Assembly: GCA_963666115.2 (NCBI GenBank) | Contig: CAXXET010000006.1 | Location: 448,001-512,000, forward strand | DNA: 64,000 bases | Reading direction: 5' to 3' | Source: Dehalococcoidia bacterium | Lineage (GTDB): Bacteria > Chloroflexota > Dehalococcoidia > UBA6926 | Shown here: one piece after another, positions 1 through 64,000 of the stretch | Position numbering within the stretch: position 1 is the stretch's first letter | Layout: each line of letters begins with the position of its first letter | Position numbers and translations under genes: made by a program | The notes under the pieces: generated by a model | Databases searched by the model: none | What the model saw: the letters and a program-made list of their open reading frames with translations, nothing else | What the model was told of the DNA's origin: nothing

Positions 1-993
1 GAGGGACTGCTCGTCAATATCGGCGCAAAGAGCGAAGGGGTGATTCCCTACCGTGAAATGCGAAGCCTGCCGGAAGATGAGGCGCGCGCCCTCAAGTCCG
101 GGGATTCCATCGTCGCGACTCTCGTGCGGACCGATGACGCCGGGCAATACATGCTCTCGTATGATCGGGCACAGGCCGAGCGGGGGTGGCGCCAACTCGA
201 AAAGGAAAAGGAATCCGACGAGCTCATTGACGGCAAGGTCATCGGCCATAACCGCGGCGGCATCCTTGTAGAGACGCATGGCGTGCAGGCATTCGTGCCG
301 TTGTCGCAGTTGTCGCCTGAACACCGGGAACTCGCGTCCGGCGAGGGCGACGACCAGCTGCAGGCGCTCGATACGCTCGTTGGGCAGGAGTTCCAGTTTA
401 AGGTAATCGAGGTCAATCGACGGCGGCAGCGGGCCATTCTCTCCGAGCGCGCCGCGTCCCAGGACATGCGAATCGAACAGCGGCAGGCCTTGCTTGCCGA
501 ACTGCAAGAGGGGACGATCCGCAAGGGCAGGGTGACCGGCGTCCGCGACTTCGGCGCGTTCGTTGACCTTGGCGGCGCGGACGGCCTCATCCACGTATCC
601 GAGCTTGCGTGGGAGCCCGTGACGCATCCGTCTGAGATTGTCCAGACGGGGCAGGAGCTTGAGGTTCACGTTCTCAAGGTTGACCATGAGACGGGCCGCA
701 TATCCCTCAGCCTGCGCCGGACGCAGCCGGACCCGTGGCTTGCGGAGGTGGAGGCGTACCAGGAGGGCCAGATTGTCGATGCAACCGTGACCCGCCTGGC
801 AGTATTTGGCGCTTTTGCGCGTTTGGAGCAAAGTAATATAGAGGGCCTTATCCACATCTCGGAAATGGCGGATCACCACATCAACCACCCGCGTGAGGTC
901 ATCAAGGAGGGGGATACGCGGCGGGTGAAAGTGCTCAGGATCGAACCGGAGCGGCGCAGGTTGGGCCTCAGCTTGCGCCAGCTGGATGCATAG
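1..993 (+). CDS. rpsA: 30S ribosomal protein S1 (5' truncated at window edge)
   Basis: Repeated S1 domains (GAFVDLGGADGLIHVSEL, GAFARL..EGLIHISEM); the frame is open back to base 1 (EGLLVNIGAKSEGVIP). Confidence 0.93.
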   Translation, partial: EGLLVNIGAKSEGVIPYREMRSLPEDEARALKSGDSIVATLVRTDDAGQYMLSYDRAQAERGWRQLEKEKESDELIDGKVIGHNRGGILVETHGVQAFVPLSQLSPEHRELASGEGDDQLQALDTLVGQEFQFKVIEVNRRRQRAILSERAASQDMRIEQRQALLAELQEGTIRKGRVTGVRDFGAFVDLGGADGLIHVSELAWEPVTHPSEIVQTGQELEVHVLKVDHETGRISLSLRRTQPDPWLAEVEAYQEGQIVDATVTRLAVFGAFARLEQSNIEGLIHISEMADHHINHPREVIKEGDTRRVKVLRIEPERRRLGLSLRQLDA

Positions 994-1045
994 AATTTGG
1001 AAGGCGCGGGCGCGAATCCCATACCCAGGGTGAGCGGAGAAGATA

Positions 1046-3589
1046 ATGGCAAGCAGATTTGAAAAGTTCTCGGAGCGCGCCAGGCGGGTTCTCTCCCTGG
1101 CGCAGGAAGAGGCGGGCGAACTCAACCACAACTACATCGGCACGGAGCACGTCCTTCTTGGACTTGCGCGTGAGCCGGAGGGCGTCGGCACCCGCGTCCT
1201 CGTGTCTCTTGGTGTCGACCTCTCCAAGATCCGGTCCGCCGTTACCTTTATCATCGGGCGGGGCCAAAAGCAGCAATCGACCGACGTCGGTCTCACCCCG
1301 CGCGCCAAGAAAGTCATTGAACTCGCCGTCGACGAGGCGCGTGAGATGTCGCATCACTATATCGGCACGGAACACTTGCTCATCGGACTGCTGCGCGAGG
1401 GCGACGGCGTTGCCGCGGGAGTCCTTGAGAGTCTTGGGGTAACTCTCGACAAGGTGAGGCAGGAGACCCAGCGCATCCTGAGCCAATCCGGCGGGCAGCC
1501 GGGCAGCAGGTCCGGCACGCGCACCCCGACTCTTGATCAACTTGGCGTGGATTTGACGCAGTTGGCCCGTGAAAGGCAGCTTGACCCGGTCATTGGGCGG
1601 CAGCAGGAGATCGAGCGCGTCGTCCAGATTCTCTCGCGGCGCACCAAGAACAATCCCGTTCTCATTGGCGAGCCCGGTGTTGGCAAGACCGCCATCGTTG
1701 AAGCCCTTGCCAGGCGCATTGCCGGTGTTGACGACACGGATGCCGCAGACGTGCCGGGCAACCTCAAGGGCGCCCGCCTCGTCACGCTTGACATGGGGGC
1801 GCTCGTCGCGGGCACCAAGTACCGGGGCGAGTTTGAGGAGCGTCTCAAGAAGGTCGTCGACGAGATTCGCTCGGCCAAGAACATCATTCTTTTCATCGAC
1901 GAAATGCACACCCTCGTCGGGGCGGGCGCAGCCGAGGGCGCGGTCGACGCGTCCAACATCCTGAAGCCGTCGCTCGCCCGCGGCGAACTCCAGACAATCG
2001 GCGCGACCACGCTGGACGATTACCGCCGCTACGTTGAGCGCGACCCTGCGCTGGAGCGGCGCTTCCAGCCCGTCCGCGTTGAGGAGCCGTCATCCGACGA
2101 CACCGCCAAGATCCTGCGCGGCGTCAAGGGGCAGTATGAAGAGCACCACAGCCTTACCATCACCGATGAGGCCGTGGAGGCCGCCGCCACGCTCGCGGCC
2201 CGGTACATCGCGGATCGTTTCCTGCCGGACAAGGCCATCGACCTCATCGATGAGGCTGCAAGCCGTGTTCGCATTCGCGCCTCGTCCATGCCTCTCTCCG
2301 TCAAGGAGGCGATGAGGGCGCTTGAGCGCGTCCGCGCTGAAAAGGACAACGCTGTTGCCGCCGCCAATTTCGATTTCGCCGCCGAGATGCGCGAGCGTGA
2401 GGTCAGCCTCGCCGAGCGCATCGCCCGCCTTGAGCAGGAATGGCAGAACGAGCAGGAAAGCGCGATACCGGAGGTGACCGAGGACGACATCGCCCAGGTG
2501 GTGAGCATGTGGACGAATATCCCGGTCACGCGCCTCGCCGCCGAGGAGAGCGAGCGGCTGCTGCACATGGAAGAGGTGATGCACGGCCGCATCATCGGTC
2601 AGCATGAGGCCATCATCAATGTCTCCAAGGCCGTGCGCCGCGCGAGGGCGGGGCTGAAGGATCCGCGCCGCCCCATCGGCACATTCCTGTTCCTTGGGCC
2701 GACGGGCGTTGGCAAGACCGAGCTTGTCCGCGCGCTGTCCGAGTTCATGTTCGGCTCGGAGGACTCTCTCATTCGCCTTGACATGTCCGAGTTCATGGAG
2801 CGCCACACTGTCGCGCGACTCGTTGGCGCGCCGCCGGGGTACGTCGGCTTTGATGAGGGCGGACAGTTGACGGAAGCCGTGCGCCGCAATTCCTACTGCG
2901 TGATCCTCCTCGATGAGATCGAGAAGGCGCACCCGGAGGTCTTCAATATCCTGCTGCAGATCTTTGATGACGGCCACCTGACCGACGCCAAGGGCCGCAA
3001 GGTGGATTTCCGGAACGCCATCGTTGTCATGACGTCCAACATCGGCGCGGAGGTCATCAAAAAGAACTCCAATATCGGCTTCTCCTATGCGCGCGACGAA
3101 ACCGACGTGCGCCGGCAGAGCTATGACCGCATGAAGGACAAGGTGCTGGACGAGGTCAAGGAGTTCTTCCGGCCTGAGTTCCTCAACCGCATTGACGCGC
3201 AGGTCGTCTTCCATTCGCTTGATCGCGAGCACATCCGCCAGATCGTCGACCTGATGATGAAGGACGTGGAAAAGCAGCTGGAAACCAAGAAGATCACCAT
3301 TGAGGCCACCGACGCGCTGCGCGACCACGTTGGCGAAAAGGGCTACGACGAGACCTACGGCGCAAGGCCGCTCCGGCGCGTGATCCAGGACATGATCGAA
3401 GACAGGCTGTCCGACGACATCCTGAGCGGTCAAATCGCCGAGGGCGACACGGTTCACGTGGACTACGTGGACGAAGAGGTTGTGGTGACGGTCCTGGAGC
3501 GCGTGCAGTTGGAGCCGACCGGTACGAGCGATACTGTCGAAACAGAGGAAGCTGCCGAGACTCCTGAGACCGTCGAGGTGGCGGGCTAG
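1046..3589 (+). CDS. clpC: ATP-dependent Clp protease ATP-binding subunit ClpC
   Basis: Double Clp-N repeat ([16 protein letters not shown]), two AAA modules ([16 protein letters not shown]), UVR-like middle domain, GARPLRR. Confidence 0.97.
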
Positions 3590-3610
3590 CTGACGGCCGG
3601 GTCTGGCACG

Positions 3611-4426
3611 ATGCCACGACCACATATCGTGGACAAGCGCGAGCAACTGCGCGCGCAGCTACGGGAAATGGGTTCGATCATCGTTTCCTTTTCGGGAGGC
3701 GTCGACTCCAGTCTTCTTCTCGCTGAGGCCGTCGATGTCCTGGGACAGGACGCTCTTGCGGTAACCGCGCTCTCCCCCACGTTCGCCGATTCGGAGGCTG
3801 AGGACGCGCGAGACATTGCCGCGTTCCTGGATGCCCGCCATGAATTCTTCTACACGGATCAACTGGACATGGAGGGCTTCGCGGCAAACGATGGCCGCCG
3901 CTGCTACTTCTGCCGCGTTGACCTGTTCTCCCAGCTTCGCACGATTGCCGAGGAGCGCGGGATTCCCTGGGTCATCGACGGCACTCTCATCGACGACCTG
4001 GGAGACGTGCGCCCCGGCCTAAAGGCAAAGGATGAGCAGGGAATCCGCAGCCCGTTCGTCGAGGTCGGCCTGACCAAGGACGAGGTGCGCCAACTTGCTC
4101 GCGAACGCGGACTGCCCAACTGGGATAAGCCTGCCGAGTCGTGCCTCGCATCTCGCATTCCGTTGGGCACGCCCGTCTCGTTCGAGCTTCTCGACAAGAT
4201 CGCCCGCGCGGAAAAATATCTCCGTGAGCAGGACTTCAAGCAGGTTCGCGTCCGCCATCACGGCGCAATTGCCAGGATCGAAGTCCCCCCGGAGGATATG
4301 GAGCGGTTGATCGCCGGGGACTTGCGCGATGACCTGACCAACCACATTCGTGAACTGGGCTATCTCTTCGTGACGCTGGACCTCGCCGGCTACAAGACCG
4401 GCAGCCTGAATACGCGCCGGGTATAG
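3611..4426 (+). CDS. larE: LarE-family ATP-dependent sulfur transferase (nickel-pincer nucleotide cofactor biosynthesis)
   Basis: PP-loop SGGVDS, RCYFC, D.RPG, WDKPA.SCLASRIP, QVRVRHHG..ARIE; adjacent to larC. Confidence 0.92.
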   Translation: MPRPHIVDKREQLRAQLREMGSIIVSFSGGVDSSLLLAEAVDVLGQDALAVTALSPTFADSEAEDARDIAAFLDARHEFFYTDQLDMEGFAANDGRRCYFCRVDLFSQLRTIAEERGIPWVIDGTLIDDLGDVRPGLKAKDEQGIRSPFVEVGLTKDEVRQLARERGLPNWDKPAESCLASRIPLGTPVSFELLDKIARAEKYLREQDFKQVRVRHHGAIARIEVPPEDMERLIAGDLRDDLTNHIRELGYLFVTLDLAGYKTGSLNTRRV

Positions 4427-4437
4427 GTCAGGGCCAC

Positions 4438-5652
4438 ATGCGAATCGCGTGGCTGCAATGCGCGAACGGCGTCAGCGGCGACATGCTGCTTGGGGCGCTT
4501 GTGGACGCGGGCGCGCCGGTGGACGCGATGAACGCGGCGATCAGCAGCGTCTTTCCCGATAAAGTGGTCAAGCTCACGCCCGATGAGGCGTACCGCGCCG
4601 GAATCCGCTCAACACATATGCAGGTTTCAGGGGGCGATGATGCTGAGGGCGGCCACACACCGCTGTCCGAGCTCATTGGACGCCTTGAGAACTCCACGTT
4701 GCCGAAGGACATCACTGAACATGGCACGGCAATACTGCGCCGGATTGGCGAGGCGGAAGCGCGTGTCCACGGCGGCAGTGTTGACGATGTGGAACTCGCG
4801 GAGCTTGGGTCGGCTGACACGCTTGTTGACATTGTTGGCACGCTTGTCGGCCTGGAAGAACTTGGAATTGAGTCCCTGTACTCCACGGGCTTGCCGCTGG
4901 CGACCGGCCGCGTGACGACTCATCATGGAGTCCTGCCTGTGCCGGCGCCCGGCGTGCTGGAAATGATGCGGCTGGCGGGAGCGCCTGCGCTGCCGCCCCC
5001 ATCGGCAGGCGAGGGTCAGCCAACCGGCGAAATCGTGACGCCCACGGGCGCGGCCATCCTCACAACGCTTGCCTCATTTGACCCTCCCCCTGCAATGAGC
5101 GTGGTTCATTCCGTTGGCTACGGGGCAGGCACGAAAGACCCAAAGGGCAGGGCAAACATCGTCACCCTCATCGTTGGAGAGGCTGCCGATGAGCCCGCGC
5201 GGGTTCAGCAGATGGTCATGATCGAGACCACGATCGACGATATGAACCCCGAGATATACGACTACGTTCGCGAGCGTCTGATGGCGGCGGGCGCGCGAGA
5301 CGTGTGGCTCCAGGATGTCCAGATGAAGAAGGGCCGCCCCGGCGTGATCGTGTCCGCAATTGCGCCGGAGTCTGCGCGGGACGCAATCGTCGGAGAGCTG
5401 CTCCGTGAAACGACGACGTTAGGCGTTCGCGTCACGCCCGTCACCCGCTACGAAGCGGCCAGAGAGTCAGTCGTCGTAGACACTCCGCTGGGCCCTGCGC
5501 GTGTGAAGGTGAAACGCTTGACGCCTGATGGGGAGATAGTCGGCTTTGCGCCGGAGTATGAGGATTCCCGCCGGCTGGCTGAACAGTCGTCCGTGCCGCT
5601 CAGCCGGGTGTATGACATCGTGCGCCGGGCGGCGGAGGACTCGCTGCTCTGA
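4438..5652 (+). CDS. larC: LarC-family nickel insertase (cyclometallase), fused LarC1-LarC2
   Basis: GVSGDMLLGALVD, HG.LPVPAP, GEIVTPTGAAIL, ETTIDDMNPE, MKKGRPG, ETTTLGVR, PEYED. Confidence 0.92.
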   Translation: MRIAWLQCANGVSGDMLLGALVDAGAPVDAMNAAISSVFPDKVVKLTPDEAYRAGIRSTHMQVSGGDDAEGGHTPLSELIGRLENSTLPKDITEHGTAILRRIGEAEARVHGGSVDDVELAELGSADTLVDIVGTLVGLEELGIESLYSTGLPLATGRVTTHHGVLPVPAPGVLEMMRLAGAPALPPPSAGEGQPTGEIVTPTGAAILTTLASFDPPPAMSVVHSVGYGAGTKDPKGRANIVTLIVGEAADEPARVQQMVMIETTIDDMNPEIYDYVRERLMAAGARDVWLQDVQMKKGRPGVIVSAIAPESARDAIVGELLRETTTLGVRVTPVTRYEAARESVVVDTPLGPARVKVKRLTPDGEIVGFAPEYEDSRRLAEQSSVPLSRVYDIVRRAAEDSLL

Positions 5653-5666
5653 CGCCGTTCGTCCAC

Positions 5667-5695
5667 TTGACGATTGATAGCCCGCAATTCATACT
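5667..5695 (+). promoter_or_regulatory. Putative sigma70 promoter of the tRNA-tuf operon
   Basis: TTGACG-17 bp-CATACT upstream of tRNA-Thr. Confidence 0.55.
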
Positions 5696-5752
5696 GAATT
5701 GGGCTAGCAACCGCTAGCTCCTTTTGTTGTGCCGATGTGGAGAAGGGCCCGG

Positions 5753-5825
5753 GCCCGAGTGGCGCAAGGGTAGCGCAGCCGATTTGTAATCGGCAGGTTA
5801 GCGGGTTCGAATCCCCTCTCGGGCT
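5753..5825 (+). tRNA. tRNA-Thr(TGT)
   Basis: Acceptor stem GCCCGAG/CTCGGGC, anticodon arm GCCGA-TTTGTAA-TCGGC, GTTCGAATC T-loop; CCA not fully encoded. Confidence 0.93.
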
Positions 5826-5901
5826 CCGGCATCACCGTATGCCGCCCGCAGGCACGACGACGCATTGAGAGAAGGAAGCAGAAATACCGCAAAGGAGAGA
5901 G

Positions 5902-5977
5902 GCCCACATAGCTCAGGCGGTAGAGCACGTTCTTGGTAAGAACGAGGTCACCAGTTCGAATCTGGTTGTGGGCTCCA
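5902..5977 (+). tRNA. tRNA-Thr(GGT)
   Basis: Acceptor stem GCCCACA/TGTGGGC, anticodon arm CGTTC-TTGGTAA-GAACG, T-loop GTTCGAATC, encoded CCA. Confidence 0.97.
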
Positions 5978-5999
5978 GCTCGAAGGAGGACGGGAGGGA

Positions 6000-7199
6000 A
6001 TGGCGAAGCAGAAGTTCGTGCGGAACAAGCCGCACCTCAACGTCGGGACCATTGGTCACGTCGACCATGGCAAGACCTCGCTCACCGCAGCGATCACCAA
6101 GGTGCTGAATCTCGCCGGCACAAGCGATTTTCGGCCCTTCGACTCCATCGACAATGCGCCGGAGGAGCGAGCGCGCGGCGTGACGATCAACATCGCGCAC
6201 GTCGAGTACGAAACCGCAGGCCGCCATTACGCGCATGTCGATTGCCCCGGCCACGCCGACTACATCAAGAACATGATCACCGGCGCGGCGCAGATGGACG
6301 GCGCAATCCTCGTTGTGAGCGCGCCGGACGGCCCCATGCCGCAGACGCGAGAGCACATCCTTCTCGCCCGGCAGGTGGAGGTTCCCCGCGTCGTCGTCTA
6401 CCTGAACAAGGTTGACATGATGGATGACGAGGAGCTTCTTGAGCTCGTCGAAATGGAAGTCCGCGAGCTGCTTTCCCGGTACGACTTCCCCGGCGACGAC
6501 ATCCCGTTCATCCGGGGAAGCGCGCTGCAGGCGCTGGAGAGCGACTCCACCGACGCGGGGGCGGACGAGTACGCCTCCATCCTCCAGTTGATGGAGGCGG
6601 TTGACTCCTACATCCCGGAGCCGGAGCGTCCCCGCGACCAGTCCTTCCTGATGCCCATCGAGGACGTGTTTGGCATCAAGGGCCGCGGCACCGTGGTCAC
6701 CGGCCGCGTGGAGCGCGGCATCATGAAGGTTGGCGAAGAGGTCGAGATCGTTGGCTTTGGCGAGCAGCGCAAGACCGTCGTCACCGGAATCGAGATGTTC
6801 CACAAGACCGTTGATGAGACGGAGCCCGGCGACGCCGTGGGGCTGTTGCTGCGCGGCATCGAACGCGATGACGTCGAACGCGGCCAGGTCGTCTCCCTGC
6901 CGAACTCCATTACGCCGCATACGCAGGCGGCGGCCCAGGTGTACGTTCTGACGCGAGATGAGGGCGGGCGGCACACCCCGTTCTTCGATGGCTATAAGCC
7001 GCAGTTCTACATCCGCACCACGGACGTGACAGGCTCCGCTCACCTGCCGGACGGCACGGAAATGGTGATGCCGGGAGACAACGTGGAGATGCGCATTGAG
7101 TTGATCACGCCCGTCGCGATGGAAGAGGGACTGCGGTTCGCCATCCGCGAGGGCGGCCGGACCGTCGGCTCCGGCGTGATCACCGGCATCATCCAGTAG
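6000..7199 (+). CDS. tuf: Elongation factor Tu
   Basis: [28 protein letters not shown]. Confidence 0.99.
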
Positions 7200-7245
7200 G
7201 CGAACGGGATCAGGCGGAGAGACGCTCACGGCTACCGGGGCAACC

Positions 7246-7413
7246 ATGGCAAAGAAACAGGGAAACCGCATCGTGATCACCATGGCATGCGTGGAATGCC
7301 GTGAGCGCAATTACTCCTCCATGAAGAACCGCCGGAATGACACGCAGCGGATGGAACTCAACAAGTTCTGTCCGCGCTGTCACGGCCGGCGCCTGCACCG
7401 GGAAGTTCGGTAG
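7246..7413 (+). CDS. rpmG: 50S ribosomal protein L33 (Zn-ribbon C+ type), not in the ORF track
   Basis: Hand translation MAKKQGNRIVITMACVECRERNYSSMKNRRNDTQRMELNKFCPRCHGRRLHREVR; lies between tuf and secE. Confidence 0.95.
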   Translation: MAKKQGNRIVITMACVECRERNYSSMKNRRNDTQRMELNKFCPRCHGRRLHREVR

Positions 7414-7434
7414 GCGGACAGCCCGCAACATCCA

Positions 7435-7665
7435 ATGAGCACACGCACGCAAACCACAAGCCGGCGCCGCCCCACAGGTGGCGCCATCACGCGAATGCCC
7501 CGCGAGGTCATCACCGAGCTTCGGCGCGTGACCTGGCCCTCGCGGGAAGAGGCTGTTCGCCTCACCATCATGGTGCTGGTCGTTTCGGCAGTCGTGGGCC
7601 TCTTCCTCGGAGGAGTGGACTACGTCTTCAATTTCCTGATGACCGAGTTCATCATCGGCGTCTAA
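7435..7665 (+). CDS. secE: Preprotein translocase subunit SecE
   Basis: ELRRVTWPSR motif followed by one TM helix; synteny with nusG. Confidence 0.95.
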   Translation: MSTRTQTTSRRRPTGGAITRMPREVITELRRVTWPSREEAVRLTIMVLVVSAVVGLFLGGVDYVFNFLMTEFIIGV

Positions 7666-7688
7666 ACGGCAATTCGGACTGGCAAGCG

Positions 7689-8252
7689 ATGACAACCCAG
7701 AGCGACGTTCTCGGCGACGAGGAGAAGACCCGGTGGTACGTGGTTCACACGTACTCCGGACAGGAGGACCGCGTCCAACGCAACCTGGAGAACCGCATCG
7801 ACTCGCTGGACGTAAGGGACAAGGTCTACAGCGTCGTTGTTCCTACTGAAGACGAGATCGAGATACGATCCGGCCAGAAGCGCACTGTGACGCGCAAGGT
7901 ATTCCCCGGCTACATCCTCGTCGAGATGATGATGGACGACGACACGTGGCGGGTGGTCCGGGAAACCCCTGGCGTCACCGGTTTCGTGAGCAGTGGCGAT
8001 CCGCCGCGGCCGGTTCCGCTGGATGAGAACGAAGTGCGGGGCATCCTCGACCAGATGGAGCAAGAGGCGCCGCGCGTTCGCGTGGGGTATCAGAAGGGGC
8101 AGAGCGTCCGCATTACGGACGGCCCGTTCCTGGACTTCATCGGCACGGTTGAGGAAGTCAGCCCGGATCGCGGCAAGGTCGTCGTGATGGTTTCGTTCTT
8201 CGGACGCGAGACGCCCGTGGAACTGGACTTCCTGCAAATCGAGAAACTGTAG
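7689..8252 (+). CDS. nusG: Transcription termination/antitermination factor NusG
   Basis: [23 protein letters not shown] motif, FGRETPVEL. Confidence 0.98.
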
Positions 8253-8269
8253 CGGAGCGGCAAGAAAGA

Positions 8270-8695
8270 ATGGCACGCAAAGTACGGTCGGTCGTGCGTC
8301 TGCAAATCCAGGCGGGCAAGGCAACGCCTGCGCCGCCCGTCGGCACGGCCCTTGGCCCCCATGGCGTGAACATCATGGGGTTCGTCAAGGAGTACAACGC
8401 GCGGACGGCGGACCAGACCGGCAATATCATCCCCGTTGACATCACGATCTATGAGGATCGGTCATTCACGTTCGTCACGAAAACGCCGCCCGCGTCCGAT
8501 CTCCTGCGCAAGGCCGCCGGCATCGAAAAGGGCAGTTCGGACGTGCGGACGGAACGCGTCGCGACGGTCACCCGGAACCAGGTGCGGGAGATCGCGCAGT
8601 TGAAGTTGGCGGATCTGAACACGGACAATGTTGAGGCCGCGATGCAGATGGTGATGGGCTCTGCCCGCAGCATGGGCATCGACATAAGCGACTAG
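8270..8695 (+). CDS. rplK: 50S ribosomal protein L11
   Basis: [22 protein letters not shown]. Confidence 0.98.
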
Positions 8696-8713
8696 GGCAC
8701 GGATAATCGACAC

Positions 8714-9430
8714 ATGCCAAAGCACAGCAAGCGATACGACCAGGCTGCCGAATCGGTTGAGCATCTGGCTTTCTATGAGCCGGATGCCGCGATAGGCCTC
8801 GTCAAGGACTCCGCCACCGCGAAATTCGATGAGACGGTGGAGATTCATATTCGTCTCAATGTTGATCCCCGCCAGGCGGACCAGCAGGTGCGCGGTGTCG
8901 CCCTGCTGCCGCACGGGCTTGGCAAGACAGTCCGCGTCCTCGTGTTCGCGCAGGGGGAGGGCGAGCGGCTCGCTACCGAAGCCGGGGCCGACTTTGTCGG
9001 TTCCGACGACCTCATTGAACGAATCGAGGGCGGGTGGACGGATTTTGACGTTGCGCTTGCGACGCCGGACATCATGGGCCGCATTGGGCGATTGGGGCGC
9101 GTTCTCGGACGCAAAGGTCTCATGCCGAGCCCGCGGGGAAACACCGTGGTGCAGCCGCAGGACCTGCCGCGCGCCATTGATGAGGCTCGCAAGGGGCGTG
9201 TCGAATTCCGCCTTGACCGCACCGGCATTATCCACAGCCCCATCGGAAAGGCCAGTTTCGAGCCAGAGAGCTTGAAGGGCAATATGGCCGCCCTGGTGAG
9301 CGCCATCACGCAGGCGCGCCCGGAGGCCATTCGCGGCCAGTTCATCCGCAGTGTGAGCGTATCCAGTTCAATGGGGCCCGGTGTACGGATTGATCCGATT
9401 GCGGCGGGCGCCCTTCAACCCGTTGACTAG
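8714..9430 (+). CDS. rplA: 50S ribosomal protein L1
   Basis: [14 protein letters not shown]...[18 protein letters not shown]. Confidence 0.98.
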
Positions 9431-9454
9431 CAGATGTAATCGAAAGACGACAAA

Positions 9455-9985
9455 ATGCCGGCAGCCAAGAAGATCGAACAGGTTCAGGAACTCACCGAGT
9501 TCCTTGATGGCGCGTCGCTCATTATCGGCGCGGGCCACTCCGGGCTGTCCGTGCAGGAGATGGAAGGGCTTCGCCGGGCCCTGCGCGTCAATGATACGCG
9601 CTACCGCATCGTCAAGAACCGCCTCGCATTGCGGGCGGCTGAGTCCCTGGGGTACGGCGACGAAATCGGCAGCCTGTTGGACGGTTCTGTAGGCCTGATC
9701 GTCACGCGAGAAGACCCGATTCCCGTCATCCAGGCGCTCACCACGCACGTCCGCGCGAACCGGTTGCAGCTGCGGGTCACGAATGCGGTGCTGGAGAGCA
9801 GGGTCATCGCGCCGCCGCAGCTTGAGCGGCTGGCATCGCTGCCGCCGCGAGAAGTGTTGCTTGCGCAGGTGATGGGCGCGATGAACGGCGTGAGCCAGCG
9901 GCTGGTCAGTGTCTTGCATGCCCACCTGGGCAGTATCGTGAATGTCCTTGATCAGAGACGCAGACAACTGGAGGAGAGGAGCTAA
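9455..9985 (+). CDS. rplJ: 50S ribosomal protein L10
   Basis: [18 protein letters not shown]; synteny. Confidence 0.93.
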
Positions 9986-9989
9986 CACA

Positions 9990-10382
9990 ATGACGACAAA
10001 GGATGAGATTGTTGCGGCAATCGAGGGGATGTCCGTCCTCGATCTGGCCGATCTGGTGAAGGAGCTTGAAGAGCGGCTCGGCGTGACCGCCGCTGCGCCT
10101 GTCGCCGTTGCGGCTGCTCCGGCAACGGGCGGCGGGGATGCTGCGGCAGCCCCTGCAGAGGAAGAGCAGTTCGAGTTCACCGTCACCTTGAAGGACATCG
10201 GCCCCAACAAGATCGAGGTCATCAAGGCCGTCAGGGAGTTGGTGCCCGGCCTCGGCCTCAAGGAGGCGAAGGAGCTGGTGGAGTCCGCGCCTGCGGCCAT
10301 CAAGGAGAACGTGGCGAAGGACGAGACCGACACGATCAAGTCCAAGCTTGAGGGCGTCGGAGCAGCCGTCGACATCACCTAA
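9990..10382 (+). CDS. rplL: 50S ribosomal protein L7/L12
   Basis: Start reassigned to ATG 9990 after SD GGAGAGGAG; [38 protein letters not shown]. Confidence 0.97.
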
Positions 10383-10414
10383 GCCCTCTTGGCTCAGATG
10401 TGCTACACTGAGCC

Positions 10415-11158
10415 ATGGCTACCACAAACGGCCGCTATGAGCCGCCCGCAACCGGTTCAGACTACCTCCTGATCCGTGACGTGCCGTCCGATGAAAGGCC
10501 GCGCGAACGCCTGCGAGACCGGGGCGCGCAGGCGCTGAGCAACTCCGAATTGCTTGCGATTCTTCTCCGTGTCGGCAGGCAAAATGAGAGCGTCGTTACC
10601 ATGTCAACACGACTGTTGCGCGACCTTGGCGGAGTCAAGGGCCTGCACCAATCGACGTTTGACGAACTGGCGCGCCAGCCCGGCATGGCCGTCGCAAAGA
10701 CCGCGCAGATCAAGGCCGCGCTGGAACTCGGGCGGCGGCTCCAGGTGGAGTCGCCGGAGCAGCGTCCCATCATCTCCGGGCCGGAGGATGTCTATAAACT
10801 GGTCGGTGCGGACATGGTCTTCCTGGACCATGAGGAACTGCGCGTTCTCGTGCTGGACACGAAGAACCACGTCGTGCATATGGAGAGCCTGTATCGCGGA
10901 ACGGTCAACTCATCTCACCTGAGAACGGCGGAGGTGTTCCGGGAGGCGGTGCGGCGCAACCAACCCAACGTCATTGTCGTCCATAACCATCCGTCGGGAG
11001 ACCCCACGCCGAGCGCAGACGATGAGCGCACCACGCGCCATCTTATTGCCGCAGGCAAGGCGCTGGAGATTCAACTGCTCGATCATGTTGTCGTTGCTCA
11101 CAGCGAGGGAGCCCGCTTTGTGAGCATGAAGAATATGCGGCTGGGATTTGACTCCTAG
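10415..11158 (+). CDS. radC: RadC-family JAB-domain protein
   Basis: ERPRERL...ALSNSELLAILL, HNHPSGDPTPS..D, LLDHVV. Confidence 0.95.
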   Translation: MATTNGRYEPPATGSDYLLIRDVPSDERPRERLRDRGAQALSNSELLAILLRVGRQNESVVTMSTRLLRDLGGVKGLHQSTFDELARQPGMAVAKTAQIKAALELGRRLQVESPEQRPIISGPEDVYKLVGADMVFLDHEELRVLVLDTKNHVVHMESLYRGTVNSSHLRTAEVFREAVRRNQPNVIVVHNHPSGDPTPSADDERTTRHLIAAGKALEIQLLDHVVVAHSEGARFVSMKNMRLGFDS

Positions 11159-12429
11159 CGGGAAATGATGCTGCGAATACTGGCCAGGATTCGTCCCGGC
11201 GTTCGCAGCCGCGCCCCGTTGCCATTCGCCATTGTGGGGTCGTTTCCATCCTGGACGGGTATGGCCGGTGATTCGACTCCCTCCTCGTCCGCTGCGGCCT
11301 CTTCCGTTCCGTTTTCCTGGGCCTGTCTCAATTCGCCCCACGCGAAGATCAGGGAGTAGATGAAGCCGGCGACCGGAACGCCGAGCATGGCGCCCCACGG
11401 GCCCGCGAATCGCGTGCCGATGACGACCGCGAGCAGCACGAAGAAGCCGGGCATTCGAACGGCCTTGCCGTAAACACGCGGCAGGACAAAATTGTTCATG
11501 AAGAGGCTCCACGAGACGAGGGCGACTGCCACGATGATTGCCGTGGTGACCGATCCGGTCAGCAGCGCAATCGTGATTGGAATGCCGATGGCGGCAACTT
11601 CACCGATGATCGGAACCAGTTGAACGAGGCCCGCCGTGATTCCGATGGGCAGCGCAAAGGGCAGCCCCGCGGCCAGCATCGTCACCGTGATCGCCGCGGA
11701 GTAGAGCACGACAACGATTGAGATACCCTTCAGATACGAGAAGAACGTCCTGTCCAGGTGCCCCAGCACCATTGACGCGCGTTCATGGTATTCCGCCGGC
11801 AGGAGCCTGTAGAACAGGGCGCTAAGCTGCTCTCGCTCGATGGTCATGTAGAACGACAGCGAGATGCAGAAGATCGTCTGGATCAGAATGTTCGTCGTGC
11901 TGCCCACAATTCCCAGGGCGTTGTCCTGGACCCACGTGCTGGCGGTTGCGCTCAGCGCGAGCAAGGGATCTTCGGTGGTCGTTGTTTCCTGGACGCCGCC
12001 CCCCGCCGTCCGCAGGGAATCGAAGAACTCATTGACCGACGACATGAAGCCGGAAAGCCTGACGGCAAAGTCGGGGAGGTCGCGGGAGAGGCTGATCGTC
12101 TGGGAGATGGTAAGCGGCACGAGGAGCGCGATCAGGGCAACCACCGGAAGCAATATGATGAGGTACGCGATGGGCACTGCGGCCCAGGGCGGGCGCGGGA
12201 CGTAGGTTCCAACGAGGTTCGCCAGGCGGCGCACCGCTGCGGACAGGATCCATGCGAGGAAGATGAGGATGAGGACGTCAAACAGGACGCTGAACAGGTC
12301 GGATATGCCCTGGATGAGGTACACACCTGCCGCAAGCGTGACAAAGGCGATGGCCAACCGTAGCCCAACCGATCCCAGGAGGCTGTTGCCCAATTGCTCG
12401 CCCCGATTCTCAGATGATCGCCGCCTCAA
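11155..12429 (-). CDS. AI-2E family (PerM-like) transporter
   Basis: Multi-TM protein with VPIIG, N.VLPRVYG, G.WGAMLGVP motifs. Confidence 0.85.
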   Translation of the reverse strand: MRRRSSENRGEQLGNSLLGSVGLRLAIAFVTLAAGVYLIQGISDLFSVLFDVLILIFLAWILSAAVRRLANLVGTYVPRPPWAAVPIAYLIILLPVVALIALLVPLTISQTISLSRDLPDFAVRLSGFMSSVNEFFDSLRTAGGGVQETTTTEDPLLALSATASTWVQDNALGIVGSTTNILIQTIFCISLSFYMTIEREQLSALFYRLLPAEYHERASMVLGHLDRTFFSYLKGISIVVVLYSAAITVTMLAAGLPFALPIGITAGLVQLVPIIGEVAAIGIPITIALLTGSVTTAIIVAVALVSWSLFMNNFVLPRVYGKAVRMPGFFVLLAVVIGTRFAGPWGAMLGVPVAGFIYSLIFAWGELRQAQENGTEEAAADEEGVESPAIPVQDGNDPTMANGNGARLRTPGRILASIRSIISR

Positions 12430-12547
12430 TCGCCGTTACACGTCATTCTACTCTATTCGTCCAAAGCCCCTTGTGCGCTACGCTTAGAGGCGGACTGTCT
12501 CAAACGAACGATGCGCTGCACACAGCGACTGTGGAGGAACTAACCGG

Positions 12548-13216
12548 ATGAACGATGTCATGTTGCTGGTGGGCGTCCTGATTGGGGCTTACCTGGCAGG
12601 GTCTCTTCCAACGTCCGTCATCATGTCGCGGCTGGTCGCCGGCGTTGACGTGCGTGACCTGGGAACCGGCAATGCCGGGGCGGCCAACGTGTTTCGGGAG
12701 ATCGATCCCCGCGTCGGCGTCTTTGTCGCCGTCGTTGACATCCTCAAGGGGCTCCTGCCGGTGCTGATTGCCGATCGCGTTCTTGATCTTGGCCCGGCGG
12801 GAGGGGTGATTGCGGCGGCCGGCGCGCTGTGGGGGCACCAGTACTCCGTGTTCCTGAAGTTCAGGGGCGGGGCCGGTCTGGCCTCTGCATTTGGCGGTAT
12901 ATGCGGACTCATGCTGGGCCCGGCCGCGGCGGCGGGCTGCGTGGGATTCCCCATGCTGCTCGTGACGAAGAACATGGGGTGGACGGGCGGCGTCACAATC
13001 GCCATCGCATTCGGCATCACCGCGGTTTCAGTCTTTACGGACATCCAACTGCCCGCCCTGATAGCGATGGAAGACGCCGGGTATCTGTATGGCGGATTCC
13101 TTATTGGTCTCCTTCTTGCGCTTCCCTTCTGGCTGCGGATGCTCTTCGCGCTTCGCGCCGCTCGCGGCGAAGACGCCGGACGCGATGCCTCGTCGACCAC
13201 GGAGGACCAAAGATGA
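12548..13216 (+). CDS. plsY: Glycerol-3-phosphate acyltransferase PlsY
   Basis: YL.GSLP, GTGNAGAANVFR, DILKG, GHQYSVFLKFRGG. Confidence 0.88.
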   Translation: MNDVMLLVGVLIGAYLAGSLPTSVIMSRLVAGVDVRDLGTGNAGAANVFREIDPRVGVFVAVVDILKGLLPVLIADRVLDLGPAGGVIAAAGALWGHQYSVFLKFRGGAGLASAFGGICGLMLGPAAAAGCVGFPMLLVTKNMGWTGGVTIAIAFGITAVSVFTDIQLPALIAMEDAGYLYGGFLIGLLLALPFWLRMLFALRAARGEDAGRDASSTTEDQR

Positions 13217-14141
13217 TCAGGGTGCCGATGGCGATGATGATCGGCGGGATGAAGAATCCCGCGTGGATGATGATGCCGAACGCCAGCGCGGCCTCCTTGT
13301 CCACGCCGTAGAATCCCAGGAAAGCGACTGCCGCCGCCTCAAACGGGCCGATGCCGGACGGCAGGCCGGGCAGAAATGAGGCCAGCGTCATTGTTCCCAG
13401 CACGACGACGTAGATGATGACGTAGACCTCAAAGACGTTCTCCGAATTATTGGGGGCGAGCCCCTTGCTAAACGCGACGAGGTACGCGGCGAGGCCCAGG
13501 GTCATCCACGTCGCCAGCGTGATGCCCATGACGGATGCCAGCTTCCTGGGTTGGGCGATGAGCTCCTGCCATGCCGCCGAATACGTTCTCACAATGGGGA
13601 ATCGATCAAACCACGTGATCTTGTCCGTATAGAGGGACAGCACCGCAACGGCGACGAGGAGTCCGACCAGCAGGAGAATGATGATGCTCAGGTATGACGC
13701 TCCCTCCGGCGCGAAGATGATGAATCCGACCGCGAGGCTTCCCAGGGTAACCGCGAGGTCCGACACGCGCCCCAGGACAATTGATGCGAGGGCAACACCC
13801 CTGTCGTACCCCTCCCGCAGCGCGATGTAGCCGAACTGAATGGGTTCAGCGACGACCCGAATTGGCGCGAGGTTGTTCATGCCCTGGCCGGTGTTCTCCA
13901 CGAAGAACAGCAGCGTGGCCGTGGGCGCGCGGCCATGGAAGAGCATTTTCCACCTGAATGCCCGGATGGCGTTACTGGCAACGACGACGCCCATCACGGG
14001 AATCAGCAGGTACCAATTGAACTCCGAGAGCTGGGTCATCAACTCGGCCCACTGGACTTCACGGACGACGATATAGGCAACCCCAATTCCGAGGGCCACT
14101 CCAATCAGGATTCGCCCGTAAAGCCATATTTGTCTCGGCAT
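13101..14141 (-). CDS. Lysylphosphatidylglycerol-synthase-like TM (flippase-like, UPF0104) protein
   Basis: R..RW.ML, NNLAP.R, P.LPSGIGPFE motifs; about 8 TM segments. Confidence 0.8.
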   Translation of the reverse strand: MPRQIWLYGRILIGVALGIGVAYIVVREVQWAELMTQLSEFNWYLLIPVMGVVVASNAIRAFRWKMLFHGRAPTATLLFFVENTGQGMNNLAPIRVVAEPIQFGYIALREGYDRGVALASIVLGRVSDLAVTLGSLAVGFIIFAPEGASYLSIIILLLVGLLVAVAVLSLYTDKITWFDRFPIVRTYSAAWQELIAQPRKLASVMGITLATWMTLGLAAYLVAFSKGLAPNNSENVFEVYVIIYVVVLGTMTLASFLPGLPSGIGPFEAAAVAFLGFYGVDKEAALAFGIIIHAGFFIPPIIIAIGTLIIFGPPWSTRHRVRRLRRERREARRASAARREAQEGDQ

Positions 14142-14174
14142 CTCTGGTTCCTGTGCCTATCGCCGCGTCTGACG

Positions 14175-15314
14175 TCACAGTGCGCCGCTGGTGGTTGACC
14201 GCAGCCGGTTCCCCTCTTCCTCCGGCACGCCGCGGAGCCGCGCGTACGAGGACTGGGAACCGTCGGACGTCTGCTGGTGTGACGGCCTCATGGAACGGGC
14301 TGCTTCCGCCAGGAGTTCCACGCCTCCCAGGAAATCGCTGACGGCGATGTTTTCAGCTTGAATGGAATCTTCTCCAAACCCGTTGTGGTAGTGGGCAAGG
14401 GGAAACGCGACGCCGGTGGATTCGTAGCCGTGCGCGATAAAGGCCGATGCCTCGCAGACGCCGCCGGACATGAGTTGGCGTTGGATCGGAATGGGCGGTT
14501 CCTTGGCCTGGAGGGTTGCCCGCGCGGTTTGCAGAATCTGTTCGGCGGATTGGGAGAAGGTGGAGAGGGCGTCGCCGACGCGGATGACGGGGCCGCCTCC
14601 CTGTACCGCGCCGGGGAGCGTCCTTGAGGATTCTATGGAAATGACGATCGTTTCCTTCGGCAGCCCGCCATTGGCGGCCATCATGCGGGCTCCAATGAGG
14701 CCTTCCTCTTCTGCGCGTGTGAAGACGCCGATGACATCAACTGAATCATTCTCGGCGGCGAGCGTTTCCATGACGCTCAGGGTTGAGGCGCAACCCGCGA
14801 GATCGTCGAGGGCACGCGCATGAACCCTATCGCCGCGTATTTCACAATCCACGAGATCAAAGACGGCAAAAGCGGGCAAAATGAGCTCGTTCTGCTGCGT
14901 TAGGTCCGCGTAGAGGGTGCGCGCCTCCGGGTCGCCGTCCCGTCCGGTTGTTTGGGCGCTGCATGAAGAACCGTCGGCGCAGTGGACAACCAGATCGATC
15001 TGCTGCTCGTAGACGATGTCCGAGACGCGGCCGCGCATTTTCAGCGCGAGGCGCCGGCCGTCAACCCCGATCACTTCGAATCCCGGGTGGTCCATGTGGG
15101 CGACGAGGGCGACGGGGCGGGGCGGCGTTGCCCCTGCCGTGTCGGGCCGCGTGAGGCGGGCGATGATGTTGCCGTACTCATCCTGCTCCCAGGGAAGTGC
15201 GGCGTCTGTGAGGATTGCCTGGACCTCGCGGGCGACCTTGTCTTCGAAGTAGGATATGGCGGGCTGCCGGCAAAGCGTTGCCAGGATCTCCAGGGGACGA
15301 GGGATGTCCTGCAT
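14175..15314 (-). CDS. M20/M28/M42-clan metallopeptidase
   Basis: AHMDH, ARALDD, AEEEGLIGA, YHN metal-ligand motifs; start set at ATG 15314 (MQDIPRP). Confidence 0.8.
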   Translation of the reverse strand: MQDIPRPLEILATLCRQPAISYFEDKVAREVQAILTDAALPWEQDEYGNIIARLTRPDTAGATPPRPVALVAHMDHPGFEVIGVDGRRLALKMRGRVSDIVYEQQIDLVVHCADGSSCSAQTTGRDGDPEARTLYADLTQQNELILPAFAVFDLVDCEIRGDRVHARALDDLAGCASTLSVMETLAAENDSVDVIGVFTRAEEEGLIGARMMAANGGLPKETIVISIESSRTLPGAVQGGGPVIRVGDALSTFSQSAEQILQTARATLQAKEPPIPIQRQLMSGGVCEASAFIAHGYESTGVAFPLAHYHNGFGEDSIQAENIAVSDFLGGVELLAEAARSMRPSHQQTSDGSQSSYARLRGVPEEEGNRLRSTTSGAL

Positions 15315-15468
15315 GTGTACCCGGCTCCAAGTCGGAAAATCAGTTCGTTGCGGCACTCTAACTGTAAACCGATTCGTCTTGCATTTCACCTTTGGCCGCG
15401 TTCCCGGCCGCGATCTGCTTTCCTCACGCTCGCCCGGAGCGTTCTAGTGATTGAGAGCCTGGAGGGCA

Positions 15469-15496
15469 TTGACAACCGCGCCAGCAGGTCTATGCT
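15469..15496 (+). promoter_or_regulatory. Putative sigma70 promoter of the sigma-factor gene
   Basis: TTGACA-16 bp-TATGCT. Confidence 0.6.
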
Positions 15497-15585
15497 GTTA
15501 GCCAATCCCTTTGGGGGATCCGGGAGGCGGTGTCTGGTTTTGGCGGGCGTGAGATCGGTCGGAACCAAGGCAAGGAGGCGCGACG

Positions 15586-16614
15586 ATGACGGCGATAACG
15601 GACGAGACCCGCTTGGGCGTCCTGGACATCGACGATGCGCAGGATGAGGCGGCGGACCCCAGGGACACGGCGCGGGCCGATGAGTTCGACAGCGGTTCCA
15701 CGGAGAACCTGAACGATCCCCTGCGGGGGTATCTGCAGGACATTGGCCGCCGCAAGCTTTTGACGCCCCGGCAGGAGTCGGAGCTTGGGATGCTCATGGA
15801 TGAGGGGCGCCGCGCGTCCAGGCGCCTCAGCGGCGGGGACACGATCTCCGCAGCGGAGCGGCGCGATCTGACGCAGGCCGTCAAGAAGGGCGAAGAGGCC
15901 CGCGAGTCCATGGCCGAAGCCAACCTGCGCCTCGTCGTGAGCATCGCGAAGCGGTACCAGGGCAGGGGGCTGTCGCTGTTCGACCTGATCCAGGAGGGCA
16001 ACATCGGCCTGCTGAAGGCGGTTGACCGGTTCGACCATAGCCGCGGGTTCCGTTTCTCGACGTACGCGACGTGGTGGATCCGGCAGGCGATTGCCCGCGG
16101 CGTGTCCGAGCAGGGGAGCAGCATCCGCTTGCCGGTGCACGTGGGCGAGTTGTCCGCGAAGGTTGACCGCGCGCGCCATCGGCTGCTCCAGAAGTTTGGG
16201 CGCGAGGCGACCCCGGAAGAGCTGGCGGCGGAGACGGAACTGCCGCTGGAGAAGGTTGAGCAGTTGATTTCGCTGATCCAACAGCCCGCGTCCATCGACG
16301 CGCCGGTCGGCGAGGATGGGGCGACGCTGGCGGACTTCGTGGCGCAGGACGAGATGGAGTCGCCTATCGACGCGGCGGCGCAGACGATGTTGCGCGAGCG
16401 CATGGCGTCGGTGCTGGCGTCGCTGTCGCAGCGCGAGCGGCTTGTGCTGGAGCTGCGGTTCGGGATCACGGACGGCAAGGAGCACACGCTGCGTGAGATC
16501 GGCGACATGCTGAACCTGACGCGGGAGCGCGTGCGCCAGATCCAGGCCGCCGCCATGAAGAACCTGCGCCTACAGCGCAACCGCGAGCGCCTCGAGGGCT
16601 ACATCGAAGACTAG
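15586..16614 (+). CDS. RpoD/SigA-family RNA polymerase sigma factor (probably group 2, no region 1.1)
   Basis: Region 1.2 DPLRGYLQDIG, ANLRLVVSIAKRY, DLIQEGNIGL, FSTYATWWIRQAI, TRERVRQI. Confidence 0.93.
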   Translation: MTAITDETRLGVLDIDDAQDEAADPRDTARADEFDSGSTENLNDPLRGYLQDIGRRKLLTPRQESELGMLMDEGRRASRRLSGGDTISAAERRDLTQAVKKGEEARESMAEANLRLVVSIAKRYQGRGLSLFDLIQEGNIGLLKAVDRFDHSRGFRFSTYATWWIRQAIARGVSEQGSSIRLPVHVGELSAKVDRARHRLLQKFGREATPEELAAETELPLEKVEQLISLIQQPASIDAPVGEDGATLADFVAQDEMESPIDAAAQTMLRERMASVLASLSQRERLVLELRFGITDGKEHTLREIGDMLNLTRERVRQIQAAAMKNLRLQRNRERLEGYIED

Positions 16615-16640
16615 CTACCCCGGTAGACTAAGAGCGTAAG

Positions 16641-16678
16641 AAAGGCGGGGCGCCCTCCCAAGAGGGTGCCCCGCCTTT
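16641..16678 (+). terminator. Intrinsic terminator hairpin after the sigma gene
   Basis: AAAGGCGGGGCGCCCTC-CCAA-GAGGGTGCCCCGCCTTT. Confidence 0.75.
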
Positions 16679-16731
16679 AGAATGACAGTTGACGTGCAGG
16701 GGCGGGGGATGACGGTGCTATGCTTGGATAG

Positions 16732-18528
16732 ATGTTGAAATCACATAGTTGTGGGGAGCTTTCGCTTGCGGAGGCGGGGCTGGTTGTGCGGTTGGCGGGG
16801 TGGGTGCATCGCCGCCGGGATCATGGCGGGCTGATTTTCCTCGACGTGCGCGACCGCACGGGGTTGGTGCAAGTTGTCGTCGATCCTTCGGCGGCGGAGG
16901 CGGCGTACCAGTCTGCCGACGCGTTGCGGAATGAGTGGGTTGTGGCCATCACGGGCGAGGTGCAAGCGCGGCCTGCGGGGACTGAGAATCCGCGCATCGT
17001 GACGGGCGGGATCGAAGTTCACGCCTCAGAGGTGACGGTGCTGAATCCGTCCAGGACGCCGCCGTTCTATATCAATGAGGACTCGGACGTGGATGAGGCG
17101 CTGCGGCTGCGGTATCGCTATCTCGATCTGCGGCGGGAGAGGATGGCGGCGAACCTTGCGTTGCGTCATCGCGTCGTCAAGTACATCCGCGATTTCCTCG
17201 ACGGGCGAGGCTTTCTGGAAGTCGAGACGCCGATGTTGATGAAGAGCACGCCGGAGGGCGCGCGGGACTACCTGGTGCCTTCGCGGGTGCATCCGGGCCA
17301 CTTCTACGCGCTGCCGCAGTCGCCTCAGCAGTTGAAGCAGCTGTTGATGGTGGCGGGCGTGGAGCGGTATTTCCAGATTGCGCGGTGCTTCCGCGATGAG
17401 GACCAGCGGGCGGATCGGCAGCCGGAGTTCACGCAGCTTGACCTGGAGATGAGCTTCGTCGATGAGTCGGACGTGCTGGACCTGATGGAGGAGCTTTATA
17501 CGGGCCTGGCGCGCGCGACGGCGCCTGAGAAGCGTGTGACATCGCCGTTTCCGCGGATGACGTATGCGGAAGCGATGCGGCGGTTCGGATCGGACAAGCC
17601 GGATCTGCGTTTCGGGATGGAGATCACGGATATTTCGAGCATTGTTGCTGAGAGCGGCGTGGGCGTGTTCACGTCGGCGCTTGCGGAGTCGGGCGGCGCC
17701 GTGCGGGGAATCGTCGCGCCGGGGTGCGCGGGGTACAGCCGGCGGGAGTTGGAGAACCTGACTGAGATCGTGCGCGGACAGGGGGCGCGGGGACTGGCGA
17801 CGATTGGGCTGGACGCGGAGGCGGGCACGGCAGTGTCCGATTTGCAGCCGGACAATGTGCGCTCCGCGTTGGCGCGGCATCTTGATATCGAGACTGTGCG
17901 GGCGATTGCAGAGGCGATGGGGGCCGGAGCGGGAGATCTGCTGCTAATCGTGGCGGCGCACGAGGACATCGTGAGCGCATCGCTGAGCGCGTTGCGGACT
18001 GAGTTGGGGGCGCGGCTGGAACTGGCGGACCCGGATGAGCTGGCGTTTGCGTTTGTGACGGAATTTCCACTGTTCGAGGCGGCGGATGAGACTGGCGGGC
18101 TGAGTTCCGTGCATCACCCGTTCACTGCGCCCGTGCCGGAGGACGCTGGGCTGCTGGAGGAGGCGCCCACAGCGGCGCGGTCTCGGGCGTATGACCTGGT
18201 GGTGAACGGACTGGAGTTGGGGTCGGGGTCGATCAGGATACATGACCGCAGCTTGCAGGACAGGATATTCGCGCTGCTGGGACACTCGCCAGAGGAGATA
18301 GAGGAGCGGTTCGGCCATATGCTGGAGGCGTTTGAGTACGGCGTGCCGCCGCACGGGGGATTCGCGCCGGGGATCGACCGGACGGTGATGGTGCTGGCGG
18401 GGGAGCCGAATATCCGGGAGGTGATCCCGTTCCCGAAGACGCAGACGGCGCAAGACCTGATGATGAGCGCGCCTTCGACGGTGGATGATCAGCAGCTTGC
18501 CGATTTGAGTCTGCGGCTGCGGGAATGA
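16732..18528 (+). CDS. aspS: Aspartate--tRNA ligase
   Basis: RRDHGGLIF, TPEGARDY, ALPQSPQ, CFRDED.RADRQPEFTQLD, PPHGG.APG.DR. Confidence 0.98.
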   Translation: MLKSHSCGELSLAEAGLVVRLAGWVHRRRDHGGLIFLDVRDRTGLVQVVVDPSAAEAAYQSADALRNEWVVAITGEVQARPAGTENPRIVTGGIEVHASEVTVLNPSRTPPFYINEDSDVDEALRLRYRYLDLRRERMAANLALRHRVVKYIRDFLDGRGFLEVETPMLMKSTPEGARDYLVPSRVHPGHFYALPQSPQQLKQLLMVAGVERYFQIARCFRDEDQRADRQPEFTQLDLEMSFVDESDVLDLMEELYTGLARATAPEKRVTSPFPRMTYAEAMRRFGSDKPDLRFGMEITDISSIVAESGVGVFTSALAESGGAVRGIVAPGCAGYSRRELENLTEIVRGQGARGLATIGLDAEAGTAVSDLQPDNVRSALARHLDIETVRAIAEAMGAGAGDLLLIVAAHEDIVSASLSALRTELGARLELADPDELAFAFVTEFPLFEAADETGGLSSVHHPFTAPVPEDAGLLEEAPTAARSRAYDLVVNGLELGSGSIRIHDRSLQDRIFALLGHSPEEIEERFGHMLEAFEYGVPPHGGFAPGIDRTVMVLAGEPNIREVIPFPKTQTAQDLMMSAPSTVDDQQLADLSLRLRE

Positions 18529-18590
18529 GCAGGCAGGGATGTATAATGTTGATTCCGCCTGAGAGTTAACCCACTACGGAGTTTCCACAC

Positions 18591-20027
18591 GTGAAGATTA
18601 CGACTGAGGACATGCCTGATCGCCAGATCGGGCTGCTTATCGAGTTGGAAGAGGCGGAGATCGAGGACCACAAGCAGCGGGCATACCGGCGGCTTGTGCA
18701 GCGGTACGTGATCCCGGGATTCCGAAAGGGCAAGGCGCCGCGCAGGATCCTTGAGAACCACATCGGGGCGGAGACGCTGATCCAGGACGACATCGAGGGG
18801 CTGCTGGAGCGTTCCGTGGCGGACGCGGTTGAGCAGCAGGAGCTGGAACCCATCGGGCAGCCCCAGGTGACGGACCTTGAATCGCTTGACCCCATCACGT
18901 TCCGCGCGACGGTTTCGCTTAGCCCGGAGGTGGAACTGGGGGATTATGAGTCGATCCGCGTCGACTGGGAGGAGCCGGAGGTCACGGAGGAGCAGGTTGA
19001 GGAGGTTCTGAACAACCTGCGCCGGCAAGGCGCGCCGTGGGAGCCGGTGGAGAGGGCCGCGCAGCTTGGCGATCTGCTGACCGTCGATATGAACGGGTAT
19101 GTGGACGAGGAGCCGGAGGAGGGCGACGGCGATGATGCCGATGCGGAATCGGTTCCGGGACGACGGACGTTCGTGGAGGAAACGGGCATCAGCTACATGG
19201 TGCAGGAGGGCATGACGTATCCCGCGCCGGGCGTGCCGGAGCAGCTTGTGGGCATGAACGCGGAGGAGACCAGGGAGTTCACGATCTCCGTGCCGGACGA
19301 TTTTACGGTTCGCAATCTGAACGGCAAGGAGGCGCGCTTCACTGTCACCGTGCGGGAGGTCAAGGAGCAGAATCTGCCGGAAATGGATGACGAGTGGGCG
19401 CAGGGCGTCGAGGGCTTCGGCGACGATGAGTTCGAGACGGTGGAGGCGCTGCGGGATCGGATCCGATCCGACCTAACGGAGCGAACCGAGATGCAGGCGC
19501 GGGCAGAGTACGAGGAATCTATCCTGGAGAAGTTCGCCGAGGTAGCGACGGTGACGTACCCCCCCATCGTTGTGGACATGGAGATTGACCGCATCCTCCA
19601 AGACCAGGATGAGCAGATGCGGGGAATGGGCTTTTCCCTTACCGGGTACGCGCAGTCGACGGGGCAGGGCGTGGAGCAGCTGCGTGACTCTGTGCGGCCG
19701 CAGGCAGAGCAGCGGGTGCTGCGTGGGCTGCTGATCACAGACCTGGCGACGGCAGTCGGCATCGAGGTCTCGGACGAGGAGGTTGACGAGGATATCGCAG
19801 TCATAGTCGGCGCTCAGCAGGACGAAGCTGCGCAGGAGCAGGCGAGGCAGGTGTTCGAGAACGAGGGGGCGCGTGAAAGCGTGCAGCGGAGGATTGCCGC
19901 CCGCAAGACATTGGATATGCTGGTAGAGATTGCGCGAGGGGAGCGCACAGACGGGGAGATTCCCACAGAAGAAGAAACTCCGACAGAAGATGGAGAGACT
20001 CCAACAGAAGGAGAGACGACAGAATGA
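18591..20027 (+). CDS. tig: Trigger factor
   Basis: [10 protein letters not shown] ribosome-binding loop; tig-clpP-clpX synteny; upstream TATAAT at 18542-18547. Confidence 0.95.
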
Positions 20028-20698
20028 CGACGTGGACAGGCGGAACGGGAGAGGGACTGCCGGGGGGCATTGCGTCGGCGGGGCCGCAGGGCATCGTGCC
20101 GATGGTGATCGAGACGGGGGCGCGCGGCGAGCGGGCCTTCGACATTTATTCCCTCCTGCTCAAGGAGCGGATCATCTTTCTGGGCACGCCCATCAACGAC
20201 CAGGTGGCAAACCTCGTCGTGGCGCAGCTTCTGTACCTGGACCGGGAGGACCCGGACAAGGACATTTCGCTGTATATCAGCAGCCCGGGGGGCGTTATCA
20301 CGTCCGGGCTGGCGATCTATGACACCATCCAACTGATTCGCGCCGACGTTTCGACGATCTGCGTGGGGATGGCGGCGAGCATGGCGACGGTGCTGCTGAC
20401 CGCGGGCGCGTCCGGCAAGCGGTACGCCCTGCCGAACTCAACCATTCACATGCACCAGGCCATGGGCGGCGCGCAGGGGCAGGCGGCGGATATCGAGATT
20501 GCGGCGCGAGAGATCCTGCGGCTGCAGGAGATCATCCGGGGAATACTGTCGCGGCATTCCGGGCAGCCGGTGGAGAAGGTGGCGCGAGACATGGATCGCG
20601 ACTACTATCTCACTGCAGACCAGGCCAAGGAGTACGGCATCGTTGATGAGGTGCTGGCCGGGCCGGAAGGCGAGAGCAGCGACGCCAGCGCCGCATAA
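20024..20698 (+). CDS. clpP: ATP-dependent Clp protease proteolytic subunit
   Basis: [21 protein letters not shown] (Ser), HQ (His), DRD. Confidence 0.98.
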
Positions 20699-20722
20699 CT
20701 GCGGAGGACTAGAGGCACGGGC

Positions 20723-22066
20723 ATGGTGGACGAGAATAACGGTCGGCGGAACGGCGGCCAGGGGGACGGGCCGCACCGGTGCTCGTTCTGCGGCAAGCCG
20801 GAAGGGACGGTTCGGCTGCTGGCCGGGCCGGACCACAAGGCGTATATCTGCGATGAGTGCGTTCGCGTGTGCCTCCGCATCCTGGAGGGGCGGCCGCGCG
20901 GCAAGGGACGCGAACGGGCGGCGGATGAGGAGCCGCAACAGGAAGAAGAGCCGAAGCCCATCCCCGCTCCGAAAGAGATTTACTCGCTGCTGAGCGATTT
21001 CGTCATCGGGCAGGAGCGCGCCAAGCGCGTGCTCAGCGTCGGCGTCTACAACCACTACAAGCGCAGCGCCGTCAAAAGCGAGGAAGAACCGGACGTCGAA
21101 CTGGACAAGACGAATATCCTGCTCGTCGGACCGACGGGGAGCGGCAAGACGCTGTTGGCGCAGACGCTGGCGCGCATTCTGGAGGTGCCGTTCGCCATCG
21201 CGGATGCAACGTCGCTGACGGAAGCGGGGTACGTGGGCGAGGACGTGGAGAATATCCTGCTCCGCCTGATCCAGGCGGCGGATTATGACGTTTCGCGCGC
21301 GCAGCGGGGCATCATCTATATCGATGAGATCGACAAGACAGCGCGGAAGAACGCGAATCCGTCCGTGACGCGCGACGTGTCCGGGGAGGGCGTGCAGCAG
21401 GCGCTGTTGAAGATCGTCGAGGGGTGCATTGCGAACGTGCCGCCGCAGGGCGGACGCAAGCACCCGCAGCAGGAATTCATCCAGATTGACACCAGGGGAA
21501 TCCTGTTCATCTGCGGCGGGGCGTTCGAGGGGATGGATGAGATCATCGCCGCCCGCGTGAACAAGGACAAGCGCAGCATCGGGTTCGGATCGGAGCGCAT
21601 GGCGGATGATCCGGCGGAGCGCAGCCGCGTGATGGCGCAGCTTGGCCATGACGATATTCTCGCGTACGGCATGATCCCGGAGTTCGTGGGACGGATGCCG
21701 CTGGCGGTTGCCCTCGATCCGCTGCAGAAGGCCGATTTGCTGGAGGTGCTGACGAAACCCAGGAACGCGCTGGTGAAGCAGTATAAGAGCCTTTTGAAGC
21801 AGGAAGGCGTGAGCCTGGAGTTCACGGACGAGGCGCTGGAGGCGGTGGCCGATCGGGCGCTCTCGCAGAAGACGGGAGCGCGCGGGCTGCGGACGGTGGT
21901 GGAAGAGGTCTTGCTGGACGTGATGTATGAGCTGCCGAGTCCGAGTATGGAGAGTGTCACCCGCTGCCTGATCACAGCGGATGCCATTCGCAATAGGATT
22001 TCGCCGCTGTTGTTCAATGCGCAGGGGGCGGCGGTGGCGCTAAGGCCGGAGGAGGAGAGCGCGTAG
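20723..22066 (+). CDS. clpX: ATP-dependent Clp protease ATP-binding subunit ClpX
   Basis: C4 Zn finger [31 protein letters not shown] loop. Confidence 0.98.
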
Positions 22067-22070
22067 GGGA

Positions 22071-22880
22071 TTAGGCGTCTTTGATGGCGGCTTCGATCTT
22101 GTCTGTGATGTCGAGACCGTTTTGCAGGGGCTGATTGTTCGCGTCTCTTACCAGCCGGTCGTCGCCGATTTTGACCCTGCCGTTGGCGATTTGGCGTAAG
22201 GCTTCTACAAGGGTGTGAGGTTCACGGCGGAGGCCCTCCTCTCGGATTGTTGTGAAGAGGGGGTGGGATTCGCTGTGCGCGGCGCGGATATCGTCGATTG
22301 ATTGGCCTTGGATGCCTTGCCACAGCGTGTCGAATTCCGGCCCGCGGATTGGGAAGTGGCAATAGGCGATTACGGGCCCCTTGTCTACCTCTACCGTCGA
22401 TAGTTGCACCATGACGCCGGACTCGGTGGCGTCGTTCGCCATAAGCTCCCAGATGACGTCCTGCCATGCGCCTACGGGGCCACCGGGGAGGGCGGGGTGG
22501 AGGTTGAGGGCTGGAAACGCGCTGACGATGTCCTCGCTGACGATGAGCATGAGGCCGGCGAAGACAAGAGCATCGACGGGTCGGCCTTGAAGGATGGACA
22601 GCAGGTCGGCGTTGTAGCGGTCCCGCCAGGCAGGGTCGTTGTCGGGGCTGTGGCGGTAGTCGCGGAGGGAGTGGGAAATGGTGGTGAGGCCGTAGCTCTC
22701 CGCCTGTTCAAGGAACGCATCGCTGCCGTCCGCTTCGCCGCGCGCGCGAGTGCAAAGGACGTAGTCGATGGATGCGTTGAGCCCACCGTTGGAGATTGCG
22801 TGGTGCGCGGCGGCAAGGAGTCCCCGCGAGCCGGGGCCGCGTCCGGTGGATAGCCAGCCGAGGCGGAGGGATTTCGGCAT
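22071..22880 (-). CDS. purN: Phosphoribosylglycinamide formyltransferase (long Dehalococcoidia-style form)
   Basis: STGRG, LNLHPALP, GVMV...VD.GPV formyltransferase motifs. Confidence 0.8.
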   Translation of the reverse strand: MPKSLRLGWLSTGRGPGSRGLLAAAHHAISNGGLNASIDYVLCTRARGEADGSDAFLEQAESYGLTTISHSLRDYRHSPDNDPAWRDRYNADLLSILQGRPVDALVFAGLMLIVSEDIVSAFPALNLHPALPGGPVGAWQDVIWELMANDATESGVMVQLSTVEVDKGPVIAYCHFPIRGPEFDTLWQGIQGQSIDDIRAAHSESHPLFTTIREEGLRREPHTLVEALRQIANGRVKIGDDRLVRDANNQPLQNGLDITDKIEAAIKDA

Positions 22881-22885
22881 GTGGG

Positions 22886-23239
22886 CTAGAGGGTTAGTTC
22901 GAGATCTACCAGGCGCTGGCGTACAGGATCAACGGCAAGCCCCAATTCTTCGAGAGTTACGACCCCAACAAGCGGTTGGACGCCATCCTGCCCGAAGCAG
23001 ACGGCCACGACTTCGGCGTATCCGTTGACCTGAAGGACGGCCCGACCGACTTTGTAGTCGACCGTCTGACCGTTGGCGAGTCGGAAAGTCATTGTGCGGT
23101 GCGAAGTGACGCCAAGCTCACGCAGCATGGACTCCGGCATGAATGAATAGGTGGCCCCGGTGTCCACCATGGCTTCAACCTCTCTGGTCTGAGTGCCATC
23201 GAGGTTGGATACTTGAACGGTTACGTCTACTCTTCCCAT
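22886..23239 (-). CDS. Clan AA (retropepsin-like) aspartyl protease, 117 aa
   Basis: C-terminal part of track ORF 22886..24067; true start ATG 23239; AMVDTGAT active site, LVG..TLE.LGL.VDP. Confidence 0.85.
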   Translation of the reverse strand: MGRVDVTVQVSNLDGTQTREVEAMVDTGATYSFMPESMLRELGVTSHRTMTFRLANGQTVDYKVGRAVLQVNGYAEVVAVCFGQDGVQPLVGVVTLEELGLAVDPVRQRLVDLELTL

Positions 23240-23290
23240 AACGGTAGTATAGCGCGGGGAGCTTACGACAACATGGTGAGGGGGAGCGGG

Positions 23291-24457
23291 ATGGATGTTG
23301 CAGGACTGCGGTCGCAGATTCCGGCGTTGGCGGGGCAGGTTTGGATGAATACGGGTTGGTCTGGGCCGTCGCCGTTGTCGGTGGTGGAGGCCTTGAAGAG
23401 CCGCATCGACATGGAGGCGAAAGAGCCGCCGGCCAGCATGAGGGTGGTCGAGGAGGCGCGGGAGATCAAGGCGCAGGCCCTGCTGGCGGTGGGCAGGCTC
23501 ATGAACGCCGACCCGGAGGCCCTGATGCTGACGCGGAACACGACCGAGGGCCTGAACATCGTCATGAGCGGGCTGGATTGGCAGGCGGGAGACGAAATCG
23601 TCACGTGCAGCCTGGAGCATCCGTCCGTGCTGGCGCCCGCGTGGATGATTGGACTTCGGTACGGGGTCACGGTGCGGATTGTCGACCTGGACCCGCATGA
23701 TTCCGAAGAGATGATCCTGGAGAAGTTCCAGGCCGCCGTTAGCGCCAGGACCCGCCTCATCTTCATCAGCCATATCCAGTACTCGACGGGGCTTCGCATG
23801 CCCGCGCGCCAACTGGCGCGCATGGCCCACGAGAATGGCGCGGAGATACTGTTGGACGGGGCGCAGACGGGCGGGCATATCGAACTGGACATGGCCGCCG
23901 ACGACTATGACTATTATTCGATTCCAGGGCAGAAGTGGATGCTTGGGTTTGAGGGCACGGGGGCGCTGTACATTCGCAAGGAACTGCTGCCAAGCGTTCA
24001 TCCCGCGCACACGGGCGGGCGGGGCATGGAATCGCCGGTGACGGCGGACCACATCGTGCCGATTCATGACACGATGGATAAGTTCTACGGCGGATCGGGC
24101 AGTATTCCCTTGCAGGCGGCCTTCCTGGAGGCGACGCGCTTCATCGAAGAGATCAGCGTTGGGGCCATCGAGGCGCGCAACCTCCGGTTGGCGTCTCGCC
24201 TAAAGGCGCAGCTGCGAGAATCGCCCCGCGTCACGGTGCTGTCGCCCGAGGATGGGCCAATGGCGTCCGGGCTTGTGTCGTTCGCGGTCGAAGGCTGGGG
24301 GCCGGAGGCGCTTGACGATCACCTGTGGGAGAACAACAGGATCGTCATGCGGCACATCGACTATCCGGAGGGCGTGCGGGCCTCGCTGCACTTCTTCAAC
24401 ACGGAGGATGAGGTGGACCAACTGGCGGCGGCAGTTCGGGATTTGCCCTCGCCCTAA
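23291..24457 (+). CDS. PLP-dependent class V aminotransferase (cysteine desulfurase/IPN-epimerase-like)
   Basis: NTTEGLN, EHPS, DGAQ, GQKW (PLP Lys), RASLHFFN; start at ATG 23291 after GGGGAG. Confidence 0.88.
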   Translation: MDVAGLRSQIPALAGQVWMNTGWSGPSPLSVVEALKSRIDMEAKEPPASMRVVEEAREIKAQALLAVGRLMNADPEALMLTRNTTEGLNIVMSGLDWQAGDEIVTCSLEHPSVLAPAWMIGLRYGVTVRIVDLDPHDSEEMILEKFQAAVSARTRLIFISHIQYSTGLRMPARQLARMAHENGAEILLDGAQTGGHIELDMAADDYDYYSIPGQKWMLGFEGTGALYIRKELLPSVHPAHTGGRGMESPVTADHIVPIHDTMDKFYGGSGSIPLQAAFLEATRFIEEISVGAIEARNLRLASRLKAQLRESPRVTVLSPEDGPMASGLVSFAVEGWGPEALDDHLWENNRIVMRHIDYPEGVRASLHFFNTEDEVDQLAAAVRDLPSP

Positions 24458-24480
24458 CCCTCTCCCAGAAGGAGAGGGGA
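24446..24480. repeat. REP-like palindromic element (CCCTC.CCCTAACCCTCTCCC...GGAGAGGG type) between convergent genes
   Basis: CCCTCTCC-CAGAA-GGAGAGGG stem-loop preceded by CCCTCGCCCTAA. Confidence 0.6.
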
Positions 24481-25143
24481 TCAGCGGGTTAGCCCGATTT
24501 TGCGGGAGAGGACGGTCCAGCAGGCGGCGACGTGGATTAGGGGGCTGGCGCGCCGGCCGTGGATGGATGCGTGGCGGAGGGCGTCCATGAAATCCTCGCG
24601 GCCTTCAAAGGCGGGGACGTCCGTGTAGGCATTGCCGATTTCGTGGGCGGTGTGGGCGTCAGAGACGCCGACGGGCCTGATATTGTGCTGTGTCCTGTGC
24701 TCGCGGATGAACTCCACGCCGCGCATGATGTCTCTCTTGAGCGTTGTTCGCGCATTAAACGCCTCGATGGTGCCTACGTCCGGGAGGATGTCCATGAGGG
24801 CGGGCAGGGTGATGCGTGTGCGGCGAAACCGGTCGAATGGATGGGGAATCTGTACGATGCCGCCCTGATCCTTGATGTGCTTGACGGACTCTTTGGCGGA
24901 AAGTCCGCCGGGGATGTCCTCTTCAAGGAACAGGCCGATGATTTCGCCGTCCGTCGTCTTGAGCGTCGCGCCGATGATGACGGGAAACGGGGCGATTTCA
25001 CGGACGTCAAGCGCGCCTCGGATGGAATGGTCTGTGACGGCGATGATGTCGATGCCCTTGCGCTGGCAGGCGCGGATGAGGGATTCAGGGGTGAGGCGGG
25101 AGTCCGGAGAGACGCGGGTGTGGACGTGGAAGTCTGCTCTCAT
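24481..25143 (-). CDS. PHP-domain metallo-phosphoesterase
   Basis: DFHVHT, TDH, HPFD, E.FNAR, SDAH. Confidence 0.85.
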   Translation of the reverse strand: MRADFHVHTRVSPDSRLTPESLIRACQRKGIDIIAVTDHSIRGALDVREIAPFPVIIGATLKTTDGEIIGLFLEEDIPGGLSAKESVKHIKDQGGIVQIPHPFDRFRRTRITLPALMDILPDVGTIEAFNARTTLKRDIMRGVEFIREHRTQHNIRPVGVSDAHTAHEIGNAYTDVPAFEGREDFMDALRHASIHGRRASPLIHVAACWTVLSRKIGLTR

Positions 25144-25700
25144 TAAGCGCGTTCGACATAGTCGCCGGTGCGGGTGTCAACGACGACGGCGATGCCGTTC
25201 TCGACGAACATGGGGACGGTGATGACAAGGCCGGTCTCAAGCGTGGCGGGTTTCGTGCCGGCGTTGGCGGTGTCACCCTTGAACGCGGGGGGTGTTTCCA
25301 CGATTTTCAACGTGACGGTGGTGGGGAGTTCGACGCCGATCGGGGCGTCCTGGTAGAAGACCATGTCAAGGTTCATGTTCTCGGTCATGTAGGGCAGGGA
25401 GTCCTCGATCTGGTCGCGGTCGACGGGGAACTGCTCAAAGGACTCGGTGTCCATGAAGTGGTAGAGTCCGTCCTCGCTGTAGAGGAATTGGACGGAACGG
25501 GTCTCAAGGGTGGCGCGTGTAAACCGTTCACCGGCCTGGACTGTGCGCTCAATAGTATGGCCGCCCTTGATGTCGCGCAGCTTCATGCGCACCTGGGCAG
25601 AGCCGCGCCCGATCTTGAGGTGGTGAAAGTCAAGCAGCTGGTAGAGTGTGCCGCCGATCTCCATGGTGACGCCGCGGCGCAGGTCGCCCGTCTCAATCAT
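25143..25700 (-). CDS. efp: Elongation factor P
   Basis: Start ATG 25700 (MIETGDLRRG); KIGRGSAQVR loop, KPATLETG, VDTRTGDY. Confidence 0.96.
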   Translation of the reverse strand: MIETGDLRRGVTMEIGGTLYQLLDFHHLKIGRGSAQVRMKLRDIKGGHTIERTVQAGERFTRATLETRSVQFLYSEDGLYHFMDTESFEQFPVDRDQIEDSLPYMTENMNLDMVFYQDAPIGVELPTTVTLKIVETPPAFKGDTANAGTKPATLETGLVITVPMFVENGIAVVVDTRTGDYVERA

Positions 25701-25705
25701 TCCCG

Positions 25706-26794
25706 CTAGCTCCCGTTTCTCACGTCCAGCTTGGGCGCGGCGCTCAAGGCCCGGCAGCGCCCGTCCTGGAACTCGACAATGTCCTCGATGCGGACGCCGC
25801 CCCACCCGGAGATGTAGATGCCGGGCTCCACGGTGAAGGTCATTCCCTCTGTCAGGACATCCGGCGAGCGCTGCCCAAGACGCGGGAATTCGTGGACGGC
25901 AAGGCCGACGCCGTGGCCGAGCGAGTGGCCGAATTCCGGTCCGTGCCCGGCTTTCTCGATGATGTTCCGCGCGAGGGCGTCCGCCTGGTCGCCCGTCATG
26001 CCCTCTTCGATGGTGGCAATGGCGGTTTCCTGGGCGGTCAGGACAATGTCATAGATGCGGCGGAACTGGTCGTCGTGGTCTCCGATGCAGATGGTGCGGG
26101 TCATGTCCGCGTGGTAGCCGTCCACGCGCGCGCCGATGTCGATGACGATGGGAGCGCCGACAGTGATGGGCTCGTCTGAGGGACGGTGATGCGCCATCGC
26201 GCCGTTCGGGCCGGATGCGACGATCAGCTCGAATGCGATGCTCTCCGCGCCGCGGTTGCGCATGGCCATCTCGATGCGCCACGCGACGTCCTGCTCGGAC
26301 GCGCCCGGCTCCAGCCCGTCGCGCACTTCGACAAATGCCTCGTCGGTGATGCGGATGGCGGAGAGGAGAGCGTCACGCTCGGCGTCGTCCTTGATGGCGC
26401 GGATAGTCTCAATGGTGTCGTTGATGGGGACGAGCTCCTTGCCGGCCTCGCCGCAGAGTTCCGCGAGCCGCTTGTGCGTAGCGACGGTGACGTGGGACTC
26501 TTCAAAGCCGACGCGCTTCGCGTCGCCCATGGAGGCAAGCATCTCCTTGAACCACTCGCCGCCCGGACCGGCCATGTGAACGATCTGGTACTCCGGCGAC
26601 TGATTGCCGGCCTGCTGCGTGTAGCGGGAGTCCGTGGCGAGCAGGGCGTTTTCGGGAGTGATGAAGAGGGAGCCGGCGGAACCGCTGAATCCGCTCATGT
26701 AGCGGCGGTTCTCGGGCTGGGAGACCCACACGGCGTCGACGCCCGCGGGGTCCATCGCCTCTCGCAGCTTGGCAAGTCGATTTGTGGCGCTCAT
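25706..26794 (-). CDS. Xaa-Pro aminopeptidase/dipeptidase (M24)
   Basis: D.GA..DGYHADMTRT, HSLGHGVGL.VHE, TVEPGIY, GVRIED; aroQ-peptidase-efp synteny. Confidence 0.93.
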   Translation of the reverse strand: MSATNRLAKLREAMDPAGVDAVWVSQPENRRYMSGFSGSAGSLFITPENALLATDSRYTQQAGNQSPEYQIVHMAGPGGEWFKEMLASMGDAKRVGFEESHVTVATHKRLAELCGEAGKELVPINDTIETIRAIKDDAERDALLSAIRITDEAFVEVRDGLEPGASEQDVAWRIEMAMRNRGAESIAFELIVASGPNGAMAHHRPSDEPITVGAPIVIDIGARVDGYHADMTRTICIGDHDDQFRRIYDIVLTAQETAIATIEEGMTGDQADALARNIIEKAGHGPEFGHSLGHGVGLAVHEFPRLGQRSPDVLTEGMTFTVEPGIYISGWGGVRIEDIVEFQDGRCRALSAAPKLDVRNGS

Positions 26795-26802
26795 TGTTTC
26801 CT

Positions 26803-27243
26803 TCAGTCCTTGCTGATTTCGTCGATAAGATAGTCCAGCGCCCAGAGGTAGGCGCGCCAGCCGAAACCCGTCATCTGTCCGCGGGCGATAGGGGCGATGA
26901 CGCTGTGGCGCCGGAACTCCTCGCGGGCGTGAATGTTGGAGAGATGGACCTCCACGGTGGGCGCGCCGGCGTCCTGCAGGGCGTCACGGAGGCTGAGGCC
27001 GTAGTGAGTGAGCGCGCCGGGGTTGATGACGATGCCGTCGATGCCGTTGGGAATCTCGGCCTGGATAAAGTCGATGATTGCCCCCTCGGCGTTTGCCTGG
27101 AAGCAGACACATTCTGCGCCTCGCTCCTTCACGCGGTCGGCGAACGCCGCCTCGATCTCGGCGAGCGTGGTTGTGCCGTAGACGGCAGGGTCTCTGTGGC
27201 CTAACCGGTTCAGGTTCGGGCCGTTGATCAACGCTATTCTCAT
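26803..27243 (-). CDS. aroQ: Type II 3-dehydroquinate dehydratase
   Basis: NGPNLN.LG.R.P.VYG, INPGALTH, EVHLSNIHAREEFR; start at 27243 or 27252. Confidence 0.96.
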   Translation of the reverse strand: MRIALINGPNLNRLGHRDPAVYGTTTLAEIEAAFADRVKERGAECVCFQANAEGAIIDFIQAEIPNGIDGIVINPGALTHYGLSLRDALQDAGAPTVEVHLSNIHAREEFRRHSVIAPIARGQMTGFGWRAYLWALDYLIDEISKD

Positions 27244-27256
27244 TGCTGCCATTCTA

Positions 27257-28306
27257 TCAGTCGGAAACGGTCTTTCGTTGAGATTCCGTATCGTCATCGC
27301 GGTTCATGCCGGGGTGGGCGCGGGCGTAGGCCTGCGCCATCTGGGCCTGCGAGACGTGGGTGTAGATTTCCGTGGTGGCGACGGATGCGTGGCCGAGCAT
27401 CTCCTGCACGAGCCGCAGGTCTGCGCCGCCATCCAGCATATGCGTTGCGAATGAGTGGCGGAGGGTGTGCGGGTGGACATCCTCCGGCAGGTTCTCCGAG
27501 CGAGCCCACTTCTTGAGAGAAAGCTCGATGCCGCGCGTGGTCAGGCGTCCGCCGCGGCTGTTGAGGAAGACCGCGGCGCGCGTCCTGATGCCGCGGGCGA
27601 GCAACGGGCGGGCATCGTTGAGATACATCGTGAGGGCCTGCCGGCAGGGTTCTCCGAAGAGCGTCTCACGCTGCTTGGAGCGCTTGCCCCAAACGCGGGC
27701 GACGCGATTGCGGAGATCAAGCCCCGCCATGTCCAGCGAGGCGATTTCCGCGACACGCAGGCCGGCTCCGTAGGCGAGTTCCAGGACGGCATGGTCGCGC
27801 AGGGCGAGGGCGCGTTGGATGGCTGTTTTGACGTCTGCCGATGCAGGATCAATGCTCTCCGCGAATTGGAGAGGGGCATGGACGAGTCGCTCGGCGTCGC
27901 GTTCGGAGAGAAGGTCGGGCAGGCGGCGTCCGATCTTGGGCGAGGGAGTCTTGGTGATGGTCTCCGGGTTTTCGATGACGCCCTCGCGCGCGAGGAATCG
28001 CCAGAAGGAGCGGAGGGCGGAGAGGCGGCGAGAGATGGAGGAGCGGGCGGAGCCGTCCATCGTGAGGTCATAGACCCATCGCTGGGCAAGGTCGCGGGTG
28101 GCGTCCGGCAGCCGTTTGACGCCCTCCCCGGCCAGGAACTGGAGAAAGAGGCCAACGTCGGCCATGTAGTTGCGGAGGGTGTATTGGGATGCGCCGCGTT
28201 CGTATTCAAGGAACGCGGCAAAATCGTCAAGACGAATCGCCCAATCCTGGGGGATCGGGGAGTCGGGTGCGGGTTGGTCCGGGGCAGCCGCCTGCCTAAG
28301 TGCCAT
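27257..28306 (-). CDS. xerC: Chromosomal tyrosine recombinase XerC-like
   Basis: R-K-HxxR-H-Y catalytic set (GLRVAE, GK.SKQR, HTLRHSFATH, LGH, TEIYTH); dprA-topA-xer synteny. Confidence 0.85.
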   Translation of the reverse strand: MALRQAAAPDQPAPDSPIPQDWAIRLDDFAAFLEYERGASQYTLRNYMADVGLFLQFLAGEGVKRLPDATRDLAQRWVYDLTMDGSARSSISRRLSALRSFWRFLAREGVIENPETITKTPSPKIGRRLPDLLSERDAERLVHAPLQFAESIDPASADVKTAIQRALALRDHAVLELAYGAGLRVAEIASLDMAGLDLRNRVARVWGKRSKQRETLFGEPCRQALTMYLNDARPLLARGIRTRAAVFLNSRGGRLTTRGIELSLKKWARSENLPEDVHPHTLRHSFATHMLDGGADLRLVQEMLGHASVATTEIYTHVSQAQMAQAYARAHPGMNRDDDTESQRKTVSD

Positions 28307-28344
28307 ACCCCTATTTTAGACCAGGTTCAAAAGAGGGGGTGGTT

Positions 28345-30669
28345 CTAGACTTCTACTAGTTGGGGTTCCGGTTGGGGTTGTTCTGCGGTGAGTTCTTCGC
28401 GCGTGCCTTGCCAGCCGCATCCCTCCTTGTCATTGCAGACCGCGTTGGTTCGGCTTGCGGCCAGTACGAGTCCGCCGCAGTCCGGGCAGGGCTGCTGGAG
28501 CGGCTCCTGGTTGGTGAGGAAGTTGCAGTTGGGGTAGTTGGAGCAGCCGTAGAAGGGCCGGCGCGACTTGCGGGATGACCGCTGGACGAGTTCGCCGCCG
28601 CATTCCGGGCACGTCGCCCCGGTGCTCTTCTGCATCCGCTTCATGCCGCGGCACTCAGGGAACCGGGAGCAGGACAGGAACGGGCCGTAGCGTCCGCGCT
28701 TGATGACCATGTTCGCGCCGCACTCCGGGCACTCCTCATCCGTCTCCTCGTCGATGTTGCTGACGCGCTCGATGTTCGCCTGGGCGGTGTCGATCTTCTC
28801 ATTGAAGGGGCCGTAGAAATCCTTGAGGACGGGCACCCATTCCCGTTCGCCGCGCGCGACATCGTCAAGCTCCTCTTCAATGCGGGACGTGAAATCAAGG
28901 CTGACGATTTCAGGGAAATGCTGGGAGAGCAGCCCGGCCACGGCCGTGCCGAGCTTGAGGGGGCGGAACCGGTTTTCCGCCTTGTCGACGTAGCCGCGGT
29001 CCTGGATGGTGCTGAGGATGGCGGCGTAGGTGCTGGGGCGTCCGATGCCGCGCTCTTCCAGCGCCCTGATCAGGGTTGCCTCCGTAAAGCGGGGCGGGGG
29101 CTGGGTGAAACGCTGCGTCGGCACGACGGGGGGCGAACTCACCCGCGCATCCTGACCGTTCAGGCGAAGCGGCTGTCCATCCTGTAGATCGGGCAGCACG
29201 CGCCCCTCGTCGGATTCCGCGTCCGGCTCATCGAGGCCCTCGCGGTAGATTGCGAGATAGCCGGCAAAGGTCATGATGGACCCGCTGGCGCGGAGTGTAT
29301 GGCTGACGCCGGACGGCGCGCCGGAGGCCGTGATGTCCACCGTCGTCTGGTCGAATTTTGCGTCGGCCATCTGTGACGCCAGCGCGCGCTGCCAGATGAG
29401 CTGGTAGAGGTTGAACTGCTCGCGGCTCAGCGAACCCCGCAACGACTCCGGGTCGCGCATGAACGATGTGGGGCGGATGGCCTCATGGGCTTCCTGCGCG
29501 CCCTTGACGCGGCGCGAGAACGACCTGGGAGAGGCGGGCACGTGGTCCTTGCCGTAGCGATTGGCGATGACGCCCCTGGCCTCCTGCACGGCCTCGTTTG
29601 CCATGTTGGTGGAATCCGTTCGCATGTAGGTGATGAGGCCGATGGGGCCTTCGTTGCCGATGGGCAGGCCCTCATAGAGCTGCTGCGCGACGGTCATTGT
29701 GCGGCGGGCGGTGAACCGCAGCTTGCGGAACGCCTCCTGCTGGAGGGTGGACGTGATGAACGGGGGGCCGGGGCGGCGTGTTGTCTCGCGGCGCCGGACG
29801 GACGCAACCTCGTAGGAACTGTCATTCAGATCGGCGACAATCCTGTCCGCCATTTCCTGGTTCGGGATGGTGGTTGCGCGGCTTACGCCCAACTCCCCCC
29901 GGTATCGGGCAGAGAACTCTTCGGCCTCTACCGCCAGTGTTGCGAGATTCGCGTCGATTTCCCAGTACTCCTGCGGCACGAACGCTTCGATCTCAGCCTC
30001 GCGGTCGACGACAAGGCGGAGAGCGGCGGACTGCACGCGGCCTGCGGACAGCCCCTTGCGAACCTTGCTCCAGAGAACGGGGCTAAGCCGGTAGCCAACA
30101 AGGCGGTCGAGGACGCGCCGGGCCTGGTAAGCGTTGACAAGATCGACGTCGATGTCGCGGGGCTCGTCAAAGGCGCGGCGGACGGCGTTCTCTGTCACTT
30201 CATGGAAGACGACACGGCGCATCCGATCCTGGGGGATGCCGGCGGCCTCCATCAGATGCCATGAGATGGCCTCTCCCTCGCGGTCGGGGTCTGTTGCGAG
30301 ATAGACGGTGTCCGCTGCGTTCGCGGCGGCCTTGATGTCCTTGACGACGGCGGATTTGTCGCGGGGAACGACGTAGTCCGGGGCGAAATCGCGTTCGACG
30401 TCAATGGCCAGCTTGCTCTTGGGCAGGTCGCGGACGTGGCCCACGGAGGCAAGAACGTTGTAGCGGCTGCCCAGGATGCGAGAAAGCGTTCGGGCCTTGG
30501 CGGGCGACTCGACGATGACGACATCGCCGCCGGGGACGATGTTGGCGCTGGGCGCCCCGGTTGATCGTCGCGCCGTGGATGAACGCCCACCTGCGCGGCC
30601 ATTGCCGGCGGCAGTCGCCTTCTTCGTCCTGCGGGTCGTTGACGCCGGCTTCTTTCGATTCGTTGTCAT
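28345..30669 (-). CDS. topA: DNA topoisomerase I
   Basis: IVESPAKA, DPDREGEAI, ITYMRTDS, GIGRPSTY, C-terminal Zn ribbons. Confidence 0.98.
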   Translation of the reverse strand: MTTNRKKPASTTRRTKKATAAGNGRAGGRSSTARRSTGAPSANIVPGGDVVIVESPAKARTLSRILGSRYNVLASVGHVRDLPKSKLAIDVERDFAPDYVVPRDKSAVVKDIKAAANAADTVYLATDPDREGEAISWHLMEAAGIPQDRMRRVVFHEVTENAVRRAFDEPRDIDVDLVNAYQARRVLDRLVGYRLSPVLWSKVRKGLSAGRVQSAALRLVVDREAEIEAFVPQEYWEIDANLATLAVEAEEFSARYRGELGVSRATTIPNQEMADRIVADLNDSSYEVASVRRRETTRRPGPPFITSTLQQEAFRKLRFTARRTMTVAQQLYEGLPIGNEGPIGLITYMRTDSTNMANEAVQEARGVIANRYGKDHVPASPRSFSRRVKGAQEAHEAIRPTSFMRDPESLRGSLSREQFNLYQLIWQRALASQMADAKFDQTTVDITASGAPSGVSHTLRASGSIMTFAGYLAIYREGLDEPDAESDEGRVLPDLQDGQPLRLNGQDARVSSPPVVPTQRFTQPPPRFTEATLIRALEERGIGRPSTYAAILSTIQDRGYVDKAENRFRPLKLGTAVAGLLSQHFPEIVSLDFTSRIEEELDDVARGEREWVPVLKDFYGPFNEKIDTAQANIERVSNIDEETDEECPECGANMVIKRGRYGPFLSCSRFPECRGMKRMQKSTGATCPECGGELVQRSSRKSRRPFYGCSNYPNCNFLTNQEPLQQPCPDCGGLVLAASRTNAVCNDKEGCGWQGTREELTAEQPQPEPQLVEV

Positions 30670-30684
30670 TCCGTCATTGCCTCT

Positions 30685-31863
30685 TTAAGTGATCTGATTT
30701 TCGGCGGCCCTGGTTTCCGTCTCCTCTGCGCCATCGTTGTTGCCCCTGTGAGATTGGTATAGCGCATGAGCCTCTCGTGTCAAGACGTAGTGCATTCCGC
30801 CTACCTGCCGTACGAGATCGTTCAGTTCAAGCATTGTAAGGGTACTGGATACTTCCGGCATGGACATTCCGGACGCGCGGTAGATTTCGTCGATGTGGAC
30901 CGGGGACCGGCTGAGGACGCGGAGAACGGCGGCCTGTTCTTCGTCAACAGGCTCCGGCGTTGAGGGGAGGTTTAGCTGCCTGTTCTCCTGCGACATGCTC
31001 AGTTCCTGGAGGATGTCCTCCGCGTGGAGAGCCAGCTTGGCCTCGCCGCGCTGAATGAGTAAATTCGGCCCACGGCTTCTCTCCGCGAGCGCGCTTCCCG
31101 GCACGGCGAAGACTTCGCGATTCTGGTCGAGGGCCTGCCGTGCCGTGATCAATGCTCCGCTCTTCTCATTGCCCTCGACGACGAGCACCCCCAGGCTGAT
31201 GCCGCTCATGATGCGGTTGCGCCGCGGGAAATGCTCCGGCATGGGGGTGGTGCCGATTGGGTAATCGCTGATCAGCGCTCCGTTCTCCACGATCCGGCGC
31301 GATAGCCCAACGTTCCTGGACGGATAGATGATGTCGACTCCGCTGCCCAGCACGGCAATGGTGCGCGTCCCCGCCTTGAGAGCGGTATCGTGCGCCGTCG
31401 TATCGATGCCCCGCGCGAGGCCGCTGGCAATAGTCAGGCCGGCCGCCGCAAGGTCTCTGGTGAATTCACGCGTGACGGTGTGTCCATACGGAGTCGCGTC
31501 CCGCGTTCCCACGATGGCGAGTGAAAGCTCGTCATCGCCCTTGAGCGTTCCCTTCACGTAGATGACGGGAGGCATGTCATCGATCTGCCGCAGCCGCGAA
31601 GGATATTCCGCGTCATGCCACGTATAGGCAGTAACGTCGTGACGTTCCAGCCGTTCGAGTTCGTCCATGGGGTCGCCCTCGGCGCGCGCCGCGACGATTT
31701 CATCCACGACGCGCTCTCCAATGCCGGTGGCGAGGAGTTCCGCGTGGGATGCGCGCCAGGCGTGCTCCAGTTTTCCGAAGTGTGATTCGAGCGCCGCCAT
31801 TCGGACGCGGCCCACCCCGTTGACGCGCTGGAGCGCTATCCAATATGGGAGGTCGTCATTCAC
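30685..31863 (-). CDS. dprA: DNA-processing protein DprA
   Basis: AIVGTR, SGLARGID, FPRRNRIMSG, SGALITA, C-terminal winged helix. Confidence 0.96.
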   Translation of the reverse strand: MNDDLPYWIALQRVNGVGRVRMAALESHFGKLEHAWRASHAELLATGIGERVVDEIVAARAEGDPMDELERLERHDVTAYTWHDAEYPSRLRQIDDMPPVIYVKGTLKGDDELSLAIVGTRDATPYGHTVTREFTRDLAAAGLTIASGLARGIDTTAHDTALKAGTRTIAVLGSGVDIIYPSRNVGLSRRIVENGALISDYPIGTTPMPEHFPRRNRIMSGISLGVLVVEGNEKSGALITARQALDQNREVFAVPGSALAERSRGPNLLIQRGEAKLALHAEDILQELSMSQENRQLNLPSTPEPVDEEQAAVLRVLSRSPVHIDEIYRASGMSMPEVSSTLTMLELNDLVRQVGGMHYVLTREAHALYQSHRGNNDGAEETETRAAENQIT

Positions 31864-31903
31864 ATTTCAACGCTAACGAGTTCAGCAGTAGCGGTCAAGA
31901 TAA

Positions 31904-31995
31904 TGGCGGAGAGAGCGGGATTCGAACCCGCGAGGGCCCGGTAAGACCCTACACGCTTTCCAGGCGTGCCTGTTCGGCCACTCCAGCACCTCTCC
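31904..31995 (-). tRNA. tRNA-Ser(GGA)
   Basis: Reverse complement GGAGAGG...CACGC-CTGGAAA-GCGTG, long variable arm, GGTTCGAATCC, CCA end. Confidence 0.96.
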
Positions 31996-32001
31996 GTCTT
32001 G

Positions 32002-32095
<94 letters not shown>

Positions 32096-32233
32096 GCTGG
32101 AAGTCTCTCCGACGGACATTATACGCGGGAGTTGAGCGGGATGGTATGATTAAGTGTCTAGCAGTCGTTCGGCGCGCGTGATTCGGCCAAATTGCACAGC
32201 GTTGAACGGGGTTAGCAAGGAAGGGAGCAGCGC

Positions 32234-32830
32234 GTGTTGACAGGGAAAGCGTTTTGGATTCCGCTTGTCTTAATTTCGGCGTTCATCTTGGTGCTTGCCG
32301 CCTGCACGGGTCCGGCAGGGATGCAGGGCGAACGAGGCCCGGCGGGCCCGGCGGGAGCGCCCGGCCTGGACGGCTTTGAAGGCCAGCCGGGGCCGGCGGG
32401 CGCGGTGGGGCCGACTGGCGCGCAAGGCGAGCCCGGGCAGCCGGGGGAGCCGGGCGCAGGAGCAATCAATCCTGAAGCCAATATCAACACTCTCGATTCG
32501 AGCGTCGTGCTCGTGCCGGGAACCACGCGGGTGACGTTCAGGCTGTCCGGCTTCCCGCGCCGTGACGACGTGACACTGTCCATCCGTGAAGCGGGCGGCG
32601 CAGGCAGCGATTACGAGATGGGAAGCGGCCAGGTCAATTCGTCCGGCGCTCTTGAGATAGTCGTCGGCTCCGACCTGCTGCCCGCCATACCGGAGGATCT
32701 GCCGTCCGGCCTGTGGACGGTTGTCGCGGTGGGCACCCGAACGCCGGAGGGAGCCTCCGGACCCGCGATTGCAAGCACGGCAATCCGCGTGTACAGCCCC
32801 GGCGAGGCCCCGACGGTGGGCGGCAAGTAG
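32234..32830 (+). CDS. Collagen-like lipoprotein
   Basis: Signal peptide with lipobox LAAC, then about 17 uninterrupted Gly-X-Y triplets and a beta-rich C-terminal domain. Confidence 0.85.
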
Positions 32831-32857
32831 CCGGCATCTGACAAACGAGATCAGGCA

Positions 32858-32890
32858 GGGGGGCGTCCGCAGGGCGCCCCCCGTGTTTTT
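32858..32890 (+). terminator. Intrinsic terminator
   Basis: GGGGGGCGTCC-GCA-GGGCGCCCCCC followed by GTGTTTTT. Confidence 0.75.
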
Positions 32891-32898
32891 GCGGTGGG

Positions 32899-34209
32899 TT
32901 AGGCGGTGGCGGCAGTGGGGGGTTGGTGTTCGGCGTCCGTTTCGGTGGGTGATTCCCCATGGAGGAGCCGGACCTGGCGGACGCGGCGGCCTGTCGTGGA
33001 CAGGATGGTCATGGTCATGCCGTTGTCGCTGACGGTCTCCCCGGGGTGGGGAATGCGTCCCAGGGCGTAGAGGATAAGCCCGCCGACGGTATCGACGCCC
33101 TCCGCGTGCAGTTCGACGTTGAACATTTCGTTGATGTACTTGAGCGGGGCGCGCGCGTCGACGATGGCCTCCTGTTCGCTCACGCGGCGAACCAGCGGCT
33201 CGCTGACGGTGAACTCGTCATCGATGTCTCCGACAATCTCCTCCAGCAGGTCTTCGTTGGTGACCAGACCGACGAGGCTGCCGTATTCGTCCACAACAAG
33301 CGCGATGTGGACGCGCAGCGACTGGAACTCCCGCAAGAGGTCGCCCACGCGCTTGGTTTCCGGCACGTGCAGCGGCGGGCGGACGATGGATTCAAGGGTT
33401 GAGTCCCCGTTCTTGTTCTGGAACGCGGCGAGCAGGTCTTTGGCATAGACGATGCCGAGCGTTTCATCGAGATTGCTGCGGTAGAGGGGCAGGCGGCTGA
33501 ACCCTTCCTGCATGACGATCTGGACGGCGTCCTCCAGCGATGAGCCGGCCTCGATGCCGACGATATCCGGTCGCGGCACCATGACCTCGCGGACGGCCAG
33601 GGATTCCAGCCGCACAAGGCCGCGCATGACGTTCCGCTCCCACTCTTCATCCAGCGTGACTGCGGCGTCCGCGCCGTTCTGGTGGTCGCCGTTCGCAGCG
33701 CGCTGATCGGAGCGTTCCGCGGCGGGGCTGTCCGGCCTCTTTTGCCCCAGGGCGCGCGCAAGCGGACGAAACAGGGCGCGGAGAGCGGAAGCCGGTATTG
33801 AGAGGACGGCGTTGACGAATGAGGCAACCGGAGCGGACACGAGGGCGAGACGATCCGCGTCATGTGCGCCCCACACCCGTCCGGCGGCCTGCGCCAATAT
33901 GACGCCCGCGACGGTGAGGGCGATGCCGAGGAGTACGTCCAACGCCGCCGACGGGCTGTACATCGACACGAGGGCAAAGCTGATGATGGCAAAGAGAACC
34001 GTGGCGGTGGAGCGAATCATCAGGGCGGCCATCACCAGGGAATCGTGCGATTCCTGGAGCCGCGCAAGGCGGCGCGCGCCCGGCCTGCGCCGCTGCACAA
34101 GCCGCTCCAGGCGCTCTCCCCGTGTCTGGAAGAACGCGTCCTCAACCGCTACGACCATCGTCAGCAGGACGAGGGCGAACGGATACGCCGGCAGGAGGAT
34201 TGCTGACAC
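32899..34209 (-). CDS. Hemolysin/CNNM family protein (TM + CBS pair + CorC_HlyC)
   Basis: VREVMVPR, GFSRLP, VVDEYG, EDLLEEIVGDI.DE. Confidence 0.92.
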   Translation of the reverse strand: MSAILLPAYPFALVLLTMVVAVEDAFFQTRGERLERLVQRRRPGARRLARLQESHDSLVMAALMIRSTATVLFAIISFALVSMYSPSAALDVLLGIALTVAGVILAQAAGRVWGAHDADRLALVSAPVASFVNAVLSIPASALRALFRPLARALGQKRPDSPAAERSDQRAANGDHQNGADAAVTLDEEWERNVMRGLVRLESLAVREVMVPRPDIVGIEAGSSLEDAVQIVMQEGFSRLPLYRSNLDETLGIVYAKDLLAAFQNKNGDSTLESIVRPPLHVPETKRVGDLLREFQSLRVHIALVVDEYGSLVGLVTNEDLLEEIVGDIDDEFTVSEPLVRRVSEQEAIVDARAPLKYINEMFNVELHAEGVDTVGGLILYALGRIPHPGETVSDNGMTMTILSTTGRRVRQVRLLHGESPTETDAEHQPPTAATA

Positions 34210-34339
34210 CGGCGTCTAGGCCACGGCGACGTTAATCATGCGTCGTCCCGGCGCAATTATGATGTGCCCCGTACTTGGGGGCTCTAAATCGGTAGCCATA
34301 TCTGAACGACGCCATGCTAGGCGTGTACGCGCCCAATTG

Positions 34340-35023
34340 TCAAGATGCACGGGATGCATTCTCCACGTTGCGGAACGTGCGGCGATGAATTGGCGACGGC
34401 CCGATTTGGCGCAATGCCGCCACGTGTTTCGCCGTGCCGTATCCCTTGTTTCCGGCCAGTCCGTAGCCGGGGTGTTGGCCGTCCAGCCGGCGCATGACCT
34501 CGTCACGGGCGACCTTCGCGATGATGGAGGCTGCGGATACCGAAACGGAGACCTGGTCGCCATGCGTGAGCGCCAACTGTCGAATGTTGTCACGGACCGG
34601 CAGGGCAGACCAGTCAACCAGGATGCCGTCCACGCTGCTCCCCAGCGCGTTCAGGGCCGCCAGCATTGCTTCTTGGGTCGCAACGGCGATGCCCGCGTCA
34701 TCGATTCGACTCGCGGGCGTCATGGCGAGGCCGACGGCCGCATCCCGGAGGATGAGCTTTGCCAGGTGCTCCCGCTGGGCTGCGGTGAGTTTCTTGGAAT
34801 CGTCAACGTCGTCGAACCACGCCAGAGGTTGAGCCGGGAGGATGACGGCGGCTGCGGCGACTGGGCCGGCGAGCGCGCCGCGTCCTGCCTCGTCTATGCC
34901 GGCGATAGTGCGCGCGCCCTGCAGGAGCAGCTCGCGCTCGTAGGAGAGGCCGGGGCGTGTGACGGGCGGGACGATGGGGCGGGGGCGCGGCGGCGTTCCG
35001 TCGTCCCGCGGCTCAGTTTTCAG
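34340..35023 (-). CDS. rnhB: Ribonuclease HII (start uncertain: CTG 35023 or ATG 35092)
   Basis: GIDEAGRGALAGPV, DSKKL, AASIIAKV.RD, NKGYGT..H, HRRTF. Confidence 0.92.
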   Translation of the reverse strand: MKTEPRDDGTPPRPRPIVPPVTRPGLSYERELLLQGARTIAGIDEAGRGALAGPVAAAAVILPAQPLAWFDDVDDSKKLTAAQREHLAKLILRDAAVGLAMTPASRIDDAGIAVATQEAMLAALNALGSSVDGILVDWSALPVRDNIRQLALTHGDQVSVSVSAASIIAKVARDEVMRRLDGQHPGYGLAGNKGYGTAKHVAALRQIGPSPIHRRTFRNVENASRAS

Positions 35024-35606
35024 CGGGGACCTCTCTCGATGCGGTGAGGACTTCCCGGATGTGATTGATCGCGCCGGCGTGGAGGTTGGCATGAGTGGTG
35101 AGCGTGACGAGGTAGCGAATGCGCTGCATCCCGTTGTCCGTTTCAATGTCCAGCCGCCCCGGCCCAAGCTCCTCGATGGCGCCGAGAACGGCCTCGAACG
35201 TGAGCCGCAGGTATTCCAGCAGCGCCTGCTTGGGCGGCTCCTGGAAATGGGCGCGCTGCATGGCGGTGTACGCCTGTCCGGTGTCTTCAAGAGGCAGGCC
35301 GAACTCCCGGGCGTAGCCGTGCGTCTCATAGATCTCGGCGCGGTTGAGGATCTGCTTGTGGAGCAGCGCGTCCTGCACGCGGGCGACGTGCCAGAGATAG
35401 TAGCCGGCGGACGGCGTCTCCGGGAACGGTCGCCACGCCATGTCTTCTTCGGACATCCTTTCAACGGCCTGCGTGAGGGTGCGCTGGCAGGCCTGGAAAA
35501 CGCCTGCCAGCGCGTCGCCGGACGGATAGCCGTTTTCCATGTGAGAACCGGCATCTCCGCGATTGAGAAAGTCGCGCAGGCCGTGCGACAAGGCAATGAT
35601 GGACAT
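35013..35606 (-). CDS. DinB/YfiT-family protein
   Basis: W.P....SAGYYLWH, H...H.G.I His triad; ATG 35606 has SD AAGGGG. Confidence 0.75.
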   Translation of the reverse strand: MSIIALSHGLRDFLNRGDAGSHMENGYPSGDALAGVFQACQRTLTQAVERMSEEDMAWRPFPETPSAGYYLWHVARVQDALLHKQILNRAEIYETHGYAREFGLPLEDTGQAYTAMQRAHFQEPPKQALLEYLRLTFEAVLGAIEELGPGRLDIETDNGMQRIRYLVTLTTHANLHAGAINHIREVLTASREVPAEN

Positions 35607-35643
35607 GATTACCCCTTGTATCCCCTTTATCCCAACGGTGATT

Positions 35644-36786
35644 TTACACCGCTTGGGCAACGAGTGGGGAGTCGCGGGATTCGTCGGCGGCCACCGCGCG
35701 CTCGATCACGCCCCCGCCAAGCATTCGTCCGGCATCGTAAAGGACGACTGCCTGCCCGGGTGTGACTGCGCGCTGCGGCTCGTCAAACTCCAGCGTGAAA
35801 CCGCCGCCGCCGTCCGTGTCAGGGATGAGGAGGGCGGGCGATTCGGGGGACTTGTAGCGCACCTTTGCGGTGACGCGCATCGCCCCGCCGTTGGCGGGGG
35901 GCGATCCGTCGATGAACGTTGCCTGCGCCGCGCGGAGTCCGTCTGCGAGGAGGTGATCCTCCGGTCCGATGACAATGGTGTTCTCCGCTGTGTCGATGTC
36001 GATGACGTACATGCGGCGGCCTGTGGGGGACGGCGGCAGGCCCTTGCGCTGGCCGACGGTATATCCGGCAGTTCCCATGTGGGAGCCGACGCGCTTGCCG
36101 TCTACGTCAAAGATGGGGCCAGGGGTGAGGGCCACGTGCTCGGAGAGGAAAGAGCGGTAATCGCCGGAGGGCACGAAGCAGATTTCCTGGCTGTCCGGCT
36201 TGTCCGCGACCGGCAGGTCAAGCTCATGCGCGATGCGCCGCACGTCCTGCTTGGGCAGTTCGCCAATGGGGAACAGGGAGCGCCGCAGCTCGTCCTGGCC
36301 AAGCCCGTAGAGCACGTAGGTCTGGTCCTTTGATGCGTCGACGGCCTGGCGCAGCTCAATGCGGCCGTCCGGGGCGGCGCGTCGGCGGACGTAGTGGCCG
36401 GTGGCGATCCAATCGGCCTCGAGGGCCAACGCGCGCTGAAGGAAGAACGCGAACTTGATCTTGTCGTTGCATGCGATGCAGGGGTGCGGGGTGCGCCCGT
36501 TCTTGTACTCGCGGATGAAGTACTCGATGACGTGCTTGCGGAACTCCTCCTCCATGTTGAGGACGTAGTGGGGGATGTCCAGCCGCTGGCAGACGCGCTT
36601 GGCGTCAAACACGTCCTCCACGGAGCAGCACGCGCGGTTGTGGCGTGAGGCGCCCTCAACGTCGTCGCTCCACAGGCGCATGGTGACGCCGATGACGTCA
36701 TAACCCTGCTCCGCAAGCAGGTAGGCGGCGACGGAGGAATCGACCCCGCCGCTCATGGCGACAATGACTCTTTCGTTGGTGCTCAT
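35644..36786 (-). CDS. mnmA: tRNA 2-thiouridylase MnmA (Cys-rich C-type)
   Basis: AMSGGVDSS, TPHPCIACN, ATGHY, KDQTY, DSQEICF, YTVGQRKGL, PGQ; start ATG 36786. Confidence 0.97.
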   Translation of the reverse strand: MSTNERVIVAMSGGVDSSVAAYLLAEQGYDVIGVTMRLWSDDVEGASRHNRACCSVEDVFDAKRVCQRLDIPHYVLNMEEEFRKHVIEYFIREYKNGRTPHPCIACNDKIKFAFFLQRALALEADWIATGHYVRRRAAPDGRIELRQAVDASKDQTYVLYGLGQDELRRSLFPIGELPKQDVRRIAHELDLPVADKPDSQEICFVPSGDYRSFLSEHVALTPGPIFDVDGKRVGSHMGTAGYTVGQRKGLPPSPTGRRMYVIDIDTAENTIVIGPEDHLLADGLRAAQATFIDGSPPANGGAMRVTAKVRYKSPESPALLIPDTDGGGGFTLEFDEPQRAVTPGQAVVLYDAGRMLGGGVIERAVAADESRDSPLVAQAV

Positions 36787-36833
36787 GGCTCTATCTACGA
36801 TACGGAGTTGGGTGGCGGCGCGCAAAAGCGTCG

Positions 36834-37715
36834 TCAACCTGCTAAGGCAAGGACGACGACGGCGATGATCGCTATTGCCAGCCCGCCGCCCTTGCTCCAG
36901 TTCATCTCCTCGCGCAGGAAGACCACGGCGAGGATGGCGGTGATGACGAAGCTCATCTGCACGATGGGATAGCTGATGCTGGCGTCGCCGAGCCGGAGGG
37001 ACTCGAACAGGAGGACGGCCCACGAAATCTGGAGAACTGCGATGCCCGGCGCGAAGTTGACCACGGTGCGGCTGATGCCGAAGTGCCGTGATCGCAGGAG
37101 CGTGAGGATGGCGGCCTGCTGGAATCCGACGGTCTGGGTGAGGATGAGCGGAACCGCGCCGATGTCACCCGTGTCCAGGCCGGCCTTGGAGATCAGCCCC
37201 TGCACGCCGAACAGCACGGACGCCGCCAATGCCAGCATGATCGAGCGGACGTTGGAGCGAATCGCGGTGACCTGGGTGACGTTCAGGAGGACGAGGACGG
37301 CCAGGATGGCGAGGAGGATGCCGCCCATTTTCAGCAGGTCGGCGGATTCGCCGAGGATGAGGATTGCGCCGAACGCCGTCACCACGAAGTTGAGGCGGAA
37401 GATTGGGGCGTTGACACTGGCGTCGCCAGTCCGGAGGCTGGCCACGAACAGGGTCAGGCCGGAGTAGGCAAACACGCCCGCGGGAACGCCGTAGAACCAC
37501 GTGCTGCTGTGAATGAAGTCTATGGGGCCGTCATCGCCGAGGATGAGCCAGCTTGAGACGGCCACCGCCCAGATGATGGCGGTGAAGATGGTGGACTGCC
37601 AGAAGACGAAATTGGGGGCGTCAATGCCCTTTTGTTGGGCGACGCGGTAGAGGAGGTCGCCTATTGCGCCGATGATCAAGGCTGCGACGGCGAGGGAGAC
37701 GGCGAGGGAGTCCAT
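36834..37715 (-). CDS. EamA/DMT-family transporter
   Basis: Two internal repeats ending in SL..GDAS...PI and LGE/LRE; about 10 TM segments. Confidence 0.85.
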   Translation of the reverse strand: MDSLAVSLAVAALIIGAIGDLLYRVAQQKGIDAPNFVFWQSTIFTAIIWAVAVSSWLILGDDGPIDFIHSSTWFYGVPAGVFAYSGLTLFVASLRTGDASVNAPIFRLNFVVTAFGAILILGESADLLKMGGILLAILAVLVLLNVTQVTAIRSNVRSIMLALAASVLFGVQGLISKAGLDTGDIGAVPLILTQTVGFQQAAILTLLRSRHFGISRTVVNFAPGIAVLQISWAVLLFESLRLGDASISYPIVQMSFVITAILAVVFLREEMNWSKGGGLAIAIIAVVVLALAG

Positions 37716-37759
37716 CAGCAGTCCTCGCGGGGCTGTCCCGCGTTGTGTAGTATGGCGTT

Positions 37760-38125
37760 ATGACGAACGCTGAGTCCGGTGGGGACGGCATCGCGCTGGC
37801 GCGGAAGGCCGTGGAGATCGCGGAGGACCGGCAGGCCAGCGATATCCTGCTGCTGGACGTGCGGACCATCTGCGGGTACGCGGATGCCTTTGTGCTGATG
37901 ACGGTGGAGTCCAAGCGTCAGGGGCAGGCGATCCGGGAGGCGATGCACAAGGGGTTGAAGGAGTCCGGCCAGCCGGCGCTCCGAACGGAAGGGGACGCCG
38001 ACTCCGGTTGGCTGCTGATGGACTTCAACGATGTGATCGTCCATATCTTTGCCGGGGAGCAGCGCGAGCTCTATGGCCTTGAGCAGTTGTGGCGTGGGGC
38101 GGCGCCGCTCGTCAGGATTCAATGA
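37760..38125 (+). CDS. rsfS: Ribosome silencing factor
   Basis: DI.LLDVR, EG....GWLLMDF.DVIVHIF...R.LY.LE.LW. Confidence 0.95.
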   Translation: MTNAESGGDGIALARKAVEIAEDRQASDILLLDVRTICGYADAFVLMTVESKRQGQAIREAMHKGLKESGQPALRTEGDADSGWLLMDFNDVIVHIFAGEQRELYGLEQLWRGAAPLVRIQ

Positions 38126-38570
38126 GCCACTGCTCCGTGGCCTGCCGGTAGTCGATCAACTCGGACTCGTCGAACCAGAGCGCAACCTCTCGCGCGGCGG
38201 ATTCCGGGCCGTCCGAGCCGTGAACCAGGTTCAACCCAACCGATAGGCCAAGGTCGGCGCGAATGCTGCCCGGGGCGGCCTTGCCGGGGTCCGTCGCGCC
38301 CATTGTCTGGCGGGCAAGCTCGATGGCCCGTTCGCCCTCCAAAACCATCGCCAGCAAGGGCGAGGACGTGATGAAGTCCAGGAGCCCGGGGAGGAACGGC
38401 TTGCCGGCGTGCTCGGCGTAGTGCTCCTCCGCCAGCGAACGCTCAACGCGCATGAGTTTCGCGCCGGCGATCTTGAGGCCGCGCTTCTCGAAGCGTCCGA
38501 GGATTTCGCCTGCCAGCCCGCGTTGAACGGCGTCCGGCTTGATCAGGATGAGGGTGCGTTCTGCTGCCAT
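38112..38570 (-). CDS. ndk: Nucleoside diphosphate kinase
   Basis: ERTLILIKPDAVQRG, HYAEH..KPF, PGSIR.D, N.VHGSD; start ATG 38570. Confidence 0.97.
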   Translation of the reverse strand: MAAERTLILIKPDAVQRGLAGEILGRFEKRGLKIAGAKLMRVERSLAEEHYAEHAGKPFLPGLLDFITSSPLLAMVLEGERAIELARQTMGATDPGKAAPGSIRADLGLSVGLNLVHGSDGPESAAREVALWFDESELIDYRQATEQWLIES

Positions 38571-38623
38571 TGGTTCTCCTGTTTGGGAGCGGGATGTATC
38601 CATAGGGTAGCAGACGGGGAATG

Positions 38624-38652
38624 TTGACACGCGGGATACGGTCACATAGTTT
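38624..38652 (+). promoter_or_regulatory. sigma70 promoter of the MFS-MFS-tsaE-tsaB unit
   Basis: TTGACA-17 bp-TAGTTT, with an in-frame GTG 6 nt downstream (38659). Confidence 0.65.
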
Positions 38653-38658
38653 GAGTTG

Positions 38659-40035
38659 GTGGAGCGTAGGAACAACCCCGGCATACGGCAGGGGCCCGGC
38701 CCGGTTGCCGAGCGCCGAAGTGTGGGATTCCGCGCTATCGCCTCCCTGACCGTCCCCGCGTACCGCCTCTATTTCCTTTTCGTTCTCGCCCAGATGGGCG
38801 CGCTGAACATGCAGATGATGGCGCGCTCCTGGTACGTCTACGAACTCTCCAAGGCCCCCGGCACGGACGACGGCAGCGTGACGATGCTGGGTGCTGTCGC
38901 GCTCGCGAACGCGGTGCCGATGCTGGCCCTTTCCCTCATCGGCGGGGTGCTTGCCGACCGCATCCCGAAGAAGCAGGTTCTCATCATCGGGCAGATCGTC
39001 TCAACGGTCATCACCGTGGGCGTGGCCATGTCAATCACGCTTGGCTCCATCACCGTGTGGCACCTGCTGATCGCGTCGTTCTTGCAGGGGATTGTGATGG
39101 CGCTGATGATGCCGGCGCGGCAGGCGATCATCCCGGAGCTCGTCGGCGCGAACATGATCACGAACGCCGTCGCGCTGAATGGCGCGGCGATGAACCTGCT
39201 GCGCCTCATGGGCCCCGCGCTGGCGGGATTCCTGATCGCCCTGTGGGACATCGAGGGCGTGTACTACATCATGGCGGTGCTGTACGGCTCCGGCGTCCTC
39301 ATGCTGATGGGTGTGCCGCTGACGGGCGCGGTGGCGCTTCGCGGCTCCGGGATGCTGCGGCAGGTGGCGGAGGGATTCAGCTACATCAAGCAAAACTCCC
39401 CGGTCCTCATGCTGCTAATCTTCGCGCTGTTCTCGTTCGTGCTGTCGATGCCGTACATGTTCCTGCTGCCCGCGTTCACCGATACCATTCTTACGGTCGA
39501 TCCGTCCCGCCTCCCGTTCTTTACGTCTCTGCCGTTGGTGGGAACGTTATTCGAGACGCTGGATGAGTCCGCCGCGCGGCAGGGCCTGCTGATCAGCATT
39601 TCCGGCATCGGCGCGCTCGTCGGCTCCATCTTCGTCGCCACGATGGAGGACAAGAACCGCGGCCTGTGGCTGTTGATCAGCATGTTCGTGATGGCGGTCT
39701 CTCTGATCGTGTTCAGCTTCACGAACTCGTACCTGATTGCGTTCATCGTGTTCATTCCGCTGGGGTTCGCGCAGGCGGGGCGGATGGCGCTCAGCAACAC
39801 GCTCGCCCAGGTCTATTCGGACGATGAGCACCGGGGCCGCGTGATGAGCATCTACATGCTCAACTGGGGCATGACGAACTTCGGCGTGTTCTTCGTCGGA
39901 GTGCTTGCGGACGTGATCGGCACGCAAGGCGGATTCTCCGGCGCGCAGTTGGCCGTCGGCGGGGCGGCCATCCTCCTCCTGCTGGTGACGACTTTCTTCA
40001 CGTTCTTCGTGAGGAAAGTCCGGGAAATGCAATAG
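38659..40035 (+). CDS. MFS transporter (DHA3/MFS_3-like)
   Basis: GGVLADRIPKK motif A, PARQA.IP, RGRVMS; 12 TM segments. Confidence 0.9.
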   Translation: MERRNNPGIRQGPGPVAERRSVGFRAIASLTVPAYRLYFLFVLAQMGALNMQMMARSWYVYELSKAPGTDDGSVTMLGAVALANAVPMLALSLIGGVLADRIPKKQVLIIGQIVSTVITVGVAMSITLGSITVWHLLIASFLQGIVMALMMPARQAIIPELVGANMITNAVALNGAAMNLLRLMGPALAGFLIALWDIEGVYYIMAVLYGSGVLMLMGVPLTGAVALRGSGMLRQVAEGFSYIKQNSPVLMLLIFALFSFVLSMPYMFLLPAFTDTILTVDPSRLPFFTSLPLVGTLFETLDESAARQGLLISISGIGALVGSIFVATMEDKNRGLWLLISMFVMAVSLIVFSFTNSYLIAFIVFIPLGFAQAGRMALSNTLAQVYSDDEHRGRVMSIYMLNWGMTNFGVFFVGVLADVIGTQGGFSGAQLAVGGAAILLLLVTTFFTFFVRKVREMQ

Positions 40036-40050
40036 GACGGGCCCCTCACG

Positions 40051-41418
40051 GTGAGACCGCGCCGCACAGACTCAGACACGGAGCAGGGGACGACTGCGCC
40101 TGACGACCCCTTAGAAGAGCAACGCCCCGCCAGGGGCCGCGCTTCGCTGAGAGAGGCCGTTTCCGCGTTCGCCGTGCGCGATTACCGCATCCTGTGGGCA
40201 GGCGTGTCCATGCATGCGCTCACGCTGTGGATGGAGATCGTGGCGCGCAGCTGGCTGGTGTGGGAGATCACGGGCGACCCGGTTGCCGTCGGGTGGGTCA
40301 ACTTCTGGCGCACGATACCGGTGCTGTTTCTGGCGATTCCGGCGGGTGTGCTGGCCGACCGTGTAAACCGCAAGACCATCCTGGTTGTTACGCAAATCGG
40401 CATCCTCGGCATCTACGTCGTCCTGCTCGGGCTGCTGCTGCAAGACCGGCTGGAATTGTGGCACGCGTACGCGCTGTTCGCGGGGCGGGGGGCGATGATC
40501 GCGTTCAACCAGCCGGGTCGGCAGGCGTTGATACCCGCGATTGTGGGCAGGGAACGGGTGGCGAACGCGGTGGCCCTGCAACAATTCTCGTTCAACGGCA
40601 CGCGCATCGTGGCCCCGCTGCTCACCGGCGTGCTGATTGCCGTTTCGGGATTCGAGATGGTCTTTATCATCATCATCCTGCTGGAGTTCGGGATCATCGG
40701 CTCGTGGTTGTGGATGAAGACGTATCCGCTGATGCAGCGCGGCGCGGCGAGCATGGGCGTGTCCGGGGCATTCCGGGATACGTGGGAGGGCTTGCTCTAC
40801 GTCCGCCGGCACGTCACCATCCTGATCCTTCTCCTGCTCGGGCTGCTGTCGCTGATGTTCCTCCAGCCGTTCATGGTGCTGCTGCCGGAGATCGCCGACG
40901 AGCGTTTCGCCTCCAACGCGGACTGGATCCTGGCGATTGCCGATGCGTTCAACCTGAACCAGAACACGGGGGCGACGCTGTTCGGCGGGATGCTCACGTT
41001 CATGGGGATCGGCTCGATCATCGGGCCGACGGTTCTCGCCTACCTTGGCAACGTGCGGAACAAGGGCATGTTGATCGTGGTCACGATGGCGTTGAGCGGC
41101 GTGGTTCTCTCCGCGCTTGGCGCGACCCCGTGGCTCATCCTCGCGCTGGCCCTCATGGTGCTGCTCGGGCTGCTGGACTCCAGCCAGCGCGTGCTCACGA
41201 ACGGGATGCTGTTGACGCAGACGGACAGCGAGTTTCATGGGCGGGTGATCAGCCTGTACCTGCTGGACCGCGGGTTTGTGCCGATTGGGAGCCTGGTGGC
41301 GGGGTACATGGGGTCTGCGTACGGGGCAGGGTGGGCGCTGGGCCTCCTTGGGGGCGCGCTGGCGGTGTCCGTCGTAATTGTGGCGGCGATCAGGCCAAGA
41401 TTTCTGCGGGCAGGGTAG
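40051..41418 (+). CDS. MFS transporter (paralog of the upstream gene)
   Basis: GVLADRVNRK, PGRQALIP, GRVIS; 12 TM segments. Confidence 0.9.
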   Translation: MRPRRTDSDTEQGTTAPDDPLEEQRPARGRASLREAVSAFAVRDYRILWAGVSMHALTLWMEIVARSWLVWEITGDPVAVGWVNFWRTIPVLFLAIPAGVLADRVNRKTILVVTQIGILGIYVVLLGLLLQDRLELWHAYALFAGRGAMIAFNQPGRQALIPAIVGRERVANAVALQQFSFNGTRIVAPLLTGVLIAVSGFEMVFIIIILLEFGIIGSWLWMKTYPLMQRGAASMGVSGAFRDTWEGLLYVRRHVTILILLLLGLLSLMFLQPFMVLLPEIADERFASNADWILAIADAFNLNQNTGATLFGGMLTFMGIGSIIGPTVLAYLGNVRNKGMLIVVTMALSGVVLSALGATPWLILALALMVLLGLLDSSQRVLTNGMLLTQTDSEFHGRVISLYLLDRGFVPIGSLVAGYMGSAYGAGWALGLLGGALAVSVVIVAAIRPRFLRAG

Positions 41419-41427
41419 GATACGTAT

Positions 41428-41913
41428 ATGGCGACGCATGAATGGAGCGGGGTTTCGCGCTCCGCGGATGAGACGAAAGAGATTGGCCGGGCTATTGGCG
41501 AGGCCGTAGAGGCCGGCACGCTCGCGCTCCTCATCGGGCAGTTGGGCGCAGGCAAAACCACGCTGACACAGGGGCTTGCCGACGGGCTTGGCGTAACGGC
41601 GTACACGAAAAGCCCATCGTTCGTGCTCGTGAACGAGTACCAGGGACGGCTGCCCCTGTTCCACATGGACCTGTACCGCATCGATGATCCTGCGGAGGCG
41701 TGGGAGCTTGGCTTGGACGACTACCTGGGCAGGGACGGCGTGTTGGCGGTGGAGTGGGCGGATCGCGCAACGTCCATCTTCCCCGATGACCGCCTTGAAA
41801 TTCGCATCGAATACGTCTCAGACACAGAACGGCAACTAACTGTGGCGGCGAGCGGCCCAGTGTCCGCGCGGGCCCTGGGCGGGCTGCCCGACAGGGTTGG
41901 GGCGGCAGAATGA
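41428..41913 (+). CDS. tsaE: t6A biosynthesis ATPase TsaE
   Basis: GQLGAGKT, SPSF, HMDLYR, VEW. Confidence 0.96.
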   Translation: MATHEWSGVSRSADETKEIGRAIGEAVEAGTLALLIGQLGAGKTTLTQGLADGLGVTAYTKSPSFVLVNEYQGRLPLFHMDLYRIDDPAEAWELGLDDYLGRDGVLAVEWADRATSIFPDDRLEIRIEYVSDTERQLTVAASGPVSARALGGLPDRVGAAE

Positions 41914-42623
41914 TCATCGCCATCGATACTGCCACTGAGACGGCAAGCGTTGCGATTGCCCATCCGGAGGGTGGAATCGCCGCTGAACTCACGTGGCGCG
42001 CCGGCCGCAACCACACCATGCACGTCCACCCCACGCTTCGCCACCTCATGATGCTGGCAGGAATCACGCCGGACGATTTGACCGGCGTCGTGGCAACGCG
42101 CGGCCCGGGCAGCTTTACCGGCATCCGCATTGGGCTCGCGACGGCCAAGGGCCTCGCGCAAGGCCTCGGCGTGCCGATCGTCGGCGTGGGAACGCTTGCC
42201 GCATCAGCGTACGGCACCGTTCATCTTGGCCGCGCGGTGTGGTCGGTGGTGGGCGCGGGGCGGGGGCAATATGCTGCCGCTGCGTACACGGCGTCGGACG
42301 ATGGCGGCGTCGAACAACTCGTCGAGGAGGCTATCGTCTCGCCGGAGGACCTTGTTGCGCGGATGGCTGAACGCGGGGAGGACTGTGTCCTGACAGGCGA
42401 GTTTGACGAGGCGCTGGCAGACGCGGCGGCAGGTGATCTTGGGAATGCGCTCGCAATCGCGCCGGACGTCGTTCGGACGAGGACGGCGGCCAATGCCGCG
42501 CGGCTGGGTTTGCTGCGTCTGAATCGCAGCGACGTGGATGACGTCTCGACCCTGGAGCCGCTGTATTTGAGGCCGCCGGCGGCGGTGGAGCGGGCGGAGG
42601 CGCAGGCGGCGGCTAAAGGGTAG
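41910..42623 (+). CDS. tsaB: t6A biosynthesis protein TsaB
   Basis: IAIDTA, GPGSFTGIRIG, EPLYLR. Confidence 0.96.
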   Translation: MIIAIDTATETASVAIAHPEGGIAAELTWRAGRNHTMHVHPTLRHLMMLAGITPDDLTGVVATRGPGSFTGIRIGLATAKGLAQGLGVPIVGVGTLAASAYGTVHLGRAVWSVVGAGRGQYAAAAYTASDDGGVEQLVEEAIVSPEDLVARMAERGEDCVLTGEFDEALADAAAGDLGNALAIAPDVVRTRTAANAARLGLLRLNRSDVDDVSTLEPLYLRPPAAVERAEAQAAAKG

Positions 42624-42624
42624 G

Positions 42625-42789
42625 CTATTCCTGCTCCTTGTCCTTTTCCCGCAGCCGCTTTCGCCGACCCATGCGAGACATGAGCATCAACACGAGGATG
42701 ATGCCGACAATGAACCCAAAGCTAATGATCTCATCGGCCCAACCCGCCGCGCCGGTCAGCGCATGGGCAGGCAGCAGTGAACCAGGCAT
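42625..42789 (-). CDS. Small (54 aa) single-TM membrane protein
   Basis: MPGSLLPAHALTGAAGWADEIISFGFIVGIILVLMLMSRMGRRKRLREKDKEQE; TM helix plus basic tail; -10 element TATCCT 5 nt before ATG. Confidence 0.6.
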   Translation of the reverse strand: MPGSLLPAHALTGAAGWADEIISFGFIVGIILVLMLMSRMGRRKRLREKDKEQE

Positions 42790-42804
42790 ATGTAAGGATA
42801 CCGC

Positions 42805-43614
42805 GTGACAGACATCCCGCACGACCGCTACACCCACGGCCACCATCAATCCGTCGTCCAAAATCACGCGCGCCGGCGCGCGGAGGTGGACGCCTGGTTC
42901 CTCCTGCCCCACCTGACACCCGGTATGCGCCTGCTGGACGCGGGATGCGGGCCTGGTACGATCACCGTCGGGCTGGCGCGGGCAGTCGCGCCCGGCGCGG
43001 TTGTCGGCATCGATCTGTCCGAGGATGTGCTGGCGCAGGCGCGAGACCACGCAGCGTCCGAGGGTGTGGGCAACGTGACGTTCACGCGTGGGGACGTGTA
43101 TCAGCTCGATTACGAGGACGGCTCATTCGACGTCGTCTACGCCAATCAACTGCTGCAGCACCTGACGGATCAAGGGCGGGCGCTGCGCGAAATGCGCCGT
43201 GTCCTAAAACCCGGCGGGCTGCTGGCCATCCGGGAGACGGATTACGCCACCATGGCGCCCTCCCCAAAGTTCCCCGAGTTTGAGGAGTGGAGCCGCCTGT
43301 ACCACGACGTCGCCTACCGCAACGGGGCGGAGCCGGACGCCGGGCGAAATATGGCGCGTTGGACGCGGGAGGCAGGGTTTGCCGGCTATGAGCTGCATCC
43401 CAACGTGGTGGTGATGGACGGCGAGGAGGCGCGCTACTGGGGCCGCATGTGGTCGCAGCGCATCCTGCATTCCAACGTGGGGGAGGATGCGCTGAGGTAC
43501 GGTTTGGCGGAGCAGGCGGATTTGGACAGGATTTCAGCGGCGTGGGCGCGGTTCGCGGACTCCGAGCAGCCGTTTTACATGTACGCGCAGATAGGGGTTC
43601 TGGCGCGGAGATAG
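42805..43614 (+). CDS. Class I SAM-dependent methyltransferase (UbiE-like)
   Basis: LLDAGCGPG, FDVV, RVLKPGG. Confidence 0.9.
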   Translation: MTDIPHDRYTHGHHQSVVQNHARRRAEVDAWFLLPHLTPGMRLLDAGCGPGTITVGLARAVAPGAVVGIDLSEDVLAQARDHAASEGVGNVTFTRGDVYQLDYEDGSFDVVYANQLLQHLTDQGRALREMRRVLKPGGLLAIRETDYATMAPSPKFPEFEEWSRLYHDVAYRNGAEPDAGRNMARWTREAGFAGYELHPNVVVMDGEEARYWGRMWSQRILHSNVGEDALRYGLAEQADLDRISAAWARFADSEQPFYMYAQIGVLARR

Positions 43615-43734
43615 CGGGGCAAACACGGCGCGCGCATTGACAAGAGCGCCAATCATCCGAATCATGGTGACGTTCGCGCAGTTTGGAGGAGGCTGCGCGC
43701 GTCCGGCAGGCAGGTCATTCAGGACTGAGGAACC

Positions 43735-45075
43735 ATGTCTTCGTATCCAACCACGGTGGAGCGCCGCGTGTCCGCGCGCATTCCAACGGCCCACGGCCAA
43801 TTCCGGCTCGAATACTTCTCCAATGACGCAGACGGCAAGGAGCATCTGGCGTTTGTCTACGGCGACGTTGACGGACGCGCCAGCGTGCTTGCGCGCGTCC
43901 ATTCCGAGTGCCTGACAGGCGAGGTGTTCGGCTCCCAGCGGTGCGACTGCGCGTCCCAGCTTGATTCAGCTATCGAGGCGGTAGCGCGTGAGGGAGCCGG
44001 CGTGATCGTCTACCTGCGGCAGGAGGGGCGCGGCATTGGCCTGTTGAACAAGCTGCGCGCCTACAATCTCCAGGACGAGGGTCTCGATACCGTGGACGCC
44101 AATCTGCGCCTGGGGCACGGCGCGGACGAACGCGATTACACCGTTGCGGCATTGATCCTGGAGAGCCTGGGCGTCCGGTCCGTCAGGCTGATGACGAACA
44201 ACCCCGCGAAGGTTGAGGAGCTGCGCGGGCTGGGCATGGAGGTTGCGGGGCGCGTGCCCATGCCGGGCCCCGTTAACGAACAGAACGTGGATTACCTGAC
44301 CGCCAAGGTCAACCGGATGGGCCACATGCTTGACATCGAGCTGCCGGAAGCGGGCGGGGTGCCGGGCCCGTTCGCGCCCGCCGCCGAGAGGCGGGCAGCC
44401 GCAGAGGTCAACGGGCGGCCGTTCGTGACGCTGACGTACGCTCAGAGCCTTGACGGTTCGATAGCAGATGCCGATTCGCTGCCGTTGCACCTCAGCGGCT
44501 CCAAATCGACTGAAATGACGCATCTGCTGAGATCGTCCAACGACGCGATCCTGGTCGGCATCGGCACGGTCATTGCCGATGATCCGCGCCTTACCGTCCG
44601 GCTGGCGAACGGCAAGGACCCACAGCCAATCGTGCTGGACAGCCGCCTCCGCTGCCCGCTCAACGCGGCGCTGCTGGAGAGCTACCGCACAATGCCGTGG
44701 ATCGCGACGCTGGAGGACGCGCCGATGGAACGGCAGCTAGAACTGGAATCGGCGGGCGCGCGCGTCCTGCGCCTCCCCGCGCGGCAGGATGACGGGCTGG
44801 TTGACCTGGGGTCGCTGATGACGTGCCTCTATGAGGACGGCGTGCGAAGCCTGATGGTGGAGGGCGGCGCGCGCGTCATCACGGAGCTGCTTGCGGCGCG
44901 GCTCGTCGACCACGTCGTGATCACGATTGCGCCGATGCTCGTCGGTGGCCTCCGCGCCATCAAACACACGAACGGCAACGGCCACGCGCCATTCCCGCGC
45001 CTCCAGGGCCTCGGCTACAAGCGGGAGGGCGACGACCTGATCGTGTGGGGCAGGCCGGATTGGTCGCTGGATTGA
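43735..45075 (+). CDS. ribA: Fusion of GTP cyclohydrolase II (RibA) and a RibD-C/Rib7-type pyrimidine reductase
   Basis: RVHSECLTG...RCDC, QEGRGIGL.NKLRAY, TNNP.K; then PFVTLTYAQSLDG, DAILVG..TV..DDP.LT.R, LMVEGG. Confidence 0.9.
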   Translation: MSSYPTTVERRVSARIPTAHGQFRLEYFSNDADGKEHLAFVYGDVDGRASVLARVHSECLTGEVFGSQRCDCASQLDSAIEAVAREGAGVIVYLRQEGRGIGLLNKLRAYNLQDEGLDTVDANLRLGHGADERDYTVAALILESLGVRSVRLMTNNPAKVEELRGLGMEVAGRVPMPGPVNEQNVDYLTAKVNRMGHMLDIELPEAGGVPGPFAPAAERRAAAEVNGRPFVTLTYAQSLDGSIADADSLPLHLSGSKSTEMTHLLRSSNDAILVGIGTVIADDPRLTVRLANGKDPQPIVLDSRLRCPLNAALLESYRTMPWIATLEDAPMERQLELESAGARVLRLPARQDDGLVDLGSLMTCLYEDGVRSLMVEGGARVITELLAARLVDHVVITIAPMLVGGLRAIKHTNGNGHAPFPRLQGLGYKREGDDLIVWGRPDWSLD

Positions 45076-46094
45076 AGAGCAGCGCAGTAACGTTCGTTGG
45101 GCCGGGGCAAGTTGAGGTTCAACACGAGGAATTGAGCGGCGCGTCTGCCGGGCGCGCGCTCGTTCGGACGCGTGTCTCCGCAATCAGCGCGGGCACGGAA
45201 CTGCTCGTCTACCGTGGACAAGCGCCGTCCGAAATGGCCGCCGATGAGTCAATCGCCGCGCTCGGCGGCGACCTGTCGTTTCCGCTTCAATATGGTTATG
45301 CGGCAGCGGGAGACGTTGTCGAAACGGGAGAGGGGGTGGATGCCCGTCTGCGTGGTCGGCGCGTGTTTGCCTTCAATCCTCACGCCTCTCTCTTCGAGGC
45401 CGATCCCGGCGCGCTGATGGACATTCCCGACGGCGTGTCATACGAGGACGCGGCGATGCTGCCGTCGATGGAAACGGCAGTCAATTTCGCCATGGACGGC
45501 GCGCCGCTTGTGGGCGAAAACGTCCTGGTAATCGGGCAGGGCGTCGTGGGCCTGCTCACGACGGCGCTGCTGGCGCAGATCCCGCTCGGCGCGCTGGTGA
45601 CGTTGGACGGCATCGAGGCGCGGCGAGAGGCGTCGATGCGGCTTGGGGCAACGGCTGCGCTCGATCCCGCAGCCCCCGGCGTGATGGATGAAATCGCCGC
45701 AGCGTTCGGCGGTCGTGGGGCGGACCTGGTCTATGAGTTGTCCGGCAGGCCGGAGGCGCTGGATACGGCGATTGCGGCGGCGGGATACGGCGGCCGCGTC
45801 GTCATCGGCTCGTGGTATGGAACCAAGCAGGCGCCCATCGATTTGGGCGGCAGCTTTCACCGCAGCCGCATCAAGCTGGTCAGCAGCCAGGTTACGACCA
45901 TTGCGCCGGGGTTGTCGGGCAGGTGGGACAAGCAGCGGCGGTTCGAGACGGCGTGGCGAATGATCGAGCGAGTCCGGCCGGCGCAGTTGGTCACCCACCG
46001 CTTTCCCGTAGAGGACGCCCCCGCCGCCTACAAGCTGCTGGATGAATCGCCGGGCGATGCGCTCCAGGTTCTGCTGACGTACCATAATCCCTAG
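45072..46094 (+). CDS. MDR-family (zinc-binding-ADH-like) dehydrogenase
   Basis: SAISAGTE, GY...G, Rossmann GQGVVG, GSWYG; TTG start overlaps the ribA stop (TTGA). Confidence 0.85.
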   Translation: MKSSAVTFVGPGQVEVQHEELSGASAGRALVRTRVSAISAGTELLVYRGQAPSEMAADESIAALGGDLSFPLQYGYAAAGDVVETGEGVDARLRGRRVFAFNPHASLFEADPGALMDIPDGVSYEDAAMLPSMETAVNFAMDGAPLVGENVLVIGQGVVGLLTTALLAQIPLGALVTLDGIEARREASMRLGATAALDPAAPGVMDEIAAAFGGRGADLVYELSGRPEALDTAIAAAGYGGRVVIGSWYGTKQAPIDLGGSFHRSRIKLVSSQVTTIAPGLSGRWDKQRRFETAWRMIERVRPAQLVTHRFPVEDAPAAYKLLDESPGDALQVLLTYHNP

Positions 46095-46139
46095 CGGCGA
46101 GCCGATGGGCGGTAAATTCACCGGGAGGAACGGGAGAGA

Positions 46140-46523
46140 ATGTACTCGGTTTCCGTGACGCGCTCATTCACGGCGTGGCACTACCTGATCGGCGGCGACT
46201 TTGGCCCGGAGAACGAGCGCAACAGCCACGACTACGGCGTGGAGGCGCGGTTGGAGGGGCCGGGGCTGGATGAGCACGGCTACTTGGTGGACATTACCGC
46301 CGTCCGCGCCGCGCTGGACGAGGTGGAGTCGCGCTACGCGGGCAACACGCTCAACGACTTCGCGGAGTTCGACGGCTTGAATCCGAGCGTGGAACACTTC
46401 GCCCGCATCCTGTGGGAGTTCATCGCAGACCGCATCCCCACGGACTCGCTGACCGCCCTGACCGTGCGGATACGGGAGGACGATGACGCGTGGGCGTCCT
46501 ACGGCAGGGAGTTCTCCGCTTGA
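46140..46523 (+). CDS. 6-pyruvoyl-tetrahydropterin synthase (COG0720/QueD-like) homolog
   Basis: F.A.H....FGPEN..SHDY, G.LVD, LND..EF...NPSVE.FA, IRE T-fold motifs. Confidence 0.85.
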   Translation: MYSVSVTRSFTAWHYLIGGDFGPENERNSHDYGVEARLEGPGLDEHGYLVDITAVRAALDEVESRYAGNTLNDFAEFDGLNPSVEHFARILWEFIADRIPTDSLTALTVRIREDDDAWASYGREFSA

Positions 46524-47611
46524 AGGTCGGCCTGGTCATCTACGGCAGCCTGGACAACCTGTCCGGCGGCTACCTGTACGACCGCAAGCTGGTGGAATGC
46601 CTGCGGGCGGCGGGCGACGAGGTTCACGTCATCGGGATTCCCTGGCGGAACTATGGCCGCCACCTGGCGGACGGGTTCTCGAACCAGTTGCGGCGCGAGT
46701 TGATGTCCGCAGACGTTGACGTGATGCTGCAGGATGAGTTGAATCATCCGTCGCTCTGGCGTGTTAATCGTGCGGTTCGCGGTCGTTGGTCAATCATCTC
46801 CATCGTCCACCATCTCCGCATGAGTGAAATGCGGGCGGGCTGGAAGAATCGCGCGTATGGAGTCATCGAACGCGGCTATCTCCGCTCCGTCGACGGGTTC
46901 GTCTTCAACAGTGAAACGACGCGGGACACGGTTCACGCGCAGATAGGCGGCGATAAGCCGCACGTCGTGGCTTTTCCCGCCGGTGACCGGTTTCAGTCCG
47001 GCGTGACTGAGGAGGACGTAAGGGCCCGGGCCGCGGCGGACGGGCCGCTGCGAATCCTGTTCTTGGGGAACGTGATCGAGCGCAAGCAGCTCCACGTGCT
47101 GTTGGAGGCGCTGACGCTGGTGTGGAACGAGCCGATGTGGCTGGACGTCGTGGGCGGACTGGACGCGGAGCCGCAATACGCGGCGCGAGTACGAAGACAG
47201 GCCGAACGGCTGGGGCTGAGTGACCGCGTGGCATTTCACGGCCCGCTGGACGATGACGCGCTGCGGGAGCGCCTGGCATCCGCGCATGTTCTCGCCGTGC
47301 CGTCGTCCTATGAGGGATACGGTATTGTGTACGTGGAGGGCATGGGATTCGGACTGCCCGCGATCGCGACAGATTCCGGCGCGGCGCGGGAAATCGTCAC
47401 CGACCGCCGTGACGGGTTCCTGATCCCGACAGGCTCAGCGCCGGAATTGTCCATACGGCTGCGCGACCTTGCAACGGATCGAAAGCGTCTTGCCCGCATG
47501 GGCGGGCAGGCGCTCAAGCGGTTCGCCCGCCATCTCACGTGGGAGCAGTCCATGACAGCCGTCCGGGAGTTCCTGCTGGAAATCGTGGAGAAAGCCAATG
47601 CCGGGACCTGA
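46520..47611 (+). CDS. Glycosyltransferase family 4
   Basis: SGGYLYDR, RK, EGYGIVYVE (EX7E); TTG start overlaps the previous stop. Confidence 0.9.
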   Translation: MKVGLVIYGSLDNLSGGYLYDRKLVECLRAAGDEVHVIGIPWRNYGRHLADGFSNQLRRELMSADVDVMLQDELNHPSLWRVNRAVRGRWSIISIVHHLRMSEMRAGWKNRAYGVIERGYLRSVDGFVFNSETTRDTVHAQIGGDKPHVVAFPAGDRFQSGVTEEDVRARAAADGPLRILFLGNVIERKQLHVLLEALTLVWNEPMWLDVVGGLDAEPQYAARVRRQAERLGLSDRVAFHGPLDDDALRERLASAHVLAVPSSYEGYGIVYVEGMGFGLPAIATDSGAAREIVTDRRDGFLIPTGSAPELSIRLRDLATDRKRLARMGGQALKRFARHLTWEQSMTAVREFLLEIVEKANAGT

Positions 47612-48488
47612 AAACTACAGCACGGTTCGCTACCTCAAAGCTAAGGCTGCCGTCGATGACGACGCGCTCAATACGCGGGTGTACAACGCCCTGGCGGAGG
47701 GCATGGCCGGCATGGGAGACGGGCGGCCACTCCGCATCGTCGAGGTTGGCGCGGGCGTGGGCAGCACGTTCAGGCGGCTGTTTGCACGGGGGCTGCTTTC
47801 ACGCGGCGAGTACGTGATGGTCGATCTGGACACGGAAAGCCTTGCGGAAGCGGAACGCGCGGTTGGGGGCATCCTGGACGCGGGAGACCGCGCGGGGATG
47901 GCAGTGAACGTCGTGGCGGGAGATGCCGTCGCGTATCTGCGCGGGGAGGCAGAGGCGGGCCGCCGCGCCGACGTGATTATCGCGCAGGCGCTTGTCGATC
48001 TGCTAAACGTGCCGGCGTTCTTGGAGTCTGCCGCCAGCGCGCTCAGGCCGGGCGGGCTGCTTTATTTACCCATCACCTTTGACGGGGAAACCGTTTTCGA
48101 GCCTGCCGCCATGCCCGAGCTAGATGCGCTTGTGATTAACTCCTATCATCGCACGATGGACGAGAGGATGACCCCGGACGGCCTGCCAACCGGCGGCAGC
48201 AGGGCGGGGCGAACGCTGCTTGTGGAGTTGCCGCAGGCGGGTCTTGCAATAACGGCGGCGGGCGCGTCGGATTGGGTGGTGTACCCGCAGGGCGGGGAGT
48301 ATCCGGGGGATACGGCGTACTTCCTGCACCACATCATCAACTTCGTGTGGCAATCGCTGAGCAGCGACACCGGGGTGTTCAGCGCGGGGCTGGAAGAGTG
48401 GATTGGGCGGCGTCACCGCCAGATTGAGCAGGGCCAACTCATTTACATCGCGCGCCAGCTTGACGTTCTGGCGCGGAAACATGGTTAG
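47598..48488 (+). CDS. Class I SAM-dependent methyltransferase
   Basis: IVEVGAGVG motif I, LRPGG; overlaps the GT gene by 14 nt. Confidence 0.85.
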   Translation: MPGPENYSTVRYLKAKAAVDDDALNTRVYNALAEGMAGMGDGRPLRIVEVGAGVGSTFRRLFARGLLSRGEYVMVDLDTESLAEAERAVGGILDAGDRAGMAVNVVAGDAVAYLRGEAEAGRRADVIIAQALVDLLNVPAFLESAASALRPGGLLYLPITFDGETVFEPAAMPELDALVINSYHRTMDERMTPDGLPTGGSRAGRTLLVELPQAGLAITAAGASDWVVYPQGGEYPGDTAYFLHHIINFVWQSLSSDTGVFSAGLEEWIGRRHRQIEQGQLIYIARQLDVLARKHG

Positions 48489-48497
48489 CGGCAGCGG

Positions 48498-49463
48498 CTA
48501 GTCGTCGTCCGCCGTTGGCTCATCGTCCAGGATGATGAAGTCGTCCGCGCCGCGCGCCCGCAGCGAGTCAAGCAGACTTTCCCCGATTTCCTGCGGGGAC
48601 GTCGATACACCGGTGGTCAGGGATTCCCGCAGCAGAATCGTTCCGTCCGGCGTGGCGGCCATCGCTTCAACGGAGAGCGCGCTGCCGCCAACTGTGGCAT
48701 AGCAGGCAAGGGGCGTGCGGCAGAACCCTCCCACCGCTCTCAGGAAAGCGCGTTCGGCTTCGGCGGCGAGCCTGTCGTTCCGGTCTTCGATGAGAGCCGC
48801 GACGGCGCATGCCTCGTCATTGCTTTCAAGACATTCGATGCCGAGCGCGCCCTGGCCGACTGCGGGGAGCATGATGTCCGGCTCAAGGTATTCCGTGATA
48901 GTGTCGTCCATTCCGAGACGTTGTAGCCCGACGGCGGCCAGCACGGCGGCCTCCGCCTCGATCTCCCGCCCCTCGCCGGTCACCTTGCGGACGCGCGTAT
49001 CCACGTTGCCGCGCAGCAGCACGATGTCAAGATCGGGCCGCGTCGCGAGAACCTGCGCGGCGCGGCGGATGCTGCCCGTGCCCACGCGCGCGCCGGGGGG
49101 GAGTTCGTTCAGCGTTTGGCCGTCTCGTGAGACGAGAACATCGCGGGGATCGTTGCGCGGCATGACGGCGGCCAGCGTGTGGCCGGGTGGGAGGCGCGTG
49201 GGCAGGTCCTTGAGGCTGTGGACAGCGAAGTCGATCTCGCCGTTGGCAAGCGCAATCTGTATCTCCTTGACGAACACGCCCTGCCCGAGGTCGGGGATGG
49301 GAGCGGTGGGGCGTCGTTCAGCCGCCGTCGTGATGCCCACAACCTCAAACGCAAGCTCCGGCCGCTGCGCCCGGACGGCCTGCATGAACATGTCCGTCTG
49401 GATCATCGCCAGGCGACTCGTTCGCGTGCCGACGCGGAGAGGGCGGTTTTGAGGAGAAGCCAT
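48498..49463 (-). CDS. hemC: Hydroxymethylbilane synthase
   Basis: GTR.SRLA..Q, G.FVKE, AVHSLKD, GTGS.RR, RGNVDTR, PAVGQGAL. Confidence 0.95.
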   Translation of the reverse strand: MASPQNRPLRVGTRTSRLAMIQTDMFMQAVRAQRPELAFEVVGITTAAERRPTAPIPDLGQGVFVKEIQIALANGEIDFAVHSLKDLPTRLPPGHTLAAVMPRNDPRDVLVSRDGQTLNELPPGARVGTGSIRRAAQVLATRPDLDIVLLRGNVDTRVRKVTGEGREIEAEAAVLAAVGLQRLGMDDTITEYLEPDIMLPAVGQGALGIECLESNDEACAVAALIEDRNDRLAAEAERAFLRAVGGFCRTPLACYATVGGSALSVEAMAATPDGTILLRESLTTGVSTSPQEIGESLLDSLRARGADDFIILDDEPTADDD

Positions 49464-50962
49464 TAGTCGTTCGCCGCCCACGCGCGGGCTGCGTCTACGA
49501 TGCCGTTCGCGGTGTGTTCAGCGGCCTCAACCGTGACGGTTAGCCCGACCTCCTCCGCGCCGCGTGACGTCGTTGGGCCGGCGGAGATGAACGGAATGCC
49601 GTCCAGGTGTGAGGCGTCCGCGCCAAGCGCCGTGACCAGGTTGCGGGCCGTCGACGGGCTGGTGAGGATAATCCCGTCGATGCCGCGCTCCATGGCCTCG
49701 CGGGCGCGTTCCGCGAGAGCCGGGCCGGCCATCGTCCGGTACACGACGACGGGATGAGGCTCAAGCCCGCGTTCGCGCAGGGCGTCGGGCAGGGCATCGT
49801 CCGCGAGGTTGCCGCGCGGCAGGAGAATGGCGTCCCCCGGTTGAGCGGCGGCTGCGATGGCGTCCGCCAATCCAACGCTGTTGTAGCGTTCCGGCATGGT
49901 GTCGTGCCTCAGCCCGTGCCGGTTCAACGCGGCGGCGGTGGCGGGGCCGATGGCGGCAAGCCGCGCGCCGGACAGACTGCGCCCATCGCGCCCGGTTGCC
50001 AGTAGGCGCCGCATGAAATAATCGACGCCGTTGACGCTGGTGAACGCGATGAAGTGGAAGCGCGGCGCGTCATCGAGCGCCGCATCCATGTCCGACTGCT
50101 CCTCCGCCTCTGCGAAAGCGACTGCGGGGACGTGGACGACTTCCGCGCCCGCGTCGTCCAGCATCGTGATCAGCTCCGCCGCCCGCGCCTCTCCCCGCAG
50201 AACCATGAGGCGGCGGCCAAACAGGGGCCTCTTCTCCAGCCACGCGATGCGGTCGCGGAGGCTGACGACGTGGCCGCACACGAGCAGCGCGGGCGCCTGG
50301 GCGCCGATGTCCGCGGCCTTGCCCGCAATCGTTCCCAGGGTGGCGACGGTCGTGCGCTGCTGTGACGTTGTGGCGCGTTCGATGAGCGCGGCGGGAATAT
50401 CGTCCGCCCAGCCGTCCGCTTTGAGAGATTCGACAACGGCGGCGAGAGTGCGGACGCCCATGAGGACGATGGCCGTTTCGCGCCCCGCCCCCGTGTCCGG
50501 CGGCTCTCCCGCCGCGCCCTGCCCGGTGAGGATGCGGACGGCGGAGGCATGGTGGCGGTCTGTTGGCGGGATGCCGGCGTAGGCGGGGCCGGCAAGCGCG
50601 GACGTGACGCCGGGGACGACGTCAAAGTCGACGCCCGCCTCCGCAAGGGCTGTGGCCTCCTCGCCGCCGCGTCCGAAGAGGAACGGATCGCCTCCCTTGA
50701 GGCGGACGACGCGCTTCCCGTTGCGGGCGCGGTCTACAAGGGTCTGGTTGATCGTTTGTTGGAGGCTGTGGCCGGAGGATGGATGCTTGCCGACGTTGAT
50801 CAGTTCAGCGCCGGAGCGCGCTTCGGCCAGCAACGAAGGGTTGACGAGCCTGTCATAGACGATGACGTCCGCGCGGCGGAGCAGACGCGCGCCGCGCACG
50901 GTGATCAGCCCCGGATCGCCCGGCCCCGCGCCCACCAGGTGGACGATGCCGCTCTCAGCCAC
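49463..50962 (-). CDS. cobA: Uroporphyrinogen-III C-methyltransferase / uroporphyrinogen-III synthase fusion
   Basis: GAGPGDP.LIT, RLKGGDPF.FGRGGEE; then HemD motifs FTS.NGV, AIGP.T, TSPS. Confidence 0.93.
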   Translation of the reverse strand: MAESGIVHLVGAGPGDPGLITVRGARLLRRADVIVYDRLVNPSLLAEARSGAELINVGKHPSSGHSLQQTINQTLVDRARNGKRVVRLKGGDPFLFGRGGEEATALAEAGVDFDVVPGVTSALAGPAYAGIPPTDRHHASAVRILTGQGAAGEPPDTGAGRETAIVLMGVRTLAAVVESLKADGWADDIPAALIERATTSQQRTTVATLGTIAGKAADIGAQAPALLVCGHVVSLRDRIAWLEKRPLFGRRLMVLRGEARAAELITMLDDAGAEVVHVPAVAFAEAEEQSDMDAALDDAPRFHFIAFTSVNGVDYFMRRLLATGRDGRSLSGARLAAIGPATAAALNRHGLRHDTMPERYNSVGLADAIAAAAQPGDAILLPRGNLADDALPDALRERGLEPHPVVVYRTMAGPALAERAREAMERGIDGIILTSPSTARNLVTALGADASHLDGIPFISAGPTTSRGAEEVGLTVTVEAAEHTANGIVDAARAWAAND

Positions 50963-51596
50963 TGCTCCCGTCCGTCAGCAGGGCCACAAGACGATCCCGC
51001 AGACCGGCCTCATCGCCGGCGGTGATCATGGCGCGCGTCTCGTGGTCATTCAGCGCGTTCTGCCAGCGGCCTGACGGCGGCCTTTTGCCATCCCGCCGTA
51101 ATCCCTCTCGCACACCAGCGAGAACGTCCAACAACATGCCATATTCCGCAGGCAATGCCTCATCAATCTCCCGGCGCAGGAACGACGCCATCGCGGGGCT
51201 GCGGCCATTTGTTGAGATGGCAACCGTCGCGTCGCCGCGCTTGACGAGGGCGGGGTAGATCCATGTGCAGAGGTCGGTGATGTCCACGACGTTGAGGAGG
51301 CATTTTTCACGCTCCGCCTCCTCGCGGATGTGCTCGCTGAGCGGGCGGTCGTGGGTTGTGGCTGAGATGGCCAGGAACGCGCCCGCAAGATCGCCGGCCT
51401 CGTAGCCGCGGGAGCGCAGTGTAATCTCGCCGCGTTCGGCCATTTCGGTGAATCGGGGACGCTCCCGGGGGCTAATGACGGTAACGACAGCGCCCGCCTC
51501 GACGAGCGCGCCCGCCTTCGTCTGCGCCTCATCATCGTCGCCGATGACGACGCAATTCCTGCCGCGCAGGTCAAGGTAGACGGGAAAGTAACCCAT
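50955..51596 (-). CDS. Precorrin-2 dehydrogenase/sirohydrochlorin ferrochelatase (CysG N-terminal/Met8-like)
   Basis: YFPVYLDL.GR.CVVIG, NVVD, AIST.G.SP; start ATG 51596. Confidence 0.88.
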   Translation of the reverse strand: MGYFPVYLDLRGRNCVVIGDDDEAQTKAGALVEAGAVVTVISPRERPRFTEMAERGEITLRSRGYEAGDLAGAFLAISATTHDRPLSEHIREEAEREKCLLNVVDITDLCTWIYPALVKRGDATVAISTNGRSPAMASFLRREIDEALPAEYGMLLDVLAGVREGLRRDGKRPPSGRWQNALNDHETRAMITAGDEAGLRDRLVALLTDGSSG

Positions 51597-51630
51597 GCCG
51601 CGCCCTCGTGTAGCAGGCCGGGGCCCCTGC

Positions 51631-52488
51631 CTACGACCCTGTGGCGGCGGCCACGGACTCTTGGGCGGGCTGGGAAGCAAAATGGTCGGCCAGCGCAAGC
51701 ACCAGCGGGCCCATCTTGGGATTGACCGGCTCCACGCGCGGCTCCACGCCATGCTCGCGCAGCGCCCGCGTGCAGACGGGGCCGACAGACGCGACGATGA
51801 TTCCCGATGACAGCGCCTCACGAAGCTCGTCGGCAAGACCAACCTGCTCTGCGATGCGGAAGAGGTTGTGCGCCTGCGACTGCGTGGTCAGCATCACCGC
51901 GTCCACGTCCTGCGCGAGCATAAGCGCGATCGCGTCGACGACGGGCCGCGTATCCTCCGGCAGTTGCCAGGAGTACAGCGATACTTCAAGGACGTCCGCG
52001 CCCAGTGCCTGGAGCTCCCCGCGCAGCCACGCGTTCACCTCGCCATAGTGTTGGAGGGAGACGCGCTTGCCGCTCAGATCGATGTCAGATTCCTTGAGCG
52101 CCGCCAGCAGGTCCTCGGACGTGTATGGCGACGGCGAGACGAGCGCTATCGGCACATTGAGCGGCTTGAGGACCGCCACGGGCTTCGGGCCGCGGCAGAT
52201 GACGGTCGTTTCGCGCAAGGCGCCCAGGAACTCATCCTTGCGGCCAAGTTGATCCGCTGCGTTGATGAGGGCGCGCGCGCCAACTCCCGTGAGGAAGACC
52301 GCTGCCTGAATCGTGTAGGCGCAGATGCCGTCGATAACATCACGCACATCCTGCTGCATGGGGAGCGCCGCCTCGCGCAGAGCAGGGGCGCTGATGGCCT
52401 CTCCGCCGTGGCGGGCCACAAGGTTGCCGAGTTCAGAGGGCATTCGCGCCTCAAGGACCACGATTCGCCGTCCCTTAAGGTCCGCCAC
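51631..52488 (-). CDS. hemD: Stand-alone uroporphyrinogen-III synthase (HemD-like)
   Basis: TGVG, RGPKP, Y.W.LP, SVGPV..AL. Confidence 0.8.
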   Translation of the reverse strand: MADLKGRRIVVLEARMPSELGNLVARHGGEAISAPALREAALPMQQDVRDVIDGICAYTIQAAVFLTGVGARALINAADQLGRKDEFLGALRETTVICRGPKPVAVLKPLNVPIALVSPSPYTSEDLLAALKESDIDLSGKRVSLQHYGEVNAWLRGELQALGADVLEVSLYSWQLPEDTRPVVDAIALMLAQDVDAVMLTTQSQAHNLFRIAEQVGLADELREALSSGIIVASVGPVCTRALREHGVEPRVEPVNPKMGPLVLALADHFASQPAQESVAAATGS

Positions 52489-52543
52489 GTCCGCCCCTCT
52501 TTCTCAGTCGATTCCGATCACTCAGTGGTTTGCGTGGTTGACT

Positions 52544-54346
52544 CTACGTCGCGCACTCGCCCTCGCCGCGCTCCATGACGTACAGCACGGACTTGTCGTA
52601 GTCGATGTAGTGGTCGAGGTTCGCCTTGTTGAGCGGCCCGACGTCCTGGTACTCCTTGATGATGTCCTCGAACGGCTCACGTCCCAGCCGGTGGGCGAAG
52701 TCCTTGAACAACTCGCCGTCCTCGCGGTTGTCCTTGTAGTAGCGGAGGAGATGGAACACGGCCTCCGTAACCTTCTTGGCGGGAATCTTGCCGCGCGGGC
52801 GAACGCCGAAGCGCATGTCCGCGTTCTCATGGCTGCCGCCCAGGAAGACCTCATAGGCGGGAATCTGTCCGCCGCCGGGCCCCTTGATGAACGCGCCGTG
52901 GAAGCCGATGTCGGACACGTGGTGGCGTCCGCAGCCGTTGGGGCATCCGCTCATCTTGATGTGCATTTGGTTGATGAGGGGGTCCTCCAGCAGGCCCGTG
53001 TGGCCGTTCGGATTGCGGACGGCGTCCGCGACGGCCTTGTTGAGGCCCATGGAGGACGTAATGCCGAGCTTGCAGCTGTCCGTGCCGGGGCAGGACGTCA
53101 CGTCCGTGATCCGGTTCATGCCGCCCTCGTGCAGGTCAAGCGCGACAAGCTCTTGGTAAACGTCGTAGAGGTAGGCGTTGGGCGTCCAGCGGAGCATGAG
53201 GTTCTGCTCCGGCGTGGTGCGGAGGCGGTAGCTGGCGTACTTGCGGGAGATCTCCGCGGTGCCGTAGAACTGCTCCGGTGAGAGGTCGCCGCGCGTGATG
53301 GTGACGCCGACGTGGCTGTAGCCCTCTGCCTCCTGCGGGATCACGTTCGTCTTTTTCCACGCCTGGAACGCCGCGTCGTCCTCGCCGCGCGGCTCGACGC
53401 CGGTTGGCAGGGCGGGGATGTCGGCTTCCTCGTCATCGTGGAAGAGCAGGTAGTCCTTGTCCTCGTAGTCTTGCGCCCAGTCCTGCTGCAACTCTTCTTC
53501 CACCTGCTCGCGGAATGAGTCGATGCCCTCGGTGTGAATGAGAACCTTGATGCGCGCCTTCATCTTGTTGCGGCGCAGCCACGCGGTGCGGTTGAACACG
53601 CGCAGCATGGCTTCGGACACGCGCAGGAACTCATCGACGGGCACGAACTCATAGATCGTCTCCGCGATCAGCGGCTGGATGGACGTGCCGCCGCCGACGG
53701 TGATCTTGAAGCCCTTGACTTCCTTGCCGTCGATCTCGCGGACACGGGCGACGAAGCCGATGTCATGCATCCCGACGGACGCGCAGTCATTGTCGTTGCA
53801 GGAGAACGCGGGCTTGACCTTGCGCGGCATGTGGAACGTGAAATCGCGCCGCACGAAATTGCGGGCAAACGCGCCCATGTAGGGCAGGATGTCAAATGCC
53901 TGGTCGGGGCAGATGCCGGCCATGGGGCAGCAGGTGATGTTGCGGACGGAGTTGCCGCACGCCTCCTTGGTGCTGAGGCCGACGCTCTGCAGCAAGTGCA
54001 TGGCCAGCGCGGCGTCCTCCAGCTTGAGGTGGTGGAGTTGGACGTTCTCGCGCGTCGTGACGTGTCCCTTGCGGAGCGGCGCCCACTTCTCGGCGATCTG
54101 GCCGATGGCGTCCCATTGGTCGGCGTGGACAAGCCCGCCGGGGATTTTGATGCGGAACATCTGGGAATCCGGCTGCCGTTGGCCGTAGACGCCGAGCCGG
54201 AGCCGGAAGGACATGAACTCGTCCTCCGGGATTTCTCCCGCGCGAAACTCCGTGACCTTGCCTTCGTAGTCGGCGATCTCCTCATCCAGGTATTGGATGA
54301 TGGAGGGTCGGGCGGAACGTTGTCCCGTCTTGGTTGTCGTAACCAC
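52544..54346 (-). CDS. sir: Ferredoxin-dependent siroheme sulfite (nitrite/sulfite) reductase
   Basis: RL..GVYGQ, TTREN.Q, PRK.K, CPG...C and SGCPNGC Fe-S/siroheme ligands; GTG start with SD GGAGG; sits in a cys operon. Confidence 0.9.
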   Translation of the reverse strand: MVTTTKTGQRSARPSIIQYLDEEIADYEGKVTEFRAGEIPEDEFMSFRLRLGVYGQRQPDSQMFRIKIPGGLVHADQWDAIGQIAEKWAPLRKGHVTTRENVQLHHLKLEDAALAMHLLQSVGLSTKEACGNSVRNITCCPMAGICPDQAFDILPYMGAFARNFVRRDFTFHMPRKVKPAFSCNDNDCASVGMHDIGFVARVREIDGKEVKGFKITVGGGTSIQPLIAETIYEFVPVDEFLRVSEAMLRVFNRTAWLRRNKMKARIKVLIHTEGIDSFREQVEEELQQDWAQDYEDKDYLLFHDDEEADIPALPTGVEPRGEDDAAFQAWKKTNVIPQEAEGYSHVGVTITRGDLSPEQFYGTAEISRKYASYRLRTTPEQNLMLRWTPNAYLYDVYQELVALDLHEGGMNRITDVTSCPGTDSCKLGITSSMGLNKAVADAVRNPNGHTGLLEDPLINQMHIKMSGCPNGCGRHHVSDIGFHGAFIKGPGGGQIPAYEVFLGGSHENADMRFGVRPRGKIPAKKVTEAVFHLLRYYKDNREDGELFKDFAHRLGREPFEDIIKEYQDVGPLNKANLDHYIDYDKSVLYVMERGEGECAT

Positions 54347-54401
54347 GTTATCCTCCCTCCGGATAGTACCTACAGGGTACGCCGCCAGCACTACAATCTC
54401 A

Positions 54402-54472
54402 AATCACCCGTCATTCCCGCAATCACCCGTCATTCCCGCAATCGCCCGTCATTCCCGCGAAAGCGGGAATCT
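54402..54472. repeat. Three tandem 19-nt units ending in a REP-like palindrome
   Basis: AATCACCCGTCATTCCCGC x2, then AATCGCCCGTCATTCCCGC-GAAA-GCGGGAATCT. Confidence 0.85.
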
Positions 54473-54490
54473 AGGACTCCATTTCGCAGC

Positions 54491-55702
54491 CTAACCCCTC
54501 GCGGCCTCGATGAGAATCTTCGCCACCTCGGGCCGCGTGAACTCCTTCGGAGGAACCTCGCCGCGCGCGAGCATGTCCCGCACCTGCGTGCCGCTCAGGA
54601 AAATCTTCTCTTCAGGCCCGCACGGGCACGTCTTCATGGAGGCCATGCCGTCGCACCGCTTGCAGTAGAAGGAGTGGTCGAAGTAGAGCGGCGTGATGCC
54701 GAGATCGGCGGAGGGGATGCTGCGGAGCAGGTCCTGCGCATCGTACGTGCCGTAGTAGTTCCCGACGCCCGCGTGGTCGCGGCCCACGATGAAATGCGTG
54801 CAGCCGTAGTTCTTGCGAACGAGGGCGTGGAAAACGGCCTCGCGCGGGCCCGCGTACCGCATGGCGGCGGGCAGCACGGTCAGATGCACCCGATCCTCCG
54901 GGAAGTAACCCTCTATCAGGACTTCGTAGCACCGCATGCGGACGTCCGCGGGGATGTCATCCGGCTTGGTCTCACCGACCAATGGGTGGAGGAGCAGGCC
55001 GTCGACGATCTCCAGCGCCGCCTTTTGGATGTACTCGTGCGCGCGGTGGACGGGGTTGCGCGTCTGGAATCCCACGACGGTGCGCCAGTGCCGCTCCGCG
55101 AACGCCGCGCGCGTCTGCGCCGGGTCCTCGCGGTAGGGGCGGAGTTCGGCTTCCAGGTTCTCGCGCTCGATCACCGTGACCGAGCCTCCGATGAGCATGT
55201 CATGTTGACTGTAGACGGATGCGACGCCGGGATGCGCCTCCTCCGTCGTCCTGAAGACGTTCTGCGCCTCAACTTCCTTGTCGTACTCGTAAACCTCATC
55301 AACGGACAGGACGGCGAGGTGCCTGCCGGTGTTGTCCACCAGCACGACCTCCTGCCCCTGGTTGAGCCCGCGCGCGGTGTCCGCGGGGGCGGAGAGGGTG
55401 ATGGGCAGGCTCCAGAGCGTGCCGTCCGAGAGACGCATCTCATGCACCGTGCGCTCGTAGTCCGCCTTGCCCATGAAACCCGTCAGCGGGCTCATTGCGC
55501 CGACGGCGATGAGGTCAAGGTCTGCCGTTTCGCGCGCGCTCAGGGTGATGTGGGTCAACTCCGGCGCGCGCTCGCGTATTTCGGTTGCCTGGTCCGGGGA
55601 CGCGAACCGGTCGACCAGTGTCCCGCCGTGCGGGGCGATGGTCTCCTCGATGTCCGCGTGGGGCGAGGTCGTGTGGCGTGATGGCTGCGTAGACGTTGTC
55701 AT
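54491..55702 (-). CDS. sat: Sulfate adenylyltransferase
   Basis: PHGG.L, SPL.GFM, FQTRNP.HRAHE, MRYAGPREA, IVGRDHAG. Confidence 0.97.
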   Translation of the reverse strand: MTTSTQPSRHTTSPHADIEETIAPHGGTLVDRFASPDQATEIRERAPELTHITLSARETADLDLIAVGAMSPLTGFMGKADYERTVHEMRLSDGTLWSLPITLSAPADTARGLNQGQEVVLVDNTGRHLAVLSVDEVYEYDKEVEAQNVFRTTEEAHPGVASVYSQHDMLIGGSVTVIERENLEAELRPYREDPAQTRAAFAERHWRTVVGFQTRNPVHRAHEYIQKAALEIVDGLLLHPLVGETKPDDIPADVRMRCYEVLIEGYFPEDRVHLTVLPAAMRYAGPREAVFHALVRKNYGCTHFIVGRDHAGVGNYYGTYDAQDLLRSIPSADLGITPLYFDHSFYCKRCDGMASMKTCPCGPEEKIFLSGTQVRDMLARGEVPPKEFTRPEVAKILIEAARG

Positions 55703-55705
55703 GAT

Positions 55706-56278
55706 CTAGGTTGCCGCCCCCGCCAGCTCTTTGCCCGCGCCGGAGGGGATGATGCCCCGCTGCTCCAGCGCGTCCAGCACCTTGCCGAGGCTCTCTTCGA
55801 CCTCTTCCTGCTCCGTGTCGACGAGAACCTCGGGGGTCAGCGGCTCCTCGTAGGGATCGGAAACGCCGGTGAAGTTCTGGATCTCGCCCTTGAGCGCCTT
55901 TTCGTAGAGGCCCTTGACGTCGCGCCTGACAAGCTCATCGAGCGAGGCGTGAACGTGGACTTCAATGAAATCGCCGATCTGCTCGCGCACCTCATCGCGC
56001 ACTTCGCGGTAGGGGGAGATGGCGGACACGATACTGACGACGCCGTTGCGGGTCAGCAGGTCGCTGACGAACCCGATGCGGCGGATGTTGGTGTCACGGT
56101 CTTCCTTGCTGAATCCGAGCCCCTTGCTGAGGTTCGTGCGAACGACGTCGCCGTCCAGCAGTTCGGACTTGACGCCATGGTCGCGCAGAACGGCCAAAAG
56201 GCGCTCCGCGATGGTGCTCTTGCCGGCGCCCGAAAGGCCGGTGAACCAAACTGTCACTCCCTGGTGGTTGGTGGTCAC
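55706..56278 (-). CDS. cysC: Adenylyl-sulfate kinase
   Basis: [36 protein letters not shown]...PYE; GTG start with SD AGGAGG. Confidence 0.96.
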
Positions 56279-56301
56279 TCTCCAATTCCTCCTCTTATTC
56301 C

Positions 56302-57057
56302 TTACGCCGTCGTTGAAACAACCTTGCCCGTCTCCGGGTCGATGTGAATGCCGCATTCGACCTTGTCCTCGAAATCGGACCAGCGGCCCGCCCGCGGGTC
56401 CTCCCCCGGCGCAACCGCCCGCGTGCAATTGGTGCAGCCGATGCTGGGATAGCCGCGGTCGTGCAGGTCGTTGTACGGGATGTTGTTCTCGCGGATGTAG
56501 TTCCAAACATCGTCCTCGGTCCAGTTGGCGAGCGGGTTGACCTTGATGAGGTCGAACTTGGAGTCCCACGCGACGATGGCGACGTCCTTGCGCGTATCGC
56601 CCTGGTCGCGGCGGAGTCCGGCGATCCATGCCTTCTGGCCGGCGAGCGCGCGTTGGTTCGGCTCAACCTTGCGGATTTCGCAGCAGAGATCGGGATCGAC
56701 TTTCCACAACTCCGGCCCGTGCAGTTCGGCCTGCCGCGCAACGGACACGTCCGTCTTGAACCCGATCGGGTGGATGCCGTAGCGGCGGGCGGTCTTGTCC
56801 TTGAGGTTGTGCGTCTCCGGGAACAGGAAGTCCGTGTCCACGTAGAACACGGGCACGTCCGGGTTGATGTTCATGGCCATGTCGAGCAGGACCATGCCGG
56901 ACACGCCGCCGAAGCTGCAGGCGAGCGTGATGTCCGGGAAGAAGTTTTCGATTGCCCAGCGGACGATCTCTCGCGGGTGGGCGTTCTCAAGCTGCGCGCT
57001 GACTTCCGCCAGCCGCTCCTCCGTCCATTCCGTCCGAATCGCTTCCAAGGTTGCCAT
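56302..57057 (-). CDS. cysH: APS/PAPS reductase, [4Fe-4S] type
   Basis: [37 protein letters not shown]. Confidence 0.95.
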
Positions 57058-57120
57058 GTGCTTTGGTTCCCCCTCGATACCCCGTGTGCCTGCGAGTTGT
57101 GTTCGTTCTGTCGTTCAGAG

Positions 57121-57155
57121 ATAAGAAAACCGCCCCGTTGCTTGGTGGGGCGGTT
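57121..57155 (-). terminator. Intrinsic terminator inside the cysH leader (attenuator)
   Basis: Minus strand AACCGCCCC-ACCAAGCAAC-GGGGCGGTT followed by TTCTTAT, 63 nt upstream of the cysH start. Confidence 0.8.
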
Positions 57156-57214
57156 GATGCGCTTATGACTGCGTCGTGGAGTCTGCGCGCTCGTGTCCGT
57201 GAGGCCTGCTGCGT

Positions 57215-57325
57215 CTAGCGCGCGGCCTCCCGCCCCGGGACGGGCATGTAACACGAGCAGGTCACTGCGGCGCTCAGCGCCACCGCGACTACTGAAGGAC
57301 TGTGTGTATGGGCGTAGGTATTCAT
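57215..57325 (-). CDS. Putative 36-aa Cys/Met-containing attenuation leader peptide
   Basis: Hand translation MNTYAHTHSPSVVAVALSAAVTCSCYMPVPGREAAR*; lies between the promoter and the leader terminator. Confidence 0.7.
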   Translation of the reverse strand: MNTYAHTHSPSVVAVALSAAVTCSCYMPVPGREAAR

Positions 57326-57349
57326 CGTTCGCACGATTTGCTTATGGGA

Positions 57350-57378
57350 ACTATAAGCGGATGGCAATTGAGTGTCAA
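57350..57378 (-). promoter_or_regulatory. sigma70 promoter of the cys/siroheme operon
   Basis: Minus strand TTGACA-17 bp-TATAGT. Confidence 0.8.
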
Positions 57379-57410
57379 TAGGCTTGTGACGCCTGTCACG
57401 AACCCCACCC

Positions 57411-58118
57411 CTACATATCCGGCTCGCTCACGTTCGCCCGCATGGCCTCCGCCTCCTCCAGGAGCCGCGCAAACAGCGGCCAGATGTCCTCATCGGTTGG
57501 GTCCATTGTTGAGATGGACATCACGCGGTGCAGCACCCCGCTGCTCACCCCCACAGTCTCGGCCCCGCCGGCGTCCGGCAGCGCGACGCCCAGCGCCCGC
57601 GCCACAAGCTCCGCCTGAGTAAGCCCCTTCTCGTCGTTGGGGCAGATCACCATTGCGCTGCCCTCGTGGAGGAGGGTTGTTTCGGCCTCGGTGCGAGACA
57701 GGGTTACCTCGATGAGGCGTTGGGGGCGGGCGAGGAGTTTCTCGGCGTAGTCCCAGGCTTTCTCGGTGTAGGGGGTGGTTTTGTCGAGCAGGAGGCAGGG
57801 TTCGCCGGTTTGGGCGGGGTCGTCCAGGCTCCATTCGCCGTCGGAGTCGAGCGGCCGGGTGCGGATGCCGTCGTCGCCGCCGAAGATCAGCAACGCGTGC
57901 CCCTCGCCGGAGTCCTCGACGATGGCGGCGTAGGCGGGGCAGGGGCCGTCCTCGCTCCAGCCGGTGACGTCAACCATGGCGAGTTCGCCGCGGATGCCCG
58001 GCGCCTCGACGCTGACGACCTCCTTCGGTTCCTCAACCACGCTGAACACGCGGTGCAGCGAGTAGTCGCAGTTATTCCCCGCCTCTACCTCAACCTCAAT
58101 AAACCTGGCCTTCGCCAC
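57411..58118 (-). CDS. Hypothetical acidic protein (235 aa)
   Basis: Long ORF with SD AAGGAG before GTG and genome-like codon usage; no family recognised. Confidence 0.75.
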   Translation of the reverse strand: MAKARFIEVEVEAGNNCDYSLHRVFSVVEEPKEVVSVEAPGIRGELAMVDVTGWSEDGPCPAYAAIVEDSGEGHALLIFGGDDGIRTRPLDSDGEWSLDDPAQTGEPCLLLDKTTPYTEKAWDYAEKLLARPQRLIEVTLSRTEAETTLLHEGSAMVICPNDEKGLTQAELVARALGVALPDAGGAETVGVSSGVLHRVMSISTMDPTDEDIWPLFARLLEEAEAMRANVSEPDM

Positions 58119-58132
58119 GGAAACTCCTTGTT

Positions 58133-58167
58133 CGCGTTCACCCTGAGCTTGTCGAAGGGCGAATGCG
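58133..58167. repeat. REP-like palindrome (CCCTGAGCTTGTCGAAGGG type), copy 1
   Basis: CGCGTTCACCCT-GAGCTTGTCGA-AGGGCGAATGCG. Confidence 0.8.
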
Positions 58168-58174
58168 TAACGAT

Positions 58175-58537
58175 TGGTGGAGGCGGGGGGGAGTTGAACC
58201 CCCCGTCCAAAGGCGGCTCCGGATGCGGCGCTACAGGCTTAGTCGGTCTTTGGTTTCTCGCCGCTCGCGGCCCCGGCCGACAGGAATCGCGAGCAGCCAG
58301 CCGGCGATGGTCTTTCGCTGCGCGTCACCGGCTGACGCGCAGCGGCGCCCCGCTAAAATGTCGCTCCAAAACCGTCCGCAGGGGTAACGACCCGGAACGT
58401 CGCTGCCTAGTGTTTAGGCTGCGAGTGCGAGCTGATTGTCGTTGCCAGCTACTCTTTGTGCCGCGGGATTAACGAGGTCACGGCGCCTCGGCCTGCTCAC
58501 GCACCCTCGCAGACCCCTGTCGAATCCGCGCGCCCCC
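58175..58537 (-). ncRNA. ssrA: tmRNA
   Basis: 5' GGGGGCG..GGATTCGAC and 3' GGTTCAACTCC..CGCCTCCACCA tRNA-Ala-like ends; tag ORF GNDNQLALAA* at 58446..58414; next to smpB. Confidence 0.96.
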
Positions 58538-58594
58538 ACAATGGGTTGGTGCAATGCGGCCACTCCCTGCGTCGCAGCCGCGTTCACTAGTATA

Positions 58595-58629
58595 CCCGTT
58601 CACCCTGAGCCAGTCGAAGGGTGAACGGG
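58595..58629. repeat. REP-like palindrome, copy 2
   Basis: CCCGTTCACCCT-GAGCCAGTCGA-AGGGTGAACGGG, same orientation as copy 1. Confidence 0.8.
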
Positions 58630-58633
58630 GGGA

Positions 58634-59146
58634 TTACCGCCGGGAGGCCAGCGCGCGCGCCATCTCGAGGTCTGCGTCTCGTTTGGCGAGGACCTGGCGC
58701 TTATCAAAGGATTTGCGCCCGCGCGCGAGGCCGAGTTGGAGCTTGGCGCGGTGCCGCGTGATGTAGAGCCGCAGCGGGATGAGAGTGTAGCCGCTGGACG
58801 TGACACGCCGGCTGAGGTCCTCGATCTGGCGGCGGCGCAGCAGGAGCTTGCGCGGGCGCGTCGGCTCATGGTTGTAGATGTTGCCTTGGGCGTACGGGGG
58901 GATGTGCATGCCGTGTATCCACACTTCGCCGTCCGTCACGCGGGCGAACGAGTGCGCGAGTGTGACGCGGCCGGCCCGTATGGACTTGATCTCCGTGCCG
59001 GTGAGGACGATGCCCGCCTCCATGCTCTCCAGGATGTCGTAGTCGAAACGGGCGCGGCGGTTGTCGGACACGAGTCGATCCCCGCCGGCGGCCTTTTCAG
59101 CCGCTGCGGGCTTTGCCCCATTCCGTCGAGCCTTTGACTTCGCCAT
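58634..59146 (-). CDS. smpB: SsrA-binding protein
   Basis: NRRARFDY, EAGIVLTGTEIKSIR, R.RKLLL, GRKSFDKR. Confidence 0.98.
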   Translation of the reverse strand: MAKSKARRNGAKPAAAEKAAGGDRLVSDNRRARFDYDILESMEAGIVLTGTEIKSIRAGRVTLAHSFARVTDGEVWIHGMHIPPYAQGNIYNHEPTRPRKLLLRRRQIEDLSRRVTSSGYTLIPLRLYITRHRAKLQLGLARGRKSFDKRQVLAKRDADLEMARALASRR

Positions 59147-59336
59147 CGTCCCTCCATTATAGGAATCTCATTTTTGGCCAACTTGTGGAAAACTGCCGGC
59201 CTGAGCCGCGTCTTTTGCGTCAATTCGCGGCAGAATACCGACAGAGATTCGCAAAATCTCCGTCCGGCCCTATCTGAGAGGACGCTTGGCAAGGCTTGAC
59301 AGGACGGCATCATCGGTCAAAAATGCTTTGCATTGC

Positions 59337-59382
59337 CTCCCACATATGCGGTTTATCCGGGCCAAATACGGCCATATGGTGA
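59337..59382 (+). promoter_or_regulatory. Two degenerate NrdR-box-like sites upstream of nrdR-nrdJ
   Basis: CTCCCACATATGCGGT and TACGGCCATATGGTGA, 30 bp apart, partial matches to acaCwAtATaTwGtgt; upstream TTGACA at 59296. Confidence 0.4.
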
Positions 59383-59457
59383 GGGGGGGCGGCTTCATTT
59401 GGGGAGTGAGGAGAGAGCGGGAGCGGGCGCCTCATCAGGGCGCGGCGGGACTGAGAG

Positions 59458-59991
59458 ATGCGGTGCGAGCTCTGCGGGAGCGACGATACAAAGGTCCTGG
59501 ACACCCGCCACGACGAACAGGGCGTGCGGCGGAGGCGCGAATGCAAGCAATGCGGGGCGCGGTTCAGCACGGTGGAGCGGTTGCTCACCACCTCGCTGTC
59601 CGTCGTGAAGCGAGATGGGCGCACAGAGGAGTTCAACCGGAACAAGCTCACGGCGGCGATCCGTATCGCCTGCGCCAAGCGGCCCATCCCCACAGGCGCA
59701 ATTGAGAAGCTGGTCGATGAAATCGAGGATGACCTTCAGAAGCGGGGGCGAGCAGAAGTGAGCGCGAACTTGGTCGGCGAGTTGGCGATGGATCGGCTGA
59801 GCAAGACTGATCGCGTTGCCTATATCCGGTTCGCGTCCGTGTATAAGGACTTCACGGATGAGGATGACTTCCAACGAGCCGTTGAGAGCCTGCGCGACGG
59901 CACGGTATTGACGACGAGCGGGCAGATGGCGCTGATGCCGCCGGAACGTTCCGGCGGACGGCCACGGGGGCGACCCCGTAAGAGAGCATGA
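59458..59991 (+). CDS. nrdR: Transcriptional repressor NrdR
   Basis: CxxC..RRRRECxxC..RF.T.E Zn ribbon, ATP cone VVKRDG, VAYIRFASVY. Confidence 0.97.
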   Translation: MRCELCGSDDTKVLDTRHDEQGVRRRRECKQCGARFSTVERLLTTSLSVVKRDGRTEEFNRNKLTAAIRIACAKRPIPTGAIEKLVDEIEDDLQKRGRAEVSANLVGELAMDRLSKTDRVAYIRFASVYKDFTDEDDFQRAVESLRDGTVLTTSGQMALMPPERSGGRPRGRPRKRA

Positions 59992-60087
59992 ACGGGCGGT
60001 GAACACGAATGACCACGCCGCCCTCGTGGGCGCTCGCTGAGCGATTGAACTGAAACAGGGACAGCAACGGAAACCAGGGATTTATCA

Positions 60088-62769
60088 ATGACTTCTTCAG
60101 CCGATGGATTCGACGGAGCGGTTGTCGCCGCCAATCGAAACGCGTTGCGGGATGCGGTGTCCGCCCAGCTTGGGGACGAGAGCGCGGAGCACGTCGAGGC
60201 CGTCACGGATCTGATCGTCCAAATGGCGGATGCGCCGCCACTTGGCCCGGACGGCGCGCTCCACCGGCTGAACGGGGCGGAAAACGGCGACGCGACAGCC
60301 GCCATCGCCAGGATTATCGAGGCAGCGCAGCGCAATTCAACGAACGGCCATCACGTGAACGGCGTAAACGGGGCGGCAAAGACGGCCCCGGTTCCGTTGT
60401 GGGACGCGAGCGGAGAGGCGGAGCCTATCATGTCTCCCAACTCTCGCGCCATCCTGGAAAACCGCTATCTGGCGCGCAACGCGGACAACGAGGTGATTGA
60501 GGACCCGCGCGGGCTGTTCGAGCGCGTGTCGCGCGCCGTGTCGCAGGGCGAGCTGTCTGCGGGCGGAACCGAGGCGGAGTCCGCCGAATGGGCAGGCAGG
60601 TTCTACCGCGTCATGTCCACGCTCAAGTTCCTGCCCAACTCGCCAACGCTGGTCAATGCGGGCAAGGACGGACGCGGCTCGCTGAGCGCGTGCTTTGTGG
60701 TCTCGCCGCAGGACGATATGAGTTCAATCATGAAAGTCGCCTCGGACGCGGCGATGATTGAGAAGTGGGGCGGCGGCATCGGATTTGGATTCTCCAACCT
60801 GCGCCCCAAGGGCGACCCTATCGCGACCACGCACGGGATGGCGTGCGGGCCGGTGGCGGTGATGAAGCTGTATTCCGCCGTCGGCGCGACGCTGACGCAG
60901 GGCGCGTTCAGGCTTGGCGCGCACATGGGGCAGTTGAGCGTCCGGCATCCTGACGTGCTGGAGTTCATCCACGCCAAGGACGATGATGCCTCGCTCCAGA
61001 ACTTCAATATCTCCGTGCAGGTCACGGACGATTTCATGCAGGCCGTGGAGGCCGACGCGGATTGGGACCTGATCAGCCCCAAGGACGGGCGCGTGACGGA
61101 CACGGTCAAGGCGCGCGACCTTTGGAGCGATATCTGCAACTCCGCGTGGAAGACGGGTGACCCGGGGCTGGTGTTCATGGATCGGGTGTGGGAGACGCAG
61201 CCGAACCCGCAGCTCGGCCTCATCGAGACGTCCAACCCGTGCGGGGAAGAATTCCTGGAGAATTACGGGAACTGCTGCCTCGGCTCTATCGATCTCGCCA
61301 AGCATCTGACGGTGGACAAGGCGGGATTCGACTGGACGATGCTCGAGGACACCGTGCGGACTGCCGTCCGTTTCCTCGATGACGTTATCGAAATCAACAC
61401 GTTCCCGCTGGGAGAGCTGCGGGAAATGAACCTGAAGACGCGCCGCATCGGCCTCGGCATCATGGGCTGGGCGGACGCACTGGTGGACCTCACGGTTCCC
61501 TATGATTCGCAGCAGGCGCTTGATCTCGCGCGGAAAGTCGGCCGCTTCATCCGCGAGACGGCGTGGTCGGAATCGGAAAAGCTGGCAGCGCAGCGCGGGC
61601 CGTTCCCGGAGTATGAGAATTCCCGGCTCAAGGAGCAGGGGATGCCGCCGGTGCGTCACTCGAGCGTGACGACAATCGCGCCAACCGGCACGATCTCGCG
61701 GCTGGCCGACTGCTCATCCGGCATCGAGCCGCACTTCGCCCTCGCGTGGTGGTCGAACATCCTGTGGGAAGACCATGACGGCACGAGCACGCGGTTCCTT
61801 GATGCTCCGCTGCCCGTTCGCCGCGCCCTCATCGCCGACGTGGGAGAAGAGACTGCCGAGGAGACGCTGGCGCAGCTTGCCAACGATCCGGCGTGGCGCG
61901 ATGACGTTGTAACCGACCTGATCAGCAATCACGGCGTGCGGACGGCGATGGCCATTGATCCCGACTGGCACGTGCAGATGCAGGCGGCGTGGCAGGAGAA
62001 CACGACGAACTCCGTGTCCAAGACCATCAACCTGGCGAATGACGCCACGGTTGCGGACATTGGCAAGGCGTTTTGGGATGCGTGGACGACGCAGTGCAAG
62101 GCAATCACGGTCTACCGCGACGGCTCCAAGAGCATGCAGGTGCTGGAAACAGGCGCGTCTGGCGGTGAAGAGGACGCGGAGTTGGACGAGATTCACCGCG
62201 TGCCGCGCCAGCGTCCGCAAACCCTCAGCAGCATTACCGACCGCATCCGCACCGGCCACGGAAACCTGTACGTGACCATCACCTTCGATGAATACCATCG
62301 GCCTTTCGAGGTGTTCACCAACTTGGGCAAGGCCGGTTCCAGCGACGCGGCGTACTTGGAAGCGGTGAGCCGCCTGGCGTCGCTCGCGCTGCGCTCAGGC
62401 GTGGGCGTGGAGCAGGTGATCGATCAACTGCGCGGCATTACGGACGCGCCCACGTGGGACGAGGGCCAGCAGGTTCTCAGCGCGCCGGACGCCGTGGCGT
62501 TGGCGCTGCTGCGGCACGCGCGCCCCGTCGATGAGGAGCGCGACGAGATGGCGCGGCGGGCGCGTGAGACGTTCGGCGAGAAGTTCAACCTTGACGAGCT
62601 GGGAGAGATTCACCCGGACGCGGTGATGCAGAGCCAACTGTTCGCGGGGGCCCAGGCGGCAGCCCCGCGCGCCGTGGCACAGCCGCAATGCCCCGACTGC
62701 TACGACGGGAAACTGATCTTCACTGAGGGCTGCATGATGTGCCTTTCGTGTGGCTACTCCAAGTGCTAG
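60088..62769 (+). CDS. nrdJ: Class II (adenosylcobalamin-dependent) ribonucleotide reductase
   Basis: FLPNSPTL.NAG, SACF, NPCGE, TIAPTGTIS, SKTIN, TVYRDGS (no Tyr-Tyr), C-terminal TSCPD-like domain and CxxC..CxxC..C tail; no nrdB nearby. Confidence 0.92.
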   Translation: MTSSADGFDGAVVAANRNALRDAVSAQLGDESAEHVEAVTDLIVQMADAPPLGPDGALHRLNGAENGDATAAIARIIEAAQRNSTNGHHVNGVNGAAKTAPVPLWDASGEAEPIMSPNSRAILENRYLARNADNEVIEDPRGLFERVSRAVSQGELSAGGTEAESAEWAGRFYRVMSTLKFLPNSPTLVNAGKDGRGSLSACFVVSPQDDMSSIMKVASDAAMIEKWGGGIGFGFSNLRPKGDPIATTHGMACGPVAVMKLYSAVGATLTQGAFRLGAHMGQLSVRHPDVLEFIHAKDDDASLQNFNISVQVTDDFMQAVEADADWDLISPKDGRVTDTVKARDLWSDICNSAWKTGDPGLVFMDRVWETQPNPQLGLIETSNPCGEEFLENYGNCCLGSIDLAKHLTVDKAGFDWTMLEDTVRTAVRFLDDVIEINTFPLGELREMNLKTRRIGLGIMGWADALVDLTVPYDSQQALDLARKVGRFIRETAWSESEKLAAQRGPFPEYENSRLKEQGMPPVRHSSVTTIAPTGTISRLADCSSGIEPHFALAWWSNILWEDHDGTSTRFLDAPLPVRRALIADVGEETAEETLAQLANDPAWRDDVVTDLISNHGVRTAMAIDPDWHVQMQAAWQENTTNSVSKTINLANDATVADIGKAFWDAWTTQCKAITVYRDGSKSMQVLETGASGGEEDAELDEIHRVPRQRPQTLSSITDRIRTGHGNLYVTITFDEYHRPFEVFTNLGKAGSSDAAYLEAVSRLASLALRSGVGVEQVIDQLRGITDAPTWDEGQQVLSAPDAVALALLRHARPVDEERDEMARRARETFGEKFNLDELGEIHPDAVMQSQLFAGAQAAAPRAVAQPQCPDCYDGKLIFTEGCMMCLSCGYSKC

Positions 62770-62841
62770 GAGCAGGAAACGACACGAGGAGATCACCTTA
62801 ACACGCAATCAAGACAACCCTCTCATCCTCCTTTATCCCTG

Positions 62842-62881
62842 GTCATCGGGCCGGCCCCCACCCCGGCCCGATGGCTTTTTT
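62842..62881 (+). terminator. Intrinsic terminator after nrdJ
   Basis: GTCATCGGGCCGG-loop-CCGGCCCGATGGC followed by TTTTTT. Confidence 0.85.
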
Positions 62882-62935
62882 GCGGCTGCGCGGGCCGCTA
62901 GTCCCCACCGGGCCCGCCGAAAGAGTGTACCACTA

Positions 62936-63880
62936 TCAGGATTCGGCCTTGATCGCCTTCAGTACGCCGATGAGCCACAGGCGAAAGTCGCGCTGTTTCA
63001 CGTCAAAGAGGCGGCTGTAGATGTTCATGGGCGGGTGCCCGGACTCGCTGCGCCCCCCAATCTCCTCACGCGCCAGTTGGTGCGCCGCCGGCCAGTTCTG
63101 CTCCCGCTCCGCCTCCTGTCGCCGCGCCACAATCTCATCCACCGGCAGGTAGCGGATATTCGGGTTGACCCCCAGGTACTCCTCAAACAGCGCCCAGTAC
63201 TCGGCCCGCGTCAGGTTGCCCGGCCCGCCAAGCTCGAACACGGCGTTGTACGCCCGCCGCTCCAGGTGCGCGTGAATCAGGTAATCGGCAAGCTCATCCA
63301 GGAAGATGAAAACCATCGACTGGTCGGGCGTGCCGTAAATCGTCATCGCCCCGCCCGTCTGCACCTGGTACGCCTGCCGGCGGACGATGTCCCCCGACGT
63401 ATCGATCATCCCGCCGGGACGAAACACGGTTCCGGCCACGCGCGCGTCGATCAGCCGTTGATCCGACCGCGCCTTCGCGGGATACACCGGGTAGAAATCC
63501 CAGCGCGTGTCGGCATTGCGGACGGAGATGAGGGACATGTGCTTGACGTCATTCTCGCTGGCAGCCTCAATTAGATTGACCGTCCCCTGGTACTCCACCG
63601 CCTCTATCAGCCGGAGGCCGCGCGCAGCCGATTGCGCCCCAACGCACGCGATCACCCAATCAACGCCCCGCGTCGCCGCAAGAAGCGACTCCTTGTCCTC
63701 GTAATCACCCTCCACGTACTGCGCCCCATCGACGGGTTGCTCGGGGATGGTGGAGTGGATCATCGCCCGCACGTTCGCGCCTGCGTCCCGGAGCTTCTGC
63801 ACGACGATGCTGCCCGTCCGTCCGGTCGCCCCCGTGACGAGGTACGTCCCCTGCGCGATGTCCTGCTGCGTGAAAGGCAT
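62936..63880 (-). CDS. NAD(P)-binding atypical SDR / NmrA-like oxidoreductase
   Basis: LVTGATGRTG, Y..K, FRPG, ELGGP. Confidence 0.85.
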   Translation of the reverse strand: MPFTQQDIAQGTYLVTGATGRTGSIVVQKLRDAGANVRAMIHSTIPEQPVDGAQYVEGDYEDKESLLAATRGVDWVIACVGAQSAARGLRLIEAVEYQGTVNLIEAASENDVKHMSLISVRNADTRWDFYPVYPAKARSDQRLIDARVAGTVFRPGGMIDTSGDIVRRQAYQVQTGGAMTIYGTPDQSMVFIFLDELADYLIHAHLERRAYNAVFELGGPGNLTRAEYWALFEEYLGVNPNIRYLPVDEIVARRQEAEREQNWPAAHQLAREEIGGRSESGHPPMNIYSRLFDVKQRDFRLWLIGVLKAIKAES

Positions 63881-63931
63881 TGTTCCTCCCGTGTGAATAG
63901 TGTGTGAATGACCGTCGCCGCCGCCCCGGAC

Positions 63932-64000
63932 TCAGTTGTCGCCGAGCATGTCTTCGACGAGGCGGACAAGGGTGCGGACAGGCTGGCCCGTCGCCCCGCG
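63932..64000 (-). CDS. 3' end of a CDS running off the window
   Basis: Open frame RGATGQPVRTLVRLVEDMLGDN* from the window edge. Confidence 0.45.
   Translation of the reverse strand, partial: RGATGQPVRTLVRLVEDMLGDN

Follow-up and report, generated by a model that had tools for sequence, protein, structure and literature searches.

The window, a 64,000-nucleotide stretch of a Dehalococcoidia genome, carries a five-gene cluster that, as judged from its sequence and neighbourhood, is a widely conserved dedicated operon and not a chance arrangement. We tentatively propose, at somewhat less than an even chance, that this operon makes a specialised GTP-derived metabolite whose end form would be a putative glycosylated, methylated pterin-like compound.

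Layout and conservation of the operon

The ORF listing places five co-directional genes on the + strand at 43735–48488, and a reading of the junction sequences confirmed the gene set and overlaps described in an earlier note on this DNA. The features are as follows.

43637..43665, + strand: promoter-like site TTGACA-17 nt-AATCAT, 70 nt upstream of the first start codon
43735–45075, + strand: ORF1, GCH II-RibD_C fusion, 446 aa (GCH II at residues ~10–200, RibD_C-type pyrimidine reductase at ~227–440)
45072–46094, + strand: ORF2, MDR, 340 aa from TTG at 45072 (alternative start GTG at 45045)
46140–46523, + strand: ORF3, PTPS-like T-fold protein, 127 aa
46520–47611, + strand: ORF4, GT4 glycosyltransferase, 363 aa from TTG at 46520 (alternative start GTG at 46490)
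47598–48488, + strand: ORF5, class I SAM-dependent methyltransferase (MT), 296 aa

ORF1 and ORF2 share a TTGA at 45072–45075, ORF3 and ORF4 share another at 46520–46523, and ORF4 and ORF5 overlap by 14 nt (ATG at 47598, TGA at 47609–47611), while a 45-nt spacer with GGGAGGA ahead of the ATG at 46140 separates ORF2 from ORF3. The two TTG starts agree with the points at which homologue alignments begin; the longer frames start at the GTG codons. The promoter-like site is the sole such match in 42500–49600 and constitutes weak evidence for a promoter, because shuffled sequence yields a mean of 1.0 such sites. Domain assignment with Pfam and NCBIfam profiles showed flanking genes unrelated to the cluster, namely an MFS transporter, TsaB and a UbiE-like methyltransferase upstream and the convergent hemC and cobA-hemD downstream.

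Conservation was counted over 80 related loci, with only loci having enough flank entering each denominator. The GT4 gene adjoins the PTPS gene in 68/74 loci, the MDR gene is present in 60/72, RibA/RibD_C in 54/68 and the MT gene in 51/70, and all five genes keep a common order and strand in 37/61. The cluster-bearing records belong to Chloroflexota, Desulfobacterota, Binatia, Acidobacteriota, Methylococcaceae, Salinivenus and Spirochaetaceae. The cluster splits into two modules, RibA-RibD_C-MDR and PTPS-GT4-MT: ten genomes hold a lone PTPS-GT4 pair, seven of these have an MDR orthologue elsewhere (440–544 bits), and in five of the seven it directly follows RibA and RibD_C. Natural fusions link GCH II to MDR (P0125, P0126), MDR to GT4 (P0127) and RibD_C to MDR and PTPS (P0132), and P0130 consists of three PTPS repeats followed by MDR. 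The overlapping junctions, conserved order and natural fusions together suggest that the five genes serve one pathway, and the retention of the other four genes beside the fusion across relatives upholds the dedicated operon that had been proposed.

Properties of the encoded proteins

ORF1 matches GTP_cyclohydro2 at residues 10–175 (229 bits) and RibD_C at residues 229–425 (151 bits), and no deaminase domain was detected with Pfam or NCBIfam in ORF1 or elsewhere in the cluster. It scores above the cut-offs of TIGR00505 ribA (252 bits, cut-off 205.85) and TIGR00227 ribD_Cterm (162.2 bits, cut-off 150.15) and below that of the archaeal reductase profile TIGR01508 (140.7 bits, cut-off 186.45). 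PDB relatives of the N-terminal half are RibBA (4i14) and RibA (2bz0). By sequence, the reductase half is closer to stand-alone reductases of archaeal/fungal type (7lrh, 2azn and 6p8c, 97–105 bits) than to bacterial RibD (B. subtilis 2b3z, 80 bits). Residue 110 is Tyr in the window and in 48/48 homologous HSPs.

In ORF2 only ADH_zinc_N was matched by Pfam/NCBIfam. Its structure model (pLDDT 89.9) gave threonine, butanediol, idonate and sorbitol dehydrogenases as best folds in Foldseek (TM 0.78–0.81), with quinone reductases likewise among the matches. In the homologue alignment, G155-x-G157-x-x-G160 and five Arg residues are invariant and the following Asp179 is nearly so; GxGxxG followed by Asp is an NAD-type signature. 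Where polyol dehydrogenases have the zinc ligands Cys, His and Glu, ORF2 has Ala or a gap, Tyr76 and Ala. ORF2 is thus an MDR-superfamily oxidoreductase whose modelled fold is polyol/threonine-dehydrogenase-like but which has no catalytic zinc ligands; MDRs without zinc frequently act as ene- or quinone-reductases. The absence of these ligands does not support the dehydrogenase step suggested in the earlier note and counts against the route proposed below.

ORF3 (Pfam PTPS, 77.6 bits) is the sole PF01242 gene in the genome by profile count, and its nearest solved relative is Streptomyces coelicolor SCO6650 (PDB 3d7j; E 2.3e-8 for a single-sequence search and 5.3e-18 for the family profile). 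Across a motif census of 110 loci, H14, E24, H30, H46, E85 and E113 are near-invariant and position 28 carries His in 101 of them and Asn in the other 9; ORF3 itself has Asn there. The family thereby retains a His/His-or-Asn/His site together with a C-terminal Glu and a Glu spaced like the QueD Cys; in known PTPS enzymes the metal site, base and C-terminal Glu serve C6 side-chain chemistry of dihydropterin. The residues aligned with the QueD 'DH' are missing from ORF3 in the family-profile alignment.

SCO6650 represents PTPS-IV, and like it ORF3 lacks the catalytic Cys and has GCH II and RibD_C nearby. The signatures differ, the published FGPAQ contrasting with FGPEN in the window and WG[PA]EN in the ORF3 family. 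Because the family keeps an invariant Glu-Asn, and in most members HSH, where SCO6650 aligns Ala-Gln and HGA, it looks more like an active metalloenzyme than SCO6650. Placed by this kinship, the family may belong to PTPS-IV itself or to a different named subfamily, for example PTPS-V; Phillips 2012 is reportedly the primary definition of the PTPS subfamilies. Passages in PMC5041015 and PMC5445326 give the motifs of QueD (PTPS-I) as CxxxHGH and of PTPS-III, which replaces FolB, as ExxHGH. ORF3 resembles these enzymes in its PTPS fold and conserved C-terminal Glu, in the HxH found in most of its family and in an acidic residue close to where the Cys would stand, but its family has no Cys and places the Glu four rather than three residues ahead of the first His, the window's ORF3 has Asn at that His, and the genome lacks QueC and has FolB.

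ORF4 (Glycos_transf_1, 113 bits) has as its nearest solved relatives the Tll1590 protein (6kih), which we take to be sucrose-phosphate synthase, MshA (7qsg/3c4q), GlgM (6tvp) and PimA (2gej), all presumably using phosphorylated acceptors. No pteridine glycosyltransferase was among its PDB matches at E <= 1e-6. ORF5 gave generic class I methyltransferase domain matches, and no PDB sequence matched it below E 0.005; its model (pLDDT 94.5) comes closest in fold to small-molecule methyltransferases, among them RebM and AtmM, which act on sugar hydroxyls (TM 0.44–0.55).

Relation to cofactor biosynthesis

The source genome is 100% complete. It contains a separate full rib operon, ribD-ribE-ribBA-ribH, together with folE and folB, so that both the rib operon and the folE that the earlier note had left to be looked for were found; QueC is not detected above cut-off, and CofH and CofD are absent. 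Within the cluster itself, profiles identified no ribB, ribE, ribH, folE or queC. These presences and absences bear out the earlier note's claim that the cluster serves as neither a riboflavin, a folate nor a queuosine operon, and an F420 operon is rejected on the same grounds. Its product is not needed for any of these four cofactors in this genome, and the cluster is no replacement for the normal folate and riboflavin genes. It resembles the archaeal/fungal riboflavin/F420 order (GCH II or III, then ArfC/Rib7, then deamination) in that the GCH II product would be reduced before any deamination and in the nearest relatives of its reductase half, but it differs in lacking a deaminase, a lumazine synthase and a riboflavin synthase, in its TIGR01508 score and in the separate rib operon.

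The suggestion of a FolE-independent need did not hold, as the genome has FolE and, in a comparison of 80 genomes of one order (that of the Caldilineaceae chromosome G007), presence of the cluster was not tied to absence of GCH I. A PTPS homologue occurs in 23/34 FolK-positive genomes lacking FolE/FolE2, against 11/17 with FolE or FolE2, and in 13/29 FolK-less genomes; the other 11 of the 34 FolK-positive genomes without FolE/FolE2 have none. The complete Caldilineaceae chromosomes G007, G009 and G010 have the cluster and FolK without FolE, FolE2 or FolB.

The earlier note had also linked such clusters to a distinct COG0720 subfamily, and this is in print: a passage of PMC5445326 places PF00925 and PF01872 in the PTPS-IV neighbourhood. 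The cluster is thus a further copy of a type already noticed by others. A review (PMC5041015), citing unpublished work, assigns PTPS-IV to F420 synthesis; we found no product of a PTPS-IV-type cluster in the published literature.

Candidate pathway and alternatives

In the proposed route, the GCH II domain would open GTP to 2,5-diamino-6-ribosylamino-4(3H)-pyrimidinone 5'-phosphate, and the fused RibD_C would then reduce it, still undeaminated, to the ribitylamino form. Strong homology points to both steps, given the profile scores above cut-off, the missing deaminase domain, the constant Tyr110 and the stand-alone-type reductase half. The NAD-type zinc-less MDR, placed early because it remains associated with RibA-RibD_C in split clusters, might then oxidise the ribityl side chain, with C2' as the likeliest position, a site that is pure inference. 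This would yield an Amadori-type amino-ketone, whose closure onto the 5-amino group would give 7,8-dihydroneopterin 3'-phosphate. The PTPS-like enzyme, with its metal site and Glu base, could rework or shorten the pterin side chain, after which GT4 would add a sugar and the methyltransferase would methylate the sugar or ring. This reduce-then-oxidise 'formal Amadori' sequence is compatible with the polyol-dehydrogenase fold, the NAD-type Asp and the PTPS site, and with the fusion of MDR to GCH II, RibD_C and PTPS and its location beside RibA-RibD_C.

The Chlamydia RibA+TrpF bypass was correctly described in the earlier note: as shown in PMC4161248, Amadori rearrangement of the GCH II product leads to dihydroneopterin monophosphate, the compound that the cluster would reach from the same start. 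An isomerase acts there, whereas two redox steps by reductase and dehydrogenase would act here, and the Chlamydia route feeds folate in FolE-less organisms, unlike a genome with FolE and FolB. Cyanobacterial and Chlorobium pterin glycoside pathways start from GCH I, a further difference, but there too a GT-B glycosyltransferase of GT1/GT4-like kind would decorate a pterin, and the methylated sugar of cyanopterin would suit ORF5. One such glycosyltransferase, CtPGT, is assigned to a 'GT-1- and AviGT-4-like' family in PMC5683033.

Several points count against the proposal. A three-enzyme route to the dihydroneopterin skeleton looks redundant, because the FolE of this genome reaches dihydroneopterin triphosphate in a single step. 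The lack of a link to GCH I absence across the 80 genomes, the F420 role given in PMC5041015, the Asn in place of His at ORF3's second metal position and its missing 'DH' equivalents weigh in the same direction.

A ribityl-retaining product is a less probable but serious alternative. Here the chain would stay open and GT4 would attach a sugar to its ribityl-phosphate part, much as MshA glycosylates inositol phosphate, while MDR and the T-fold protein would oxidise the chain elsewhere, carry out a reduction or close the molecule to an 8-substituted pteridine. The product would be a diaminopyrimidine or lumazine-like compound bearing a sugar and a methyl group, attached to a lipid in other lineages. 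The reductase, kept fused or separate in most loci and in the split modules, would be odd for a merely transient ribityl intermediate and so favours this reading, as do the presumed phosphorylated acceptors of the GT4 relatives, the zinc-less MDR, and the ~392-aa CDP-alcohol phosphatidyltransferase and LPG_synthase_TM protein found by the cluster in 21/80 and 16/80 loci, respectively. However, no lipid-attachment genes accompany the cluster here, and tblastn (E 1e-3) of this genome gave no orthologue of the phosphatidyltransferase, DUF7475-like or LPG_synthase_TM proteins that are linked to the cluster elsewhere; the conserved PTPS-like site and both Glu residues, and the MDR fold with Asp179 pointing to NAD-dependent polyol-type oxidation, also oppose it.

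It is improbable that the cluster is a spare precursor line for riboflavin, F420 or folate with GT and MT as unrelated passengers. The F420 statement in PMC5041015 and the three Caldilineaceae chromosomes speak for it, but the genome has its own riboflavin and folate genes and no CofH or CofD, the cluster has no deaminase, GT4 (also fused to MDR) and MT are conserved parts of it, and a PTPS homologue is missing from about a third of the FolK-positive genomes without FolE/FolE2. Chance neighbourhood of five unrelated functions is hardly credible: the GT4 and methyltransferase families are very large and generic, but order is kept across phyla, start and stop codons overlap, fusion proteins occur and splits give two consistent modules.

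The proposed pathway to a pterin-like glycoside would divert GTP from riboflavin synthesis at the second step of that route.

A five-gene cluster apart from the cofactor operons of its genome

Five open reading frames on the + strand occupy 43735–48488 of the window (ORF listing), and their domain assignments (Pfam, NCBIfam) bear out the five-gene cluster proposed in the earlier note.

43735–48488, +, five-gene cluster, in order:
ORF1 (446 aa), +, fusion of GTP cyclohydrolase II (GCH II, residues 10–175) and a RibD_C reductase (residues 229–425)
ORF2, +, MDR dehydrogenase, matched in its Rossmann half alone
ORF3 (127 aa), +, PTPS-family protein
ORF4, +, GT4 glycosyltransferase
ORF5, +, class I methyltransferase of generic type

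The junctions claimed in that note were all found in the sequence: TTGA at 45072 between ORF1 and ORF2, TTGA at 46520 between ORF3 and ORF4, and a 14-nt overlap of ORF4 and ORF5 (47598–47611). Between ORF2 and ORF3 lie 45 nt that carry a Shine-Dalgarno-like GGGAGGA ahead of the ATG at 46140. A promoter-like site at 43637–43665 carries little weight, since shuffled sequence contained an equal number of such sites. The cluster is preceded by genes for an MFS transporter, tsaB and a UbiE-like methyltransferase, and followed on the opposite strand by hemC and cobA-hemD. Only 9 nt separate the end of the methyltransferase gene (48488) from the stop-codon end of the convergent hemC (48498), and no terminator-like site was found between them (48488–48498). 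No Rfam riboswitch was detected 5′ of the operon; at the gathering threshold the window yielded only a tmRNA and tRNAs, and at E ≤ 1 nothing credible appeared within 42500–49000. The tmRNA gene and four tRNA genes lie at 58175–58537 (−), 5753–5974 (+) and 31907–32095 (−). The upstream methyltransferase gene (42805–43614) was considered as a further cluster member and set aside, being kept only in the closest relatives (loci L007–L012), there 1.9–3 kb apart from the cluster. In L009–L012 an insert of 1.9–3 kb (~2500–5600; 2026–3828 in L011) separates this gene from the RibA fusion and includes a 600-aa SMC/AAA_23-like ORF and a weak MDR-like match; the window lacks the insert.

The window corresponds to positions 448001–512000 of contig C6 in a 2.07-Mb genome (G000) of nine contigs, scored 100% complete, and its nearest relatives in public records, among the matches listed, are Dehalococcoidia MAGs. 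A complete ribD-ribE-ribBA-ribH operon is located on the same contig at ~68.7–72.4 kb, ~420 kb from the cluster. The fusion is thus not the genome's only ribA/ribD, so that the proposal passes one of the refuting conditions set in the earlier note, and instead supplies, as a dedicated additional copy, the two activities with which 'riboflavin' synthesis begins. No deaminase domain, ribB, ribE or ribH was found within the cluster (Pfam, NCBIfam). Both folE and folB are present in the genome, where FolE2, QueC above cut-off, CofH and CofD were not found, and the PTPS gene of the cluster is its sole PF01242 gene. In G000 the cluster is therefore neither a riboflavin, folate, queuosine nor F420 operon, as had been claimed for the first three; a role in F420 synthesis is rejected in this genome because CofH and CofD are absent. 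Elsewhere in G000, a Pterin_bind (FolP-like) match at C1:40378–41218 is fragmented over three different open frames (177, 70 and 172 aa), which may reflect a frameshifted gene or an assembly error. Directly after folE come a GNAT-type gene (Acetyltransf_6) and then another GT4 gene, with a 4-nt overlap at each junction (C4:297377–300152; positions 5378–8153 of locus L092).

Conservation of the cluster and fused relatives

A pattern search across data with a single genome for each species found at least 586 matching stretches, at least 571 of which encode a relative of the PTPS-like protein. The best 80 of these at least 571 loci were compared with the five window proteins by tblastn, with counts limited to loci having enough flank.

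Table. Cluster genes beside the PTPS gene
MDR: 60 of 72 loci
RibA/RibD_C: 54 of 68 loci
GT4: 68 of 74 loci
Methyltransferase: 51 of 70 loci
All five genes, same order and strand: 37 of 61 loci

The other four genes are thus kept beside the fusion, a point that the earlier note had proposed to check by a neighbourhood survey. Going by the titles of their records, the best 80 loci come from Dehalococcoidia, Anaerolineae, Caldilineaceae, Desulfobacterales, Binatia, Blastocatellia, Holophagae, Methylococcaceae, Salinivenus and Spirochaetaceae. GCH II and the reductase were covered by one HSP across both domains in 28 loci and by two HSPs in 20, with a single domain only in nine. Ten genomes carried PTPS-GT4 with no upstream partners; in seven of them an MDR orthologue was found elsewhere (440–544 bits), directly after RibA and RibD_C in five of the seven. 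Among the three with no MDR match are possibly incomplete genomes of 1.8 and 2.1 Mb. This split arrangement indicates a system of two modules, RibA-RibD_C-MDR and PTPS-GT4(-MT).

Several longer relatives join activities of the cluster in one chain, although most are single metagenomic sequences.

Table. Fused relatives of the cluster proteins
P0125 and P0126 (611 aa): GCH II-MDR
P0127: MDR-GT4
P0129: RibD_C fragment and MDR
P0130 (1278 aa, seven member sequences): three PTPS stretches and MDR
P0132: RibD_C-MDR-PTPS, in operon order
P0122 (360 aa, single sequence): ComB-like 2-phosphosulpholactate phosphatase domain and PTPS-like domain

The fusions and the conservation of the neighbourhood leave little doubt that the enzymes act in one pathway, and the P0122 fusion may point to removal of a phosphate close to the PTPS step. 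Protein P0123, a candidate MDR-PTPS fusion, has an internal, frameshift-like stretch of lost similarity and was given no weight. Fused forms also occur in eukaryote transcriptomes, and two long MDR relatives (P0128, 863 aa; P0131, 656 aa) come from such sources; the pathway may extend beyond bacteria and archaea.

Predicted activities of the five proteins

ORF1 scored 252.1 bits against TIGR00505, the RibA equivalog domain model (cut-off 205.85), and its GCH II domain 229 bits against PF00925. The reductase half scored 162.2 bits against TIGR00227 (ribD_Cterm; cut-off 150.15) and fell below the cut-off for TIGR01508, the archaeal DARPP reductase ArfC (140.7 versus 186.45 bits). It is closer to stand-alone reductases (7lrh, 2azn and 6p8c; 97–105 bits) than to Bacillus subtilis RibD (80 bits). 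Tyr110 of the GCH II domain corresponds, by alignment offset, to Tyr105 of the Escherichia coli enzyme, and each of the 48 homologous HSPs spanning the position has Tyr there. Spoonamore reportedly found in 2006 that this tyrosine selects the deformylated (diaminopyrimidine) over the formylated product, and we take Tyr110 to be the equivalent site. As no deaminase is present, the substrate of the reductase half should be the diamino compound.

The structure model of the MDR protein, built from 27 sequences (pLDDT 89.9), is closest to threonine, butanediol, idonate and sorbitol dehydrogenases, RspB and YdjJ (Foldseek, TM 0.78–0.81; 2d8a, 4ilk, 5vm2, 6ie0, 6dkh and 1e3j), with quinone reductases next (TM 0.74–0.79). 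The modelled protein thus shares the overall fold of the zinc-dependent polyol/threonine dehydrogenases, whereas the catalytic zinc ligands Cys, His and Glu are missing: in the alignment 'GHE' is replaced by an invariant 'GY(A/S)' ('GYA' in the window) and the Cys by Ala or a gap. Pfam ADH_N did not match, and the ESM Atlas returned only generic 'alcohol dehydrogenase' clusters. Gly155, Gly157, Gly160 and five Arg residues are invariant among homologues and Asp179 is nearly so; NAD-preferring enzymes carry an acidic residue at this place.

The best PDB match of the PTPS-like protein is SCO6650 of Streptomyces coelicolor (3d7j; E = 2.3e-8 with the single sequence, 5.3e-18 with a profile of 23 relatives), and QueD and PTPS rank after it (E = 1e-6 to 1e-4). 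Residues H14, E24, H30, Y32, H46, E85 and E113 are nearly invariant across 110 loci, and position 28 is His in 101 and Asn, as in the window, in nine. Most members therefore keep an H...HxH set similar to the one at which PTPS holds its zinc. The family motif is E-N-x-x-[H/N]-[S/T]-H, with the invariant Glu24 four residues ahead of the first His. A passage of PMC5041015 gives the QueD motif as CxxxHGH, with its Cys at the same spacing; in the HMMER alignment the Cys of QueD forms a one-residue insertion directly after Glu24. The positions aligned with the 'DH' of QueD are unconserved in the family. The family has WGPEN (54 of 110 loci) or WGAEN (41 of 110), and the window FGPEN. SCO6650 has Ala-Gln in place of the Glu-Asn and 'HGA' in place of 'HSH', so that, judged by these residues, the window's family looks more enzyme-like than the solved protein.

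Motifs of the COG0720 subfamilies were taken from passages of two papers citing Phillips 2012. Membership in PTPS-I (QueD) is contradicted by the missing CxxxHGH motif and queuosine context, by a window protein with no Cys, and by a score of 36.6 bits against TIGR03367 (cut-off 89.25). The PTPS-III (FolB replacement) motif, quoted there as ExxHGH, differs in that the family's Glu lies four residues ahead of the first His; the genome also has FolB. According to PMC5445326, PTPS-IV carries the signature FGPAQ and is encoded near PF00925 and PF01872 genes, so that the link of such clusters to a distinct COG0720 subfamily, which the earlier note had mentioned, is in print for PTPS-IV. Both domains accompany the window protein, whose closest solved relative, SCO6650, is of the PTPS-IV type. 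The window protein has the first three residues of that signature but ends in Glu-Asn, invariant in its family, rather than Ala-Gln. On the strength of unpublished work, PMC5041015 gives PTPS-IV a part in F420 synthesis; it calls the function of PTPS-V unclear. Our literature search found no paper identifying the product of the pathway; the window cluster belongs to a known cluster type.

ORF4 scored 113 bits against Glycos_transf_1 (Pfam, cut-off 26.4), and no NCBIfam equivalog exceeded its cut-off. Among solved structures it comes nearest to 6kih (Tll1590 protein, presumably a sucrose-phosphate synthase), MshA, GlgM, PimA and PimB, all of which we take to use phosphorylated acceptors. Of the pteridine glycosyltransferases (BGluT/PGT), CtPGT is assigned in PMC5683033 to a 'GT-1- and AviGT-4-like' family. 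The methyltransferase has no PDB sequence relative better than E = 0.005; its model (pLDDT 94.5) resembles small-molecule methyltransferases, including the sugar O-methyltransferases RebM and AtmM, with TM values of only 0.44–0.55.

A candidate pathway and its relation to folate synthesis

Strong homology supports the conversion of GTP to a diaminopyrimidinone ribosyl phosphate by GCH II and its reduction to the ribityl form by the RibD_C half. The MDR protein probably acts next, because GCH II and the reductase, and not the glycosyltransferase, are the activities with which it stays associated and is found fused; this also argues against sugar-donor synthesis by this enzyme. A polyol-dehydrogenase fold in the model and the NAD-type Asp would suit an enzyme that oxidises the ribityl chain, probably at C2′, which would give the same amino-ketone as an Amadori rearrangement. 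PMC4161248 shows closure of the Amadori intermediate to dihydroneopterin monophosphate. The PTPS relative would then work on the dihydropterin side chain, for which its predicted metal site, Glu base and C-terminal Glu are as expected, and the glycosyltransferase and methyltransferase would decorate the product. As a whole, this chain from GCH II to methyltransferase is put forward tentatively, at somewhat under an even chance.

The main rival, in which the product keeps the ribityl chain, we regard as rather unlikely but a serious contender. The reductase is universal, the MDR protein is zinc-less and the relatives of the glycosyltransferase use phospho-acceptors, all of which favour it, as do lipid genes beside the cluster in a quarter of the best 80 of at least 571 loci (CDP-alcohol phosphatidyltransferase in 21 of 80, LPG_synthase_TM in 16 and DUF7475-like in 19). 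For G000 the lipid link was dropped: tblastn (E 1e-3) found orthologues neither of the phosphatidyltransferase nor of the DUF7475-like and LPG_synthase_TM proteins that accompany the cluster elsewhere, the two CDP-OH transferases of the genome are in short open frames (191 and 236 aa), and none of its three LPG_synthase_TM genes is at the cluster. One of these (window 13101–14141, −) adjoins plsY, 30 kb from the cluster, and is not an orthologue of the cluster-linked gene (tblastn).

The proposed pterin route had been advanced in the earlier note as independent of FolE. Among 20 cluster-bearing genomes, FolE was found in 11 and FolE2 in six, with both in G017, so that 16 have at least one of the two. 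The remaining four (G007, G009, G010 and G012) have neither and all carry FolK; in G007, G009 and G010, whose loci (L104–L106) come from records titled complete chromosomes, FolB is also missing, and the FolK of G007 is a FolK-FolP fusion. For comparison, 80 genomes of the order of G007 were searched, leaving out G100, which was searched for FolE only; FolE was found in eight, FolE2 in nine, a PTPS homologue in 47 and FolK in 51.

Table. PTPS homologues (PF01242 gene presence) across the order of G007 (80 genomes)
FolK present, no FolE or FolE2: 34 genomes, 23 with and 11 without a PTPS homologue
FolE or FolE2 present: 17 genomes, 11 with and six without
No FolK: 29 genomes, 13 with and 16 without

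In these counts, which concern the PF01242 gene and not the whole cluster and are uncorrected for relatedness, 23 of 34 against 11 of 17 genomes have the homologue, and hence the cluster is no commoner where GTP cyclohydrolase I (GCH I) is missing. A gap in the first steps of the pterin branch of folate synthesis (FolK without FolE or FolE2) occurs in 34 of the 80 genomes, with or without the cluster. A folate bypass of FolE was rejected as a general role, as 11 genomes share the same gap with no PTPS homologue. The earlier interpretation is supported in part: the operon is a dedicated one that serves neither riboflavin, folate nor queuosine, whereas FolE independence as its general role is not supported, G000 itself having FolE. 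A far-reaching version of the pterin route appears improbable, a long shot at best: the pterin ring would be made de novo in a further way, without GCH I, in which GCH II, the reductase and an NAD-dependent 2′-dehydrogenase would perform a 'redox Amadori' sequence to dihydroneopterin phosphate, the Glu-based PTPS relative would trim the side chain, and an intermediate would also feed folate in lineages such as the Caldilineaceae G007, G009 and G010 (FolK-FolP, no FolE, FolE2 or FolB).

The PTPS-like protein is encoded in at least 571 stretches of the one-genome-per-species data, across several bacterial phyla. Solving the pathway would show what an entire COG0720 subfamily and a family of zinc-less MDR proteins do, would mend the routine mis-annotation of cluster genes as 'RibA', 'RibD' and 'QueD', and would bring to light a new way to pterins or else a new class of glycosides built on a ribityl-pyrimidine.

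What the first reader, a model, noticed from the sequence alone, without database searches (positions are those of the whole stretch)
57121..57378. Unannotated cysteine-sensing leader-peptide attenuator in front of the sulfate-assimilation/siroheme operon
Seen, on the minus strand in order: a near-consensus promoter (TTGACA-17-TATAGT); a 36-codon ORF (57325..57215) whose only internal sulfur codons are clustered as TGC-TCG-TGT-TAC-ATG (C-S-C-Y-M); and an intrinsic terminator before cysH. The pairing options match a classical attenuator. The segment GGGGCGG (57236..57230), 5-7 codons after the last Cys codon, is identical to the 3' arm of the terminator, so it can pair with the terminator's 5' arm CCGCCCC as an antiterminator. 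It can instead be held in a local protector hairpin CCCGTC-CCGG-GGCGGG. The Cys codons themselves (GCTCGTGT) are complementary to ACACGAGC downstream of the stop codon. Inference: a ribosome stalled on the Cys codons would cover about 12 nt (TACATGCCCGTC), free GGGGCGG and allow read-through when Cys-tRNA is limiting. Established: sulfate assimilation is usually controlled by CysB, CymR, S-box or T-box elements, and Cys leader peptides are known mainly from Actinobacteria (mycobacterial poly-Cys sORFs). I know of no terminator-based Cys attenuator described in Chloroflexota. Caveat: the leader ATG has no obvious SD, and there are only two Cys codons.
Basis: partly seen in the sequence, partly recalled or inferred. 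Interest (0 to 1): 0.88.

Follow-up and report, generated by a model that had tools for sequence, protein, structure and literature searches.

The report
Cysteine-sensing leader-peptide attenuator before cysH
A short cysteine-codon reading frame followed by a switchable terminator sits in front of the sulfate-assimilation genes of a group of uncultured Dehalococcoidia, and most likely lets the ribosome itself report cysteine shortage, a trp-operon-style control not yet described for cysteine.

Summary
One genome would not be convincing: in this genome 6 of 61 short ORFs that precede a terminator and a gene have two Cys within five codons. The comparative evidence is what counts.

- **Distribution.** The leader is found in all 22 genomes of the genus and in one genome of a sister genus. 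These are exactly the 23 genomes of the order that carry the orthologous cysH.
- **Reading frame.** All 23 copies keep an open 34-39-codon frame that starts at an invariant ATG. Every Cys lies in one cluster, which varies from C-x-C to C-x-C-C-C. Indels before the switch region preserve the frame.
- **Switch.** GGGGCG, 14 or 17 nt after the last Cys codon, is invariant and complementary to the terminator's 5' arm.
- **Folding.** The antiterminator is favoured in 20 of 20 leaders with a ribosome at the second Cys codon, and in 2 of 20 with a ribosome at the stop.
- **Independent case.** A different family (G063) has a poly-Cys ORF and a terminator with different arm sequences but the same logic.

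There is no Rfam match. I found no published terminator-type Cys attenuator. There is no expression or Cys-response evidence, and the leader ATG has no clear Shine-Dalgarno. I rate it a new variant of a known kind.

The parts
57386..57399 (-). Palindrome GTGAC-N4-GTCAC (GTGA-N6-TCAC) just upstream of the -35 box. It is a candidate transcription-factor site and possibly a second layer of control.
   Evidence: Present in the aligned upstream regions of the leaders. The motif occurs at 55 sites in the genome against about 23 expected from composition. Its function was not tested.
57350..57378 (-). Promoter TTGACA-17-TATAGT
   Evidence: 11 of 12 positions, best in 10 kb. Both hexamers are conserved in the 20 aligned orthologous leaders.
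57215..57325 (-). Leader ORF of 36 codons with the Cys cluster C-S-C (TGC 57259-57257, TGT 57253-57251) and stop TAG 57217-57215
   Evidence: Open in 23 of 23 leaders, whereas the +1 frame has stops in 23 of 23 and the +2 frame in 20 of 23. The ATG lies 24-27 nt after the -10 box. The exact peptide is absent from a collection of about 15 billion proteins.
57261..57289 (-). Hairpin A inside the ORF, upstream of the Cys codons (-20 kcal/mol). It is a possible RNA polymerase pause hairpin; that role is inference.
   Evidence: Helix 1 is 96.4% paired and has one pair with a change on both sides.
57239..57244 (-). Region 1 (CCCGUC), the 5' arm of the local protector hairpin. It lies within reach of a ribosome stalled at the second Cys codon.
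   Evidence: hairpin -9.7 kcal/mol. Helix 2 is 90.4% paired. Region 2 is locally sequestered in 23 of 23 pre-terminator RNAs.
57230..57236 (-). Region 2 (GGGGCGG). It pairs either with region 1 or with the terminator's 5' arm, in which case it forms the antiterminator.
   Evidence: GGGGCG is invariant in 23 of 23 leaders, including synonymous third positions. The 2:3 duplex is -18.0 kcal/mol. It is the only 7-nt complement to the arm in the whole leader.
57201..57229 (-). Hairpin D (GAGGCC...GGCCUC), with the leader stop codon in its loop
   Evidence: Helix 3 is 96.4% paired, and 2 of its 6 pairs have changes on both sides.
57189..57196 (-). ACACGAGC. It pairs with the Cys-codon segment GCUCGUGU (stem B) and so encloses regions 1-2 and hairpin D.
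   Evidence: domain -39.9 kcal/mol. The Cys-codon segment pairs 3' of hairpin D in 21 of 23 leaders.
57159..57188 (-). Hairpin E (GCGC...GCGC)
   Evidence: Helix 4 is 93.5% paired. By eye, the inner stem differs between clades (GACU/AGUC, CCUG/CAGG, CUCUG/CAGA) in the alignment.
57123..57155 (-). Intrinsic terminator: region 3 CCGCCCC (57153-57147), 10-nt loop, region 4 GGGGCGG (57136-57130), U-tract 57129-57123
   Evidence: Hairpin -17.2 kcal/mol. It forms in the full-length MFE of 20 of 20 leaders. Helix 5 is 97.5% paired.
56302..57057 (-). cysH, the first structural gene of the controlled operon. The operon continues to about 48498.

Best explanation
This is a ribosome-mediated (leader-peptide) transcription attenuator that senses charged tRNA-Cys.

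**Proposed sequence of events.**
1. Transcription starts about 7 nt after TATAGT.
2. A ribosome translates the 36-codon leader ORF while RNA polymerase moves on.
3. When Cys-tRNA is plentiful, the ribosome runs through the Cys codons and over region 2 to the stop codon in the loop of hairpin D.
4. Region 2 (GGGGCGG) is then either covered by the ribosome or quickly re-captured. It is re-captured by region 1 (CCCGUC) and by the stem between the Cys-codon segment and ACACGAGC.
5. Region 3 (CCGCCCC) therefore pairs with region 4, the terminator forms, and transcription stops about 65 nt before cysH.
6. When Cys-tRNA is scarce, the ribosome stalls with a Cys codon in the A site.
7. The stalled ribosome covers the Cys-codon segment and region 1 but leaves region 2 free. 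Region 2 begins 14 or 17 nt after the last Cys codon.
8. Region 2 pairs with region 3 across hairpins D and E. The terminator cannot form, and the cysH-cysC-sat-sulfite reductase-siroheme operon is transcribed.

**Shown:** the sequence elements, their conservation, the conserved reading frame, the alternative pairings and their predicted energies.

**Inferred:** translation of the ORF, stalling at Cys codons, coupling to RNA polymerase, and the response to cysteine.
For: **Distribution**
- The leader DNA is found in 20 of 21 other genomes of the genus by BLAST and in 21 of 21 by the covariance model R1. R1 also finds it in G022 of a sister genus.
- In the order, the genomes with an orthologous cysH (76% identity or more) are the 22 of the genus (G000 included) and G022. 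These are the same 23 genomes that carry the leader.
- In G022 the leader precedes a TauE-family permease gene and then cysH.

**Coding signal**
- The ORF is open in 23 of 23 leaders. The other two frames carry stops in 23 and in 20 of 23.
- ATG is invariant.
- Indels upstream of region 2 are a 6-nt deletion, a 3-nt deletion and a 3-nt insertion.
- Third codon positions carry 35 extra states against 21 and 19 at the first and second positions, before the Cys block.

**Cys codons**
- Every Cys of every peptide lies in one cluster: C-S-C, C-S-C-C, C-S-C-C-C or C-L-C-C-C.
- Cys makes up 0.72% of codons in long ORFs of the genome.

**Switch**
- The antiterminator helix is 98.8% paired, and 6 of its 7 pairs are identical in all 23 leaders.
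- Two leaders (L042, L043) lose the outer terminator pairs, yet keep the CC of region 3 that pairs with region 2.
- RNAalifold chooses the antiterminator on its own.
- Forced terminator gives -90.3 kcal/mol and forced antiterminator -84.8 kcal/mol.

**Ribosome masking** (RNA cut before region 4)
- Ribosome at the second Cys codon: P(antiterminator) > 0.5 in 20 of 20 leaders.
- Ribosome at the stop codon: 2 of 20.
- Region 2 is locally sequestered in 23 of 23 pre-terminator RNAs.

**Independent lineage**
- G063 (another family) has MNATVPANRVCCMCCCTPSRGRDA..., then a strong terminator, upstream of TauE-cysH.
- A CGAGGG segment 12 nt after its last Cys codon is the only 6-nt complement to that terminator's differently sequenced 5' arm. 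It sits in a local hairpin.

**No alternative family**
- No Rfam family matches.
Against: - **No obvious Shine-Dalgarno.** There is none before the leader ATG in the window's clade, and the ATG lies in or next to a small hairpin.
- **No covariation in the key arms.** The antiterminator and terminator arms never vary within the family. The support is conservation and complementarity, not compensatory change.
- **Equilibrium folding is not decisive.** Naked truncated RNA also prefers the antiterminator in 16 of 20 leaders. With a ribosome at the first Cys codon the figure is 16 of 20. In the full-length MFE with a ribosome at the second Cys codon, the antiterminator wins in only 8 of 20. The model therefore depends on co-transcriptional kinetics that I could not simulate.
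- **Later stop codons.** In L020 and L041 the stop lies further downstream, so a ribosome at the stop does not cover region 2.
- **Few Cys codons.** Most members have only two, and they are not adjacent.
- **Chance level in one genome.** C-x-C short ORFs next to terminators occur by chance in this genome (6 of 61).
- **G063 is weak on its own.** Its complementarity is reached by 1323 of 20000 shuffles, and it has no close relatives to test.
- **No transcript or ribosome data** for this lineage.
Confidence: 0.75

Rival explanations
1. The leader is a ligand- or protein-binding RNA switch, for example for a sulfur metabolite or an RNA-binding regulator. It controls the same terminator, and the open reading frame is a by-product of RNA-level conservation.
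For: - The stretch from the Cys codons to hairpin D is almost invariant at the nucleotide level, including synonymous positions.
- The leader is highly structured (z = -2.97) and has conserved hairpins A, D and E.
- There is no Shine-Dalgarno before the ATG.
Against: - The frame is open in 23 of 23 leaders, while the other two frames carry stops.
- Indels are in-frame. The variation at the key site consists of added or removed whole Cys codons.
- The stop codon changes identity (TAG or TAA) and position without opening the frame into the terminator.
- No Rfam match.
- G063 shares the Cys codons and the logic, but not the RNA sequence.
Confidence: 0.1
2. The short ORF encodes a functional small Cys-containing protein in its own transcription unit. 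The terminator simply ends that unit, and cysH has its own promoter or relies on read-through.
For: - Parts of the peptide are conserved (SPS, RRAAVTCSC, GRE).
- It has a strong promoter and a strong terminator of its own.
Against: - In all 23 genomes it sits directly upstream of, and co-oriented with, the sulfate-assimilation operon, even when a TauE gene is inserted before cysH.
- The promoter scan lists no site between the terminator and cysH.
- The conserved C-terminal residues coincide with the RNA switch segments.
- The number of Cys varies from 2 to 4, which is unusual for a structural or metal-binding motif.
- The peptide is not in the protein collection.
Confidence: 0.07
3. The attenuation acts mainly through Rho or through mRNA stability or translation, as in the mycobacterial Cys short ORFs. 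The hairpin with its U-tract would play only a minor part.
For: The known Cys-sensing short ORFs act on translation by sequestering the Shine-Dalgarno of the next gene (10.1101/834739: abstract and Discussion read). Actinobacterial Cys leaders lack terminators (PMC1262725: passages read).
Against: - Here a canonical intrinsic terminator is conserved in 23 of 23 leaders: a 7-9 bp GC stem followed by a U-tract, -17.2 kcal/mol.
- The cysH ribosome-binding site lies about 60 nt beyond it and is not part of the conserved alternative pairings.
Confidence: 0.05

Closest known systems
Classical leader-peptide transcription attenuators of amino-acid operons (E. coli trpL, hisL, leuL, thrL, pheL; Rfam Trp_leader, His_leader and similar). 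My knowledge of these is recalled, not taken from a call.
   Same: A short ORF with clustered codons for the end-product amino acid. Four segments give 1:2 and 3:4 (terminator) pairings, or 2:3 (antiterminator). The stop codon is placed so that an unstalled ribosome reaches region 2. An intrinsic terminator lies before the first structural gene.
   Different: The amino acid is cysteine and the operon is sulfate assimilation plus siroheme synthesis. The phylum is Chloroflexota. The antiterminator is a long-range helix closing two conserved hairpins (D, E). An extra stem pairs the Cys codons with a segment beyond the stop. There is no sequence or Rfam similarity, and no obvious Shine-Dalgarno.
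Mycobacterial polycysteine leaderless short-ORF attenuators (Canestrari et al., 10.1101/834739; abstract and Discussion read)
   Same: Ribosome pausing at Cys codons in a short upstream ORF reports Cys-tRNA supply and de-represses cysteine and sulfur metabolism genes. Two Cys codons were sufficient there.
   Different: Those ORFs are leaderless. [quoted passage not shown] Here the ATG lies 24 nt after the -10 box, and the alternative pairing competes with a canonical terminator.
[quoted passage not shown] 2005, PMC1262725; passages read)
   Same: Short ORFs with Cys codons upstream of cysteine-synthesis operons, predicted by comparative genomics.
   Different: [quoted passage not shown] Here both terminator and antiterminator are explicit and conserved.
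S-box (SAM-I) riboswitches and T-box leaders that control sulfur and cysteine genes in Firmicutes
   Same: A 5' leader with a terminator/antiterminator decision in front of sulfur-metabolism genes.
   Different: No match to any Rfam model at E <= 10 other than two chance-level hits. Sensing would be by the ribosome on a conserved ORF, not by SAM or uncharged tRNA.

Membership tests
Ribosome-mediated (leader-peptide) transcription attenuator | Short ORF in the 5' leader with clustered codons for the regulating amino acid | tested here: met
   A 34-39-codon ORF is open in 23 of 23 leaders. All Cys (2-4) lie in one cluster. Cys is 0.72% of codons genome-wide.
Ribosome-mediated (leader-peptide) transcription attenuator | Intrinsic terminator between the leader ORF and the first structural gene | tested here: met
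   Stem CCGCCCC/GGGGCGG plus U-tract, -17.2 kcal/mol. It forms in the MFE of 20 of 20 leaders and is 97.5% paired across 23.
Ribosome-mediated (leader-peptide) transcription attenuator | Mutually exclusive antiterminator that uses the terminator's 5' arm | tested here: met
   Pairing of 57236-57230 with 57153-57147, duplex -18.0 kcal/mol. It is 98.8% paired in 23 leaders. RNAalifold picks it unprompted. 167 of 20000 shuffles do as well. There is no covariation, because the arms are invariant.
Ribosome-mediated (leader-peptide) transcription attenuator | Geometry: a ribosome stalled at the regulatory codons frees region 2, and an unstalled ribosome prevents 2:3 pairing | tested here: inconclusive
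   In silico only. The antiterminator is favoured in 20 of 20 leaders with a ribosome at the second Cys codon and in 2 of 20 with one at the stop. It is also favoured in 16 of 20 naked truncated RNAs. Spacing from the last Cys codon to region 2 is 14 or 17 nt in all 23, read. Kinetics were not modelled.
Ribosome-mediated (leader-peptide) transcription attenuator | The leader ORF is translated | tested here: inconclusive
   Frame conservation and in-frame indels argue for translation. There is no Shine-Dalgarno in the window's clade and no RNA or ribosome data.
Ribosome-mediated (leader-peptide) transcription attenuator | Read-through responds to the supply of the charged cognate tRNA | not testable with these tools
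   Needs reporter, Term-seq or in vitro coupled assays.
Mycobacterial polyCys leaderless short-ORF translational attenuators | Leaderless mRNA: the ORF starts at the transcription start site | tested here: not met
   The ATG lies 24-27 nt after the -10 hexamer in 23 of 23 leaders, which implies a 5' UTR of roughly 17 nt. The start site is inferred, not mapped.
Mycobacterial polyCys leaderless short-ORF translational attenuators | [quoted passage not shown] | tested here: not met
   The conserved competing structure is an intrinsic terminator. The cysH ribosome-binding site lies about 60 nt downstream, outside the switch.
Known riboswitch or T-box families (Rfam 15) | Match to a curated covariance model | tested here: not met
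   An E-value scan of 56800-57700 gave only two chance-level hits, E 2.6 and 4.4, far below the gathering scores. There was nothing in G022, G063, G226 or the f36 leaders.

The most novel reading that the evidence does not exclude
Classical terminator/antiterminator attenuation has been extended to cysteine in Chloroflexota, and it is not a one-genus curiosity. Several Dehalococcoidia families appear to have built Cys-codon leader ORFs plus terminators in front of cysH or TauE-cysH, each with its own sequences:

- this family;
- G063, with VCCMCCC;
- G226, with C-F-C;
- family f36, with a 10-12-codon mini-ORF that ends at the terminator's 5' arm.

If so, ribosome-sensed Cys-tRNA would be a recurrent regulator of sulfate assimilation in a lineage where I know of no described CysB/CymR-type regulator (recalled; not searched here). 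It may act together with a factor that binds the conserved GTGA-N6-TCAC palindrome.
Probability: 0.35. Interest if true: 0.72.

Novelty: new variant of a known kind. Interest (0 to 1): 0.62.

Why it matters
Leader-peptide attenuation is a textbook mechanism. As far as I recall, it is known for Trp, His, Leu, Ile/Val, Thr and Phe, mainly in Proteobacteria, Actinobacteria and some Firmicutes. For cysteine, the only cases I found in print lack terminators and act on translation (PMC1262725, 10.1101/834739).

A complete, conserved four-segment Cys attenuator would add a new amino-acid specificity to the classical mechanism. It would be a first leader-peptide attenuator for Chloroflexota. It would also give a first handle on how uncultured, sponge- and marine-associated Dehalococcoidia regulate sulfur assimilation.

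The element is compact, about 220 nt. It can be tested in vitro or in a heterologous host, and it could serve as a Cys-tRNA-responsive genetic part. Finally, it shows that such leaders escape gene callers and Rfam: the peptide is absent from a collection of about 15 billion proteins.

Tried and rejected
- **Rfam.** Scans of the leader and of six related or analogous loci gave nothing above chance.
- **Covariance model R1 beyond the family.** It gave 0 hits in 143 genomes outside the genus in the class sample of 151. In the order search, the G028 hit is only a terminator look-alike with no ORF and was rejected.
- **Pattern scans.** Genome contigs returned 16 loci. Thirteen are Dehalococcoidia or Chloroflexota MAG records; the ones I compared carry leader sequences already seen. 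Three lie in other phyla, have no terminator, and are taken as chance. Metagenome contigs returned 3 loci, all unrelated sequence.
- **Expression.** No RNA holder was listed.
- **Generic scan upstream of cysH homologues.** In 53 further Dehalococcoidia genomes, most show neither a terminator nor a Cys ORF. This design is therefore not universal in the class.
- **G226.** No convincing antiterminator.
- **G063.** No relatives among 40 genomes.
- **Other leader-peptide attenuators in this genome.** Two Trp-cluster short ORFs precede a TPP enzyme and lie inside gcvP. They are not trp leaders.
- **Palindrome regulon.** My crude classification of sites as intergenic failed in this GC-rich genome. 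A second double site lies next to an hrcA-like gene, which I identified by eye only.
- **Upstream 235-aa ORF.** No Pfam or NCBIfam family.
- **Not in print.** My statement that a terminator-type Cys attenuator is unpublished rests on searches in the held library only. Lopatovskaya et al. 2010 (Mol Biol 44:128), cited in PMC4833913, is not held and may bear on this. Supplements were not read.
Full report
**What is in the sequence.** Read on the minus strand, the 353-nt gap between an unknown 235-aa ORF (57411-58118) and cysH (ATG 57057) holds the following, in order.
- A palindrome, GTGACAGGCGTCAC (57399-57386).
- The promoter TTGACA-17-TATAGT (57378-57350). It is the best sigma-70-like site in 10 kb, matching 11 of 12 positions.
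- An ATG at 57325, 24 nt after the -10 box.
- A 36-codon ORF, MNTYAHTHSPSVVAVALSAAVTCSCYMPVPGREAAR, ending at TAG 57217-57215.
- A GC-rich hairpin with a U-tract (CCGCCCC 57153-57147, GGGGCGG 57136-57130, TTTTCTT 57129-57123).

The genes that follow on the same strand are:
- cysH (Pfam PAPS_reduct; NCBIfam NF002537 above its cut-off);
- APS kinase;
- ATP sulfurylase;
- a NirA/Sir-type sulfite reductase;
- a HemD-like ORF;
- a siroheme-synthase-like NAD-binding protein;
- a uroporphyrinogen methyltransferase/HemD fusion;
- porphobilinogen deaminase.

These run down to 48498. "Sulfate-assimilation/siroheme operon" is therefore a fair description.

**Is one copy more than chance?** Only partly.
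- The leader RNA folds better than dinucleotide shuffles (z = -2.97).
- The 7-nt complement to the terminator's 5' arm just after the Cys codons is reached by 167 of 20000 composition-matched shuffles, and it is unique within the leader.
- I also scanned the whole genome. It has 119 strict terminator-like sites and 61 combinations of short ORF, terminator and gene. In 6 of those 61, the short ORF has two Cys within five codons.

A C-x-C next to a terminator would therefore not convince by itself.

**Comparative evidence.** The leader DNA is found in 20 of 21 other genomes of the genus at 71-86% identity, and in no genome outside the genus by BLAST. A covariance model of the core (R1) finds it in 21 of 21 genomes of the genus and in G022 of a sister genus. 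It finds nothing in the 143 genomes outside the genus in a class-wide sample of 151. Record titles name the lineage as uncultured Dehalococcoidia.

Within the order, the orthologous cysH (76% identity or more) occurs in the same genomes that carry the leader: the whole genus and G022. The seven other genomes have no hit or only distant PAPS-reductase paralogues. In G022 the leader is followed by a TauE/SafE-family permease gene and then cysH. The element therefore travels with the operon rather than with cysH as such.

**The reading frame is under selection.**
- In all 23 leaders the frame that holds the Cys codons is open from an invariant ATG for 34-39 codons. The +1 frame has stops in 23 of 23 and the +2 frame in 20 of 23.
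- Indels upstream of the switch are a 6-nt deletion (one clade), a 3-nt deletion (L019) and a 3-nt insertion (L020, L041, L042, L043).
- The stop codon varies between TAG and TAA, and in position.
- Before the Cys block, third codon positions carry 35 extra states, against 21 and 19 at the first and second positions.
- Every cysteine of every peptide lies in one cluster, and the variation at that site consists of whole Cys codons:

| Cluster | Leaders |
|---|---|
| C-S-C-Y-M | most |
| C-S-C-M | L019 |
| C-S-C-C-M | L016, L018 |
| C-S-C-C-Y-M | L041 |
| C-S-C-C-S-M | L042 |
| C-S-C-C-C-M | L020 |
| C-L-C-C-C-M | G022 |

Cys makes up 0.72% of codons in long ORFs of this genome, and TGT is the minor Cys codon with a 0.17 share. 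In the leaders read out, most Cys codons after the first TGC are TGT.

**The switch.** Four segments behave like regions 1-4 of the trp attenuator.
- **Region 1** is CCCGUC (57244-57239) and **region 2** is GGGGCGG (57236-57230). They form a local hairpin of -9.7 kcal/mol.
- **Regions 3 and 4** form the terminator, -17.2 kcal/mol.
- **Regions 2 and 3** can form a 7-bp G-C duplex of -18.0 kcal/mol, which closes a junction over the conserved hairpins D and E.
- **Stem B** pairs the Cys-codon segment GCUCGUGU with ACACGAGC beyond the stop and wraps regions 1-2 and hairpin D (-39.9 kcal/mol). This pairing is predicted in 21 of 23 leaders. In the two others (L042, G022) region 2 is fully paired to upstream local sequence; from the sequence, the partner appears to be the Cys-codon segment itself.

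Forcing each state on the whole leader gives -90.3 kcal/mol for the terminator and -84.8 kcal/mol for the antiterminator. These are two near-isoenergetic, mutually exclusive folds. RNAalifold on the 20-sequence alignment chose the antiterminator unprompted, together with a 1:4 pairing.

Pair counts on 23 sequences:
- The terminator state is 95.2% paired.
- The antiterminator helix is 98.8% paired, with 6 of 7 pairs identical in all 23.
- Real compensatory changes occur only in hairpins A and D, at 3 pairs in total.
- The antiterminator and terminator arms never vary, which says nothing by covariation.
- Two facts still point to an RNA-level constraint on the 2:3 pairing. First, the GGG and CGG codons of region 2 never change even at synonymous positions. 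Second, L042 and G022 have lost the outermost terminator pairs, yet they keep the CC of region 3 that pairs with region 2.

**Ribosome geometry.** Region 2 begins 14 or 17 nt after the first base of the last Cys codon in all 23 leaders, whatever the number of Cys codons (read). That is just beyond the 3' edge of a ribosome holding that codon in its A site.

I cut the RNA before region 4 and blocked 30 nt around the A site. The antiterminator then has probability above 0.5 as follows:

| State | Leaders with P(antiterminator) > 0.5 |
|---|---|
| Ribosome at the second Cys codon | 20 of 20 |
| Ribosome one codon later | 19 of 20 |
| Ribosome at the first Cys codon | 16 of 20 |
| Ribosome at the stop codon | 2 of 20 |
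| Naked RNA | 16 of 20 |

The full-length naked RNA forms the terminator in 20 of 20. In pre-terminator RNA without region 3, region 2 is locally sequestered in 23 of 23.

Equilibrium folding therefore separates "stalled at Cys" from "ribosome over region 2". It does not show that untranslated RNA terminates. That depends on folding order, as in the classical systems.

**An independent lineage with the same logic.** I scanned up to 1.5-2.5 kb upstream of cysH homologues in 53 further Dehalococcoidia genomes. Most show nothing.

G063 is the sole genome of its family in the set. It has a near-leaderless ORF, MNATVPANRVCCMCCCTPSRGRDARRF..., with five Cys in six codons. A strong terminator follows (AAAACCCCUCGAG / CUUGAGGGGUUUU), then TauE and cysH. 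Twelve nt after its last Cys codon lies CGAGGG. This is the only 6-nt complement in that leader to the differently sequenced terminator 5' arm (1323 of 20000 shuffles). It is held in a local hairpin whose 5' arm abuts the Cys codons. All four segments differ in sequence from those in the window, but the arrangement is the same. This is the nearest thing to a compensatory change for the 2:3 pairing, but it is a single genome.

G226 has a C-F-C ORF plus a terminator 75 nt before cysH, without a clear antiterminator.

Seven genomes of family f36 share another leader, in which a 10-12-codon mini-ORF with one or two Cys codons ends exactly at the terminator's 5' arm.

**Known systems.**
- Rfam has no match.
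- In the held literature, Cys leader peptides were predicted upstream of actinobacterial cys operons. The authors stated explicitly that there are no terminator hairpins (PMC1262725, passages read).
- Mycobacterial polycysteine leaderless short ORFs were shown to act by unmasking the next gene's ribosome-binding site. The authors contrast this with classical terminator-based attenuation (10.1101/834739, abstract and Discussion read; echoed in PMC13236596, passages).
- Naville and Gautheret wrote in 2010 that leader-peptide systems were known only from Proteobacteria and Actinobacteria before their Firmicutes cases (PMC2965389, passages).
- Four full-text searches turned up no terminator-type Cys attenuator and none in Chloroflexi.
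- Lopatovskaya et al. 2010 is not held and could not be checked.

**Verdict.** I put 0.75 on a ribosome-mediated, Cys-tRNA-sensing transcription attenuator. The rest is split between an RNA switch with an incidental ORF, a small-protein gene, and a non-terminator mode of action.

By mechanism it is a member of the classical attenuator class. It differs in amino-acid specificity, phylum and architecture: a long-range antiterminator and Cys codons that are themselves paired. I therefore file it as a new variant of a known kind.

Open points are the missing Shine-Dalgarno, the lack of any transcript or ribosome data (no RNA run listed), and the lack of covariation in the key arms.

Noticed in passing
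window 57386-57399 (minus strand): A palindrome, GTGACAGGCGTCAC (GTGA-N6-TCAC), lies directly upstream of the -35 box. It is kept, with a variable spacer, in the orthologous leaders including G009, G016 and G022. From memory it resembles a CRP/FNR-type half-site arrangement. The genome has 55 such sites against about 23 expected.
   Followed up: partly
L082 1777-1850 (G000 contig C6, about 22278-22350): Two tandem copies of the same palindrome (ATCGTGAA-N4-GTCAC) lie in a divergent intergenic region. By eye, the N-terminus of the neighbouring ORF looks HrcA-like. One copy is followed by TTGAC, as at the cysH leader.
   Followed up: partly
window 57411-58118 (minus strand): A 235-aa ORF lies immediately upstream of the leader. 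It has no Pfam or NCBIfam family. Its C-terminal coding sequence is conserved next to the leader in most genomes of the genus and in G022.
   Followed up: partly
window 58175-58537 and 58634-59146 (minus strand): A tmRNA gene (tag peptide GNDNQLALAA) and smpB lie just upstream on the same strand.
   Followed up: no
L097 112-300 (G063): A poly-Cys leader ORF (VCCMCCC) starts about 10 nt after a -10-like box. A strong terminator follows, upstream of TauE-cysH, in a different Dehalococcoidia family. It has the same 1:2 / 2:3 / 3:4 logic with different sequences.
   Followed up: yes
L129 2261-2445 and L123, L124, L131, L132, L134, L135 (family f36): A conserved leader of about 150 nt lies upstream of cysH, with no Rfam match. 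A GGUGGGG box is followed by a 10-12-codon mini-ORF (TTG or ATG start) with one or two Cys codons. Its stop abuts the 5' arm of a conserved terminator (CAGCCUG...CAGGCUG, then U7). It may be a second type of Cys-sensing leader, or an unknown RNA switch.
   Followed up: partly
L119, about 2288-2440 (G226): The short ORF MSGSGCFCASLPGQVMPWQGLRVRS contains a perfect 11-bp hairpin and is followed by a 12-bp terminator 75 nt before cysH. I found no clear antiterminator.
   Followed up: partly
window 55706-56629 and 50955-52488 (minus strand): The longest ORFs for APS kinase and for the HemD-like and SirC-like genes overlap their upstream neighbours by 200-330 nt. The true starts are probably internal: the APS-kinase domain begins at residue 123.
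   Followed up: no
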